From: Octopus sinensis | Lineage: Eukaryota | Direction of reading: 5' to 3' | DNA length: 64,000 nt | Assembly (NCBI RefSeq): GCF_006345805.1 | Contig: NC_043005.1 | Location: forward strand, 100,316,001-100,380,000 | Shown here: positions 1-64,000 of the stretch, one piece after another | How positions within the stretch are numbered: the stretch's first letter is position 1 | How the letters are laid out: each line of letters opens with the position of its first letter | Made by a program: the position numbers and the translations under genes | The notes under the pieces: model-generated | Seen by the model: only the letters and a program-made list of their open reading frames with translations | Told to the model about the DNA's origin: nothing | The model's database searches: none

Positions 1-249
1 TCCCCAGTCACCCCGCAAAGCCATAAAAAAATCGATAAACCGACCCCTTATGTTTCAGGTAACAAAAGTCTTTAATACAAGGGATGTAACTCACTCCAGC
101 AGTTTAATCTAAAGATATTAAACCATAGCAAGGGAAATAATTCTTTAAAACTCTGCATTTCCCTCCCTTCGTTATGTATCACACCAAACGTGCAAGCTTT
201 TCTGATTTGAGAAATGCAGGGAATAATTAACGAGTTAGACCAAGTGAAT

Positions 250-570
250 GACAAGAGAGAGGGATTTTCATGGAAGACCAAATATGCTTGACTAGCACTA
301 TGACCCGGCAACGCCGGTGGCACATAAAATACACCAATCTGACCGTGGCCGTTGCCAGCCCCGCCTGGCACCTGTGCAGGTGGCACGTAAAAAGCACCCA
401 CTACACTCACGGAGTGGTTGGCGTTAGGAAGGGCATCCAGCTGTAGAAACATTGCCAGATTAGACTGGAGCCTGGTGCAGCCTTTTGGCTTCCCAGAACC
501 CCTGTCGAACCGTCCAACCCATGCTAGCATGGAGAACGGACGTTAAACGACGATGATGATGATGATGATA
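250..570 (+). mobile_element. RTE-clade LINE 3' UTR fragment (5'-truncated)
   Basis: TGCC-GGT-GGCAC-GTAAAAAGCACC units, then GTGGTTGGCGTTAGGAAGGGCATCCAGCTGTAGAAAC and a (GAT)n tail; the same sequence follows the RTE ORF2 remnant at 24280-25536. Confidence 0.8.
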
Positions 571-571
571 T

Positions 572-735
572 ATAGTTGAAATTTACAGAAATACAAAGGA
601 CGAAGACAGGTGTATAAACAACAAATAGGTGTAATAGCTTAATGCTCGAGAATGTGAGAAAGTATTTTATGTTTCACGCCTACACTCTTCCATAGAAAGG
701 AAGACGAGGAAATAAGCAGAGAGAGAATAAAAAAA
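572..735 (-). mobile_element. Short Penelope pLTR-like fragment with decayed minimal hammerhead motif
   Basis: Minus strand reads CTTT-CTATGGA-A-GAGTGTAGGCGT-GAAA-CATA-AAAT; homologous to 51455-51610. Confidence 0.5.
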
Positions 736-1084
736 AACTATGATATATGATCGTGTTGTATTGTCAAAAGCAAGGAACATGAATCATACGAAGTCATGTG
801 AAAATCGAACTGCCCTGATAGGTATTGAACTTGGACACCAACTGCCCCTTGCGAATTGCGTTATATGTCACAAAACTTGTAAGACAATATCTGCACAACA
901 AAAACATATGCTAGTGTGTGTGTATGTGTGTTTAACTTTACACACACACACACACATGCATATAAACGCAAAGGAATAGGTATTTTAAATCTAGGCAGAT
1001 ACCTTGATACCTTACTAACACTCTGATAAATATCCAGACTTGGCTAACCACATTGAATGACAGGAAACAGTTTGAAGTTGTTTA

Positions 1085-1446
1085 GAGTCAACAACTGTAT
1101 CTCGTTTTTGGATTTGGTTTGCAAGATTCTTTATATGAGTTTGTGTGTTGAAGCATATTCTGTTGTGCCTGGGGAGAGTCATTCTCTTTTAGTGCCTTAT
1201 TATTTAATGCTTATTTCTTATTTTTATTTTCTAAAATTTTTGTTGCGTGTTATTTTCATTTTCTAAAATTTTTGTTGCGTGTTGCAACCTTTTCAAGAGT
1301 ATTGGCTCTCAAGACTATTGAAAAGGTTGTAACACGCAACAAAAATTTTAGAAAATAAAAATAAGAAATAAGTCGAAATTTTACCGGTGAGTGTGTTAAA
1401 TAATAAGGCACTAAAAGAGAATGACTCTCCCCAGACACAACAGAAT
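1085..1446. mobile_element. Foldback/MITE-like long palindrome, copy 1
   Basis: Inverted arms 1157-about 1290 and about 1320-1446; related copies at 13000 and 30299. Confidence 0.75.
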
Positions 1447-1491
1447 TAAACCATATTCCCTTTTGAAAATTGGAAGAATGCGCAACTACTT

Positions 1492-1941
1492 TCACATGGA
1501 TCTACTGCACAACCACACCATTCCTACCACCTGAGTCATGGCAAAATCATAAAGCAAGAATAGCAATCCTAACAAGTCTGGTTGTGATGCTAAACTGGAA
1601 GCACCAAATCTTAAACTTCTCAAGGAGTTGCTTTTATCAATCGCTCTTGGTGTCTTTAGCAATGCTTCTGACCTTAAAAATACTGTTGTAATTCTTTGCA
1701 AGGCATTGGACTCTATATTTTGGATTGCTGGAATCTCAAATGCCTGAATGTTAAAGATGCTGTCAGTCTTCTTCAGAGGGTAATCAGGCCCAGAGATGTT
1801 GATGGATTGAATTTCATTTGTGACTGTGTAACCATCTTTTGACTCATCAGAGTCAACCATGTGCCTTGGAATTATATTGACATGACTGTAATGTCTCCTA
1901 TGAAAGTTCTGCAGACTTTTCAGTTCAGTATTAAAGTGGAA
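1492..1941 (-). CDS. Candidate coding segment, 149 open codons, unknown product
   Basis: Non-repetitive, protein-like frame (FHFNTELK...MVDSDESKDG...LLGLLFLLYDFAM); strong acceptor TTTCCCTTTTCAG at 1988 is separated from it by an in-frame TAA. Confidence 0.35.
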   Translation of the reverse strand, partial: FHFNTELKSLQNFHRRHYSHVNIIPRHMVDSDESKDGYTVTNEIQSINISGPDYPLKKTDSIFNIQAFEIPAIQNIESNALQRITTVFLRSEALLKTPRAIDKSNSLRSLRFGASSLASQPDLLGLLFLLYDFAMTQVVGMVWLCSRSM

Positions 1942-2748
1942 TTATGTCACTCTTCCTGATTTTATTCCAAGGACCACTTCTTGAAGACTGAAAAGGGAAA
2001 CTTTTACTCATGCTTACGTTACTCTTATAAAATAGACAGGTAATAGTGTGTTATGTTGCACATTCGGATGCCTCTACTCAACTCTACTCTCGGACAGCTA
2101 CTCTTCTCTCTATATATCTACGTATTGGGCTAGCCTGCTTCATCGTCTGGGAGCGTCCACACAACATAGTGGTTGTTATTTTGTCTGGCATCTCAGCATT
2201 TTACATTTGTTTGCCAAACTAGCATGGGTTTGATGGGTCTTTACAGTTTGAGTATAATTTTATTCATAGTTACTTCACTTCAAAGCAAGTTGGGGGAATA
2301 TTTACCTCAAGTTATCTTAAGGAACAGCTAAATGGTTCACTGGTTATTTACCTTGTCTGAATATCAAAGACACAACACAACAAAACACAACCCAACCCAA
2401 TGCAACACAACACAATACACACACAAAATCAAAACAGGTGTGAATTGATGAAAAGACCTTTATACAGGAAAACTTAAGTCTCTGCTTCATCTCATGTCAC
2501 ACCAACTCACACCTATTTCCTGTTTTTACTTGTACATTTTCATTTGTGATTTACACCGATACAGACCAGAACAAGTCACCAGTTCTCATGACCATCAATA
2601 CTCATAATACCAGTTACATCTTCCTCTTCTCTACTTATGCTCTAATGTAGAAAATTGGTCAGAGCCTGACATAAAATACTGATACCAATAATGTTAATAA
2701 CCAAGATAGTACAACTAGCGAATAGAAATGTTAGTAAAGTTGATAGAT

Positions 2749-3170
2749 AGGCGTAGGAGTGGCTGTGTGGTAAGTAGCTTGCTTACCCACCACATGGTTC
2801 TGGGTTCAGTCCCACTGTGTGGCACCTTGGGCAAGTGTCTTCTACTATAGCCTCGGGCCGACCAAAGCCTTGTGATTGGATTTGGTAGATGGAAACTGAA
2901 CGAAGCCTGTCGTATATATTTATATATACGTATATACGAATGTGTGTATGTGTGTGTGTGTGTCTGTGTTTGTCCCCCCAACATTGCTTGACAACCAATG
3001 CTGGTGTGTTTACGTCCCAGTAACTTAGCAGTTCAGCAAAAGGGACTGATAGAATAAGTACTAGGCTTACAAAGAATAAGTCCTGGGGTTGATTTGTTCG
3101 ACTAAAGGCAGTGCTCCAGCATGGCCACAGTCAAATGACTGAAACAAGTAAAAGAGTAAAGAGTAAAGAG
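2749..3170 (+). mobile_element. tRNA-derived SINE, family A
   Basis: A-box-like TGGCTGTGTGG, B-box-like GGTTCAGTCCC, internal (TA)/(TG) tract, tail GACTGAAACAAGTAAAAGAGTAAAGA; at least 8 copies in window. Confidence 0.85.
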
Positions 3171-3447
3171 AAGAGAAGAAGAGCTGGCTCTAAGAAATGA
3201 TCTGACTTCCTCTGAAATATGGGTGAGGTGTAGATTGTTGTTGTTGTTGTTGGATAGTCCTAGTTCTGTCCTAATTGAGAAGAGCCAGGATGAAAGGCAA
3301 TCCAGCCATGACAATAATGTCATATTTATATTTTTAGGTGTAGTAAATCTAAAAAAACATTTAAAAACTTAAAAGGATAGATTATGCAATGTGTCCTTTT
3401 CTTAAGACAGTAGAGTGAGATTTGAAGAAGATTTAGTTGCTATTTCT

Positions 3448-3680
3448 TATTTCTTTATTGCCGACAAGGGGTTAAACATAGAGAGGACAAACAAGGACAG
3501 ACAATGGGATTAAGTCGATTACATCGACTCCAGTGCGTAACTGGTACTTAATTCATCGACCCCGAAAGGATGAAAGGCAAACTCGACCTCGGCAGAATTT
3601 GAACTCAGAATGTAATGGCAGACGAAATACCGCTAAGCATTTCATCCGGCGTGCTAACGTTTCTGCCAACTCGCTGCCTT
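3448..3680 (-). mobile_element. tRNA-derived SINE, family B
   Basis: GAGTTCAAATTC B-box; 16-bp TSD TTTAGTTGCTATTTCT at 3432-3447 and 3681-3696. Confidence 0.9.
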
Positions 3681-5419
3681 TTTAGTTGCTATTTCTAACA
3701 GGCTGAACAGCTACGTTGAGGTTTCCCATATTGCCTATTGTAGATTACAGAACAATATGGAGGCCTATGAACATATGAACAGGCAGAGTACTGTTTGAAG
3801 CAAGAAGTGAAGTTTTAATAGTTCACATGTGTGAATGGTAGAATTTTAATTTGCTGTGGGAAGGAAGCGGTAAGAATGCCCAATTACTTGAGTAATTGCC
3901 AGTTATAACCGGTTATAACCAGTTATAACTGATCATCAATGTCAGCATGGATTGGAGAATGTCTTCAGACTTTCAACTGATTTCATCTTTATTAGTCTAA
4001 TTTTTCAAGAGTCTGTCAGGTTTGATGGGCAAAGATTATTAGGGATGGAAGAAAGCTACAGGGTGGGAGGGACTGGGAAAAGAAATAAAATGGAGACCAA
4101 CATCCATCAGTATCAAGACGAACAACAGTTGTAATCGTCAGTACTCAAAGTTATATATAGTCTTCTGTTCTAGGATATTAGTTGGAAACACTCTAGGTTC
4201 AATAATTATTTTGTGCAACTCACTCAGCTCTAATTAAGCAGATCAAATATTAATTATTATTATTAAGAACTCATTGTTAATCTTGCTTAGCCCCAGGTCA
4301 GTTCTGATTGAGCAGACCTTTGATAAGAAGTGTTAAAAGTGTTCCATCTGTGACCATTCTGTCTTTCCTACATATATGTACATATACATCATATACATAC
4401 ATATATATATATACACATAGGTGAACATTTCTACATAATAATCGAATTACTTATAGAACAACAAATCGCTAGACAGAAAGACACTGATCAACAATCTTTA
4501 CGACTTAACCATGTCCTCTTGTGAATATGCAAGCATAAGAGAGGCAAATTTCTATACCAACAACACCATGACAGGCTCCACTTATGACCTCCACCGTCCA
4601 AACAGAAACTGGAAATACCCTAAATAACATCAACAACAAATAAAAAAAACTTATTCACCAGCCAAAACATACTACCTACTTACTTTCTTTTGTTAACCCT
4701 TAAAAATTCCATTACAAAAAAGAAAACTGACACACCCAGTTACTTTGTTTTAAAATGCTGGACTAAACTTTGGCATTTACATCACCAAATCAAAGGATTA
4801 AATCCAATAAAACAAAAATGAACTAAAACTAATATTGCATCAGCTGACAAAAAAAACTTCCTCAACCTACCTACTTCGTTTTTGTGAATCACTAAAACAA
4901 TCCCATGAACCGAAGCTGACACACCTAAATACACACACCTGCTTACAAAGATCTACATATATGAATAAATTCTGAACAATAACATAACTATATATTTATA
5001 CATTAAAAATTTCTCCACAACACCTCTCCATCACAACCCACCATACAATCTAATTATCATTCAACTGAACCCCCCAAACCCCCTGAATTTCTTTCGATCT
5101 CAATAGAGACTACATAAAGCCAAGATTAACTTGATGCACCACACACAGATGATGACTTAGCTGGCTGAGATTTCGAAGTCCCTGTCAATACAATTCTTGT
5201 TAAAGAATAATAAATCTGCACTTTACAAAGGTGTGGAGTAACCCTTCAGATTAACTTAAAATTAGGGCGAATGTAAACAAACAAGTTTGTTTTTGAAGTG
5301 TTGAAATGTATTGTAGAACAAGTAGAAAGATAAATTTTATTCAACGCATAAATATTGAACTGTGTATATATATAACGGATAAAATCCATTTTGTTTTTAA
5401 AGCAGAAAAAATTGTCAGC

Positions 5420-5493
5420 AGCCAGCCATGAGGATTGAACTCATGTCCCTCCAATATCTGGTTGGAATGCTTTACCATTTAAGCTAAACTGCC
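5420..5493 (-). pseudogene. tRNA-like cloverleaf, probably non-functional
   Basis: D stem GCTT/AAGC, anticodon stem TCCAA/TTGGA, T stem ATGAG/CTCAT with TTCAATC loop, acceptor 6/7 paired; C instead of U33 and one extra base. Confidence 0.55.
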
Positions 5494-5618
5494 TGACCAC
5501 CAAATTCTTCTGCAATTTAAGAAGTTATAGAATCATCCATGAACGCTAGATGTCATATAGGTTACACCATATGTAAACAAAGAAGTTTGTTACAAGTGAA
5601 CACAAAAAGAAACATTAA

Positions 5619-5960
5619 TATCATCATCATCATCATCATCATCATCCTTTAATATCCATTGTCCATGCTGGTATGGGTTGAATGGTTTGACCAGAGCAGA
5701 CAAACTGGAAGGCTGCACGAGGCTCCAGTCTGATTGGTGTAGGTTCTACAGTTGGATGCCCTTCCTAACATCAACCACTTCATAGAGTGTGCTGGGTGCT
5801 TTTACATGGCACTGCACAAGTGCTCTTACATGACACCAGCAAGAGTGCTTTTACATGGCACTGACACAAGACTCTTGCATGCCAATCCTCTTCACGGTGG
5901 GGGGGGGCCTTACAACTTCTGTTGTGGAGTAACAGGTCTTCTTGAGTACAGCAAAGTGCC
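5619..5960 (-). mobile_element. RTE LINE 3' UTR fragment
   Basis: (CAT)n then reverse complement of the RTE tail (CTACAGTTGGATGCCCTTCCTAAC). Confidence 0.75.
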
Positions 5961-6330
5961 AGGTATCTTGTCTGAAAAGTTTAGTATCGTTCAGTATTTT
6001 GTCCCATGACTTCTTGGGTCTTTATCTTCCCTGTGTTCTATCTACTTGAAAAGATTGCCACTATTATATATATATACGTTCGAAATGCAGAGTAGATAAA
6101 ACAGGGGGCAACTGATGAAGGGATTGTTCTTTATGTTGCCTCTCTCGTTTCTCTATTTGTTTTATTCATTGCTCGATAAAAAAGTTCGTTTTCCATGTTT
6201 TTGTTTTTTCTATGTTCCCGATTTTCATTTTGTTCATGTTTTTATTGATGTCCTGTACCCATATATGCATGTATATATACATATATATGTAGGTATGTAC
6301 ATATATGTATGTATATATGCATATACATTT

Positions 6331-6372
<42 letters not shown>

Positions 6373-6384
6373 CATTATGTATAG

Positions 6385-6720
6385 TGAAGGTGCATGGCTC
6401 AGTGGTTAGAGCATCGAGCTTATGATCATGAGGTGGTAAGTTTCAATCCCAGACCGGGCTGCATGTTGTGTTCTTGAGCAAAACACTTTATTTCACGTTG
6501 CTCCAGTTCACTCAGCTGTAGAAATGAGTTGTGACTTCACAGGTGCCAAGCTGTATCGGCCTTTGCCTTTCCCTTGGATAACACTATTGGCGTGGAGAGG
6601 GGAGGCTGGTATGCATGGGTGACCCCAGGCCTTCCATAAACAATCTTGCCCAGACTTGTGCCTCGGAGGGTTACTTTCTAGGTGCAATTCCATGGTCAGT
6701 CATGACCGAAGGGGTCTCAG
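6385..6720 (+). mobile_element. tRNA-derived SINE, family C (CORE/Meta-like central domain)
   Basis: Head TGGCTCAGTGGTTAGAGC...GTTTCAATCCC, central TTCTTGAGCAAAACACTTTATTTCACGTTGCTCCAGTTCACTCAGCTG. Confidence 0.75.
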
Positions 6721-7929
6721 CATATGTATGTATGTTTGTATGTATGCATTCATGTACGTCTATATGTACAAGTGTGTGTGTGTGTGTGTGTGCATGTATA
6801 AATATATATAATCAACATCAGTTAATATGCATCTGTGGTGCTGGGGTGGGTGAGATGATTTGATAGTCTCAAATGAACTGGAGGACAGCATCAAGTTCCT
6901 GTGTCTGCTTGGGCATGGATGCCCTTCCTAATGTCAACCACTTCACAAAGTGTATTGGGGACTCTTTTTGTGATACCAGCATTAGTGAGTGCATGAAGTA
7001 ACTTGCAATACAAAATAAAGATAAACAAAGTAAGAAATATCACCATCATCATCATCAGCAGCAGCAGCCGTTCGAGAATTTGGGCCTGGAGATCTTCATT
7101 TCCAGCGACTTCAAGGGCCACCTCCCAGTGGTGCCATGCATCAACGAGGAGCCCTCGACTATAACAAGATGACCAAAGTTGTTTTTTTTTTCCAAGGTCT
7201 GGGGTCTCCCACCCCTAAGCCCTAGACCATCACCATTACCTGTCTTGTTGCTTAACAACAACAACAACAGCAGCAGCAGAACCATTTCAGCATCTTTTTC
7301 CCATGCATGAGTCAGATGAGAATATGTTGAGGCAGAATCTTCTACAGCTGGATGCTTATAACTTATAACTAGCAACTGCTACTCATTTCCAAGTGTACTA
7401 ATAATCATCTTGTCTATCACACAACAAATAGTCAAGACAATTATACAGAGAACTGGTAACAGGCAACACCTTATCAATGGGGTCTTTGTTTTCAACAATC
7501 ACATAACATGTCCTGATGAAAGAGATACTACTTCCCTCACAAACACACACACACACACACATGGATATATTTGTTTTAATTATCTTTTAAGGCCAGGGCA
7601 ATGCAAATTATAAAAATTGATATTACAGGTTGATGGTTTGTACTTTTACCTGGTATTTCAATATTTCAGGGTAAACATCCCTTCATCAGGAAATATTCAG
7701 ACAAAAAGTGTTGTTAGCCAACTTTTTTGTACTGCAGTATGTGCATATGAAGGGTTGTTTTGTATTGCTATAGTATCCAATCAGACACATGCAGTTCATA
7801 TCTGATGTTAATATATGAGTTGTACTTGTTAATTAAGATAGCTTCTTTTATTCTTAAGTTCCCAATGTTTCTTCCTGTAGCTTCATATGGAAACCTGGAT
7901 GTCTTAGGTGCTTTTTGATGGAAGAAGCA

Positions 7930-8115
7930 TTAGCATAAACATGTTCTTTAACTGGTTGGAAAGCAGGGTACTCAACAGCTGTTACTCCTGTGTTTTTTGT
8001 TTGTTGGTTTTTTGCCAGGTATGTGGATGATGTCCTCATATTTACATCACTTCATGAGGTGACTCTCCAAATATACAATAGGTTGAACAATATTGATAAA
8101 CATATAAAATTTTAA
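7930..8115 (+). pseudogene. Penelope-like RT relic
   Basis: Frameshifted translation NMFFNWLESRVLN...RYVDDVLIF...LNNIDKHIKF*VE matches the PLE RT YxDD region. Confidence 0.55.
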
Positions 8116-8159
8116 GTGGAGCACCAGCTTTGGAGGACCAAAGATTTTATTGGAAATGC

Positions 8160-8240
8160 AGCAGGATTTGGAAAGATGGCAATGATGCTGGAATGTTTGT
8201 GCTAAATACTTACACAATGTCAACTTGTATGCTGGGAAAT
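8160..8240 (+). pseudogene. Possible piggyBac transposase relic
   Basis: Only the short peptide KYLHNVNLYAGK resembles the piggyBac Y..N..LY.GK motif. Confidence 0.25.
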
Positions 8241-9087
8241 TCTATATATCACAGATACACATCCAACTTAGATCAACAGAACCAGTCATGTTAGAACACT
8301 TATCCCAATATGACCAGTTTGCAGTGACTTGTTATATTATATTAATAAAAAAAAATTAGAATATTATTTATTTTTTCTGTATGCTTGCTAAAATAAGGTC
8401 AAAGACAGGGATTAGCTGTAAGTGATATGAATCAATTTTTGATGACACAATATTGCTGCTGATACTACTACTACCATCACCACCACCACCACTACCACCA
8501 CCACCACCACCACCACCACCACCACCACCACTACTACTACTACTACTGCTATGATGCTATCAGCCTAAGATCAAAACTTTGGATGGAGGTGTGTTGCCCA
8601 ATTAATAAATTGCTGTATTTGACTGGTATTTATTTTATTGATCCATTAAAAACGACAGATGAAATAATCCCTGTCAGGATTCGAACTCTGGACATAAAAT
8701 GAAGTCAAGGCAAGCTGTCAAGATATAATAATTATTAATGGCTGGAACAAAAATCATCTTGAACTCTTTTGACCAAAATATTTGCTTGAAAGGAGAGGGA
8801 GAAACTATTATGATTACAAGAATATTTGAATTGAAGTAAACAGGGTGTGGTAAATCAAAGGAAAGACAGTTAAAATAATAATTGAAGCAGCAGCCGTAAT
8901 TAAAAAAAAAATATGAACAAAAACATACAAGTTCATGACAAGGTTTACTACATTATATATAGTTGTAAAAAAAAATAGGTACAACCTACATAAGTCAATC
9001 CAAACAACTCACTTTCTGAAAACAACATGTTTGTTCACTTGTTGGTATGATTTTATGCCCATTTCCCCATGCTAGAATGAATTAAAT

Positions 9088-9912
9088 CAAAGGTTCTCAA
9101 CCGGGGTCCATACAAAGTTTTTTGGGATCCACACAACGAAATAGTAAACTGAGGAGCCACAATGGTATATTAAAGGCCCCTGAAAAAATTTTGCCTTAGG
9201 ACCCGACAAATGAAGTGAGTTCATGGTTCACAGGATGGCCTGCTGTGCTTACCTTGGATCGTAGAGCGACCTGCTGTGCTCGAGGAGACCTACTGAGTCA
9301 AGTACATCAACATCAACATCAAATAAAAATCAAATGGAAATCGTAGTTGCAATACCTGTGCCGGTGGCACGTAAAAATCACCATCTGGACATGGCCAATA
9401 CCAGCACTGCCTTGACTAGTGTCCATGCTGGTGGCACGTAAAAAGCACCAACTGATCGTGGACATTGCCAGCCTCCTCTGGCCCCTGTGCCGGTGGCATA
9501 TAAAAAACATCTACTATACTCATGGAGTGGTTGGCATGGGGAAGGGCATCCAGCTGTAGAAACACTGCCAAATCAGACTGTAGCCTGGTGCAGCCTCCTG
9601 GCTTCCCAGAACCCGGTCGAACCATCCAACCCATGCCAGCATGGAAAACGGACATTAAACGATGATGATGATAATGACGGTGATGTATGTATTCGTATGA
9701 ATTGCAAGAAACAGCCAGGTTTCCTTTCCTATCATTTTACATAGTTCAACCACTACATGTGAATGTGTAAAAAGCAAAACAGCAATTTTGAATGTAGTTT
9801 CTACAAAACTAATTTTTAAACATCAAATGGCAATGGCTAGGGGGGGGGGTATCACCAGAATAAAATATTAATCAAAGGGATCCATAGATAAAAAAATGGT
9901 TAAGAACCCCTG
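9088..9912. mobile_element. hAT-like MITE containing an RTE insertion
   Basis: TIRs CAAAGGTTCTCAACC (9088) and GGTTAAGAACCCCTG (ends 9912); 8-bp flanks match only 5/8. Confidence 0.55.
9205..9690 (+). mobile_element. RTE LINE 3' UTR fragment
   Basis: Several GTGCCGGTGGCAC units, conserved RTE tail, (GAT)n. Confidence 0.85.
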
Positions 9913-10303
9913 GGTTAGATGAATATGCTATTGGAGCAATGGTTTGCAGCTGGATGCTCTTCTGGTTGCTGACCCTCAACTGATTTAATGATTAAAGGGG
10001 TTTCTTATGACATACAGGTTTGAAGGTGTAAAGCAATCAAAGGATTTGTTGAGAGAAGTAACTCCACCACTTGGAGGTCACCAGAGTAATGGAAATGAGT
10101 GCAAAGGCAAACAAATGCACAGACCTGAACACGTGCCCACAAACAACATTCACCACCCCCATAGACATGTACATACATACATATGCTTACATACATATAT
10201 AAACACATGTACATACATATACTCACCCATACATGCATACATACACACACGCACACACTTACATACGAGGGTAGGGGCTGAAAAGTTTTTGGCTTTAAGG
10301 GTT

Positions 10304-10810
10304 TGGATCTTTACACTTTAACCATAACCCTAAAACCCTAACTCTAAAACCTTAACCCTAACTCTAAAACTCTAACCCTAACCCTAAAATCCTAGCCCTA
10401 ACCCTAACTCTAAAACCCTAAGCCTAACCCTAAAATCCTAATCCTAACCCTAAAACCCTAATCCTAACCCTAACTCTAAAACCCTAACCCTAACTCTAAC
10501 CCTAAAGCTCTAAAGCTAAAACCAGGACAAATGTACGAATGATGTCATAAATAACAGTGACAAATGAAATATACATCACCGATAGTTGTTGTTGACAAAC
10601 AATGGCAGCTGAATACACGTCATTGATTGGTTGAAATTACCGAAATACGACTACTTTAACACGAAATAACTTTGAAAATATAAACTTTTCTCAACAACAC
10701 TAAGAGTAAAAGATGTTTTATATGACACATTCTACCAGTGTCCGAAGATTGAAAGTGTTTAGTTACAAAAAATTAATTTCTTGATCTGTCGTTCAAAGGG
10801 AAAAGATCCA
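10304..10810. mobile_element. Non-autonomous TIR element (TGGATCTTT..AAAGATCCA) with telomere-like array
   Basis: 9-bp perfect TIR; 6-bp duplication AGGGTT at 10298-10303 and 10811-10816; splits the mariner MITE. Confidence 0.75.
10321..10520 (+). repeat. Degenerate interstitial (CCCTAA)n telomere-like array
   Basis: CCCTAA, CTCTAA, CCCTAAAA and ATCCTA variants over about 200 bp. Confidence 0.9.
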
Positions 10811-11629
10811 AGGGTTCTTGTGGAAGGCGTGGTTGAAGGTCCAACCTTCTGAGTTTTTTTACAGGGCTTAGAAAAACTTAAGGACTGCTGCAATATGTGT
10901 GTGAAACTGAGAGGGGAATTGAACAAAATCACAATTAACTGATCCTCCTGTATTTTCTTTTAACCAAAGCCAGGGACTTTTCAGTAGTCCCTTGTACATA
11001 TACACATATAACAGACTTCTTTCAGCTTCCATCCATCAAATCCATTTAAAGAGTTTTGCTCAGCCTGAAACTATGAAATATTTACCAAAGGTGCCACATA
11101 ATGGGACTGAACCCAAAATGATGTTTTTAAGAAGCAAATTTCTTAAACAAACAATCGTGCATGTGTCAAAAAAGCATAAAATTTTCCCTGACAAAACATC
11201 TACTTACACAACACATACTTTATGGAGTCAACCAAATGATATAACAAAATTCATGCTCACATACAACATGAACACCAGCTGAAAATACAGCAAGCATTAC
11301 ACAACAGTATACTTTTACTCAAAAGAAAACGAACACAAAACAAGAGCACTGAGAGAGCACAAACCTCCGCCAAGGCGACACCAATGTCCTCTCAACGATT
11401 AGCTAGAAATGATTTTTAAAATGAAATTATCTGAAATGAACCCGACTGCTTTCATAAATTAAGTAAAAAATCAGGTAAAATAATCCAGAATCTTTGTCTG
11501 TAACCACCTTGATTCCAAAATCTAATCAGTTTGTGCCAGTCATGAGGCCAAACATCCCTGAAAGTTTCATCCAAATTCAGCCAGCGGTTCTTTGAGATAT
11601 CTTGACCATGGACAAACAAACAAACACGA

Positions 11630-12030
11630 CTCTTACTCTTTTACTTGTTTTAGTCATTTGACTGTGGCCATGCTGGAGCACCACCTTTAGTCGAGCAAAT
11701 CAACCCTAGAACTTATTCTTAGTAAACCTAGTACTTATTCTATTGGTCTCTTTTGCCAAACCGCTTAGTTATGGAGATGTAAACACACCAGCATCGGATG
11801 TCAAGTGATGTTGGAGGGACAAACAGACACACAAATACACACATATACATACGTATATACATATATATGATGGGCTTCTTTCAGTTTCTGTCTACCAAAT
11901 CCTCTCACAAGGCTTTGGTTGAACTGAGGCTATAGTGGAAGACACTTGCCCAAGATGCCACACAGTGGGACTGAACCCAGAACCATGTGGTTGGTAAGCA
12001 AGCTACTTACCACACAGCCACTCCAGCACC
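11630..12030 (-). mobile_element. SINE family A
   Basis: Reverse complement of the 2749-3170 family, head to tail. Confidence 0.85.
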
Positions 12031-12167
12031 TGTAAACAATACCTCTGCCTTCACTAAGGCAAGGCAGAAGTAATAACATAAAACCAACCACAGAAACACA
12101 ACAACAACACAGTCAAACAGATGCAAATAAAAAAACACAGAATTCAACATCTTCCCAGAAGAAAATG

Positions 12168-12231
<64 letters not shown>

Positions 12232-12591
12232 GCACAGCTCAAGAACATAGAAGTGCTGACAGAACTTGCATAAATGTGCAGAAAGCATGATAATGGTGGT
12301 AGTGGTGGTAGTGGTGGTGGTACTGCTGCTGCTGATGATATCCTGGTATGACAGTCATTATAATTATTGGACCTTATTTATATTTGTTGTCCTTGTTATT
12401 AATGTTGTTGTTGTTGAAAAATGTCTATTTATTCCTAATTAGGAAGATCTAGTTCTAGATACAGAATATATTCCATGATATATGTATACGTGTTTCCGTG
12501 TATGCACGCACACACACACATATTGTAAAAGAGAGAGAGACAGACAGGGAGAAAAGAGGTACATTTGAATATGAATATATATATACACAAA

Positions 12592-12998
12592 CGCAGGAGT
12601 GGCTGTGTGGTAAGTAGCTTGCTTACCAACCACATGGTTCCGGGTTCAGTCCTACTGTGTGGAACCTTGGACAAGTGTCTTCTACTATAGCCTCAGGCTG
12701 ACCAAAGGCTTGTGAGTGGATTTGATAGACAGAAACTAAAAGAAGCCCGTTGTATATATATATATATGTATGTGTGTGCATATGTTTGTGTGTCTGTATT
12801 TGTCCTCCTCATCATCGTTTGACAAGTGATGCTGGTGTGTTTACATCCTGGTAACTTAGTGGTTTGGCAAAAGAGACTGATAGAATAAGTACTAGGCTTT
12901 CAAAGAATAAGTACTGGGGTCGATTTGCTTGACTAAAGGTGGTGCTCCAGCATGACCACAGTCAAATGACTGAAACAAGTAAAAGAGTAAAAGAGTAA
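12592..12998 (+). mobile_element. SINE family A
   Basis: Head GCAGGAGTGGCTGTGTGG, internal TA/TG tract, family tail. Confidence 0.85.
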
Positions 12999-12999
12999 T

Positions 13000-13250
13000 A
13001 TATATTTCATTTTTAGATTTGGTTTGCAAGATTCTTTATATGAGTTTGTGTGTTGAAGCATATTCTGTTGTGTCCAGGGAGAGACATTCTCTTTTGCTGC
13101 CTTATAATTTAACACACTCACTGGTAAAATTTCCATTCATTTCTTTTTTATTTTAGAAAAATAAAATAAAAAGAAATGAGTGTAAATTTTACCCAGGACA
13201 GTGTTAAATTATAAGGCACAAAAAGAGAATGACTCTCCCCAGACACAACA
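13000..13250. mobile_element. Foldback/MITE-like palindrome, copy 2 (shortened centre)
   Basis: Same arm sequence as 1157-1446 in inverted orientation. Confidence 0.7.
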
Positions 13251-13284
<34 letters not shown>

Positions 13285-13602
13285 CAATTGCAGTATGGAA
13301 GGTGTTTATAAGACGTTTAAGAAACACAAAAACCGTTAGATTCACTTCAACATTTAAATTTTATTTGTCAAAATATTTTCGTTGCTTTGAGATTGCGACC
13401 TGTTCACTGACAAAATTCCATGCTGATATTTTCTTCTAACATGCTGGCTTCGAGAGACAGTCTATACATTATCACTGTAGTAGAAGGGTAGAGTGGTATA
13501 TAGGGATTCTGTGTTGTAAAAGGGTACAACAGTATATAGAATACAGTATCATAGTTTGAAGAGACAGAATATTTTATTTGGGCATTGCTTTGTATAGGAG
13601 TG

Positions 13603-13890
13603 TGGAGGCACAATGGCCCAGTGGTTAGGGCAACAAACTCGCAGTTTCAATTCCCAGACCGGGCGTTGTGTGTGTTTATTGAGCAAAATCGCCTAAAAAC
13701 CCCATGAGGCTCTGGCAGGGGGTGGTGGCGACCCCAATTATATTCTTTCACCACAACTTTCTTTCACTCTCTCTTCCTGTTTCTTGAGTAATGCTGCGAT
13801 GGACTGGTGTCCCGTCCTGCTGGGGGTAACACATACGCCATAGAAACTGGGAAACCGGGCCCATGAGCCTTGCTAGGCTTGAAAAGGGTG
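13603..13890 (+). mobile_element. tRNA-derived SINE, family D
   Basis: Head GGAGGCACAATGGCCCAGTGGTTAGGGC; body GCTGCGATGGACTGGTGTCC (V-SINE-like); second copy at 37068. Confidence 0.75.
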
Positions 13891-14185
13891 ACGTTTGTAT
13901 GGGGGTACAGTGTGGAGCAGAGGGAATTTAACTTTGCTTTCACAATGAAGCTATTAAGGGTCAGTCTTTGTTTAGGAGGAAAAGAGTGAATAGGTGCCAC
14001 GGCATTCATATTGTTATGAATATCTCATTATATTAAATGTGAGGATGTCCAAAAGGAACCAATAACGTATTGTATGTACTAAAAACTGAAACTAACATAA
14101 TCTACCAATTCGTATGTGGGAGACTCTTTCCTCCTCTATATAACTTGCTCTACACACAATAATCCACTTATATATTTACATTTAC

Positions 14186-14313
14186 TTCTGTAACAACAAG
14201 CAATAACTGATGGTTTGGTTTCTACTGAACTTCCATTTGTAACTGAATTGAATTGTAAAGAAAGCCACAGTCGTGCTAAGTGCGTGTAATGGTTGAATAT
14301 GAAGGTATCCAGC
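14186..14313 (-). CDS. Candidate internal exon of unidentified gene
   Basis: TTCTAACATTCAACAG acceptor, GTAAAT donor, 128 nt, two frames open (AGYLHIQPLH.. or LDTFIFNHYTH..). Confidence 0.4.
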
Positions 14314-14477
14314 CTGTTGAATGTTAGAAACTTTATAACATGATTTACTCTCTTTCCCAATGAACACAACCAATATCTGCCTCAATAAACTCCATCCACA
14401 CCGTGCAAGATTGAGAAAATGGACATTAAAATGATGCTGATGACAGTGATGTCGATTACTAGTTGTGGTTGACTCAC

Positions 14478-14566
14478 CACACAAGACTCTGACTGTTTGC
14501 ACCAGATATAATCCCCATTACATGATGCGTGTTTCTCATCCCAAAAGCATCGTTTTATGCCCACAC
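14478..14566 (-). CDS. Candidate internal exon of unidentified gene (Cys/Trp-rich)
   Basis: AAG acceptor (weak), GTGAGT donor, 89 nt, single open frame VGIKRCFWDEKHASCNGDYIWCKQSESCV, ends in phase 0. Confidence 0.35.
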
Positions 14567-15789
14567 CTTAATGTGTAAAAGGCATAACCTGGCCAAATAT
14601 TAAACTACTCTTTAAAGTCCCTAATAACTTCACCAATTTCCCCTGCTTGCATACAATCAACACGACCCACAAGCATCACAAAAATACCATTTCTGTTTAG
14701 ACTTTATCAATTAAAATGTTAATATTCAAATATTTTGACAATTTATTCAGAATATTTGAAGCATTAAGCATGGACTTCTACAATCATTTTATTGCCAGCT
14801 GAAAGTAAAAACAAACAAACAAGAAGAAAATATTAGTTTTAGGTCAACATTGCAACTTGGTTTTCCAGATTACGGTCTCAATTATTACTGCAGCTTTTAA
14901 GTCGTCTTTCTCATCAATGTAATGATTGTTTTTACAGAAATATTTGAATTTGTTTATGAATATCACATGTGATTAATGCTACAGTTGCAAATTCTGTCCT
15001 TTATTTATTTCTGTTAATACTGATAATTAAGTTTTATGTTTCATTCTATTTCCAATAGTATGTAGCGGAAGAAAGCGAGAAAATTATCTTCGCAAAAATT
15101 CCTAACAATTAAACAGAAGAAAAAATAGAAAAACAAAAGCAATAGAACCATTAATTAAATTAAATTTCTCCAGCAATATCAATAATGTCTTTGGAAACAT
15201 ACCTTTTACTACAATTTAATTTTAAAAAGATGTCACTTGTTAAGGTTTCTTCCATCTGTAAAAGTACATCAGAATCTCCAAGTTAACCGGAATATATTGT
15301 ACATCAGGTAATACTGATTAATGAAGCCAATTACACAGAGAGGAAGCCGTTTCCTACATTTATAATGGGACTTTTATGACTTTGGGCCCTTTCATAATAA
15401 AGTGTCAAGTGTAATCATGGAAAGATTTAGAGTTAATCTGTCATGTCAAGAATATTGATACAAGGAATGAATGTTGTTTTATAAATAAATGTCACGTCCT
15501 TAATATGGCAATGTATGATTGTTTAGATAGAAGAGGACTAGTAGCATATGGTAATTCAAACAGAAGTATATTGCTATGATATATGGCAATTTAAAGAGCA
15601 GTATATAGATATAGTATAGTGTATAGATATAGCAGTGTAAATGTATTCTATTGTGATTCAAATAAGCAGTGTATCAATAGAATATTGTGCATATGCTAAT
15701 TTAATTGGTAGTATACAGCAGTTTAAATAGCAGCATAAATATATATATATCTATCTATATATATATATATAGTTAATCCAAACATGAAC

Positions 15790-16160
<371 letters not shown>

Positions 16161-16639
16161 TTGTATAAGAGGGTGGATGTGCAATTTCGGTCACTGCTTA
16201 CAGGAATGATTTGCTCCTGTCATGCAATAACTATTTACAGTCAGCTGGAATAACCTATTTGGGAGTTAAGTGTTTAGAATTCGCTATATATATCCTGTAA
16301 TTGTATGCCAGTTAGCAAATATGACCTCTTCCTTGTGATCTAGTCATGAATACGCTATGAATAATTTCTGTAATTAAATCATTAAAATATACATATTTTC
16401 ATGCACATCTTATGAAAATGTAAACATCATGTAAAGGTGTTTGAAGAAAGCAGTCAACATAAAAGATGTCAATTTTCACCAATATGTAAGAGTTATGAGA
16501 TTTATATTTGATGCAATATACAAGGTTGTGGGAAATTCAAACAAGGCTTGTCAGTGAATCATGGTAGAAAGTAGATTCAGGGTGTATGTATTTGGGACAC
16601 CAATATACAATATTGGTAGATATATATTGGTACAATATT

Positions 16640-17020
16640 GGTAGATATGCTAAGAGCACCATCTGAACGTGATCATTGCCAGAGCAGCCAACTGGCTTCC
16701 GTACCCGTGGCATGTACAAGGACACCATTCGAGCATGATCATTACCAACGTCACTTTACTGGCACCTGTTCCGGTGGCACGTGTAAAAGATATGAGCGAG
16801 GTCATTGCCAGTACCGCCTGACTGGCCCCCATGCCGGTGGCACGTAAAAAGCACCCACTACACTCTCAGAGTGGTTGGCGTTAGGAAGGGCATCTAGCTG
16901 TAGAAACTCTGCCAAATCAAGATTGGAGCCTGGTGCGACCATCTGGCTCGCCAGCCCTCAGTCAAAATCGTCCAAACCATGCTAGCATGGAAAATGGACG
17001 TTAAACGATAATGATGATGT
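16640..17020 (+). mobile_element. RTE LINE 3' UTR fragment
   Basis: GGCAC/AAAAGCACC units, RTE tail, GATAATGATGATG. Confidence 0.85.
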
Positions 17021-17059
17021 AATCAAGCCTTAAGGGTGAAGGTCAGTAGAGAAGTGAAT

Positions 17060-17450
17060 TATAGACATGTAGATTTGAGATCAAAGTGCAGATGCTTTGT
17101 GAACAGACTCAGTAGAGTTCAGAAGTAAGTAATGATACAGGGTGATACCGTTTGAGGAAGAAGTGGTTGCGTGTCATCAAATTAGAAAATAACAACCAAG
17201 TCTTTGCAAAGTACTCACTAGAGTTAAAGAAATGGTCAGAATATGATAGCAATTCTAATGTGAGTAGTACAAGAGGAGGAAAAGTTGTGAAGCTGAGACT
17301 GGTGTGTGAGGTAAATTTTAAAGATGGATAGAGGATGTTGGCAGAAGAATTAAAGGTAATGGGTTCATCTGTTGAAGCAATTGTAATTGATGAGGTAACC
17401 ATAGAATCCAGGGCAGGCCAGGTGAGGTGGGCGTGCAATATGGCCCACAA
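17060..17450 (-). pseudogene. Decayed L2/CR1-like ORF2 fragment
   Basis: KRYHPVSLLTS resembles the NYRPISLL motif N-terminal to LINE RTs; otherwise highly degenerate. Confidence 0.35.
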
Positions 17451-17451
17451 A

Positions 17452-17700
17452 GAGATGGAGGTCTTTGTGGTTAGGGTATTGGATTCCTAATCATAAGATT
17501 GTGATTTCAATTCATGGACCGGGTGCTGCCATGTGTTCTTGAGCAAGACACTTCATTTTATGTTGCTCCAGTCCACTCAGCTGGCAAAAACGAGTAATCT
17601 TGTGATGAACTGGTGTCCCACCAAGTTGGGAAATTTATATGCCATGGAAACCAGGAATTGGCCCTTATGATTCAGCATAGCTCAAGAAGGTAACTTTAAC
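17452..17700 (+). mobile_element. SINE family C/D-related
   Basis: Degenerate tRNA head, TTCTTGAGCAAGACACTTC core, GTGATGAACTGGTGTCCC 3' part. Confidence 0.65.
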
Positions 17701-17806
17701 TTTTTTTTTACAAGGAGATGGACATATCTAGGGTTCGTTTTAGTGTCCATGTCCCCTTGTTAGTTTGTTGATTGAACCCACCAAGGAAAGGTATATGTAA
17801 GAGAAT

Positions 17807-18022
17807 AAGGGAGCTGGCAGAAACGTTAGCATGTTGGGCGAAATATGTAGCCGTATTTCGTCTGCCGTTACGTTCTGAGTTCAAATTCTGCCAAGGTCGA
17901 CTTTGCCTGTCATCCTTTCGGGGTCGATAAATTAAGTACCAGTTATGCACTGGGGTTGATGTAATCGACTTAATCCATTTGTCCTCTCTGTGTTTAGCCC
18001 CTTGTGGGTAGTAAAGAAATAC
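17807..18022 (+). mobile_element. SINE family B
   Basis: 12-bp TSD ATGTAAGAGAAT at 17795-17806 and 18023-18034. Confidence 0.9.
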
Positions 18023-19030
18023 ATGTAAGAGAATGTAAAAATGAGTTCAGCTATGCAGTGAAACTGTTGGTTCTAGGTTCAAGGAAGAGGAAAGATCAAA
18101 GAAATGTTTAAAGACTAAGAGGACTTTTAGGCATTAAACATTAAGGGCAATAACAATAGATAGAGGTCCACAGTAAATGGGAGCTGTGAGGTTCCGGCAA
18201 AGAAAGAAAAGTAGTGAAGAAGGTTAAAGATATGCTTAGTGTCCTTGATGTATGAAGGTAGGATAGTAATAAAGGATAAAGTGACTCTCTGCTCTGTTTA
18301 TAGAATAGAAACAAAATGCAAAATAGATGCAAATGCTGTAAAGACACAACCTGAATGTATTCAGGTTAATAGTGTGAATCACCTGAGGTGAAAGGTAATG
18401 CATGTATTGACAATGTGATAGAACTACTGGAATATATCCAAATTTAAGACTTCCCTGCAGCACACTTGTACAAGCACTTTCCTCTTCCCCACTCTCTCTC
18501 TCTCTCTCTCAGAAAGAAAGTGCAAAACAAAATCCACTACAAAAGCAACTTCAACCATCCAGTTTCTCAAGAACTCTGTATTGCAACGTTACATATTCCT
18601 TTCAATAAATCTCACAAATCTACTTCAAGTTCTTTGATAGCCTCTTCCACACAATTCAAACTTTAAAGAATTATTTGGTTTTCTTGTAAACTTCACTCCC
18701 GTACCAACCCCATGTGCTCTCCCGATCTGGCTCTGCATTTCACTTTTGATAAAGTACAAATCCATATTGTCATCAGCCTCTCCTAGTTTAACTGTTTCAA
18801 ATATAAACTACATCAAGTAGCATTGAGGAAAAATTCTGGCTCATTGAGAAAATTGTTCAAAGTAACAATTTATTATAAATACTGGACATATTTCATTTTT
18901 GTATTTCCTTGATTAAAATGAATTTGACAATGTTAATTTTTCACTCTCATTTGATTCAACAACAATTACAATATAATGGAGAGTTTTATCTTTTATTTAT
19001 ATTACAGCATTAATAATAATAATAACAATA

Positions 19031-19062
<32 letters not shown>

Positions 19063-19323
19063 CTCTCCCATTGAAGACAATGTATGAATCTTCCGCTTTT
19101 TTCAAGCAGCTTCTACAAAGGATTTGTTTTTATAGTGATCAAATGTTCATGCTTTTCTCTCTCCATCAAATCAACGTTGTCTGAAGAGGCCATATGTCAG
19201 GTGTCTACATAGTCACAGAGTAACATGAGATGGAATGTGTTGCTCAAGAGCTCAATGCACCACCGGGTCCAGGGATTGAAATCATGATCACTGGATCGTG
19301 AGTGCAATAACAACAACAACAAT

Positions 19324-19838
19324 GATAAGTATGGACTTGACAGAGCAAAAAATTGGTACGACCACAAACCTGAAGGCATTGTCGAAAATAGAAATGCAAA
19401 GATCCTATAGGATTTTATGATCCAGTGTGACCATGAGATTGAGAATAGGAAACCGGACATAGTCTTAATTGAGAAAGAAAACAAACTATGCTGGATTATA
19501 GACATAGCACGCCCAGCTGACAACAAGGTATGCGATAAGGAAGAAAGAAAAGCCGAGCTATATGATAGGTTAGCTTGGGAAGTTAGCAGTTGTGGTCGAT
19601 GAAAAAGGTAGCAGTAGCTACCAATAACTGTTGGAGCCCTGGGAACAGTGAGCAAAAATCTCAAGAAGTACATGGAACAAATAGGGGATGCATTAAGGGT
19701 GGAGTACTTGCAGAAAACAACACTGCTTGGAACTGCTTGAATACTCCAGAAGGTGCTCGAAAAATAAGAGATGTTAACTTAGTAGTGAACAGCTGACACT
19801 GTCATACATCTCCAGCGTTAGAAGCTGTGCAAAGGCAA
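19324..19838 (+). mobile_element. Dong/R4-clade LINE 3' end (restriction-like endonuclease region)
   Basis: WYDHKPEGIVEN..DF.IQCDHEIENRKPDIVLIEK..IIDIA.P.D and VGALGTVSKNL..LQKTTLLGTA; flanked by (AAC)n and (AAT)n. Confidence 0.85.
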
Positions 19839-19873
19839 TAATAATAATAATGATAATAATAATAGTAATAATA

Positions 19874-19916
<43 letters not shown>

Positions 19917-19917
<1 letters not shown>

Positions 19918-20460
19918 TAGTACCAGGCAGTGGCTCTCATGGCTTCTGATCTTAACTGATTGGAAGTGTTATAACATACATTGATTTATCTTGGTATAAA
20001 AGATGGGCTACAGCAAATATTCTGCTCAATACAACAGATTTGTTTGTCAGCTGTTTGGCCTTAACCAGTTCAGCATGTCCCTTTGTGGCTGATGATATGT
20101 GCATCTCTGATCACGTGCAGAAGTAGTGGGGGAAACATCATAGCCATGTGTTGAGAGGGATTCTTTGGAGTTTAGATAATTCACCTTTGGAAACATGGGT
20201 GTTTCGTTCAACATCCTTAAACAACCTTTATTCAGGGAACTTGTGAGTAAGATGAGCTGCTCAACCTGAAGAAAATTTCTAACTGACCCCACCTGTAAGG
20301 TCATGAACTGTTTATCTTGCTATGAGATCACCATGTCGCTCACATATGGTTGTGATGCATGTGCCTGGTGTACCCTTATCAGATTAGTAGTCGTGGGTAT
20401 ACTGGGGATTGTATATTTTACCCTAGTGTCACTTTGGTGGTATGCGTTGCTCACTCATTC
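19917..20460 (+). mobile_element. Element X: about 540-bp non-coding repeat between (AAT)n tracts
   Basis: Second copy at 25537-26045 on the minus strand; no ORF, no obvious tRNA head. Confidence 0.7.
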
Positions 20461-20473
20461 AATAATAATAATA

Positions 20474-20756
20474 AAGATCTGGAAATAGAGGTAGCTCAAC
20501 TGTGGAGCCTAAAAACTGAAACAATTCCTATAATAGTAGGCGCATTAGGTATGATAAAAAAAATTCAGACACGAGGAATTACGAGCATGTACAGCATACA
20601 GAAAATAGCACTACTAGGCACCGCACACATCCTATGTATGACATTTTCAATACAGTGAAAATAAGAGCAGCACAACAGACCACAGCACATACCCAAAGCA
20701 CACAGAGCTGCACTCTGTAGTGCAGTGAAAGCACGTGATAAAAATAAGACACCTGA
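20474..20756 (+). mobile_element. Second Dong/R4-clade LINE 3' end
   Basis: KDLEIEVAQLWSLKTETIPIIVGALGMIKK..IQKIALLGTAHIL; (AAT)n on both sides. Confidence 0.8.
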
Positions 20757-20789
20757 ATAATAATAATAATAATAATAGTAATAATAGTA

Positions 20790-20857
<68 letters not shown>

Positions 20858-20932
20858 AAGAAGAAGAAGAAGAAGAAGAAGAAGAAGAAGAAGAAGAAGA
20901 AGAAGAAGAAGAAGAAGAAGAAGAAGAAGAAG

Positions 20933-20961
<29 letters not shown>
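20757..20961 (+). repeat. (AAT)n followed by perfect (AAG)n
   Basis: Direct inspection. Confidence 0.95.
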
Positions 20962-20963
<2 letters not shown>

Positions 20964-22367
20964 GCTTCTAAGACCTTGTAAGACTTCTGTTATGACTGGG
21001 ATACAGCAAACTTTACAGCAATTCCACACCCTTAATTTTTTATTTTTTGTCTACCATTTTTGTATCAAATGAATAAACCATACTGATTGTGTAATACACT
21101 CTTTCCCTTTCAGTGAATGCAACAATATCTGGGCATAAATATTCTATTTAGCTATGTGTTAATTTTCATATCTCATTAATACCTTTCAAAGATGTGCTGT
21201 ACCATTTTTCGACATTCCAAAACATTTTTTTACAGATATGCTAATATGAAACTGTAAACACTTTGGAATTGTCTTTAGTTCTTGTAAACACCAAGATTCA
21301 ATATTCTACATTTAGAGATTACATTACCAACTGTCTTCTCTTTCACCAGACACTCTACATTCAGCAAAGATGTCTTCTATATGAATCTTTTTCTGATTGC
21401 TTGATCCTGCAAAGTTGTGATAAAACCCTCTGTCTCTTTTTTCAAAATGCCCCTCTTTAACCCTTTACCATTTAAACCGGTTATATCCAGCCAAAAGTAT
21501 TCTGCCATTTTTATGTTCAAACTGGCCAGATCTGGTCTCTCGCACCAACCCTACAATATCGTTTTAAAAATTAACAGCTGCCTCATCAAAATCTCATAGC
21601 TACAAGATAATGCATGATTAATTCTAATCAATATGGGTAAAAAAGCATTAATTTTGGTAGAATAATGCGAACACTATAGGGTTAATCACTAAAACTACTT
21701 CTGATCTTGACCCCCTTCAGTACTTGAAAAAACAAAAAAACCCAAAAAGAAAGACCAAAAAACACTTCCCCGCCCCCATCCCCAAAAACTTTTCTGTTCC
21801 TATCTTTGCTTCCTAGCTTCAAGAATTTCATTTCTTTTTTCTTCCTCAGTTGATAGCTACTATCTCCTTATTCCTATCAAAAGTGCATCACCACTCCCAT
21901 TAACATACTTCCTATATTTCCACCTGATCTTCTAGACTTATCTGACCCCTTCCTTCAGTCTTTCTCTTGAAATACAATCTTGTCAACATCTACCTGCAGG
22001 TGTGAGGTACAGTAGATTTTCAGCGATTTCCTCATTTTGTTTTTCTTATCAACATTCTCAAGGTCTCCCTTTATCCATTTGTCTTTTCTGACATTTAATC
22101 TCAGTTGTCGAAGCTTATCCTTCAGTTATTCTGTTGCAACATTCATTTCCTTGTTTCCTTTTTCCTTGTATTTCCTTTCTAGTGTTTTAATCACTCTTTC
22201 TTTTCATAGTACATCCTCATCCTCTTTAGATAGCTGTAGCTGACTCACTTCCCAAGCTCTCTTGATGCTTTCTTCTATCCATCCTTTCCAACAAGTATTT
22301 GTCCCTTCTCGAGTTACCTGTTGTGTAGGAGGGGGTGCTGAAAAGTTCCTGGCTTTAAGGGTATTGT

Positions 22368-22786
22368 TTAAGGTGTCAAGCTAGCAGAAACGTTTGCACA
22401 CCGGGCAAAATGCTTAGCGGTATTTCGTCTGCCATTGCGTTCTGAGTTCAAATTCCGCCGAGGTTGACTTTGCCATTCATCCTTTCGGGGTCGATTAAAT
22501 AAGTACCAGTTACGCATTAGGGTCGATATAATCGACTTAATCCGTTTGTCTGTCCTTGTTTGTCCTCTCTGTGTTAAGCACCTTGTGTGTAGTAAAGAAC
22601 TATGTATTTCTTCTGCCGTTACGTTCTGAGTTCAAATTCCGTCGAGGTCGACTTTGCCTTTCATCCTTTCAGGGTCGATAAATAAAGTACCAGTTATGCA
22701 CTGGGGTCGATGTAATTGACTTAATCCGTTTGTCTGTCCTTGTTTGTCCTCTCTGTGTTCAGCCCCTTGTGGGTAGTAAAGAAATA
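22368..22786 (+). mobile_element. SINE family B head-to-tail dimer
   Basis: Full copy plus 5'-truncated copy inside one TSD GGTATTGT (22360-22367, 22787-22794). Confidence 0.85.
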
Positions 22787-22892
22787 GGTATTGTGAAAGG
22801 CTTGGCTGGAGGCCCAACATTCTAAGTTCTTTTACAGGGTTTAGAAAAACTGAAGGACCACTGCAGTAATTGTGTGAATCTAAGAGGAGAAT

Positions 22893-23193
22893 ATATAAAA
22901 CTTCAACTATCACTATCTCCTCTGAGACCCTGCAGCGCAAGTTGACCAAAATCGAGAGTATGATAGAAGAAGGCTTGCTCTTCCTTCCGTAGAAAAAAAA
23001 TTCAAATCGGACCATGTTAACACCAAAAATTATTTACATCAAAAAGGTGCTTTTTTTTTCTATGAAAATCCCTATTTTTTATGATTTTTTGACTGCTGTG
23101 TCGCCAGGAAAATGTTCACAAATTTCTACTTTTCTAAAATTCCAATTCTAAAGGGTCGAAACAAATCCGAGCAATGCTGGGCGATACTGCTAG
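22893..23193 (+). mobile_element. Non-autonomous Helitron-like element
   Basis: 3' end CCGAGCAATGCTGGGCGATACTG-CTAG|T (GC-rich hairpin plus CTAG), matching the 56004 element terminus. Confidence 0.65.
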
Positions 23194-23869
23194 TGTTGAA
23201 TAAAATCATAATTAACTGATCCTCCTGTATTTTCTTTTACCCAAAGCTAAGAACTTTTCAGCACCCCCTCATAACCAAATCTTGTTCCACTGTTGCTGCT
23301 ATAGCCTTATATAGGTTATTTGCTGCTAAGAGAGGAGAAGCACCTGCCCTATAACATGGCCAATTTATTTCATTTATTGCTTTACTCTCATTCTATTACA
23401 TCCTCTAAGGCGGGAAGGCTTTTCATTGCCGTTTAATTCAAGTTGGTCTAATATCTTCTCCAACAATTCCCTGTCCTTGTTGCTCTGCCACATTCGCAAT
23501 TTTATTTCCTCTTTACCCATTTAATCTAATCTTCAATGAGATACTTTAACAATTTCTTTGTCTCTCTATATCCTTAACCTACACTCACCTCTTCTGCACT
23601 GTTATTCTCTCATTGGGGCTTCTCTTACCTGTTTAGTTTCTCTTCATTCCAGGTTTGATAGGTAGCCATCATGCTTTAAAGAATGAGCCTGCCTCTGCCA
23701 GTTTCTCTTCTGTCCCTGAAAACACATCCAGCTCATTCCAGATTGTTAACATTATTTGTCAACACCCTCTCTATTTGTGTCACTCACAAAATAGCATTTC
23801 ATTGTGAAATTAACATATTTTCTTTTACATAAAATAGAGTTGTTGTTGTTGTTGTTGTCGTTATTAAGC

Positions 23870-24040
23870 ATCCATTGCACTCTCAGAGTGGTTGACATTA
23901 AGGAAGAGCATCCAGCTGTAGAAAACCATGCCAAATCAGACTGGAGTCCGGTGCAGCCTTCCAGCTTACCAGCCCTGGTCAAACCGTCCAACCCATGCCA
24001 GCATGAACAACAGACGTTAAATGAGGATGATGATGATTAT
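23870..24040 (+). mobile_element. RTE LINE tail
   Basis: GAGTGGTTGACATTAAGGAAGAGCATCCAGCTGTAG...GATGATGAT. Confidence 0.75.
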
Positions 24041-24279
24041 TGAAGACATCACAGAATAACCAATATTGCTATGTTGTTGACTGAAGATATTGTGTGTACC
24101 AGGGATTTGTGCTGTCTGTCAGGTCAGAACAAGGACTTCAGACAGATAGCACTTTACACCAGAAGGGAATCTAGGAGACAGGTTTACTTAGCTAGAGGGG
24201 AAGCAGATAAGAACAAAATTTGCCATTGTTATGCATCATGAGTACCTAAGACTTGAAATGTTTCGTGTGAGAGAGAATC

Positions 24280-25536
24280 GTTATGTCATAGGAGAGAAAT
24301 GTTTCAGGTGTGGAAGCAAGGTCTAGAATCGAAGGCCCCTAGAGTCAATCTGGCAAAAACAAAAGTCTCAGTAAGTAGGAAGGCAGACAAATCACAAATC
24401 CCTTCAAGTAGATGGCTCTGCTTGATCTGTAGGAAAAGTGTAGGTAGAAACTCTATAAGATGTACCTGGTGTAAGCTATGGACACATAAGAGGTGCAGCA
24501 ATATCAAAGGAAGGCTGATTTGGAAGATAGTTTTTGTGTGTGGCAGATGCACAAGGGCAATAAACACTGGAAATGTGCAGAAAACAAATTCCATCTTATG
24601 CCAGGGAGAAAACTAGAAGTAGCTGATACCTAGGTAACCAAGTTAGTAGCAGGGGTGGATGATCTGAGAGTGTAGTGACTAGAATAAGAATAGGCTGGGC
24701 AAAGATCAGAGATCTACCTCTGTTGGTAACAAAGGGCCTCTCACTCAGAGTGAATGGTAGACTGTATGATGCATGTGTGTGAACAGCCATGCTACACAGC
24801 AGTGAAACATGGGCTGTGACTGCTGAGGACATGCATAATATTACAAGAAATGAAGCTAGTATGCTCTGCTGGATGTGTAATGTCAGTGTGCATACATGAC
24901 AGAGTGTAAGCACACTGAGAGAAAAATTGAACATAAGAAGCATCAGATGTAGTGTGCAAGAGAGACAACTGCACTGGTAAGGTCATGTGTTAGGAAGACC
25001 TGGGACAGCTGTGTGTAAAAGTGTCACACCCTTGCAGTGGAGGAAACCTGTGGAAGAGGGAGACCCAGGAAGACCTAGGATGAGGTGGTGAAGCACGACC
25101 TTTCAACATTGGGACTCACAGTGGCAATGAAAAGTGACTGAGACTTTTGGAGATATGCTGTGCTTGAGAAAACCTAGCAAACCAAGTGAGACCATAGCCA
25201 TAGCCCATGCCAGTGCAGCATAACCGGCCATTTTAAGAGTACCTTTCAATCATTGGGCAATATGCTGTGCTTGAGAAGACTTGTTGAACCAAGTGGAAAC
25301 ATTGTCATGGCCGATGCCAGTATTGCTTGACTGGCACCCATGCATCTGGCACATAAAAAGCACCATATGAGCGTGGTCATATGTAAAAAGCACCCACTAC
25401 ACACTTGTAGTGGTTGGCATTAGGAAAGGCATCCAGCTGTAGAAACCTGGTGCAGCCACCTGGCTTGCCAGTCCTCAGTCAAACTGTCCAACCCACATCA
25501 GCATGGACATTAAATGATGATGATGATGATGATGAT
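24280..25536 (+). mobile_element. RTE-clade LINE, ORF2 C-terminal half plus 3' UTR (frameshifted)
   Basis: WKQGLESK..RVNLAKTKV, C4HC3 finger, ETWAVT, MLCWMCN, GRGRPRKT, then GGCAC units and (GAT)n. Confidence 0.85.
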
Positions 25537-26045
25537 TGAGTGAAAGAGCAGTGCATCCCATCGAATTGATACTGGTGTAAAATATACAAAGCTCAGTATA
25601 CCCATCATGATTACCTGTCTGATAAGGGTACAACAGGCACATATCTAACAACCACATGTGTGCAACATGGTGATCTCATATCAAGATAAACAGCATATGA
25701 CCTTGCAGGAGAACCTCGTTAAAATTTTCTTTATGTCAAGTAGCCCACCCTGCTCAAAAGGTCCCTGAATAAGGGTTGTTTAAGGATGTTGAATGAAACA
25801 TCTTTGTTTCCAAAGGTGAATTATTCAAAACCCAAAGAATCCCTTTCAACACATGACTATGATGATCCCCCACTACTTCTGCTCGTGATCATTGTCAGCC
25901 ACTAAGGGACATGCTCAACTGGTTAAAGTCAAACAACTGACAAGCAAATCTCTGGTATTCAGCCAAGACAAAAGAATGTACATGATAACACTTCCAATCA
26001 GTTAAGATCAGAAGCCATGAGAGCCACTCCCTGGCACTGCATCAG
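25537..26045 (-). mobile_element. Element X, second copy
   Basis: Reverse complement of 19917-20460; its 3' end abuts the RTE (GAT)n tail. Confidence 0.7.
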
Positions 26046-28036
26046 GGCTTCGGCGTCGTTATTGTTATCCAGAATAACTTTAATTTTAAGTATTCATTTT
26101 ATTCTCTGCCAAATCTACAATATAAAGGTAAAGTAATGTGGTAATAACCTCAACCTACAGTACCATGAGTACCCTGGAGTCTAAACGTAGATTAGTATTG
26201 CTATACTAAATGTGAATTAGTGTAGTCTACATGAGGCTGATTCTGACACCATAAAAGGTTCCCAGATTAGTTATGCTTAATCAAAAAATAACATTATTTA
26301 CCTATGTATTAAAATCATCTCCTTTGAAATAGTCATCTTGTGCAGCAATGCACTGGTTCCAGTGTTTCTGCCACTTTTGAAAAATGGTAGGTGTGAGTGG
26401 CAGGATCTGGCAGTTTGAATATAAAACAGGCAGAATATTTTGACCAGATTTGGTCAGTTTAAATGCTGAAGGGTGAAGCCCAATTCAACATTTTATGAAA
26501 TTGAACATTTCTTAAAGATAAAAAATAATCTATGATTTAGTCCTGTTTTTATTTTTCAACCGAGATCATTAATTATTCAGTGATAGGAAAAGCAACTGTT
26601 GTCTACAAATTATAACTATGGGTTCTATTTTTTTAAGGAAATCATTTAAGGATGCAACAACAAAATAGTTTTCAGACCAACTGATTCAGAGTTTACAGCT
26701 TACTGTTATCCAAACCCACTGCACCAGTCCTTTACTGTTTATAGTACAGTCACAGATGCTAATGTCTCATTGAGCCCTTTTGAGTTCCTACAAAAGTCTG
26801 CCTCCATCAAGTAACTCAGTTGACACTCAACCACATTTGAGGGAGGAGAGCTGGAGACACTGTGATACCTGTCCCCAATTTTAAGGGCATTTGTGCCATA
26901 CATAAAGTAAATTGACAACTTAAATGTTATGGATTAAACTTATCTGAGAATTACTCTCATTGAAGTGTTCAAACCTTCATAAATTTCTTCAAATGGATTT
27001 TGAGTGCTTCCACACCTATATTCTTGAAAGGTTTCTCTATAGGCTGTGATCTTGCATTATTATAATGGACACTGTGGATTGGAATTCTTGGGATCTATGA
27101 GAATCTTATTCAAGTCATTAGACTGCATCAATTAACATTCTTAGCATTGTCTACATCACCTTTTCTTTCCAGCAATAGCATTCCCGGCAGCTTGTTCCTA
27201 TGTTTATTAATACCAACATGATGTTAGAGACTAGACCTTTGAGTCTGTTAATGCTGTTTTCCTCCTGGCAGGAATATTTATGCATTTCATTCCATGTTCA
27301 TCCCTTAACTGCAGTTAGAGAGCATTTCTGGTTTGAAAAACAGATTTATTTATCTCCCCAAAAATATTCAGACAATTGCGAGATGTTGACTTACTCCATT
27401 ACACCATTTTTACTGATTCCTTTCACAAAACAGAAACATTAACATGGATCACAAAAAAGGACTTTAGAACCAGTATTCCAACAATATTTACAGTATGTGC
27501 TCAACTAAGCCTTCTCAAGTTATTTATGACAAATCTGGAAATAACTACATGTGTTTATCAAAAGAAGAAATCTTAATTGAAAGACGAAAATGTCTTTTTT
27601 TTCATTTTCAGAAGTAGGATAATTATTAGGAAGAGCAATTTGGTTTTGGAAGTTTCTGGTGCTTAATATATGGAGATGAGAAAAATTTGTTGAGAAATTT
27701 AACTTGATGGCTTTGTGGTCCCTCAAAGTTAAAACCTTATCCTGTACATCGTATTTATGATTCATAACTAAAAATAGGAATATTTAAAAAGTTTACCATC
27801 TTTATTTGGAAGTATTGTAGCCAGAAGCACTATTTGTTAAATCAATAAAGTTACCAATGCAATCTGAGCTGTACAAGCCTCTTTAACAACGTCAGTATAA
27901 GCTATCTCGGATGCTGGACAAAATGGCTGATTTCACTCACATACACACACACACACACACATATTGTGGGTGTGTATTGCTGCTACTAGATACCAAAATA
28001 TTTCAGATACTGCTAACATGCCTGGGAATTAAGTAG

Positions 28037-28097
<61 letters not shown>

Positions 28098-28582
28098 GGC
28101 TGAGGGAAATAAGAGTAAAGTTACTTGCCTGAGGAGACAATGTCTCTTTGGGCAAGTAAGATATGAACTTATGAATTGTGTATCATATTGGTCTGGCTAC
28201 ACACTATGCATATCATTTAGGCATAATGCCTCTCACCACAAACACACACACACACACACACACGTGCACGCGCACACACAATCTGTGTGTGTGTGTGGAT
28301 AATGACAGATATGTTAAAACTGTCATTTGCTTACTCTCTCTCCTTACTACCCTTTGGTTTTTAATCTGTGATTCCAGCGCCACAACCCTTCCAGAAGCTG
28401 TCAACTTCTATTTACTCCATTAGCATCAACTGACTCAGCATTGGAACTGATCAAATGTTACGAGAGCAGTAATGTGTACCAAGGCTACCACCCACACACG
28501 GCACAGCACTAACTTTGACACAGTCAACCCAACATACAGTTGCATCTTGTGTAGACACCAGTAAAATGGTATGTTGTAACAT

Positions 28583-28809
28583 GGTGGTGAGCTGGCAGAA
28601 ACGTTAGCACGCCAGGCGAAATGCTTAGTCATATTTTGTCTGCCGTTATGTTCTGAGTTCAAATTCCGCCGAGGTCGACTTTGCCTTTCATCCCTTCGGG
28701 GTCGATTAAATAAGTACCAGTTATACACTGGGGTCGATATAATCGACTTAATCAGTTTGTCTGTCCTTGTTTATCCCTTCTGTTTATCCTTGTGGGTAGT
28801 AAAGAAATA
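28583..28809 (+). mobile_element. SINE family B
   Basis: 15-bp TSD GGTATGTTGTAACAT at 28568-28582 and 28810-28824. Confidence 0.9.
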
Positions 28810-30298
28810 GGTATGTTGTAACATACCATTTTACTGGTATTTACAAAAGATGTAACTGCCTCAGTTTCCGCAAGAGTCTCATTGTAACAAATACTCCGAG
28901 TATACAGTACTCCATGTTTTATTTTTTAAAGTACTCCTAGTTCTAGTTTGTCACTTTGTAACAAATACACTAAATACATAGAACTCTTAGTCTAATGCCT
29001 TGTATTAAACTCTGAGTATCTAGTAATCAGAATAACAGTACTGATAATTTGTTACCTTATTTCTGGACAATGGTGTGTGTGTGTAATGATCCAATAAAGA
29101 CAGTGAGGGAAGATTATACATATATGACCAATGTATATCCAATATAAGTAATAAGCAATTCAAAGTGCTTATTACAACTTGATATGATAGGCTTTAGCAA
29201 GGATTTTAACTAAGTGCTTGAATAATAACTATCTGGATATTGCAGCTGTATCTATCACTACACACACACACACATATATGTATGTATATGTATATACATA
29301 TATATAGAGAGAGAGATAGATGTATGTATGTATGTATGTATGCATTGTATGTATATGTATACAGAGAGAGAGAGGGGGCAGCGAGGAAGACTAGGTGAAT
29401 ATTTCTGTGACTGTAAAGGAAGAGACTGAGAGTGGGGAGTGTGTATGGTGCATGGTGTGTGTGTGTGTGCGTGCGTATGCATGCATGAGTGTGTGTAGGA
29501 GTGCATAAAAATATGGAGAAGATATTGAAGGGAAAAAATTGCATGTGCACAGGAGAACGTGTCAGTTCAGCATGCAAGTTTTAAATTTTTTGTGACAGTT
29601 TCTAAATAGATTTGAATGTGCACATGCGTGTGTGTGTGTGTGTGTGCATGAGTGTGTGCATGTATGTGTGTGTGGGAGTGTTTGCATGTGTGTGTTTGTG
29701 TGGTTGTATGTGTATGTGTTCATATTATGCACTAATGTGTATATCTGTATAATATGACTTGTCTAGAATGTTTAACAGTTGTGTGTGTGTGTATCTATGC
29801 ATATGTGTATATGTGTATGTGTGCATTAGTTGTCATGTAGAGGAACATAGATAAAATAAAGTCCAAGTCAGTTACCATTTTCTCAATTCTTGATAAACAT
29901 CAGAAATATCCATTAAACAATTTCTAGATTAAGAGAATATGGATGATTGACTAATGGGCTTTGTCTAGTTACCAGAATTGTGTGGTATCCAAGGTAACAA
30001 TCCAATCTTCCTAGCTGTAAGTAGGTGCCACAATGTGGTATATTTCACTGTACTTTGTCTATGAAAAAAATACTTCAATGCCAACAGTCTAATATACTCA
30101 GATATCTGTAAGTATCAGAGTGTGGTGTACTATGTCTATAACCATGAAATGTAACAGACTAGTCAACCAAGCTGTAAGAAGGTACCTAAATGAAATGTAG
30201 TTTACTCTTTTGTGTCCATATATGAAATACCAATGACCCAATCTATCTAGCTGTATGTTTTGGTTTTATCTTGATATTCTCAGTGAAATATACACATT

Positions 30299-30655
30299 AT
30301 TCTGTTGTGTCTTGGGAGAGTCATTTCCTTTTTGTGCCTTATAATGTAATACACTCACCAGTAAAATTTCCACTTATTTCTTATTTTTATTTTCCTAAAA
30401 TTTTCGTTGCATCTTGCAACTTTTTTAATAGTCTCGACTCAATAGTCTTGAGAGTCAAGACTATTAAAAAAGTTGCAAGATTCAACGAAAATTTAAGGAA
30501 AATAAAAATAAGAAAAAAGTGGAAATTTTACTGGTGAGTGTATTACATTATAAGGCACAAAAAGGAAATGACTCTCCCCAGACACAACAGAATATGCTTC
30601 AACTCACGAACCCATATAAAGAATCTCACAAACCAAATCCAAAAACGAAATACAT
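30299..30655. mobile_element. Foldback/MITE-like palindrome, copy 3
   Basis: Arms of about 140 bp (30299-30593) with about 5 mismatches, plus a one-sided outer extension. Confidence 0.8.
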
Positions 30656-30719
30656 ATTATTCTTGTTGAAACAGAGGTGGAGATATCACTACAGGCTCTC
30701 CATTGGTTCCAGTTGATAT

Positions 30720-31260
30720 GATCAATGGAACAGCCTGTTAGCGAAATTAACATGCAAGTGGCTGAGCACTCCACAGAGATGTGGACCCTTAGCATAATTC
30801 TCAGGGAGATTCAGCATGATATGGAATGGGACAAGGCTGGCCCTTTTGGAATGGGAGAAGCCAGCGAGCTGGCAGAAATGTTAGCATGCTGGGCGAAATG
30901 CTTAGCGGTATTTCGTCTGCCGCTATGTTCTGAGTTCAAATTCCACCGAGGTTGACTTAGCCTTTCATCGTTTCGGGGGTCGATTAAATAAGTACCAGTT
31001 ATGCACTGGGGTCGATGTAATTGACTTAATCCATTTGTCTGTCCTTGTTTGTCCCCTCTGTGTATAGCCCCTTGTGGGCAATAAAAATATTAGGCTGGCC
31101 CTTTTGAATTACTGGTACAACTTATTTTTGCCAGCTGAGTGGACTGAAGCAAAGTGAAAAAAAGTGTCTTGCTCAAGGACACAACACGTCACCAAGAATT
31201 GAACTCATGACCTTATGATTGTGAGCCAAATACCCTAACCAGTGAGCCATGTGCCTAAGT
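30720..31260 (-). mobile_element. SINE family C split by SINE B
   Basis: GCCAGCTGAGTGGACTGAAGC..GTGTCTTGCTCAAGG; AGGCTGGCCCTTTTG repeated either side of the insert. Confidence 0.65.
30865..31090 (+). mobile_element. SINE family B
   Basis: Full head to tail GCCCCTTGTGGGCAATAAAAATA. Confidence 0.9.
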
Positions 31261-33087
31261 ATCCAAGATGATACATTACTTTGTGGAGAATAATAGAATG
31301 GTTTTTCCAAATAAACAATTTCCTGCTCCCATCCAGATTAGATGGGACTACTGGTTGGGGTTGTACCAGTACTGTTAATGTTTCCGATGTTTGAGAAGCT
31401 ATTTACAGCAGTGAATGAATGTTTAGTCTGAAATGGACTCATGCTACAATTTATACACTTTATGCAATGAGATAATCAGTGACATTCCAGCCATAATCAT
31501 TATATTTATTATTCAGTCATACTATATCCTTCACTTCTGAATACAAAGAAGTGTGATAAGAAAGAGACTTGACTATTATTTCTAGCATGCTGGATGACCT
31601 GTGATGGTATTGGTATTGGTGGCAATGGTTGTGATGTTGGTGAACGGTGGAAATTATGATATTGTTGTCAGTGACATTCCAGCCATAATCATTATATTTA
31701 TTATTCAGCCATACTATATGTACAACTATGTGGTTTTCCTGACTTTAAGAGAGTAGATTGTTACGATAAGAGGAAATTTTGGATTCTTATTCTATCAGGC
31801 CAAGCGAGAAACTACGTAGAGAATCTTATAAGTGGTGGTGGTGGCAGTGTTCATGGTGATGGTAGTATAGAGGGGATAATTACAATGTTTTACAGCGGTA
31901 ATTATATTTCATTGTATTTATTCATTTAACATATTTTGAAATTTTATTAACTAACTTTATTTCTTTTTATTTTTAAATATTTCTAGAAATGAGCTATAAA
32001 GCTCCAACATGGGTTTATTGTCTGTCGAAAGAAGGTGTCTCCATCTATGACAATACTACAAATTTCATTGGACAACACATTTTAAAGACATCCTGTAATT
32101 CTATTAAGAATTCCAAATATAATGTTTAATTCTTTACATAAAAATCAATTATTTAAATTATCATTTGTATATTTCTTATTTTTATTCTCCCCAAAATTTT
32201 AATTCAAACCATATCAGACATACAAATGTCATTTCCTAAGCTTAGATTCTTTATTGAAATCTATATTTCAATAAATATTTTCCCGTTTTATTTTCAATTG
32301 TTTTCTATTCCCCACTGAGAGTTAAAATATAATCTGCAACTATAACAATTTCGGGAATAAATCAACTCTTTAAAAACTGAAATATTTCCTTATTCTTCTG
32401 AGTTTTTGTTTTGGTTTTTTTTTTGGTGTCTTTTGGCAAGTCTTGTTTCGATAACCTCTATTTCTACTTCCCAAACATTGTTTACAGCTCAACTCATAAA
32501 ACTACGGCTTTTAAACATTTCATTTCAGAGGGGTTTTTTTAATCCCCCACTGGTGATTATGGGAGATTGTTAGTAATGGTTGATGAGTGGCTGTCCACTT
32601 GTGGTTCGTTATTCCTATCAAAGAATATGTCTGCTGTCAATACATTGAAAATATGGCTAACTTAAAGACTATGGAACTGCCAACAATACATTCCTCACTT
32701 CTCTCTCCCCACCACACAGAGAGAGACACAGACATGGTTTCCCACCCCTAGACTACTTCCACCATGAACAAGACAACGTACTTTAAATGGAAGTATGATT
32801 GACAGTTGATTGCAGGTGGAGAGAAGGAAGTGGAGGTATAGTTTATGTATTTGTATTTGTATTTGTATATCTATATTTATTTGTCCATTGCTGTAGCAAT
32901 GTATTGGCCAGTTAAATGCTTAGATGAAGACAATGTTTTAATATAGAATGTACAGTTGAATGAATGAATGTTCTCTGCTAAACTTGAACAACTGAACTGT
33001 GAACTCAGAATGGTTCACTAGTTTGAACAAGGTTGACTGGGTTAAGTTGAGTAAAGTCTCTTCTCAAAGACTTCAATCAAAAGCTAC

Positions 33088-33179
33088 CAGCAAGTTTTCA
33101 CTTTTAGAGTTTTGCGGGAGACCAGACATTTCGTATTTCCATCTGCTTGCACTGAATAATAATTAGTAAAGCTACTCAG
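33088..33179 (-). CDS. Candidate internal exon of unidentified gene
   Basis: Strong acceptor TTTCTGTTCTCGCTATTACAG; phase-0 frame LSSFTNYYSVQADGNTKCLVSRKTLK; donor either 33101 (GTGAAA) or 33087 (GTAGCT), both weak. Confidence 0.3.
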
Positions 33180-33433
33180 CTGTAATAGCGAGAACAGAAA
33201 GGTATGTTTTACTCCAAGCTGCTGTATTATGACCTTAAAACATTTTGACTTTACTTCAGATACATACACAACAAGAAAAAAATTCTATATCTTCTAACAT
33301 CATTGTGGTCATATTCTTGACATAAACAGAGTGTCTATATATGAATGAATTAACTTTCAAAGTAACCAAGAATTTAAATGATTATAATTAGTAAAATATT
33401 AACCTTTTCTGTACTGGAATACATCAAGATGTT

Positions 33434-33841
33434 ATCTTTTACTTGCTTCAGTCATGAGACTACCACCATGCTGGGGCACCGTCTTGATGAATTTGTAGTG
33501 AAATGTATCGACCTAAGTGCTTATTTTTTTATGGGCCTGGTACTTATTCTATCAGTCACTTTTGCTGAATTGCTAAGTTATGGGGATGTAAACTCTCCAG
33601 TGCCGGTTGTCAAACAGTGGTGGGAGGACCAAGACAGACACAGACACACACACACATAAATACAGACACACACACACACGATGAGCTTCTTTCAGTTTCC
33701 GTCTACCAAATCCACTCACAAGGCTTTGGTTGGCCTGAGGCTATAGTAGAAGACACTTGCCCAAGGTGTCTCACAGCAGAACTGAACCCAGGACCATGTG
33801 ATTGGAAAGTAAGCTTCTTACCACACAGCCATGCCTGTGCC
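33434..33841 (-). mobile_element. SINE family A
   Basis: Reverse complement of family A. Confidence 0.8.
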
Positions 33842-34099
33842 ACAAGTTAAGGAAAAGCACTATTTTAAAATTCTGATCAAGACAAAAGATGTGCCCCTAT
33901 CTTTCACAGACTCTCTTATTTCAATGAGATTGATGCCATTAATATTCCTCTTAAACCATTATAAGTCAAGACCAAAATGGAGGAGAAGGAGGAGGAGAGG
34001 CAATGAGGGAGGAGGGTGTGGTGGTAAGGGAAGGTTTTTAGTAGTTCTAAGTAAATTATTTTTTATTTGTTTCAGTTATGACCATACTGAGACATAATC

Positions 34100-34705
34100 T
34101 TACAGGGTTTTACTTCAACAAAATGACCCCAGTACTTATATTTTAAAACCGGGTAATTTTTCTATCAGTTTCTTTAGTTGAGCCATTAAGTTAAGAAATG
34201 TAAACAAAGCAACACCAGTTGTCAAGTGGAGGTGGTGGTAGTGGTGGTGGTGATGGGATGACAAACACAAACACAAACACATATATGATTGCTTTCTTGC
34301 ACATACATGATTAATTTCTTTCAGTTTCTTATTTCTTTATTGCCCACAAGGGGCTAAACATAGATGGGGAAAAAAAGGACAGACAAAGGGATTAAGTCGA
34401 TTACATCGACCCCAGTGCATTACTGGTACTTAATTTATCAACCTCAAAAGGATGAAAGGCAAAGTCGACCTTGGCGGAATTTGAACTCAGAACGTAGTGT
34501 CAGACGAAATAGTGCAAAGCATTTCACCCGACGTGCTAACGTTTCTACCAGCTCACCACCTTAATTTCTTTCAGTTTCTGTCTATCAAATCCCCTTGCAA
34601 GGCTTTGGTTGGCTTGGGGCTATAGTAGAAGACACTTGGCCAAGGAGCCATATGAACCCAGTACCATGTGGTTGGGAAGCAAACTTCTTACCACACAGCC
34701 ACACT
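34100..34705 (-). mobile_element. SINE family A (degenerate) split by SINE B
   Basis: Family A halves flank 34330-34560. Confidence 0.7.
34330..34560 (-). mobile_element. SINE family B
   Basis: 19-bp TSD TTAATTTCTTTCAGTTTCT at 34311-34329 and 34561-34579. Confidence 0.9.
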
Positions 34706-35647
34706 TGTGCTACACCAGAAGTTTGAATGGCAAGAAAAGGGTTCTGATGTATTTAGGGATCGACCCTTACTATTTGAGACGGAGAGAAGGGTGAAAGGAA
34801 AGAGAGATGGGAAGAGAGAGAGAGAGAGGGGGGATAGACAAATAGATAAATAGACAGACAGACAGACAGACAGATAGATAGATAGATAGATTTGTCAGAC
34901 AGAAACTGAAAGAAGCCCATTACATATGTGTGTGTGTATTTGTGTTTGTCCCACCATCACCACCACTCAACAAATGGTGTTGGTTTGTTTATGTCCCTTA
35001 ACTTCAGGGTTCAACAAAGGAAATACTTTCTGTTTTCAAAGTATATCTGAGGTTCATGCTGAAATCAATGAGGGAAGAGGTGATTACTGTGTGGGGCAGA
35101 AACCAAATTCCTCAACCACCAAAGTTGGTTTGGTGGTATTATAATCCTTAATATCTGACTAAAATAAACTCAACAGCCATTACAATTAAAATCCATAAAA
35201 CAGCAATAAACCTAATTTACTGTGATGGGAGAAAGGTAGCCAGTGTGATAACCTGGGAAAGACGGCAACAATTATAATATAAAATAATGAAACAAAATAT
35301 ACAACACAAGGATAGATTATATTGCAAGTTAGAAAGTTGAGAATTGCTTTCTAACAACTAATATAACAAACTTTAACAAAACATTAGCTGCAACATAATA
35401 GAAAATATTACAGCAGAAAAACACAGCAGTAAACATTAAATACTTAATAACTGCTTAATTTGCTTCACCTTTAATCCCTCACCTTTGTTATCTTGGCTCT
35501 TTTATAACCAGCCATATGGTTACCATAAAATACAAATTATCATCAGACATATTCACATGAAACATGGTTCTTGTGTGATAGTGTTTCTACTGGCAATGAT
35601 GATGATGACGATGATGATAATGGTATTGTTCATAAAAATTATGCTAC

Positions 35648-35649
<2 letters not shown>

Positions 35650-35692
<43 letters not shown>

Positions 35693-35749
35693 GTGTACGT
35701 GTGTGTATGTGCATAAGAGTGTGCATGTATATATATGTGTGTGTATGTA

Positions 35750-35811
<62 letters not shown>

Positions 35812-35988
35812 TATATCTATATATATATATATATACATGTATATACATATGCATACATATACATATATGTATATATATATATACATGTATATATACATAT
35901 GCATACATATACATATATATATATATGTATATATATATATACATGTATATATACATATGCATACATATACATATATATATATATATAT

Positions 35989-36058
<70 letters not shown>

Positions 36059-36080
36059 ATATGTATGCATATGTATATAT
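35650..36080. repeat. (TA)n-rich compound microsatellite
   Basis: Direct inspection. Confidence 0.95.
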
Positions 36081-36815
36081 AAAGATATAAATTGGAAAGT
36101 TCTATTGGAGAACATCAGTAGTTGGCAAGGTGGAAATAATTATTTGGTCAAAGTTTCAGATCTGGGTTTTCTGGAAATATAACCAAAATAAAGATCAGAA
36201 GAATTGGTAGGTCAAAGGTGAAGACATGGAAAATAAGTTGTATTGTTGGGCGTTCTGTTAGAACTGTTTGTTCAGACAAAGCAGTCATATTCACCCACTG
36301 ATCTTTAATTCTATATGATGTTGTTACAGTTTCAGGGAAACGCTACAATAACAAACTAGAAACCTCACTGTTCTTTGTTCAAATCCCAGTTGGATCATCT
36401 TTAACTTTCATCTCCCAAGTAATAAAAATCAATTTTATTCTTAAAGCTATTTGTCCCTTGTTACAACATATGGTTCCCATGGATTATGGAGTCCCTTCTA
36501 ATAACATACATTTCTCTGGAGATACGAAGGCCATTCAAACAACATACATTCCCCTGGAGATATCTGTCTTTATGTCTCCTTAATACCATCAACACACACA
36601 TTACTCACATTGCATCTCAGCAACTTTCACCAGAACTGTGTTGTCATTATAAACATCTTTCAATAGTAATACAGTGTTTATATACACAAATAATAAATAC
36701 ACCACATCAACATAAACATCAATAATAGTAATACAGTGTTTATATACACAAAGAATACACATCGCCCTCAACATCATAAATGCAATGGTTATATTAGATA
36801 TGCAACATATATACC

Positions 36816-37049
36816 TATTTCTTTACTACCCACAAGGGGCCAAACACAGAGAGGACAAACAAGGACAGACAAACGGATTAAGTCAATTATATCAACCCCA
36901 GTGCATAACTGGTACTTATTTAATCGACCCTGAAAGGATGAAAGGCAAAGTCGACCTCGGCGGAATTTGAACTCAGAATGTAACGGCAGACGAAATACGG
37001 CTAGGCATTTCGCCTGGCATGCTAACGTTTCTGCCAGCTCGCCACCTTA
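36816..37049 (-). mobile_element. SINE family B
   Basis: 18-bp TSD ATATGCAA(C/T)ATATATACC at 36798-36815 and 37050-37067. Confidence 0.9.
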
Positions 37050-37067
37050 ATATGCAATATATATACC

Positions 37068-37370
37068 ATGGAGGCGCAATGGCCCAGTGGTTAGGGCAGC
37101 AGACTCGCAGTCGGAGGATTGCGGTTTCAATTCCCAGACCGGGCGTTGTGTGTGTTTATTGAGTGAAAACACCTAAAGCTTCATGAGGCTCAGGCAGGGG
37201 GTGGTGGCGACCCCTGTTGTACTCCTTCGCCCCAACTCTTTCTTCCTGTTTCTTGAGTAACGCTGCGATGGACTGGTGTCCTGTCCGCTGGGGGGAACAC
37301 ATACGCCATAGAAACTGGGAAATCGGGCCCATGAGCCTGGCTAGGCTTGAAAAGGGTGCATAAATAAAAA
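37068..37370 (+). mobile_element. SINE family D
   Basis: tRNA head GGAGGCGCAATGGCCCAGTGGTTAGGGC..GGTTTCAATTCC; homologous to 13603-13890. Confidence 0.8.
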
Positions 37371-38159
37371 ATAGAAATCTACCACATCAACATAAACATA
37401 AGTATTTAATACACTAGTAAGATATACACTACTTCATCATATGCATCATAATACAGAGACTTTATGATATTCACTCAAATAAAGTATGCATGATATCACC
37501 ATAAGCATCAGCAATGTAGTGGTTATATGGTATGTACAAATAACACTGAAAAACCTGGCTTTTGCTGTCTGCTGTTGAAGAGATGTTTCCTTGTAATTTT
37601 GGGGTGCTGCTTTCAAAAATGAAATCTGTTTTGTTCTATCATGTCAAGATTTTTCACTAACTTAAATATCCATTTTCCAATATTTCCAGAATTGTAACCA
37701 TTTTTAACAATAGATTTGGCTTCATCAAATGCAAACCTATGTATGGAGCTTGGCATAACTTTGAAAAATGTTGGTTTTTTTAATATCATTTAAGGTAAAA
37801 CAAAGGTGAAAACCAATCATGATTTAAGTATTGTCAGTAGATAAAAAGCATCAAACTTGAGAAATTTTCACTGTTTTAAAGCTAACAAGTTTTAAATGCT
37901 GTGAAGATGACAGAAATGTTGTTTATAGGACAGAAAGGTGGTGAGCTGGAAGAAACGTTAGCAATGCTTGACAAAATGCTTAGTGGTATTCCGTCTGCCG
38001 CTACGTTCTGAGTTCAAATTCCGCCAAGGTTGACTTCTTGGTTACTTTGAAAGTTAAATGTAAAAGACAAGACAACTAAAAACTTTTCCGAAAATGTTTT
38101 CCAGTGTAATATACACACCACATCACCACAAATATCACTAATACAGTGGTTATGTTATA

Positions 38160-38734
38160 TACTGTAAGGCTGTCCGGAAAGTTTGTGCCAATTCATAGTA
38201 TCTTACCTTTCGACTTATTTTTTAACATGGTTGAGTCCAAAAAATACAATTTGACTACACCCCCATTTAGAGCACAGTTTAAGCTATCTTTTCGTGGAAG
38301 AAGGTTTATGTTCCTATAACCTGTGTTAATTCTGAAACCCTTTAAAATAGAAAATAAGAAAGTTCATTTTCGGCACTTACTGCTTTGGGAACCAGACAAA
38401 AATTACTACAGCTCGGCTGGGATGTGTTACCCCACCCTTCATATTAACCAGATATTACTCCTTCAGATTTCCACTTATTCAGGTCTCTGCAGAATAGTTT
38501 TAATGGTAAAAATTTCAATTCCTTGGATGATGTAAAAAGATACTTTGAGGAATTCTTTGCCATGAAACCATCTCAATTCTGGGAAGAGGATATTTTCAAA
38601 TTAAAGGAAAGATGGAGATGCATTGTGCAACAAAATGGTTTATATTTGGTTAATTAAAAATGTAATGGCAAATACTTATTGACCTTTTTTCTTTCCTTTA
38701 AAAATCGACACAAACTTTCCAGACAACCCAATAC
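38160..38734 (+). mobile_element. Internally deleted mariner transposon
   Basis: TIRs (..GTCCGGAAAGTTTGTGCCAAT / ATCGACACAAACTTTCCAGACAACCCAATA); LGWDVLPHPSY*PDITPSDFHLFRSLQN...KERWRCIVQQNG. Confidence 0.85.
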
Positions 38735-39515
38735 AATAAGATGTACACACCACATAATCATAATTAGTAGTACAACAGTTGTATATACCGTATCACTCTA
38801 AGCATCAGTAATATACTATCATTACTATCAACTTAATCTTGAGCTTCATACAAAGTTGAGTTGTTCTGGATTTCTTAGATAAAGCCAAAACTTACGAAAT
38901 TTTTATGAAAATAAAAATGTGGTAGTAGAAAAAATAATATGTATAAGTAAAATATATAAATAAAATAACTATTAAGAATGTATTTGTGTGTTATTGTTAG
39001 AACGGATAGTGTCACAGCTGACTTGTTCTTTCATCTATCCATTATCATTAATATAAGAGTTCTGAATATACTAGAAGCAATTCCATCAAACATGTCCTTT
39101 GCATAAAGTAAAATTCTATGAATAGATACTATAATATTATGTTAAACAGACATAATGGTAAAACATTCATGAAACAGAACTTGTAATCTTTCCACAAATA
39201 GACTTTCAGATAATGGCAATTTTCTCTGGGAACATACAAAACATAAAAGTTAATATCCTTCTTTCCAAAAGCATTAGTAATCTTGCATTTAAAAATTGAA
39301 ACGTAATATTTCAAACTTAAGATTACTGAGGGGTATATCCAAAGATATTGCATTCATTAATTAAATTTACTAGAGACATGAGACAAGACAGTCATAAAAG
39401 TCTGCCATGTTTATCATAGAACCACAGTGTGGATTCTAAAAGAAGGATTGACTGGCTGATGCTGTTTCTAGCTTATTCACCTTCATCAGCAATTGATTAC
39501 TTTAAAACTACTGCT

Positions 39516-39985
39516 TCATCATCATCATCGTTTAACGTCCGCTTTCCATGCTAGCATGGGTTGGATGATTTTGACTGAGGACTGGCGAACCAGATGGCTG
39601 CACCAGGCTCCAGTCTTGATCTGGAAGAGTTTCTACAGCTGGATGCCCTTCCTAACGCCAACCACTCCAAGAGTGTAGTGGGTGCTTTTACATGCCACCG
39701 GCACGGGGGCCAGTCAGGCGGTACTGGCAATGACCTCGCTCGATTTTTTTACACATGCCAACGGCACAGGTGCCAGTAAGGCGATGCTGGTAACAATCAT
39801 GCTCGAATGGTGCCTCCTACATGCCACCGGCATGGAAGCCAGTTAGCCGCTCTGGCAACGATCATGCTCGGATGGTGCTCTTAATACCCTACTAGCATGG
39901 GGCACAAGTACCAGTAAGGCAAAGCTGGTAACGATCACACTCAAATGGTGCCTTTTATGTGTCACTGGCACGGAAGCTGAGCTAC
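39516..39985 (-). mobile_element. RTE LINE 3' UTR fragment with about 5 tandem units
   Basis: (CAT)n, RTE tail, repeated GGTGC(T)nACATGCCACCGGCAC units. Confidence 0.85.
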
Positions 39986-40404
39986 TGTTGTCATGGTTAT
40001 TACTAATATAACACATTTTAGGCTGTTGGTTCTATTACACAAATTACTGAGGTGTCAGCTGTGCTTACTTAGCAAACAAAAAATTTCTATGAAGTATACC
40101 CAAAGATTTTAGCCATCTCTGCATTCAGAAATTAATTAAATTGTATTCGCTGGATGCAGAAAACAGTTGTAAAGGTCAGTCATGGATACTGTCACCATGG
40201 ACAATAAAAGAGGAATTGATTGCGCACCGTTCTTTCTAATTTATTAATCTTCATTAGCGATCAAATACCCTACATGTTAAGGCAACTTTGAAACTGTTTG
40301 AAAGTGATTGCTGCTACACTTACAACAAAAGACAGGTAGACGAATTTCAATGTTGGACACATTTTCTGCAGTTAGTTCTGCTGAATCTTATAGCACACTA
40401 TACT

Positions 40405-40810
40405 CTTTTACTCTTTTACTTGTTTCAGTCATTTGACTGTGGCCATGCTGGAGCACCGCCTTTAGTTGAGCAAATCGACCCCAGAACTTACTCTTTGGAA
40501 GCCTAGAACTTATTCTATCGGTCTCTTTTGCCGAACCACTAAGTTATGGGGACGTAAACACACCACCATGCAGTTCTCAAGTGGTGTTGGGGAGGGACAA
40601 ACACAGACACGCAAACATATATACCCATATATATATATGCATATATACGATGGGCTTCTTTCAGTTTCCTTCTACCAAATCCGCTCACAAGGCTTTGGTC
40701 AGCTCGAGGCTATAGTAGCAGACACTTGCCCAAGGTGCCACGCAGTGGGAATGAACTCGGAACCATGTGGTTGATAAGCAAGCTACTTACCACACAGCCA
40801 CTCCTGCACC
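40405..40810 (-). mobile_element. SINE family A
   Basis: Reverse complement of family A, complete. Confidence 0.85.
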
Positions 40811-40899
40811 TATATAGATAGAAAATATTGTTAAAACTGTTTCATTCTTTTCTTTTTCTTTTTTTTTTTACTGTCTTTTCTTCTTCTTGATAATAATCA

Positions 40900-41200
40900 A
40901 GCCTTAACAAAAGGACTTTGACAGAACATGCTTTTTAATATGAGCTGCCGCCCCAAGGACGGAGGATTTTTTGGAGTATTTGCCTGGTTGCCATTTGTCT
41001 GACATCCAACTGTCCCAGATAGTATGATAGCTTTTTGGGAGATTAAATTTAATGCTCCAATAATTACTGTTACAACTTCTTTTGTTGTGGGGACATCCCC
41101 ACATTTTCTAATATCTATACTTTTAAGCCAATGTATTTTGCGATCCCATTGAGACCCTTTCCAAGTACATGATTATACCACTTGTCTGAAGAGTTGAATC
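40900..41200 (-). pseudogene. Decayed Dong/R4-like C-terminus
   Basis: EVVTVIIGAL and KSSVLGAAAHIKKHVLS in different frames resemble the ends at 19324 and 20474. Confidence 0.5.
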
Positions 41201-41989
41201 CATATTTTAACAAATTGACCAGTGTAAATTAATACAAATCTTATCAAGGCATCACTCGTATTCTTTCTCAGCCATCATTTGGCAACCTGCTACAATATAT
41301 ACTCATTATTTTTCACTCACAGATTACAAAAGTGTTACTTGTTTATTGAAGCAGTGAAATAAATACTCTAATTCAGTGAAGTAGTGTTCAGAGCATGTCC
41401 TTTTGCCACAAGCAAAATCCCAATTTCTTTCACTGTAAAACCACTTCCATTTTGATCAGTGATTTTTCCCATTCTGGTGAAATTGTTAGAGTGTCAGAAA
41501 AAACTGCTTTAAAGTATTTGTTCAGAATTTTACATGATGAGTTCAATTCCTGCCAAGGTCAACTTTGCCTTTCATCCTTCCAGCATCAAGAAGTTTTCTC
41601 AGTCTTAATCTAACATTCTGTCAAACTCAGCAATTTAATCTCATCCTTCAGTCATCATTCAGTCAATCTCCTGTTCACTCACCAATCACTCGCAATTCAA
41701 TCAATTTTACTGATCTACTAATCAGTCACCATTCAATAATCCTTACCAATTAGTCATCTCTTTGTCAATTCCACTCATCACTCACCATTTGATCAAGCTT
41801 ACCAATTACTTGCTATTTAATACATCTCTCCAATTACACACCATTCAATCAGTCTCACCTCTCAGTCATCATTCACCAGTCATCTATCTCATGAATCAAT
41901 CAGCAAGTAAAATGCAATGTACATTGTCTCCTGTTTTGATTAACTGTAGGAAAATAAAAACTGAAACATTTTCATCTAACAATTCATTT

Positions 41990-42687
41990 TACTTGATAAT
42001 GATGAGGATGGTGGTTGCGACAATGATGATGAAAATGATGCTGATGATGCTGGGGGTGGAGCGTTGGTGATGATGATTATGATGATGATGATGATGAGAG
42101 ATGATAATATAGTAAAATACTTCTAATAATAAACACCAGAGGGCAGCAATGAGGAGTTTAATGCTGAGTTATTTATGGAATTTAAAATATTCTTGCGATA
42201 ATAATAAAACAATGGCAGAATAAATACGGTCGTATTGGTGGTGTTAGTGGTGATGGTAGTTGGTAGTAGTAGTAGTAGTAGTGGTGTTGAAAGTCGTGGT
42301 AGTGGTAGTGCTAACAATGGTGTGTAGAAGTGTGGTGGTAGTGGTAACGGTGGTGGTATGAAGTGATGTGTTGGTGCCTGTAGTGGTGGTGGCTGAGGTA
42401 GTAGTAGTCATTAGCACTGCTGTTGATGGTAACTGTGCAGGGGTGTAGTGTTTGTGGTGATGGTGATGGTGGTAGTGTTGGTAGTCGTAATGATGGTTGT
42501 AGGGGTCATGGCAATTGTGGTGGTGGTGGAGTGTAGTGGTAATGAGGACAGCAGCTGTAGGGGTAAATGTAGTAGTAGTAGTAGTGGTAGTGGAGGTGGT
42601 GGTGCTAGTAGTGGTGATGGTGGTAGTAGTGATGGCATGGCAATGGTGATGGTAGTAGTAGTAGTAGTAGTAGCGGTGGCGGCGGCG

Positions 42688-42719
<32 letters not shown>

Positions 42720-42920
42720 GGTGGTGTAGAATGGAAAATTGGTGAAGAGGGATGAAACAAGAAATACAATTATGAAGAAGAAAAAACAAGTTTAGAAAAC
42801 AAAAAAGAGAAAAAAACATTGAAAAAAAAACAATGTAACGAGGAAATTTCAAGAGCAGAAAGGCAAAGAGGATGGTGATGATGATGATGATGGTGATGAT
42901 GATAATGATGATGATGATGG

Positions 42921-42951
<31 letters not shown>

Positions 42952-42960
42952 AAGTATCAA
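41990..42960. repeat. Degenerate compound trinucleotide tract (GAT/GTG/TAG)n
   Basis: Direct inspection. Confidence 0.85.
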
Positions 42961-43329
42961 GAATAAAATAAGTATAAAAACGAAGACAAAACAATACTGG
43001 AAAAAAAATGATACTCAACAAAAAACAAAAGCGAAAGCGAAAATGAAACAAACAGAAAATAAGGCAGCAGCATCTGATATTTTGTTGTTGTTGTTGTTCC
43101 CTTAGACTAGTCCAACGATCATTAACTAATATATAACTTTTATTTCAACTTCTACTTTTCCCCCTCCAACTAAAGAGGTTTTATTTTTTTTTCAACAAAT
43201 TCTTCACAACTTCAAAAAAAAACAACAAAAAACAGAATTTAAAAAAAAAAATTAAAAAATAAGCATCATACAATTTAAGAATTACAGACTGAAAAAAATG
43301 CCACCACAAAAGTCATGCTCTAATGCTAC

Positions 43330-43419
43330 GTATATATACATATATATATATAAATACATATGTGTGAGTGTATGTGCTTGTGTAAATGGATGCATATATA
43401 TATATATATAATGTATATA

Positions 43420-43458
<39 letters not shown>

Positions 43459-43465
43459 GTATATA

Positions 43466-43518
<53 letters not shown>

Positions 43519-43542
43519 TATATATAAATGTATATATATATG

Positions 43543-43577
<35 letters not shown>

Positions 43578-43585
43578 GCATATAT

Positions 43586-43635
<50 letters not shown>

Positions 43636-43871
43636 GTAGTGTTTTGTATGTGTGTATGTATCTTAAAGTGTTTTATTTGCTAGTGTTTAGCTTTATTTGT
43701 TTGTTTTTCTTTGATATGAACTTAGTTTCTGTATTTAATGAAGAACACTACCAAAAGGAAGTGTGAAATAAGACAGTCTAAGAAAACTGAGCATTTAGTC
43801 GGGGAGGAGGGGATATATATATATATATATGTATGTATGTATAAATATATATGTATATGTATAAATGTATG

Positions 43872-43915
<44 letters not shown>

Positions 43916-43940
43916 TATACATACATATATATATATATAC

Positions 43941-43980
<40 letters not shown>

Positions 43981-44105
43981 ATATATATAATATATATACA
44001 TACATATACATACATACATATAAACATACACACACACATATATATATATATGTATGTGTGTGTGTTTGTGCAAGTGTATGTGTGTGTGTGTGTATGTGTG
44101 TGTAT
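43330..44105. repeat. Two long (TA)n-rich tracts
   Basis: Direct inspection. Confidence 0.9.
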
Positions 44106-44392
44106 AAGGATGATGTGTGATTACATGATATATGGTAACGGCTGGGCGGTTAGATGGAGGTGTGGTGGAAGTTACAACAGGTTTATTATTGAAGAATTCC
44201 GGCATAAAATAATAGTAGTTATTATGGGAACCTTTGAAAAAAATTTACTGCAAATTTGATGACAAAGAAGAAGAAAGGATGGGGAGGGGCCAAAGTGACA
44301 CAGCAAGTGGGAAAGTGGGGAAGGGGACAGATAATGCTGTGTATGAATGTGCATAAAAATGTGCATGCTTGTATGTATGTATGTGTGTGTGA

Positions 44393-44428
<36 letters not shown>

Positions 44429-44620
44429 CTTGATTTAGATTACACATTGCAGAAACATCAGATTATAATCAAAGAGGTTAAAAGTTCAAATTCATATTCC
44501 AGAATCTCTCTTTGCCTTTTCCACTCTGATTTTAACTTCGTTTAAGAAGATTTAGTTCCTACCATCTTTCTCTGTAGCCCTGAGCATTACCAATTAACAT
44601 TGCAAGATTTTAGGTCACAA

Positions 44621-44689
44621 ACTAATAATAATAATAATAATAATAACAATAACAATAATAATAATAATAACAATAATAACAATAATAAC

Positions 44690-44736
<47 letters not shown>

Positions 44737-44761
44737 CAATAACAATAATAACAATAATAAC

Positions 44762-44845
<84 letters not shown>
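44621..44845 (+). repeat. (AAT/AAC)n microsatellite
   Basis: Direct inspection. Confidence 0.95.
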
Positions 44846-44846
<1 letters not shown>

Positions 44847-45534
44847 GTTGGAAAATGGAAATATTTTCTCCTTGTGAAGGCCATAAACATTTGGTCCTTT
44901 CTCTTAAATCTTAAAATAATCTCACATGAATCTTGGATGTTGTGCATACACACACACACACACATGCACGCACACACACAGAATCACACTGACAGGCATA
45001 CATGTGCATGTAGAAAGTATAAAAAAAACCTTCCTTCATTGGCTCACAACATCAGCCCTTTCTTCATCCCTGTATTCTCAGACCAAGGGAAATGACGTAA
45101 ACATTAAATTCATCCTCCCTTCTGGGAATCGAATTTACAAACACTTCTATAGACCCATTTTTCCATTAATTTATTGCTCACTCACACACACACACAACAT
45201 TATTAGTTTCCTTTGACTCCAGAAGTTACCATCTCACGGAAAGTGTTGCTCAGTCAAATAGCATCTTTTATCAACCTAACAAATACTTACAAATAACATT
45301 CTTTATCAACCTTACAAATATTGCTCTATTGACCCATCATTAGGTTGCTTTCTGTCTCAACCTGCTTGGTACTCTATCACATCTAAAATATATTTTTTTA
45401 TCCATATACCTACCTCATTCATTAGATTAATCACTAAGTACTCAAACTAAGCACTTTGTCCTCTCCATCTTCACCAGAAACGTTAGATTTACAGGTAAGA
45501 ACCAAAATTGATCAAAGATTTAATTGATCAAAGA

Positions 45535-45797
45535 TTCCATGCCGGTGGCACGTAAAAAGCACCAACCGATTGTGGCCATTGCCAGCCTCTCCTAGCACCT
45601 GTGCCGGTGGCATGTAAAAAGCACCCACTACACTCATGGAGTGGTTGGCTTTAGGAAGGGCATGCAGCTGTAGAAACACTGCCAGATCAGACTCGAGCCT
45701 GGTGCAGCCTTCTGGCTTCCCAGACCCTGGTCGAACCGTCCAACCCATGCTAGCATGGCAAACGGACGTTAAATGATGATGATGATGATGATGATGA
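45535..45797 (+). mobile_element. RTE LINE 3' UTR fragment
   Basis: Two GGCAC units, RTE tail, (GAT)n. Confidence 0.85.
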
Positions 45798-46979
45798 TTT
45801 AACAAGGTCTAGTTATAGACAATGTAGCTAGTGCCCCAGTATCAAGGCAGTGCCCTAGTATGGTAACAGTCTAATGACTGAAACAAGTAAAAGATAAAAG
45901 ATGTTTTTTGAGCAATTTACAGCGAAAAGAGATCGGTCAACTTATACACCAAGGCAACTTTAGCAGAACAAAACCTACATGTGAAATACATATTTTGGTA
46001 AGATATTGACTGAATGTTTATACTACATGTTTACACTATATACTATAATTTGTATGTTGGAAAATATGGTAAGTCATACACTTTAGTAAGGACTAAAAAA
46101 TGCCTTGGTCAATGGAAACCAAAGAGTTAAGTCAATACTAACACAGATAATGTGATGTACCAATAAATATTCATTAATTAAAATTACACCCATAATAATG
46201 AGAAATGATTATTAGCACAATTATCAAATAAGCTAATGATTGTTTTTATTCCTCAAGGGTACAATTTTAATTATCATTTGTTGGTAAACTACATAAATTA
46301 TGTTAGCACTGACCTCCCTGTTTAGTTTTTGGGGAGGAAGTGTAAGGCAGATCTAATTTCAGTCTCACCCACAATTGTAATAATAAAATTATGTGCAACC
46401 AAAATTTAAATTGCAAATTAAAGATAAGTCTTATCATTATCGTCACCATAACAGTCCACCTCCTTCCCTCCTCTTCCCCTTCCCCCCTCCTCTTCCCCTG
46501 CCCCCCTCCTCCTCCTATTCCATCATCATCATCATCATCCTCCTCCTCCTCCTCCTCCTCCTCCTCCTCCTCCTCCTAGGTGGTAACTGATTGAGATTTT
46601 CTAGGAAATGCCACAGATCCTCACCAGAGTTTCAGTTGAGATCACCGTGTGACTATTGGAATGTCAGTGTCACACACTATTAAAGAGACTGTTACACAGA
46701 GAGTGTATCACAGAATGTGATACAATTTGTTATAACATGTATATTACATACTATGGCACACAAAATATGTTGTATTGTCATACAGCATGTCGTAGATTCT
46801 GCTATCCACAATATGATACAGTGTGTGATACTTTACATCATATACTCTGTCATATAGTGGATGTCATTCATTGTGTCATACAACATGTCATACATTATAT
46901 CATATACTGTGTCAAAGTGTCAGAGTGCATGTTGTACATTTTGTCATAGAGTACAGAGTACATTATCATACAATGGTAG

Positions 46980-47433
46980 GTTGCCAGCCTACCCTGGCAC
47001 CTGTGCCGGCGGCACGTAAAAAGCACCATCCATATGTGGCCGATTTCAGCACCACCTTGACTGGCTTCCAGTAAAACCACTAACCGATCATGGCCATTGC
47101 CAGCCTCCCCTGGCACCTGTGCTGGTGGCATGTAAAAAGCACCATCCATACGTGGTCGATGACAGCGCCACCTTGACTGGCTTCCATGCCAGTGGCACGT
47201 AAAAAGCACCATCCGATCGTGGTCATTGCCAGCCTCCCCTGACACCTGTGCCGGTGGCACATGAAAAGCACCCACTACACTCATGAAGTGGTTGGCGTTA
47301 GGAAGGGCATCCAGCTGTAGAAACATTGCCAGATCAGACTGGAGTCTGGTGCAGCCTCCTGACTTCCCAGACCACGGTCGAACAGTCCAGTCCATGCTAG
47401 CATAGAAAACAAACGTTAAACGATGATGATGAT
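46980..47433 (+). mobile_element. RTE LINE 3' UTR fragment with about 5 tandem units
   Basis: Repeated TGCCGGTGGCAC-GTAAAAAGCACC units, RTE tail; inserted in a degenerate GTCATAC-type minisatellite (46640-47480). Confidence 0.85.
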
Positions 47434-47484
47434 GTGTCATATTTGTGGCTGTACAATGTATCATACAGTATTTCATGCAATAAG

Positions 47485-47658
47485 TTGTAAGCTTACTTCC
47501 TAACCACATGATTCCAGGTTCAGTCCCACTGCACAGCACCTTGAGCAAGTATCTTGTACTATAGCCTTGGGCTGACCAAATCCTTGTGAGTGGATTTGGT
47601 TGACAGAAACTGAGAGAAGACTGTCAAATATATGTGTGTATATATATATATATATATA
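47485..47658 (+). mobile_element. SINE family A, 5' half
   Basis: Head and core up to the internal (TA)n, where a Helitron terminus begins. Confidence 0.7.
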
Positions 47659-48301
47659 CTAGCTGATATACCCGGTAATTTCCAGAAAAGCGGGTCTTAT
47701 CCCTTGCTCCTGTTCTCATAACTGTTTTGCTAATCCTATAGCAACAATACAAAGTATGTAGCCCTTGAAATGGTTTTTATGCATTTACAGAGAATGCCAA
47801 ACCGTCTTGCATAGGATCTTGCTTTTGGGAAATCCCAAGAAGTTATGAATACCAAAATCGTGAAGTCAGTTATGTAATAACATGTAAATTAGTTACCCAA
47901 TAGCAACAATTTAAATAAAGTAGCCCCGAAAAGGGCTTTAATGCATTCCCAGAGTATATGGAACTTAGGAGGAAATACTAATAAGGTATGTGTACTATAA
48001 TCGGGAACCATGTTACGTAATAACAGGCAAATAAAAACAATTCAAAGTAAATAACTCTGAAAAGTTCTTCATGCAATGCTTGTCAATTGGCTGAAGTGGA
48101 ATGAAAGGCATTCATGGCAAGTAAAATTATGCTAAATACAACTAAATTGAAACCTTTCCCCCTTGGCCATATTGGCAATTCTGAAAACTTTTGGGTGTGA
48201 ATTTTACATGAGTAGAAGCTTTTTTTAACAATTTTTATCCTGAAAATCACCTGCGTAAATTACACAGGTGTGCAAATTACATGGGTTTTTATGGTAATTG
48301 A
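47659..48301 (-). mobile_element. Non-autonomous Helitron-like element
   Basis: Minus strand A|TC at 48301, ..CCGGGTATATCAG-CTAG|T at 47659; internal duplication of about 160 bp period. Confidence 0.55.
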
Positions 48302-49394
48302 TTTACTGCCTCCCCACAAAATTGCTGGCCTTGAGGCAAAATTTGAAACCACTACTTATGGCTGTCAGGGTGGTGAGCTGGCAGAATTGTTGGCACACTG
48401 GACAAAATGCTTAGCAGCACTTCATCTGGACTTATATTCAACCAACAGAGAAAGGTGACCTATCAAACTAATTATATAAAGAGAATTCTGATTGGTTGAA
48501 TGTGTCTTCTTGTCTCAAGCTCTGATCTTCTGCCTATCCCTGTCGGAACCTTTGATATGGAGTATTGAAATTTTAATCCCTTTCCCACTTATAAAATGTC
48601 TGGCAAACTGATTGTCTACCATCTTTTAGGGGCTTACTCCCATCCACCAAAATTGCTGGCCTTGAGCCAGAATTTGAAACCAATATTAAGAGTTGACTTC
48701 CCAAATTATTCTGCACAGATTTAAACAGTTCCACTTTGAGTCCTTCAGTAATTAAAGTTTCTTGCTTGCTACATTGTGCTAGTGCTGACCAAACGACAAT
48801 TTTTCCATTCTTATCATGTCTCAGAATAACAGACATTAATGAATACACTAACTAATAATGGTTTAAGTAGAACAATAATTACATCAATCAATCAGTTTGT
48901 GAGGATATGGTGCCTCTTATTCATGCTAACTAGACCAAAGGAAATGTTAAAATTATTTGAATTGTAATATCTTTTGAAATAAATCAAATTGATATTGTTA
49001 TAAATGGAAATACTATAAATACCTATGAAACAATAGTTTGTTTCATGTTGAATGTGGAAAGTTTATATAATAAAGCATAGAACAGTGACATCAGCTGGTA
49101 GTAAACTGTTGGCTGGTTCTTACAGAAGCTAATTATTTACAGGACAGTAATTTAAGATAAAAGACAAATGAGAAGAAAGATAGACAAAGATGGAACATTT
49201 TTATTGTAAGAAAAGGCCGGGTTAGAGCTGATAATAAAGTGCTCTGAGATTGACTGCATTGACAGAAGGTTTGGAGCTATGTATGTGTGCCTGTGAGTAA
49301 TGATAGTTAAGTCATAACACAAACCCTCTATTCACAGTTATTAACATATATCTTGTACATCTATGGCTGCTTTAATGATTCTATATTATCTCCA

Positions 49395-49795
49395 ATAATG
49401 CTGTGCTTGAGGAGACCCATTGAGTCAGGCACATCAACATCAAAAAATCAAAAGGAAATTGTAGTTGTGATACCTGTGCTGGTGGCATGTAAAAAGCACC
49501 ATCCGAATATGGGCGATGCCAATGCCGCCTTGACTGGCTTCCATGCCGGTGGCACGTAAAAAGCACCAACCAATCGTGGGCATTGCCAGCCTCCCCTGGC
49601 ACCTGTGCTGGTGGCACGTAAAAAGGACCCACAACACTCATGGGGTGGTTGGCTTTAGGAAGGGCATCCAGCTGTAGAAACACTACCAGATCAGACTGGA
49701 GCCTGGTGCAGCCTCCTGGCTTCCCAGACCACGGTCAAACCGTCAAACCTATGCTAGCATGGAAAACGGACGTTAAACGATGATGAACAATGATG
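49395..49795 (+). mobile_element. RTE LINE 3' UTR fragment
   Basis: Three GGCAC units, RTE tail. Confidence 0.85.
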
Positions 49796-50757
49796 AATAC
49801 CTCTTTGTTTCACCCACATTCTTCTGTCTTAAAATTCCCTTAACCTTACAACTGTGAAATTATATTTCATGGCTATTGCAGTAATGATGTTAAAGATCTA
49901 CCACAAAATCAAATTGGTATTTTCTGCAAGTTACTCTCCTCAATAAACTTGACATATCTCAACAGAAAATAGCTTCAAACAAGACATTCTTCAACAAAAG
50001 ATAGATCGGCATATAACACTACTTTCTGCCATTAGGAGTAATGAAAGGCTTAAACATGTTTCATTGACTCTGTATAAAATACATGATACAACCCTTCTTC
50101 TTTTGATTTGTATTCTTCTGGAACTTTTTCTTTCCTGTCCATTTCTCACTCTCAATCATTAACCTCTAAATAGAATAAATTCTTATACCAAATCAACAAG
50201 GACTGAGTTTTGATATTTCAGTTATGCCTGATGCAACCCATCACGGATTTCCTCTAGGTTTTTTCAACCCTTTTATTAATTGCTTTAATGCCATCTTGTC
50301 CTTTCTGTCCAAATGTTTAACAGAGACTTACAAAGGCTATAACAATTGCTTGCTGTTCTCTAATGGCATTTAAGAAAAGCAGAACTGGGTGAAGACATGC
50401 TTCAGTTTATATATGAGACAACCTAAAGTTGGTAATAAAGAAATACAGAGGGAACGGTTGATGAAAAATAGAAGAAAATAATTTATAAATGGTAGAACAT
50501 CAGATAAAGAATGACCAATTTTTTATACTTCACCAACACTATGTAACATAGATTAGTACACCTGAACACATAAATCGTGATCAAATCAGACATTAGCTTC
50601 CATTTTCTTAGAATGGAAGCCGATGTTTTCTTTTATTTATTCTCTGACTGGAAAAAAAGATATTTGATAATAGTTTGAATTGTTAAGAAATGCAACTTCC
50701 TGATCTATTGTGTGTTATTTCTACATAGAAGAAAGTTACTATCATTAATTTGCTTAC

Positions 50758-50816
50758 GTCTACTTGGTTATACAACAGATAATACACTCCTTTGTAGTTA
50801 GCACAAGAAAGGATAG
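50758..50816 (-). CDS. Candidate internal exon of unidentified gene
   Basis: Acceptor GTTGTTTTCTTACTAG, donor GTAAGC, 59 nt, only one open frame ILSCANYKGVYYLLYNQVD. Confidence 0.4.
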
Positions 50817-51189
50817 CTAGTAAGAAAACAACAACAACAACACACAAATTATATCTCATACTTCCTCCATAGCAGAAAAAGAGGAGATTCAACACAAAAT
50901 TGTTTCTATGAAGTAACAATTTAACAGTGAAACAGTCAAAATATCTCAGAAAAGAATAAATAGTTTCATACCAATAGGAATATAATCTTGACATAGATTT
51001 GTTACTTCTTCCTTCTTTATTTCATGGCTGGTACTTCCATTCTAACCAGGGGCTGGAGAGACTACAAGGCCCCTTATAGGAAAAATAACTAGCTATCTTC
51101 CCAAATACTGACGCCCAGTTACTGAGACAGTCTTACAGAATGATGTTTTAAAAAGAGCTTTGAAATACCACACATAAAATAAATGTGCC

Positions 51190-51400
51190 CTTTTAAAGCC
51201 TAACCAGGCTCATGGGCCCGGTTTCCCGGTTTCTGTGGCGTATGTGTTCTCCAGCTGAATGGGATGCCAGTCCATTGCAGCGTTACTCATTTTTGCCAGC
51301 TGAGTGGACTGCAGTAACATGAAATGAAGTGTTTTGCTCAAGAGCACAACATATCGCCTGGTCCACTAAGCCTTACCACTAAGCCACGCACCTCCACATA
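51190..51400 (-). mobile_element. SINE family C/D-related
   Basis: GGGCCCGGTTTCCCGGTTTCTG..GCCAGCTGAGTGGACTG..TTTGCTCAAGAGCAC. Confidence 0.65.
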
Positions 51401-51454
51401 CACCACACCTACACATGCCAAAATCCATGTTTGAACATTTAATCCCTACACACT

Positions 51455-51610
51455 TTTTCTCTCTCCATTGTTTTCCTCTCAATCCTTTCTAATGAAGAGC
51501 ATAGGCTTGAAACATCAAAGCCTTCTCCATTTTTCCTGAGTGTCAAATTAATATGTCTGTTTGTTGTTCCCTCACCTGTCTTGGCCTTTTGTTTTCTGTA
51601 AATTTTAAGT
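51455..51610 (+). mobile_element. Short Penelope pLTR-like fragment with decayed minimal hammerhead
   Basis: CTTT-CTAATGA-A-GAGC-ATAG-GCTT-GAAA-CATC-AAAG at 51485-51520; homologous to 572-735. Confidence 0.55.
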
Positions 51611-51919
51611 ATGTGTGTGTGTGCGTGCATGGCCTAGTAATTAAGGTGTTGTACTCACAATCAAGAGATTGAGGTTTCAAATCTTAGATCAGGTGATACA
51701 TTATGTTTCTGGGCCTAAGACTTCATTTCACATTGTTCTGTGATCACTTGGACACCTGAGGTGTGATACACCATTCACCTGTTCAAGCTTCGTCAATTAG
51801 ATGGAGAGACTGAGCTAAGGCAAAGCGCAAACATTTAATCCCTATACACAAATCACTTTCACAAGTTGCTAAGCACAGAAGTGCAGAACTATATTTCTCA
51901 CACTACAAGAGACTACCAT

Positions 51920-52020
51920 CGTATATATATATATATATTATATATATATATATTATATATATATAATATATATATATAATATATATATATATATATGATA
52001 TATATATATATGTATATATG

Positions 52021-52051
<31 letters not shown>

Positions 52052-52159
52052 GATATATATATATATAGTATATATATATATATATATGTGTAATATATAT
52101 ATATATATGTGTATATATATATATATAGTATATATATAATATGTATATATATATATATG

Positions 52160-52218
<59 letters not shown>

Positions 52219-52295
52219 TATTATATATGTATATATATATATATATGCATATATATATATGTATATGTATATATATATGTATATATATATATATG

Positions 52296-52346
<51 letters not shown>

Positions 52347-52375
52347 GTATATATATATATATGTATATATATATG

Positions 52376-52420
<45 letters not shown>

Positions 52421-52421
52421 G

Positions 52422-52470
<49 letters not shown>

Positions 52471-52471
52471 G
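51920..52471. repeat. (TA)n-rich tract of about 550 bp
   Basis: Direct inspection. Confidence 0.95.
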
Positions 52472-55400
52472 TAGACACAACAACATCCACACCACGAGGG
52501 GACAACAAGGTAATTTTCACTTTCTCAACTCTCACAATACACAACAAACCCATACCACTCGATACAAGCACCCACGCAGGCCACTCATATCACCACAATC
52601 CATCACAACACAAAGAAACACACACCAACACCCGCAATACAGGAACACCCCATTCTATCCACAACCACGAACCCGAACCATATTTCACAACAAGGAATAT
52701 AACAAACACACAGGACCTCCTAACACCAACAGACAACCCCTCTACCCCAACCATTTTTTAGACACAGCACACAGATACAGGCAAACAAAAAATAACACAG
52801 GACAGGGAAGAGAAACATAAACTAATTAAAGTCATCAATTTAACCAATACAGAACCCAACCCCAACCTTCTCAACTTACTCTCCAAAGGTCTGAAATTCA
52901 CACCAACCCCCCCACGTCCAAACTACTACGAAATGAAGGAAGACATTACAGAATTTTGTAGAAAATTGCGACTTAGTGAGGAACTATTCGACCAGCACAA
53001 TGAGGATGAGTCACTAGCTAGAAATAAAAGCAACTACACCCCACGAAAAGGTAGAAATAAAATCCTAGACGAATTCTGTGAGCACATTACAAACTTCCCC
53101 TACCAACACTTACACAAACCAAAACCCAAACCAAACCTCAACAAGAAAGAGTGGGAAGAATTAAACAAATTAAAAAATGAAAGATCTATCACCATTAAAG
53201 AGGCCGATAAAGGAAGTGCAGTAGTCTTAATGGAGACAGAATACTATATCAACTTAGCACTCTCCACCTTGGAAAATGGAACATATTACGAAAAGGCTGA
53301 ACACTACAATCAACAGAAAATTATGAGAAACTTAAAAACCCTGATCAACCCCCACAAAGAAGAACTCACTAACAAAGAATTCAACTTCATCACAAATTTC
53401 ACTAGTAAAACCAGCCTCTTCTACGGTATTCCCAAAATTCATAAAAGCGAATTAATAAGTAAGGCATGCAAGGAAGCCACAAACTCTGTAATCAATGTCC
53501 CCTCACCAAATGACCTCAAATTGAGACCTATAATAGCAGGTCCCGCTTGCGAAACCCACCGCCTTAGCAACTTCATTGATACCCTTCTCAAGCCGTTCCT
53601 CAAACACATTAAAAGCTACATAAGGGACGATCTAGATATGCTCAACCACCTCCCCAATACACTTCTGCTGAACAAACCCTGCTAGTAACATTCGATGTAG
53701 TCAATCTTTACTCCAACATCCCCCACAACCTAGGAATAGAAGCTATCCAATTCTGGCTGGATAATTACTCCAACGAACTCCCACACCGCATCAAAAAGGA
53801 ATTTATTTTAGAAGGACTCAAATTCATCTTAGAGAATAATTTCTTCACCTTCAACAACAAATTCTACAGACAGAAATCAGGGACGGCAATGGGAACGAAA
53901 ACAGCTCCCACTTACGCCAACTTAGTCATGGGATACCTGGAAATCACCCTCTATAATAACGTTCTTAACCAATTGGCACCACTCTCCACACACACATAGA
54001 AAGAAAACTGGAAGAGATATCTTGATGACTGCTTCATCCTTTGGCCCGAAACCGTCGAGAAGCTTAACGAATTTCACACTCTTATAAATGGGCTCAACAC
54101 AAACATTATTTTCACAATGGAATACAGCCCTCAACAAATTCCCTTCCTCGACATCCTCATTAAAATTCACAACAAAAAATAGAAACAGACATATACTACA
54201 AGCCCACAGACTCCAAGCAATACCTCCCTTTCAATTCATGCCACCCTAGACACGTTCAAATTAACATTCCCTACAACTTAGCCAAGAGAATTTGCACTAT
54301 AGTCTCCAATAAAAACACCCGTCTCTTACGTCTACAAGAACTCAAGGGCACATTAACAAGTAGGGATTACCCCACGTCACTAATTGACAATGGGATCCAA
54401 CGCGCCCTAAAACTCAGCACGCAGGAACTTAGACGCCCTAAACCTGTTACATCGAAACCCCATACTCTACCATACATCTCTACACACAACCCCCTCAACA
54501 ATGAAGCTTTTGACACCATCCTCCAGAACATTCCTGTATTACAAAAGGACCATAGAATGAACCAAATCCTCCTAACACACGAAATCATAAAGAGCAAAAG
54601 GCAACCCAAATCATTGAAACCATCCTAACAAATGCCAAAGTACTGCCAACCACAACAACTAAACCCACAGTAAACAAATGCAATAGACCCAACTGTGGTA
54701 TATGCATCAACCTAATAGAAGGTCCGGAATTCCTTTTAAACAAGGACAACGTTTCACAATAAAACACAACTTCACATGCGCATCAGAAAACCTAGTATAT
54801 GTCTAACTTGCTCGGGCTGTAATGAACACTACATAGGCCAAACAAAAAATAGCCTCCGCCAACGCATGACTGTCCACAGATCCCAATAAAAATACAGGAA
54901 TATAGAAAAATAGCATTTAGTGCACATATTGATACCTGTGCCGCACAACTCCATCCCAATTTTAGAATCTTTCCCCTCTACAAATTTAAAGACAATGCCA
55001 CTCATACCAGCGAATAACCATGGAATCCCACCTTATTAATAAATACAGACCACTTCTAAACACATGCCCCAACACGAACCCACAACAAACACACTTACAC
55101 CTGCACACACCCTACACACACCTTTACCCAGATATTAACACCATGACACACACAAATATATGGTTCCACACATACACATAATTGAATACGGGTGCAAAAC
55201 ATCCAACACTATTTTTTGGAAATGGCTGTAAATATTGACTTCACACAAATACGTTGCTTCCCGATACAGGCACAGGCCAGCAGAACTATAAATATTGAAA
55301 ATTGTACCACACACATACACATATATACACGCGCGCGCGCCCCAACATACATATAAACACACACACGCGCGCGCGCGCACACACGCGCGCGCGCGCGCAC

Positions 55401-55569
55401 ACACATACATACATACAGCTCTCCCTGTTCTAAACGAACTTACTTATCCAGTCAAGCGGAAAATACACTCCCTAACTACGTGCTAAAAAGCTATTTAAAA
55501 TATCCACATGACGTCTACTGACCAGCCTGAACAATAAGAATTTTCAACAACACTATTTTCGAAAATTCT

Positions 55570-55771
55570 AAACATTCACGTGACCTCTTTATTATGGCCA
55601 ATAAGAAATTTTAGGCGGGACACTAGCCAAATTTTAACTTCTCTGGAGCCTTTTTTCTTACCCCAACACCAACTTCCATTCAAACATTCATGTGACCCCT
55701 CATAATGACCAATCAAAATTTTAGGCGCGAAACCAAGCAAATCCAAAACAACTCTGGAGCCTCTTTTTTTC
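55570..55771 (+). promoter_or_regulatory. Duplicated E-box / CCAAT / E2F-like module in PLE 3' region
   Basis: CACGTGAC, CCAAT, TTTAGGCGGGA in unit 1; CATGTGAC, CCAAT, TTTAGGCGCGAAA in unit 2; period 112 bp; function untested. Confidence 0.35.
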
Positions 55772-55793
55772 ACATATAAGAGACAGACTCTAA

Positions 55794-55843
55794 TCTTCTT
55801 TTATTTTGATAAGCATAACAAATGCGCAACCGGTTAAAAAGAA
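55794..55843 (+). ncRNA. Decayed minimal type I hammerhead ribozyme
   Basis: TTGATAA core variant, stem II GCAT-AACAA-ATGC, GCAA for GAAA, palindromic ACCGGT stem III, TTCTTTT/AAAAGAA stem I. Confidence 0.55.
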
Positions 55844-55931
55844 CTTTCACCTAATTAAATTACTTAAATTACTTCAATTATTTGTCAGCATTTTCTTCAT
55901 TTCCTTTTTTATATATATATGTATATATATG

Positions 55932-55968
<37 letters not shown>

Positions 55969-56003
55969 GTATATATATATTATATATATGTAATATATAT
56001 ATA

Positions 56004-56375
56004 CTAGCAGTATCGCCCGGCGTTGCTCAGGTTGTAAGGGAAATACTATAAAGCATTTTTAGAGAGTTATAGCCAAAAAATGGAAAAAAATTATGGTAAA
56101 TTTTTTTTTGAGATTTAAAAAAGGTGGAGTTGCGTCCCCTAGACAGTTTGTGGTTCGTGTTTCTGTTCTCGACCCCATGTCGAATTTATCGATTTTGTCA
56201 GAACTGGGGGAAACTTTTCAAAATTTTCGCTGTGTGTTAGTTTTGATTATGACATTGGGCTATGTGTGTGTCAAGTTTCATCAGAATCAGTTGAAAGCCG
56301 TGGTCAGGGTGAGGGTACAAGCAAACAGACACACAGAAACACGCACAGACAAACTGCCATTTATATAGAGAGAGA
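56004..56375 (-). mobile_element. Non-autonomous Helitron-like element within (TA)n
   Basis: Minus strand A|TC at 56375, hairpin GCAACGCCGGGCGATACTG then CTAG|T at 56004. Confidence 0.7.
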
Positions 56376-56420
56376 TATATGTATATATATATTTATATAT
56401 ATATTATTTATATATATATA

Positions 56421-56458
<38 letters not shown>

Positions 56459-56687
56459 TTATATATATATTTATATATATATATATAGTATATATATAGT
56501 ATATATATATATATATTTATATATATGTATATATATATATATTTACATTATATATGTATTATATATATATATTAGATATATATATATATATAATATATAT
56601 ATGTATATATATATTTATATATATATATATATTTATATATTATATATATAACATTATACACATATGAATAATAATAAATGAATATGT

Positions 56688-57092
56688 GCAGGAGTGGCTG
56701 TGTGGTAAGTAGCTTCCTTACTAACCACATGGCTGTGGGTTCAGTTCCACTGCATGATACCTTGGGCAAGTGTCTTCTACTATAGCTTCAGGCTGACCAA
56801 AGCCTTGTGAGTGGATTTGGTAGACAGAAACTGAAAGAAGCCCATCGTATATATGTATGCATATATATATATGTGTGTGTGTGTGTATATGTTTGTGTTC
56901 GTCCTCCCAACATCGCTTGATAACTGATGCTGGTGTGTTTACATCCCTGTAACTTAGCAGTTCAGTAAAAGAGACCAATAGAATAAGTACTAGGCTTACA
57001 AAGAATAAGTTCTGGGGTCGTTTTGCTGGACTAAAGGTGGTGCTCCAGCATGGCCACAGTCAAATGAGTGAAAGAAGCAAAAGAATAAAAGA
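56688..57092 (+). mobile_element. SINE family A
   Basis: Complete head, internal TA/TG tract, tail. Confidence 0.85.
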
Positions 57093-57109
57093 GCAAATAA
57101 GTGGCTGAT

Positions 57110-57432
57110 GACAGTACCACCTGACTGGCATCAATGCTAGTGGAAGGTTAAGAGCACCATCCAAGCATGATCATTGCCAGGGCTGCTGACTGGCTCCTCT
57201 GCCGGTGGCATGTAAAAAGCACCACTTGAGCATGGCCGTTGCCAATACTGGCCTTGTGCCAGTGGCACATAAAAGCACCCACTACACTCTCGGAGTGGTT
57301 GGCATTAGGAAGGGCATCCAGCTATAGAAACTCTGCCAGATCAAGATTGAAGCCTGGTGTAGTCATCTGGCTCACCAGTCCTCAGTCCAATCCATGTCAG
57401 CATGGAAAGCGGATATTAAACAATGATGACGA
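57110..57432 (+). mobile_element. RTE LINE 3' UTR fragment
   Basis: GGCAC units and RTE tail. Confidence 0.8.
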
Positions 57433-57947
57433 TAATATATATATTTATATATATAAGTATATATATATATATATACGCATGAAACATACATACAAAACAA
57501 ATAGAGAGATAGGGTTTGTAATTCATTAACAGGCAAATATCACTGTGCAATTTTACTTACAAGTTCTAATCAACTTAATTATAAAGTTCATCAGTGTGGC
57601 AAAAAAAAAAAAAAAAGAGAAAGAACATTGACAACATGTCCAATATAAGTTTTACAATTGGAATTAGTCAGGCATCAGAATCTTCCATGTAGGTTCTACC
57701 AAAACAAGCTGTTGACATAGAATAAGAAATGAAGATTTGCAAAGTAGAAACAAAGAAATGTTTACATCTATAAATAAGTAAAATAAGCACACATACACAC
57801 ACAACACACACACATATATATACACGTATTACATATTCAAATGGCTGTGTGTGTGTGTATATATATGTGTGTATGTATATATATATATATATATATATAC
57901 ATATACACAAACATATATATACATATATGTATATATATATGTGTATA

Positions 57948-58007
<60 letters not shown>

Positions 58008-59358
58008 TATACATACATATAAAGAAAAGGTAGGTTGGGTCAATGTAATTATCTGTAGGAGTCAATCAAAGTGAAGCAGAAATTAAACAAAACTTGAAAT
58101 GGTTCAAATGTGACTTGTAACGAAGTTTTGGCACAGGAAATTAAACTATGTTGACACAGCAACTAATTAAATAATAGCACCCTTAAAACATCCTAAACAA
58201 CAGCAACAACAACAACAACAATAATCTAAAAGGAAAGAAAATTACTTTATGACTCTCAACGTTGGATTGTTTGATTTTGTTGTGTTTTTAATGAAACTTT
58301 ATTATTTTTGTTATTTAACAATTGTTTTACATCAATTTTGTAATTTCTCTTTCAGAACTCCTCTGCTCCCTCCTCCCTCCTTCCTCATACCTCCACCACC
58401 ACCACCAACACACGATTCCTTCATTTCTCTGTGTTTTAACATGGTTATTCTTTAGCATTTGGCCATTATCACTACTTCAGTTTTCTCCTTAATTTAGACA
58501 TTCGACCAAAATGCCGAAATATTCACAAACTTTAATGAATGAGCAGATTCAATAAATATTAATTCAGCCAACAACATGCCTGCTTGTTTTTCAGGTTACA
58601 AACCACCTCCACACCAAAACCATTGCCAACACCACATATCTAATACTACCACCACCACCACACCTACCACCACCATAGCCACCACAATCTATGCCTCTTT
58701 CAGTATTTTTACACATATCTCATTTGCAGAAAATTAATTAGTTTGTCTATCCAGAAGAACATATCTATGCATACACACAGAGTCACGTATCTAGAAATGT
58801 GTAGACATACACAACGACAAATGCACATCTACACACACACACAACACACACACACACACACATGCATACACACAGAGCATACATACACACAGAGCATACA
58901 TACACACATAACACATTCACACACAGTTTGATTGCTGATATGAAGTTGGACAAAAACCAAAGTTTGATCTTTCTTGTCAAACACAAATATATTAAAAGAA
59001 AGAAAGGGAAAATAAAGCAAGTATAACAAAGTACAGAACACTGAATAGAAGGATGGAATACTTAGGATGTATGTATCATCTCTCCTTACATACATATGTA
59101 CATGTATACGTCATACATACGTATATACATACATATAATACATCAATCTGTTCCTGCTAAAGAAAGGAAATACAAAAACTCATGAAATTTAATGCCCAAA
59201 TAGCTCAATGTATTGGGGAACAGTCAACGGCATTGGAGAGCATAAAGATTAAAATTGTAGCCGAGGAAAAGTTAACTGACATTGAGGACTGAAAGCCATT
59301 GGAATATTTGTTTCTATTATAGGCACAGGGCCTGAAATTTTTGGGAAGACAGACAAAA

Positions 59359-59502
59359 TACCTATTTCTTTACTACCCACAAGGGGCTAAACTCAGAGGA
59401 GGCAAACAAGGACAGACAGACGGATTAAGTCGTTTATATCGACCCCAGTGCATAACTGCTACTTAATTTATCAACCCCGAAAGGATGAAAGGCAAAGTCG
59501 AT
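59359..59502 (-). mobile_element. SINE family B, 3' half
   Basis: TATTTCTTTACTACCCACAAGGGG..GGCAAAGTCGA. Confidence 0.85.
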
Positions 59503-59619
59503 GAATATTAGGAAAGAGTTACCTATACAATGATGCTTCATGCTGGGCATCAAAATGTGAACATTTTGACTGCTGCTCTGTAAACACTATAAAGGCTGAA
59601 GGATGTGTGATGGGCAGCT

Positions 59620-60130
59620 ATATTGGAGACTATAAAGCTGTGGCCAGTAAGAAGGGGCACAATAAGCATTCTGATAGCAACCACATACCAAGATTCATCC
59701 AGCAACTGATGAACAGGACCTTAGGTTTAATTCAGATGGCCATAAAGCTGCTGGGGACTATGATTAAACCTTGACTGGAGAGGATTACTGCTGGAAGGCC
59801 ATATATATGGTAGTAGGATTCAGCTCATTGCCGTAACTTTCAGAAAGAGTCAGAGGGTTTGTCAGAGAATTTCTACGATTTCTCCAGCTGCAATTTCTGG
59901 CACCCTAATTCTTCTGATTGAAATCCTATGTATTATTCTGTGTGGGGCACAGCTGAGAAAGACACCAACCTCTCTGCTTGAAACTCCAAGACAAAGCTGG
60001 TGGCCAAGGTCAAAGAGGTGTTTGAAGATTTTCTCAGAGACATTGAAGACTGCATGCAACAGGTTCCAGAGTCATCATGGGGCCATGATAGAAGGTGAGG
60101 GCAGCTACTGTGAGAAAACCATTATCTCTT
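59620..60130 (+). pseudogene. Decayed DD37D (maT-like) Tc1/mariner transposase C-terminal half
   Basis: GRPYIW*.DSA, LSENFYDF, NFW.PNS.D*NPMYY.VWG.AEKDTN, KTKLVAKVKEVFEDF across frameshifts. Confidence 0.65.
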
Positions 60131-60729
60131 GGCCTTTATATAGTACATATGTTTTGATTTTTTAAAATAATTTTATTTTTTGATGGGATCCTGTGTTTTT
60201 TTTTTCCTTTTATGCAAACAATCAAATTTAGCCAGAACTACTCTGTATATATATGTATATATATATATATATAAAATACAAACTGGGACAAGAACACAAA
60301 CCATCCAGAGAACTAGGTGATACAAAAAGGGACAACAAAGCATCCAGATAGATGATACAAAAAAACAAGGACGGGTCATTTGAAGCTTTTACTCCTCAGT
60401 CAAGAACTGGATCATCCTCATATATATATACATATATATGTATACATATACATATATATATACTCATATATATATACATACTTACATACATATATATATA
60501 TAACCCGTACTCCTGTCCAACCCGTGCTAGCGCGGAAAACGGACGTTAAACGATGATGATGATGATGACTAGCATTAAAGACCTGTCGTTGCTGGGTCAT
60601 AGTGCTAGTGCATGTATATATGTGTATATATATGTGTACATATTACATGTACATCTATATATATACATCTACACATAAAATACAAAATACAAAGTTATAT
60701 CTTGATATCGCTAGTGATAACAATACTCA

Positions 60730-61060
60730 AAATATATAACAGGCTGGAATTGTTAGCCCGTCTCTTGTAATTTCAATCAATTGTATCTTGTCTTCCCTCT
60801 TGTATAGAAGTGTGGCTACAATCCAGCCTACCTCTACATCTGGGGTGGGGGGTGCATTTTTTATTTTTTTCCGGGACGTCCTACGTCCCAGATATAAAGG
60901 TAAAATTAAAATATTTCCACTTTGCAAGTTCAAGTCGAATACTCCCTTGCATGCTCCGCTGACTCGAACCTTGCTTCTATTGTGGCGAATTTACCGCTTC
61001 TGATTAGATAACTTTCATAGTCGCACGAAGACACTTTTCGAAGGTGCTTTCCTCCATGTG
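60730..61060 (-). pseudogene. L1/Tx1-like ORF1 fragment
   Basis: FATIEARFESAEHAR..LQSGNILILPLYLGRR resembles GTITVQFKSEKAAR..FYLFPSYLNRR at 62357-62668. Confidence 0.6.
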
Positions 61061-61368
61061 TTTTATTATTACCCACAAGGGGCGAACGTAGAGGGGACAA
61101 TACAATCTGATGTGGGGTCAGATACACGAATGGGTTTTACAAAAAAGCGAATTTTAAAAATTTACAAAAAATTACAAAATAGAAAAAAATTGAATGGAGA
61201 ACAGACCGGAAGACATTACGGATGGAGTGGGAGTGGGTTTAACTCGGACCCCACGAGCCCCGCCTCCCCACTGATACTTTGGTTTCATCTGGTTTTACAT
61301 TTATGTGGTATCATCCACTCGCAACTTTCGTGCTACATCTTTCCATCGTTCTTCATACACTCTCCATG
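61061..61368 (-). mobile_element. 5'-truncated L1/Tx1-like LINE 3' end
   Basis: WRVYEERWKDVARKLRV (ORF2 C-terminus-like, inference), 3' UTR ending TTGTCCCCTCTACGTTCGCCCCTTGTGGGTAATAATAAAA. Confidence 0.55.
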
Positions 61369-63040
61369 TTATTTCTTTATTACCCACCAGGGGCTATGAA
61401 GAATGCCGGACATAACAAAACATGGGGGACATAAACAATATGATTAAATTTATGAGCAAATGAAAATGAAAAAATGATAATATGAAAGCGATGCTAACGA
61501 CCCCCTCCGCCAGCATCACTTACCTGTCCTTTTGTTTTCACTGTCACCTGAATGTTCATTCCCAATACGAAGACCATCCATATCCATTCTTACTCCGAAA
61601 CTGTCCTCCATATATTCCACGAATTCATCGCTCATTCTTGTATCTTTCACCTCCCAATTCTCTCTTTCACACCTCAACACAAACTCATCTATATCTTCTT
61701 TTCCAGCACTGCATATCTGGTCCCATCCATTTCATACCATTCATACTCCTCCATTACCCTTTCAACCTCTTTCTGTTCAGTCACAATATAAATGTTCGGC
61801 CTGGGTTCGTTTTCAAACTCTTGTCTGTCTGTATTAATATTTTTCTTTTGTTTTCTTGTTGGAGGGGAGCGGGTGGGTTCACTGTCTGCAGGGGAAGGGT
61901 GGGATTCAGAGGGTGCGGGTGGTGTTGGGGTGGGTTGGGGCTTCGCACAGTTTTTCTTTTTCTTTCTTTTTCTCTTTTTTCTTCCTTCTTCCCACTCTTG
62001 TTGCATCTCCTCTTCTTCTGTCGTTTCTTTTTCCCTTTGGTTCTCTTTGGTTCTTCCTCTTTTGGGGCTTCCGCGACGATTCCTTTTCTTTTTCCTTTGG
62101 TGGGGGAGGGCAGTAGGCTCTTATGTGACCCCTCAGGCCACACTTGTAGCACCTGGGCGCCCTACCCTCCACCCCACTCTCATAATAATATTTCCAGTTT
62201 TTATACTGTCCGTAAGCTTTTCTATAACTTCCGCCTCCGTCTGTATGTTCATTACTAGTGTGGCACCTCTCACGCCTTCATATTTCATAATGGCGTGGAG
62301 GATGTCCACTTTATCTTCATTTCCTTTGATAACCGCAGCCGTTATTAATTCGCCCTCTAGGTGTGGCGGTATTCTTCCACCCTAATTCTGGTGGTCCTTC
62401 TATTCAAATACGAGGGGAATAAGTAAAACTTTTCTGTACTCACCACCTTGGCTGCTATATTCCTGGCTGCTTTCTCACTTTTAAATTGTACCGTTATGGT
62501 TCCATATTCTAATCCTTTTGTCATGTACACAATTTCTTCTCCTGTCTGTTTGAAAGCCTCTTCAATTGCTTCCATGTTAATCACTTCCATTTTTCTACCT
62601 CCATTCATAAATACTTTATATTTAATGGTTCTACGATGGAACCAGTCTCCGCGCCCTGCTAGAGGCAACAGCTCAACCTCTCCGTCTCCTCCTCCTTCAT
62701 GAACTCCTGGAAGTCCGTCAACTTAGCCAGGTCTATCTCTTTTTCTGTTGACTTCTTCGTTATACCTGCGTAGGTGCTTTCCATTTTTTCACCGCCAACT
62801 CCTCCTCCGATGTCGACGAATTTTCAGAGAAATTTCTCCCTTCCATCTCATCCGTTTGGTAGAGGCGGCTCATAGTCGCCTCAGACCGAAAAACGGCCTC
62901 CCGAACAGAAAACGTGCGGCGCACAGAACCAGTGTGACGCGAAACCGCACCAACCGACGTTCCAATTCCGCAACCACAATTCACTTTTTGTTCTTTTTTC
63001 TTTTTTAACCGAATTTTACAGAGCGCAAAGAAAACGCGAC
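61369..63040 (-). mobile_element. ORF1-only L1/Tx1-like element (CCHC knuckle), frameshifted
   Basis: CpG-rich 5' region, ORF1 pieces including CYKCGLRGHIRAYC (62110-62151), stop at 61516-61518, about 150-bp 3' UTR ending GCCCCTGGTGGGTAATAAAGAAATAA; no APE/RT. Confidence 0.7.
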
Positions 63041-63389
63041 CTTTTTTCTCTACATTGTATACTTTATAGACAATAGTCTTTTCTTTAATTTAATTTTTTA
63101 TTATCCATCTGGACTATTCCATTTCTGCATGCTAATTTTATTTTTAATTTATTCCCATTCATGTGAAACCACTTATTCAAGTTCAAGTCATTGATGCAAT
63201 TTTATACTAATTGCTATTTTTACATTTTTTTTATGTTACGATTATATTATACTTTAGTTTGATTATAATTATTACTTACTACATATAATTCAATTGTTAT
63301 TATTATTTTTTTGTTAAAGTGAAAGTATCTGACATAAAATAGAGAAATGTTTTTGTTTCACTTTTAACACGTAATACTGAAATAGTGGA

Positions 63390-63531
63390 GAAGATATGAT
63401 ATTGCTATGGGCTCGCTCTAGGCAAGAAGTTGAACATTTTTTTTGCCTATGAAGCTACATGGACCCTAAGTAAGGCATGTGTAAAATTTGAATGAAATTG
63501 GTTGTGTAGTTCTCAAGTTTTAGGGAAACAC

Positions 63532-63562
<31 letters not shown>

Positions 63563-63586
63563 TTCTCAGTTTTATATATATAAAGA
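63390..63586 (-). mobile_element. Helitron-like element 5' part with (GACA)n
   Basis: Minus strand A|TCTTTATATATATAAAACTGAGAATG(TCTG)n, same layout as the 56004-56375 5' end; 3' end not found. Confidence 0.5.
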
Positions 63587-64000
63587 TAGCACCCAGTACA
63601 TAGACTACGGACATGATGAGGCACTGCTTTGAATTATGAATTATTTTCAGTCAAATGAATCGACCCCAGTGGTCAATCCTTAATTCATATCTGGCACTTC
63701 AACTTAATTTATATGAACCAATACAATATATTGTTATTTTACTGACCAAAATTAATCTAATTTTGTCTAGTTTCAACTTTCCATACATTGTGAAGAGGAA
63801 AATTTGGGTGTGTATATTTAAAATAAACATGATGTTCTGGTGATCTGATAAGCTAGCTAGATTTATTTGCATTACTTTGTGAATATTTTGTAATGCTGAT
63901 CATACATATTAACACAAATATGTAGGCATAATTTTTTCCATACTGAAATTAATATTATATTACACGAAAAGAGTAGGGAAATAGCTGTAATACAATGGAA

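What the first reader, a model, noticed from the sequence alone, without database searches (positions are those of the whole stretch)
10298..10816. TG..CA TIR element carrying a telomere-like array, inserted with a 6-bp AGGGTT duplication
Seen: 507 bp bounded by TGGATCTTT and AAAGATCCA, about 200 bp of degenerate (CCCTAA)n inside the left end, and AGGGTT on both flanks. AGGGTT is a permutation of TTAGGG. It cleanly splits a mariner MITE, so the boundaries are independently defined. Established: 6-bp TSDs occur in few DNA transposon groups (for example IS3EU, Polinton, Dada), and I do not recognise these termini as theirs. Inference: an unclassified element that spreads interstitial telomeric repeats and may target telomere-like hexamers. 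The G-rich strand could form G4 or bind telomere proteins.
Basis: partly seen in the sequence, partly recalled or inferred. Interest (0 to 1): 0.7.

Follow-up and report, generated by a model that had tools for sequence, protein, structure and literature searches.

The report
Transposed insert carrying telomere-like repeats
A 507-bp mobile-element insertion in an octopus genome, most likely a leftover long terminal repeat of a retrotransposon, carries about 200 bp of telomere-like repeats; it is a real but fairly ordinary kind of element, and the idea that it aims at telomere-like sites rests on one copy.

Summary
Window 10304-10810 (507 bp) starts TGGATCTTT and ends AAAGATCCA. It is flanked by AGGGTT on both sides and carries a 198-bp telomere-like minisatellite just inside its left end. 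It splits a TA-flanked mariner-like MITE. Two other copies of that MITE, one in this window and one in Octopus sinensis, read straight across the site, so this is a true insertion with a duplication of about 6 bp.

The terminal repeat plus duplication alone is not beyond chance: one third of simulated windows contain such a pattern. The paralogue empty sites carry the proof.

TG..CA ends with a 6-bp duplication mark integrase-type insertion. My best reading is a solo LTR (0.45). The main rival is a small non-autonomous DNA transposon (0.33). IS3EU, Ginger1/2, Polinton and Dada each fail a defining feature.

I could not retrieve a second copy, because no searchable collection holds cephalopod DNA, so class, copy number and target preference remain open. 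The flanking hexamer being a telomere-repeat permutation has about 0.16% chance under random insertion, but it is a single post-hoc case.

The parts
10298..10303 (.). Left copy of the target-site duplication, AGGGTT
   Evidence: Paralogous host copies carry one hexamer-length stretch here.
10304..10810 (.). The inserted element, 507 bp, TG..CA ends, no coding capacity. Orientation is unknown.
   Evidence: The longest stop-free stretch is 44 aa, with no homologue in two protein libraries.
10304..10323 (+). Left terminal inverted repeat (TGGATCTTTACACTTTAACC)
   Evidence: 9/9 perfect, 14/16 extended. By direct reading, 16/20.
10320..10517 (+). Telomere-like minisatellite, C-rich strand on +. Units are AACCCT, AACTCT and AAAACCCT, with periods of 20/26/46/66.
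   Evidence: (family D1).
10518..10790 (.). Unique A+T-rich region with two nested short inverted repeats (10543-10556/10714-10727 and 10587-10599/10687-10699). Promoter-like words occur on both strands.
   Evidence: (DNA fold z = -2.6). No Rfam or tRNA match.
10791..10810 (-). Right terminal inverted repeat (GTTCAAAGGGAAAAGATCCA)
10811..10816 (.). Right copy of the target-site duplication, AGGGTT
10266..10994 (+). Host: TA-flanked mariner-like MITE split by the insertion. Its halves are 10266-10303 and 10817-10994.
   Evidence: (I4 arms 10278-10296/10966-10984).
22328..23271 (+). Second copy of the host MITE, uninterrupted at the site. It carries two tandem SINE copies flanked by GGTATTGT.

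Best explanation
The 507 bp is a genuine transposition product made by an integrase-type (DDE) enzyme. The enzyme joined the two CA-3' ends of the element to target phosphates staggered by 6 bp within AGGGTT, inside a resident mariner-like MITE. Gap repair then duplicated the hexamer.

Most likely the piece left today is a solo LTR: the single long terminal repeat that remains after the two LTRs of an integrated LTR retrotransposon recombine and delete the coding interior. That process keeps the duplication intact.

On this reading the telomere-like minisatellite is a tandem-repeat block of the kind often found in the U3 part of LTRs. Its 20/26/46-bp higher-order periodicity points to local slippage or unequal exchange, not to telomerase synthesis.

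Shown: the insertion, its ends, the duplication, the array structure and the lack of coding capacity. Inferred: the enzyme class (from the end and duplication signature), LTR identity, orientation, and any role of the array.
For: - TG..CA ends, a 9/9 (14/16) terminal inverted repeat and a perfect 6-bp duplication.
- Empty sites in two paralogous host copies.
- LTR retrotransposons give 3-6-bp duplications and TG..CA ends (PMC10045372, PMC6839031).
- The inverted ends are short (20 bp or less), unlike the 40-270, 50-180 and 100-150 bp repeats of the integrase-related DNA transposons Ginger1, Ginger2 and GingerRoot (PMC2836005, PMC6839031).
- It has no coding capacity and a size typical of an LTR.
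- It is not a high-copy element in the sample: one copy in 64 kb and none in 108 kb of fetched octopus loci.
Against: - No second copy was found, so no pair of direct repeats around gag-pol, no primer-binding site and no polypurine tract could be shown.
- The 5' end is TGGAT, not the TGTNR of the vast majority of Gypsy LTRs (PMC2836005).
- Most LTR elements give 5-bp duplications (PMC6839031).
- There is no canonical poly(A) signal on either strand, and TATA/CCAAT-like words occur on both strands.
- Nested internal inverted repeats and a fold z-score of -2.6 are more MITE-like.
Confidence: 0.45

Rival explanations
1. It is a small non-autonomous cut-and-paste DNA transposon (MITE-like) with short TG..CA inverted ends and a 6-bp duplication. 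It would be moved in trans by an integrase-related transposase of the IS3EU/GingerRoot kind or of an undescribed group. The hexamer array next to one end could serve as repeated subterminal binding sites.
For: - It has terminal inverted repeats, a duplication, small size, no coding capacity, nested internal inverted repeats and a fold z of -2.6.
- GingerRoot makes 6-bp duplications, and 5 of 77 copies have TG..CA ends (PMC6839031).
- Tandem-repeat-bearing MITE-like elements are well known in molluscs (PMC3879986).
Against: - IS3EU always has TA..TA ends (PMC10045372).
- GingerRoot inverted repeats are 100-150 bp and Ginger repeats 40-270 bp (PMC6839031, PMC2836005), against 20 bp or less here.
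- No transposase-bearing relative could be looked for.
- No other copy was seen in 172 kb of octopod sequence, although MITEs are usually abundant.
Confidence: 0.33
2. Whatever its class, the family prefers telomere-like hexamers as targets and so seeds interstitial telomere-like arrays across chromosomes.
For: - The duplicated hexamer AGGGTT is a cyclic permutation of the telomere unit.
- Only 0.16% of hexamer positions in the window outside the element are such permutations.
- The hexamer pre-existed in the host MITE.
- TE-borne telomeric repeats have been proposed as a source of interstitial sites (PMC9693754).
Against: - It is a single case noticed after the fact, among many windows and many possible coincidences.
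- One hexamer is not a telomere-protein binding array.
- GingerRoot and most LTR elements show no sequence-specific target (PMC6839031).
Confidence: 0.1
3. The true duplication is 8 bp (AAGGGTTT / AAGGGTTC, 7 of 8) and the ends are GG..CC. That would make it a MITE of an 8-bp-duplication superfamily such as hAT or Merlin.
For: The letters allow this parse. Merlin makes 8-bp duplications (PMC10045372).
Against: It needs a mutation in the duplication, while the 6-bp parse is perfect and gives symmetric ends. The ends do not start as hAT ends usually do (my own knowledge, not tested).
Confidence: 0.07
4. It is not a transposon. A fragment of subtelomeric DNA was captured during double-strand-break repair, and microhomology gave the flanking repeat.
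For: A degenerate telomere-like array next to unique sequence resembles a subtelomere junction. Short interstitial telomeric sites can arise at repaired breaks (PMC9693754, PMC7215372 abstract).
Against: Break-repair insertions have no reason to end in a 9/9 inverted repeat placed exactly at both junctions.
Confidence: 0.03

Closest known systems
Solo LTR of an LTR retrotransposon (Gypsy/BEL/Copia kinds)
   Same: TG..CA ends, short imperfect terminal inverted repeat, duplication within the 3-6 bp range, a few hundred bp, non-coding, and able to hold tandem repeats.
   Different: The 5' end is TGGAT, not TGTNR. 6 bp is the less common duplication length. No partner LTR, primer-binding site, polypurine tract or gag-pol has been seen.
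GingerRoot / IS3EU integrase-related DNA transposons
   Same: 6-bp duplication. A minority of GingerRoot copies have TG..CA ends. They have true inverted ends.
   Different: IS3EU ends are always TA..TA. GingerRoot inverted repeats are 100-150 bp and the elements are 4-13 kb. No transposase relative was found or searchable here.
Tandem-repeat-containing MITE-like elements of molluscs and insects (pearl, DTC84, DINE-1 group)
   Same: Small non-coding elements in molluscs with short inverted repeats, a unique module and an internal short-unit repeat block at one side.
   Different: Those have an AA dinucleotide as the putative duplication, roughly 150-bp core repeats and a tetranucleotide microsatellite, and are thought to be Helitron-like. 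This element has a 6-bp duplication and a hexamer-based array.
Short interstitial telomeric sequences inserted at repaired breaks
   Same: Telomere-like hexamers at a non-terminal site.
   Different: Those are plain (TTAGGG)n without inverted ends, unique cargo or a regular duplication.

Membership tests
LTR retrotransposon LTR (solo LTR) | 5'-TG...CA-3' ends with a short terminal inverted repeat | tested here: met
LTR retrotransposon LTR (solo LTR) | Target-site duplication of 3-6 bp (PMC10045372) | tested here: met
   Perfect 6 bp. Empty sites in paralogues.
LTR retrotransposon LTR (solo LTR) | TGTNR start, typical of most Gypsy LTRs (PMC2836005) | tested here: not met
   It starts TGGAT. 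This argues against typical Gypsy, not against LTRs in general.
LTR retrotransposon LTR (solo LTR) | Other copies as direct pairs around gag-pol, with a primer-binding site and polypurine tract | not testable with these tools
   No cephalopod DNA collection can be searched. There is no second copy in the window or in L012-L016.
LTR retrotransposon LTR (solo LTR) | Promoter and poly(A) signals in one orientation | tested here: inconclusive
   TATAAA occurs on both strands, CCAAT and TGACGT on the minus strand, and there is no AATAAA or ATTAAA.
IS3EU | TA..TA ends (always) with a 6-bp duplication (PMC10045372) | tested here: not met
   The duplication length fits, but the ends are TG..CA.
GingerRoot | 6-bp duplication; ends TA..TA or, rarely, TG..CA (PMC6839031) | tested here: met
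   It matches only the rare end variant.
GingerRoot | Terminal inverted repeats of 100-150 bp | tested here: not met
   The inverted ends are 20 bp or less.
Ginger1 / Ginger2 | TGTNR ends, inverted repeats of 40-270 or 50-180 bp, 4-bp (5-bp) duplication (PMC2836005) | tested here: not met
   TGGAT start, 20 bp or less, 6 bp.
Polinton/Maverick (non-autonomous) | 6-bp duplication with AG..TC ends (PMC6839031) | tested here: not met
   The ends are TG..CA.
Dada | No terminal inverted repeats; insertion into tRNA or snRNA genes (PMC3706591) | tested here: not met
   Terminal inverted repeat is present. The target is a mariner-like MITE, with no RNA gene at the site.
pearl/DTC84/DINE-1-like tandem-repeat MITEs | AA putative duplication, core repeats plus tetranucleotide microsatellite (PMC3879986) | tested here: not met
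   6-bp duplication and a hexamer/octamer-unit array only.
Penelope-like pseudo-LTR / retrozyme | Hammerhead ribozyme motif in the repeat | tested here: not met
   No Rfam match inside 10304-10810, even at E up to 10.
MITE (generic) | Small, non-coding, inverted ends, duplication, foldable | tested here: met
MITE (generic) | High copy number | tested here: inconclusive
   One copy in 64 kb and none in 108 kb of octopus loci. The sample is too small to decide.

The most novel reading that the evidence does not exclude
An octopod family of integrase-type elements carries a telomere-like minisatellite next to one end and integrates preferentially at telomere-like hexamers, perhaps through a repeat-binding protein that bridges the element's array and the target. 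It would thereby seed interstitial telomere-like arrays along chromosomes.
Probability: 0.1. Interest if true: 0.6.

Novelty: new member of a known kind. Interest (0 to 1): 0.3.

Why it matters
If it is a solo LTR or a small DNA transposon with a telomere-like repeat block, it is one more uncatalogued cephalopod repeat family. Its use is for repeat annotation, and as a reminder that telomere-like arrays inside chromosomes can arrive as transposon cargo and need not be scars of chromosome fusion.

It would matter more if the family really prefers telomere-like target hexamers. That would be a sequence-level link between a mobile element's cargo and its target choice, and a mechanism for spreading interstitial telomeric sites in a lineage whose karyotype evolution is little studied.

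Tried and rejected
**Searches for a second copy all failed.**
- Self-BLAST of the window.
- One scan of viral contigs.
- Two scans of metagenome contigs: none for the first, and 11 places for the second that share only a 20-23-base chance match in unrelated microbial contigs.
- Exact look-ups of the element's 38-aa ORF and the junction 57-aa ORF.
- A word-indexed search and a full HMMER search with the 44-aa stop-free stretch: nothing.
- BLAST against 108 kb of Octopus sinensis and O. bimaculoides loci fetched around Penelope-like genes: no copy of the element, but a third host MITE.

**Other checks that led nowhere.**
- Rfam and ARAGORN found nothing in the element. The mir-297-like hits at 10136-10304 are microsatellite artefacts.
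- Canonical G-quadruplex motifs are absent.
- Promoter and poly(A) words do not fix an orientation.

**Rejected after reading the defining papers:** membership of IS3EU, Ginger1/2, Polinton, Dada, the pearl/DTC84 group, and Penelope-like or retrozyme repeats.

Full report
**What is there.** Reading 9700-11400 confirms the finding letter for letter.
- AGGGTT lies at 10298-10303 and again at 10811-10816.
- Between them is a 507-bp segment (10304-10810) that starts TGGATCTTT and ends AAAGATCCA.
- The repeat finder gives the terminal arms as 16 nt at 88%. The first 9 bases are perfect, and by direct reading 16 of the first 20 match.
- The segment has no coding capacity. The longest stop-free stretch is 44 aa.

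**The array.** Tandem Repeats Finder reports overlapping arrays from 10320 to 10517 with periods 20, 26, 46 and 66; the best score is for period 46, at 82% matches.
- Cut at the A-runs, the units are AACCCT (10), AACTCT (5) and AAAACCCT (4), plus single variants.
- Two perfect CCCTAA in a row occur only three times.
- It is therefore a structured telomere-like minisatellite, not a simply decayed telomere tract. The higher-order periodicity points to local amplification.
- It holds 15 of the window's 25 CCCTAA hexamers.
- On the G-rich strand there is no canonical quadruplex motif with loops of 7 or less. Six overlapping motifs appear only if loops up to 12 are allowed.

**Is it more than chance?** The pattern alone is not. 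In first-order Markov simulations of the window, a non-low-complexity 9-bp terminal inverted repeat with a matching 6-bp flank turned up at least once in one third of runs. The proof comes from the host.
- The flanks belong to a TA-flanked element with mariner-like inverted ends (10266-10994, pair I4).
- A second copy lies at 22328-23271. It is itself interrupted a few bases further on by two tandem SINE copies flanked by GGTATTGT. Its left piece reads ...TTTAAGGGTATTGT and its right piece GGTATTGTGAAAGG..., so it crosses the site without interruption.
- A third copy, in Octopus sinensis (L014:13520-13700, minus strand), reads CTTTAATGGCATCGTGAAAGG.
- The copy in question reads TTTAAGGGTT[507 bp]AGGGTTCTTGTGGAAGG.
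- The 507 bp plus one hexamer is therefore an insertion, and the hexamer was present in the host before it.

The parse is not unique. AAGGGTT (7 bp) with asymmetric ends also fits the letters, as does a 7/8 8-bp repeat with GG..CC ends. The perfect 6-bp repeat with symmetric TG..CA ends is the most economical.

**Whose genome.** A Penelope-like reading frame elsewhere in the window has its best relatives in Octopus sinensis (64%), Argonauta hians and O. bimaculoides. The window's SINE-like repeats match four O. sinensis loci at 86-95%, and no megablast match was found in the one O. bimaculoides locus fetched. TTAGGG is the only experimentally determined cephalopod telomere motif (PMC13218726; also PMC6160780). 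Calling the array telomere-like is therefore justified.

**What kind of element.** TG..CA ends with a fixed short duplication mark enzymes of the retroviral-integrase kind. From the papers read:
- LTR retrotransposons give 3-6-bp duplications with TG..CA ends (PMC10045372), mostly 5 bp (PMC6839031).
- IS3EU gives 6 bp but always has TA..TA ends (PMC10045372).
- GingerRoot gives 6 bp, with TA..TA ends in 72 of 77 copies and TG..CA in 5, and has inverted repeats of 100-150 bp (PMC6839031).
- Ginger1 and Ginger2 start TGTNR, have inverted repeats of 40-270 and 50-180 bp, and give 4-bp (5-bp) duplications (PMC2836005).
- Polinton has AG..TC ends (PMC6839031).
- Dada has no terminal inverted repeats and inserts into small RNA genes (PMC3706591).
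- The mollusc and insect tandem-repeat MITE-like elements (pearl, DTC84) have an AA dinucleotide at their ends, roughly 150-bp core repeats and a tetranucleotide microsatellite (PMC3879986).

The group it did not name, LTR retrotransposons, fits all features that can be tested on one copy. The exception is that the start is TGGAT and not the TGTNR typical of Gypsy.

A solo LTR is non-coding, a few hundred bp long, keeps its duplication and commonly holds tandem repeats. I rank it first (0.45).

A small non-autonomous DNA transposon remains a serious rival (0.33). The unique region has two nested short inverted repeats and folds better than shuffles (z = -2.6), and GingerRoot shows that 6 bp with TG..CA does occur among DNA transposons.

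Rfam finds no hammerhead or any other family in the element, and ARAGORN finds no tRNA. That speaks against a Penelope-like pseudo-LTR, a retrozyme or a SINE.

**Target choice.** Only 0.16% of hexamer positions in the window outside the element are permutations of the telomere unit. A duplication of AGGGTT next to a telomere-like cargo is therefore an eye-catching coincidence. It is still one case, noticed after the fact among many windows, and no other copy could be examined. I put the targeting reading at about 0.1. That transposons may carry telomeric repeats to internal sites has been proposed before (PMC9693754).

**What could not be done.** The collections open to DNA search hold no cephalopod genome.
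- One viral scan and two metagenome scans gave nothing related.
- Exact look-ups of element ORFs were empty.
- Two protein searches with the longest stop-free stretch were empty.
- 108 kb of octopus loci fetched around Penelope-like genes held no copy.
- Class, copy number, array co-segregation and target preference all remain open. The steps that would settle them are descriptive genome surveys.

Noticed in passing
window 22328-23271: This is the second copy of the mariner-like MITE. It carries two tandem copies of a roughly 190-230-bp SINE (22379-22602 and 22604-22791) flanked by an 8-bp repeat, GGTATTGT. The same SINE family recurs at least 9 times in the window, for example at 3448-3680, 17808-18021, 28589-28814, 30864-31085, 34330-34565 and 36811-37048.
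   Followed up: partly
window 52762-54625 (+): A remnant of a Penelope-like retroelement. Its N-terminal region has homologues that carry DUF8422 (PF28514) and RVT_1, with the best hit in Octopus sinensis at 64%. The reading frame is broken by at least two frameshifts and is truncated.
   Followed up: partly
window 61692-63089 (-): Several minus-strand stop-free stretches include one with a CCHC zinc-knuckle-like motif. It looks like a decayed gag or ORF1 of a retroelement. There is no Pfam hit at E of 0.01 or below.
   Followed up: partly
window 24257-24613 (+): A stop-free stretch with weak, sub-threshold PHD-finger and C1-like zinc-finger matches. It is probably part of a decayed retroelement.
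   Followed up: partly
window 313-569, 9427-9677, 45541-45795, 47188-47434, 49545-49796 and others; 2744-3168, 11630-12034, 12593-12998, 40403-40816, 56682-57097: Two further abundant interspersed repeat families, about 250 bp and about 410 bp, at 75-90% identity. Together with the SINE above they fill much of the window. Their translations produce long spurious ORFs.
   Followed up: no
window 10136-10304: The Rfam sub-threshold hits (mir-297, mir-3149 and others) fall on a TACA/CATA microsatellite just left of the host MITE. They are low-complexity artefacts.
   Followed up: yes
window 12171-12230; 20565-21029; 35485-36115; 42244-42960; 43386-44259; 51953-52820: Long simple-sequence tracts: a perfect (CA)30, trinucleotide runs, and several 0.4-0.9-kb TA/TATG/CATA-rich arrays.
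   Followed up: no
L001-L011: The eleven metagenome contigs returned for the 20-mer GTTCAAAGGGAAAAGATCCA share only 20-23 bases (28 at 89% in one) with the element and nothing else. They are chance matches in 40-46% G+C contigs.
   Followed up: yes
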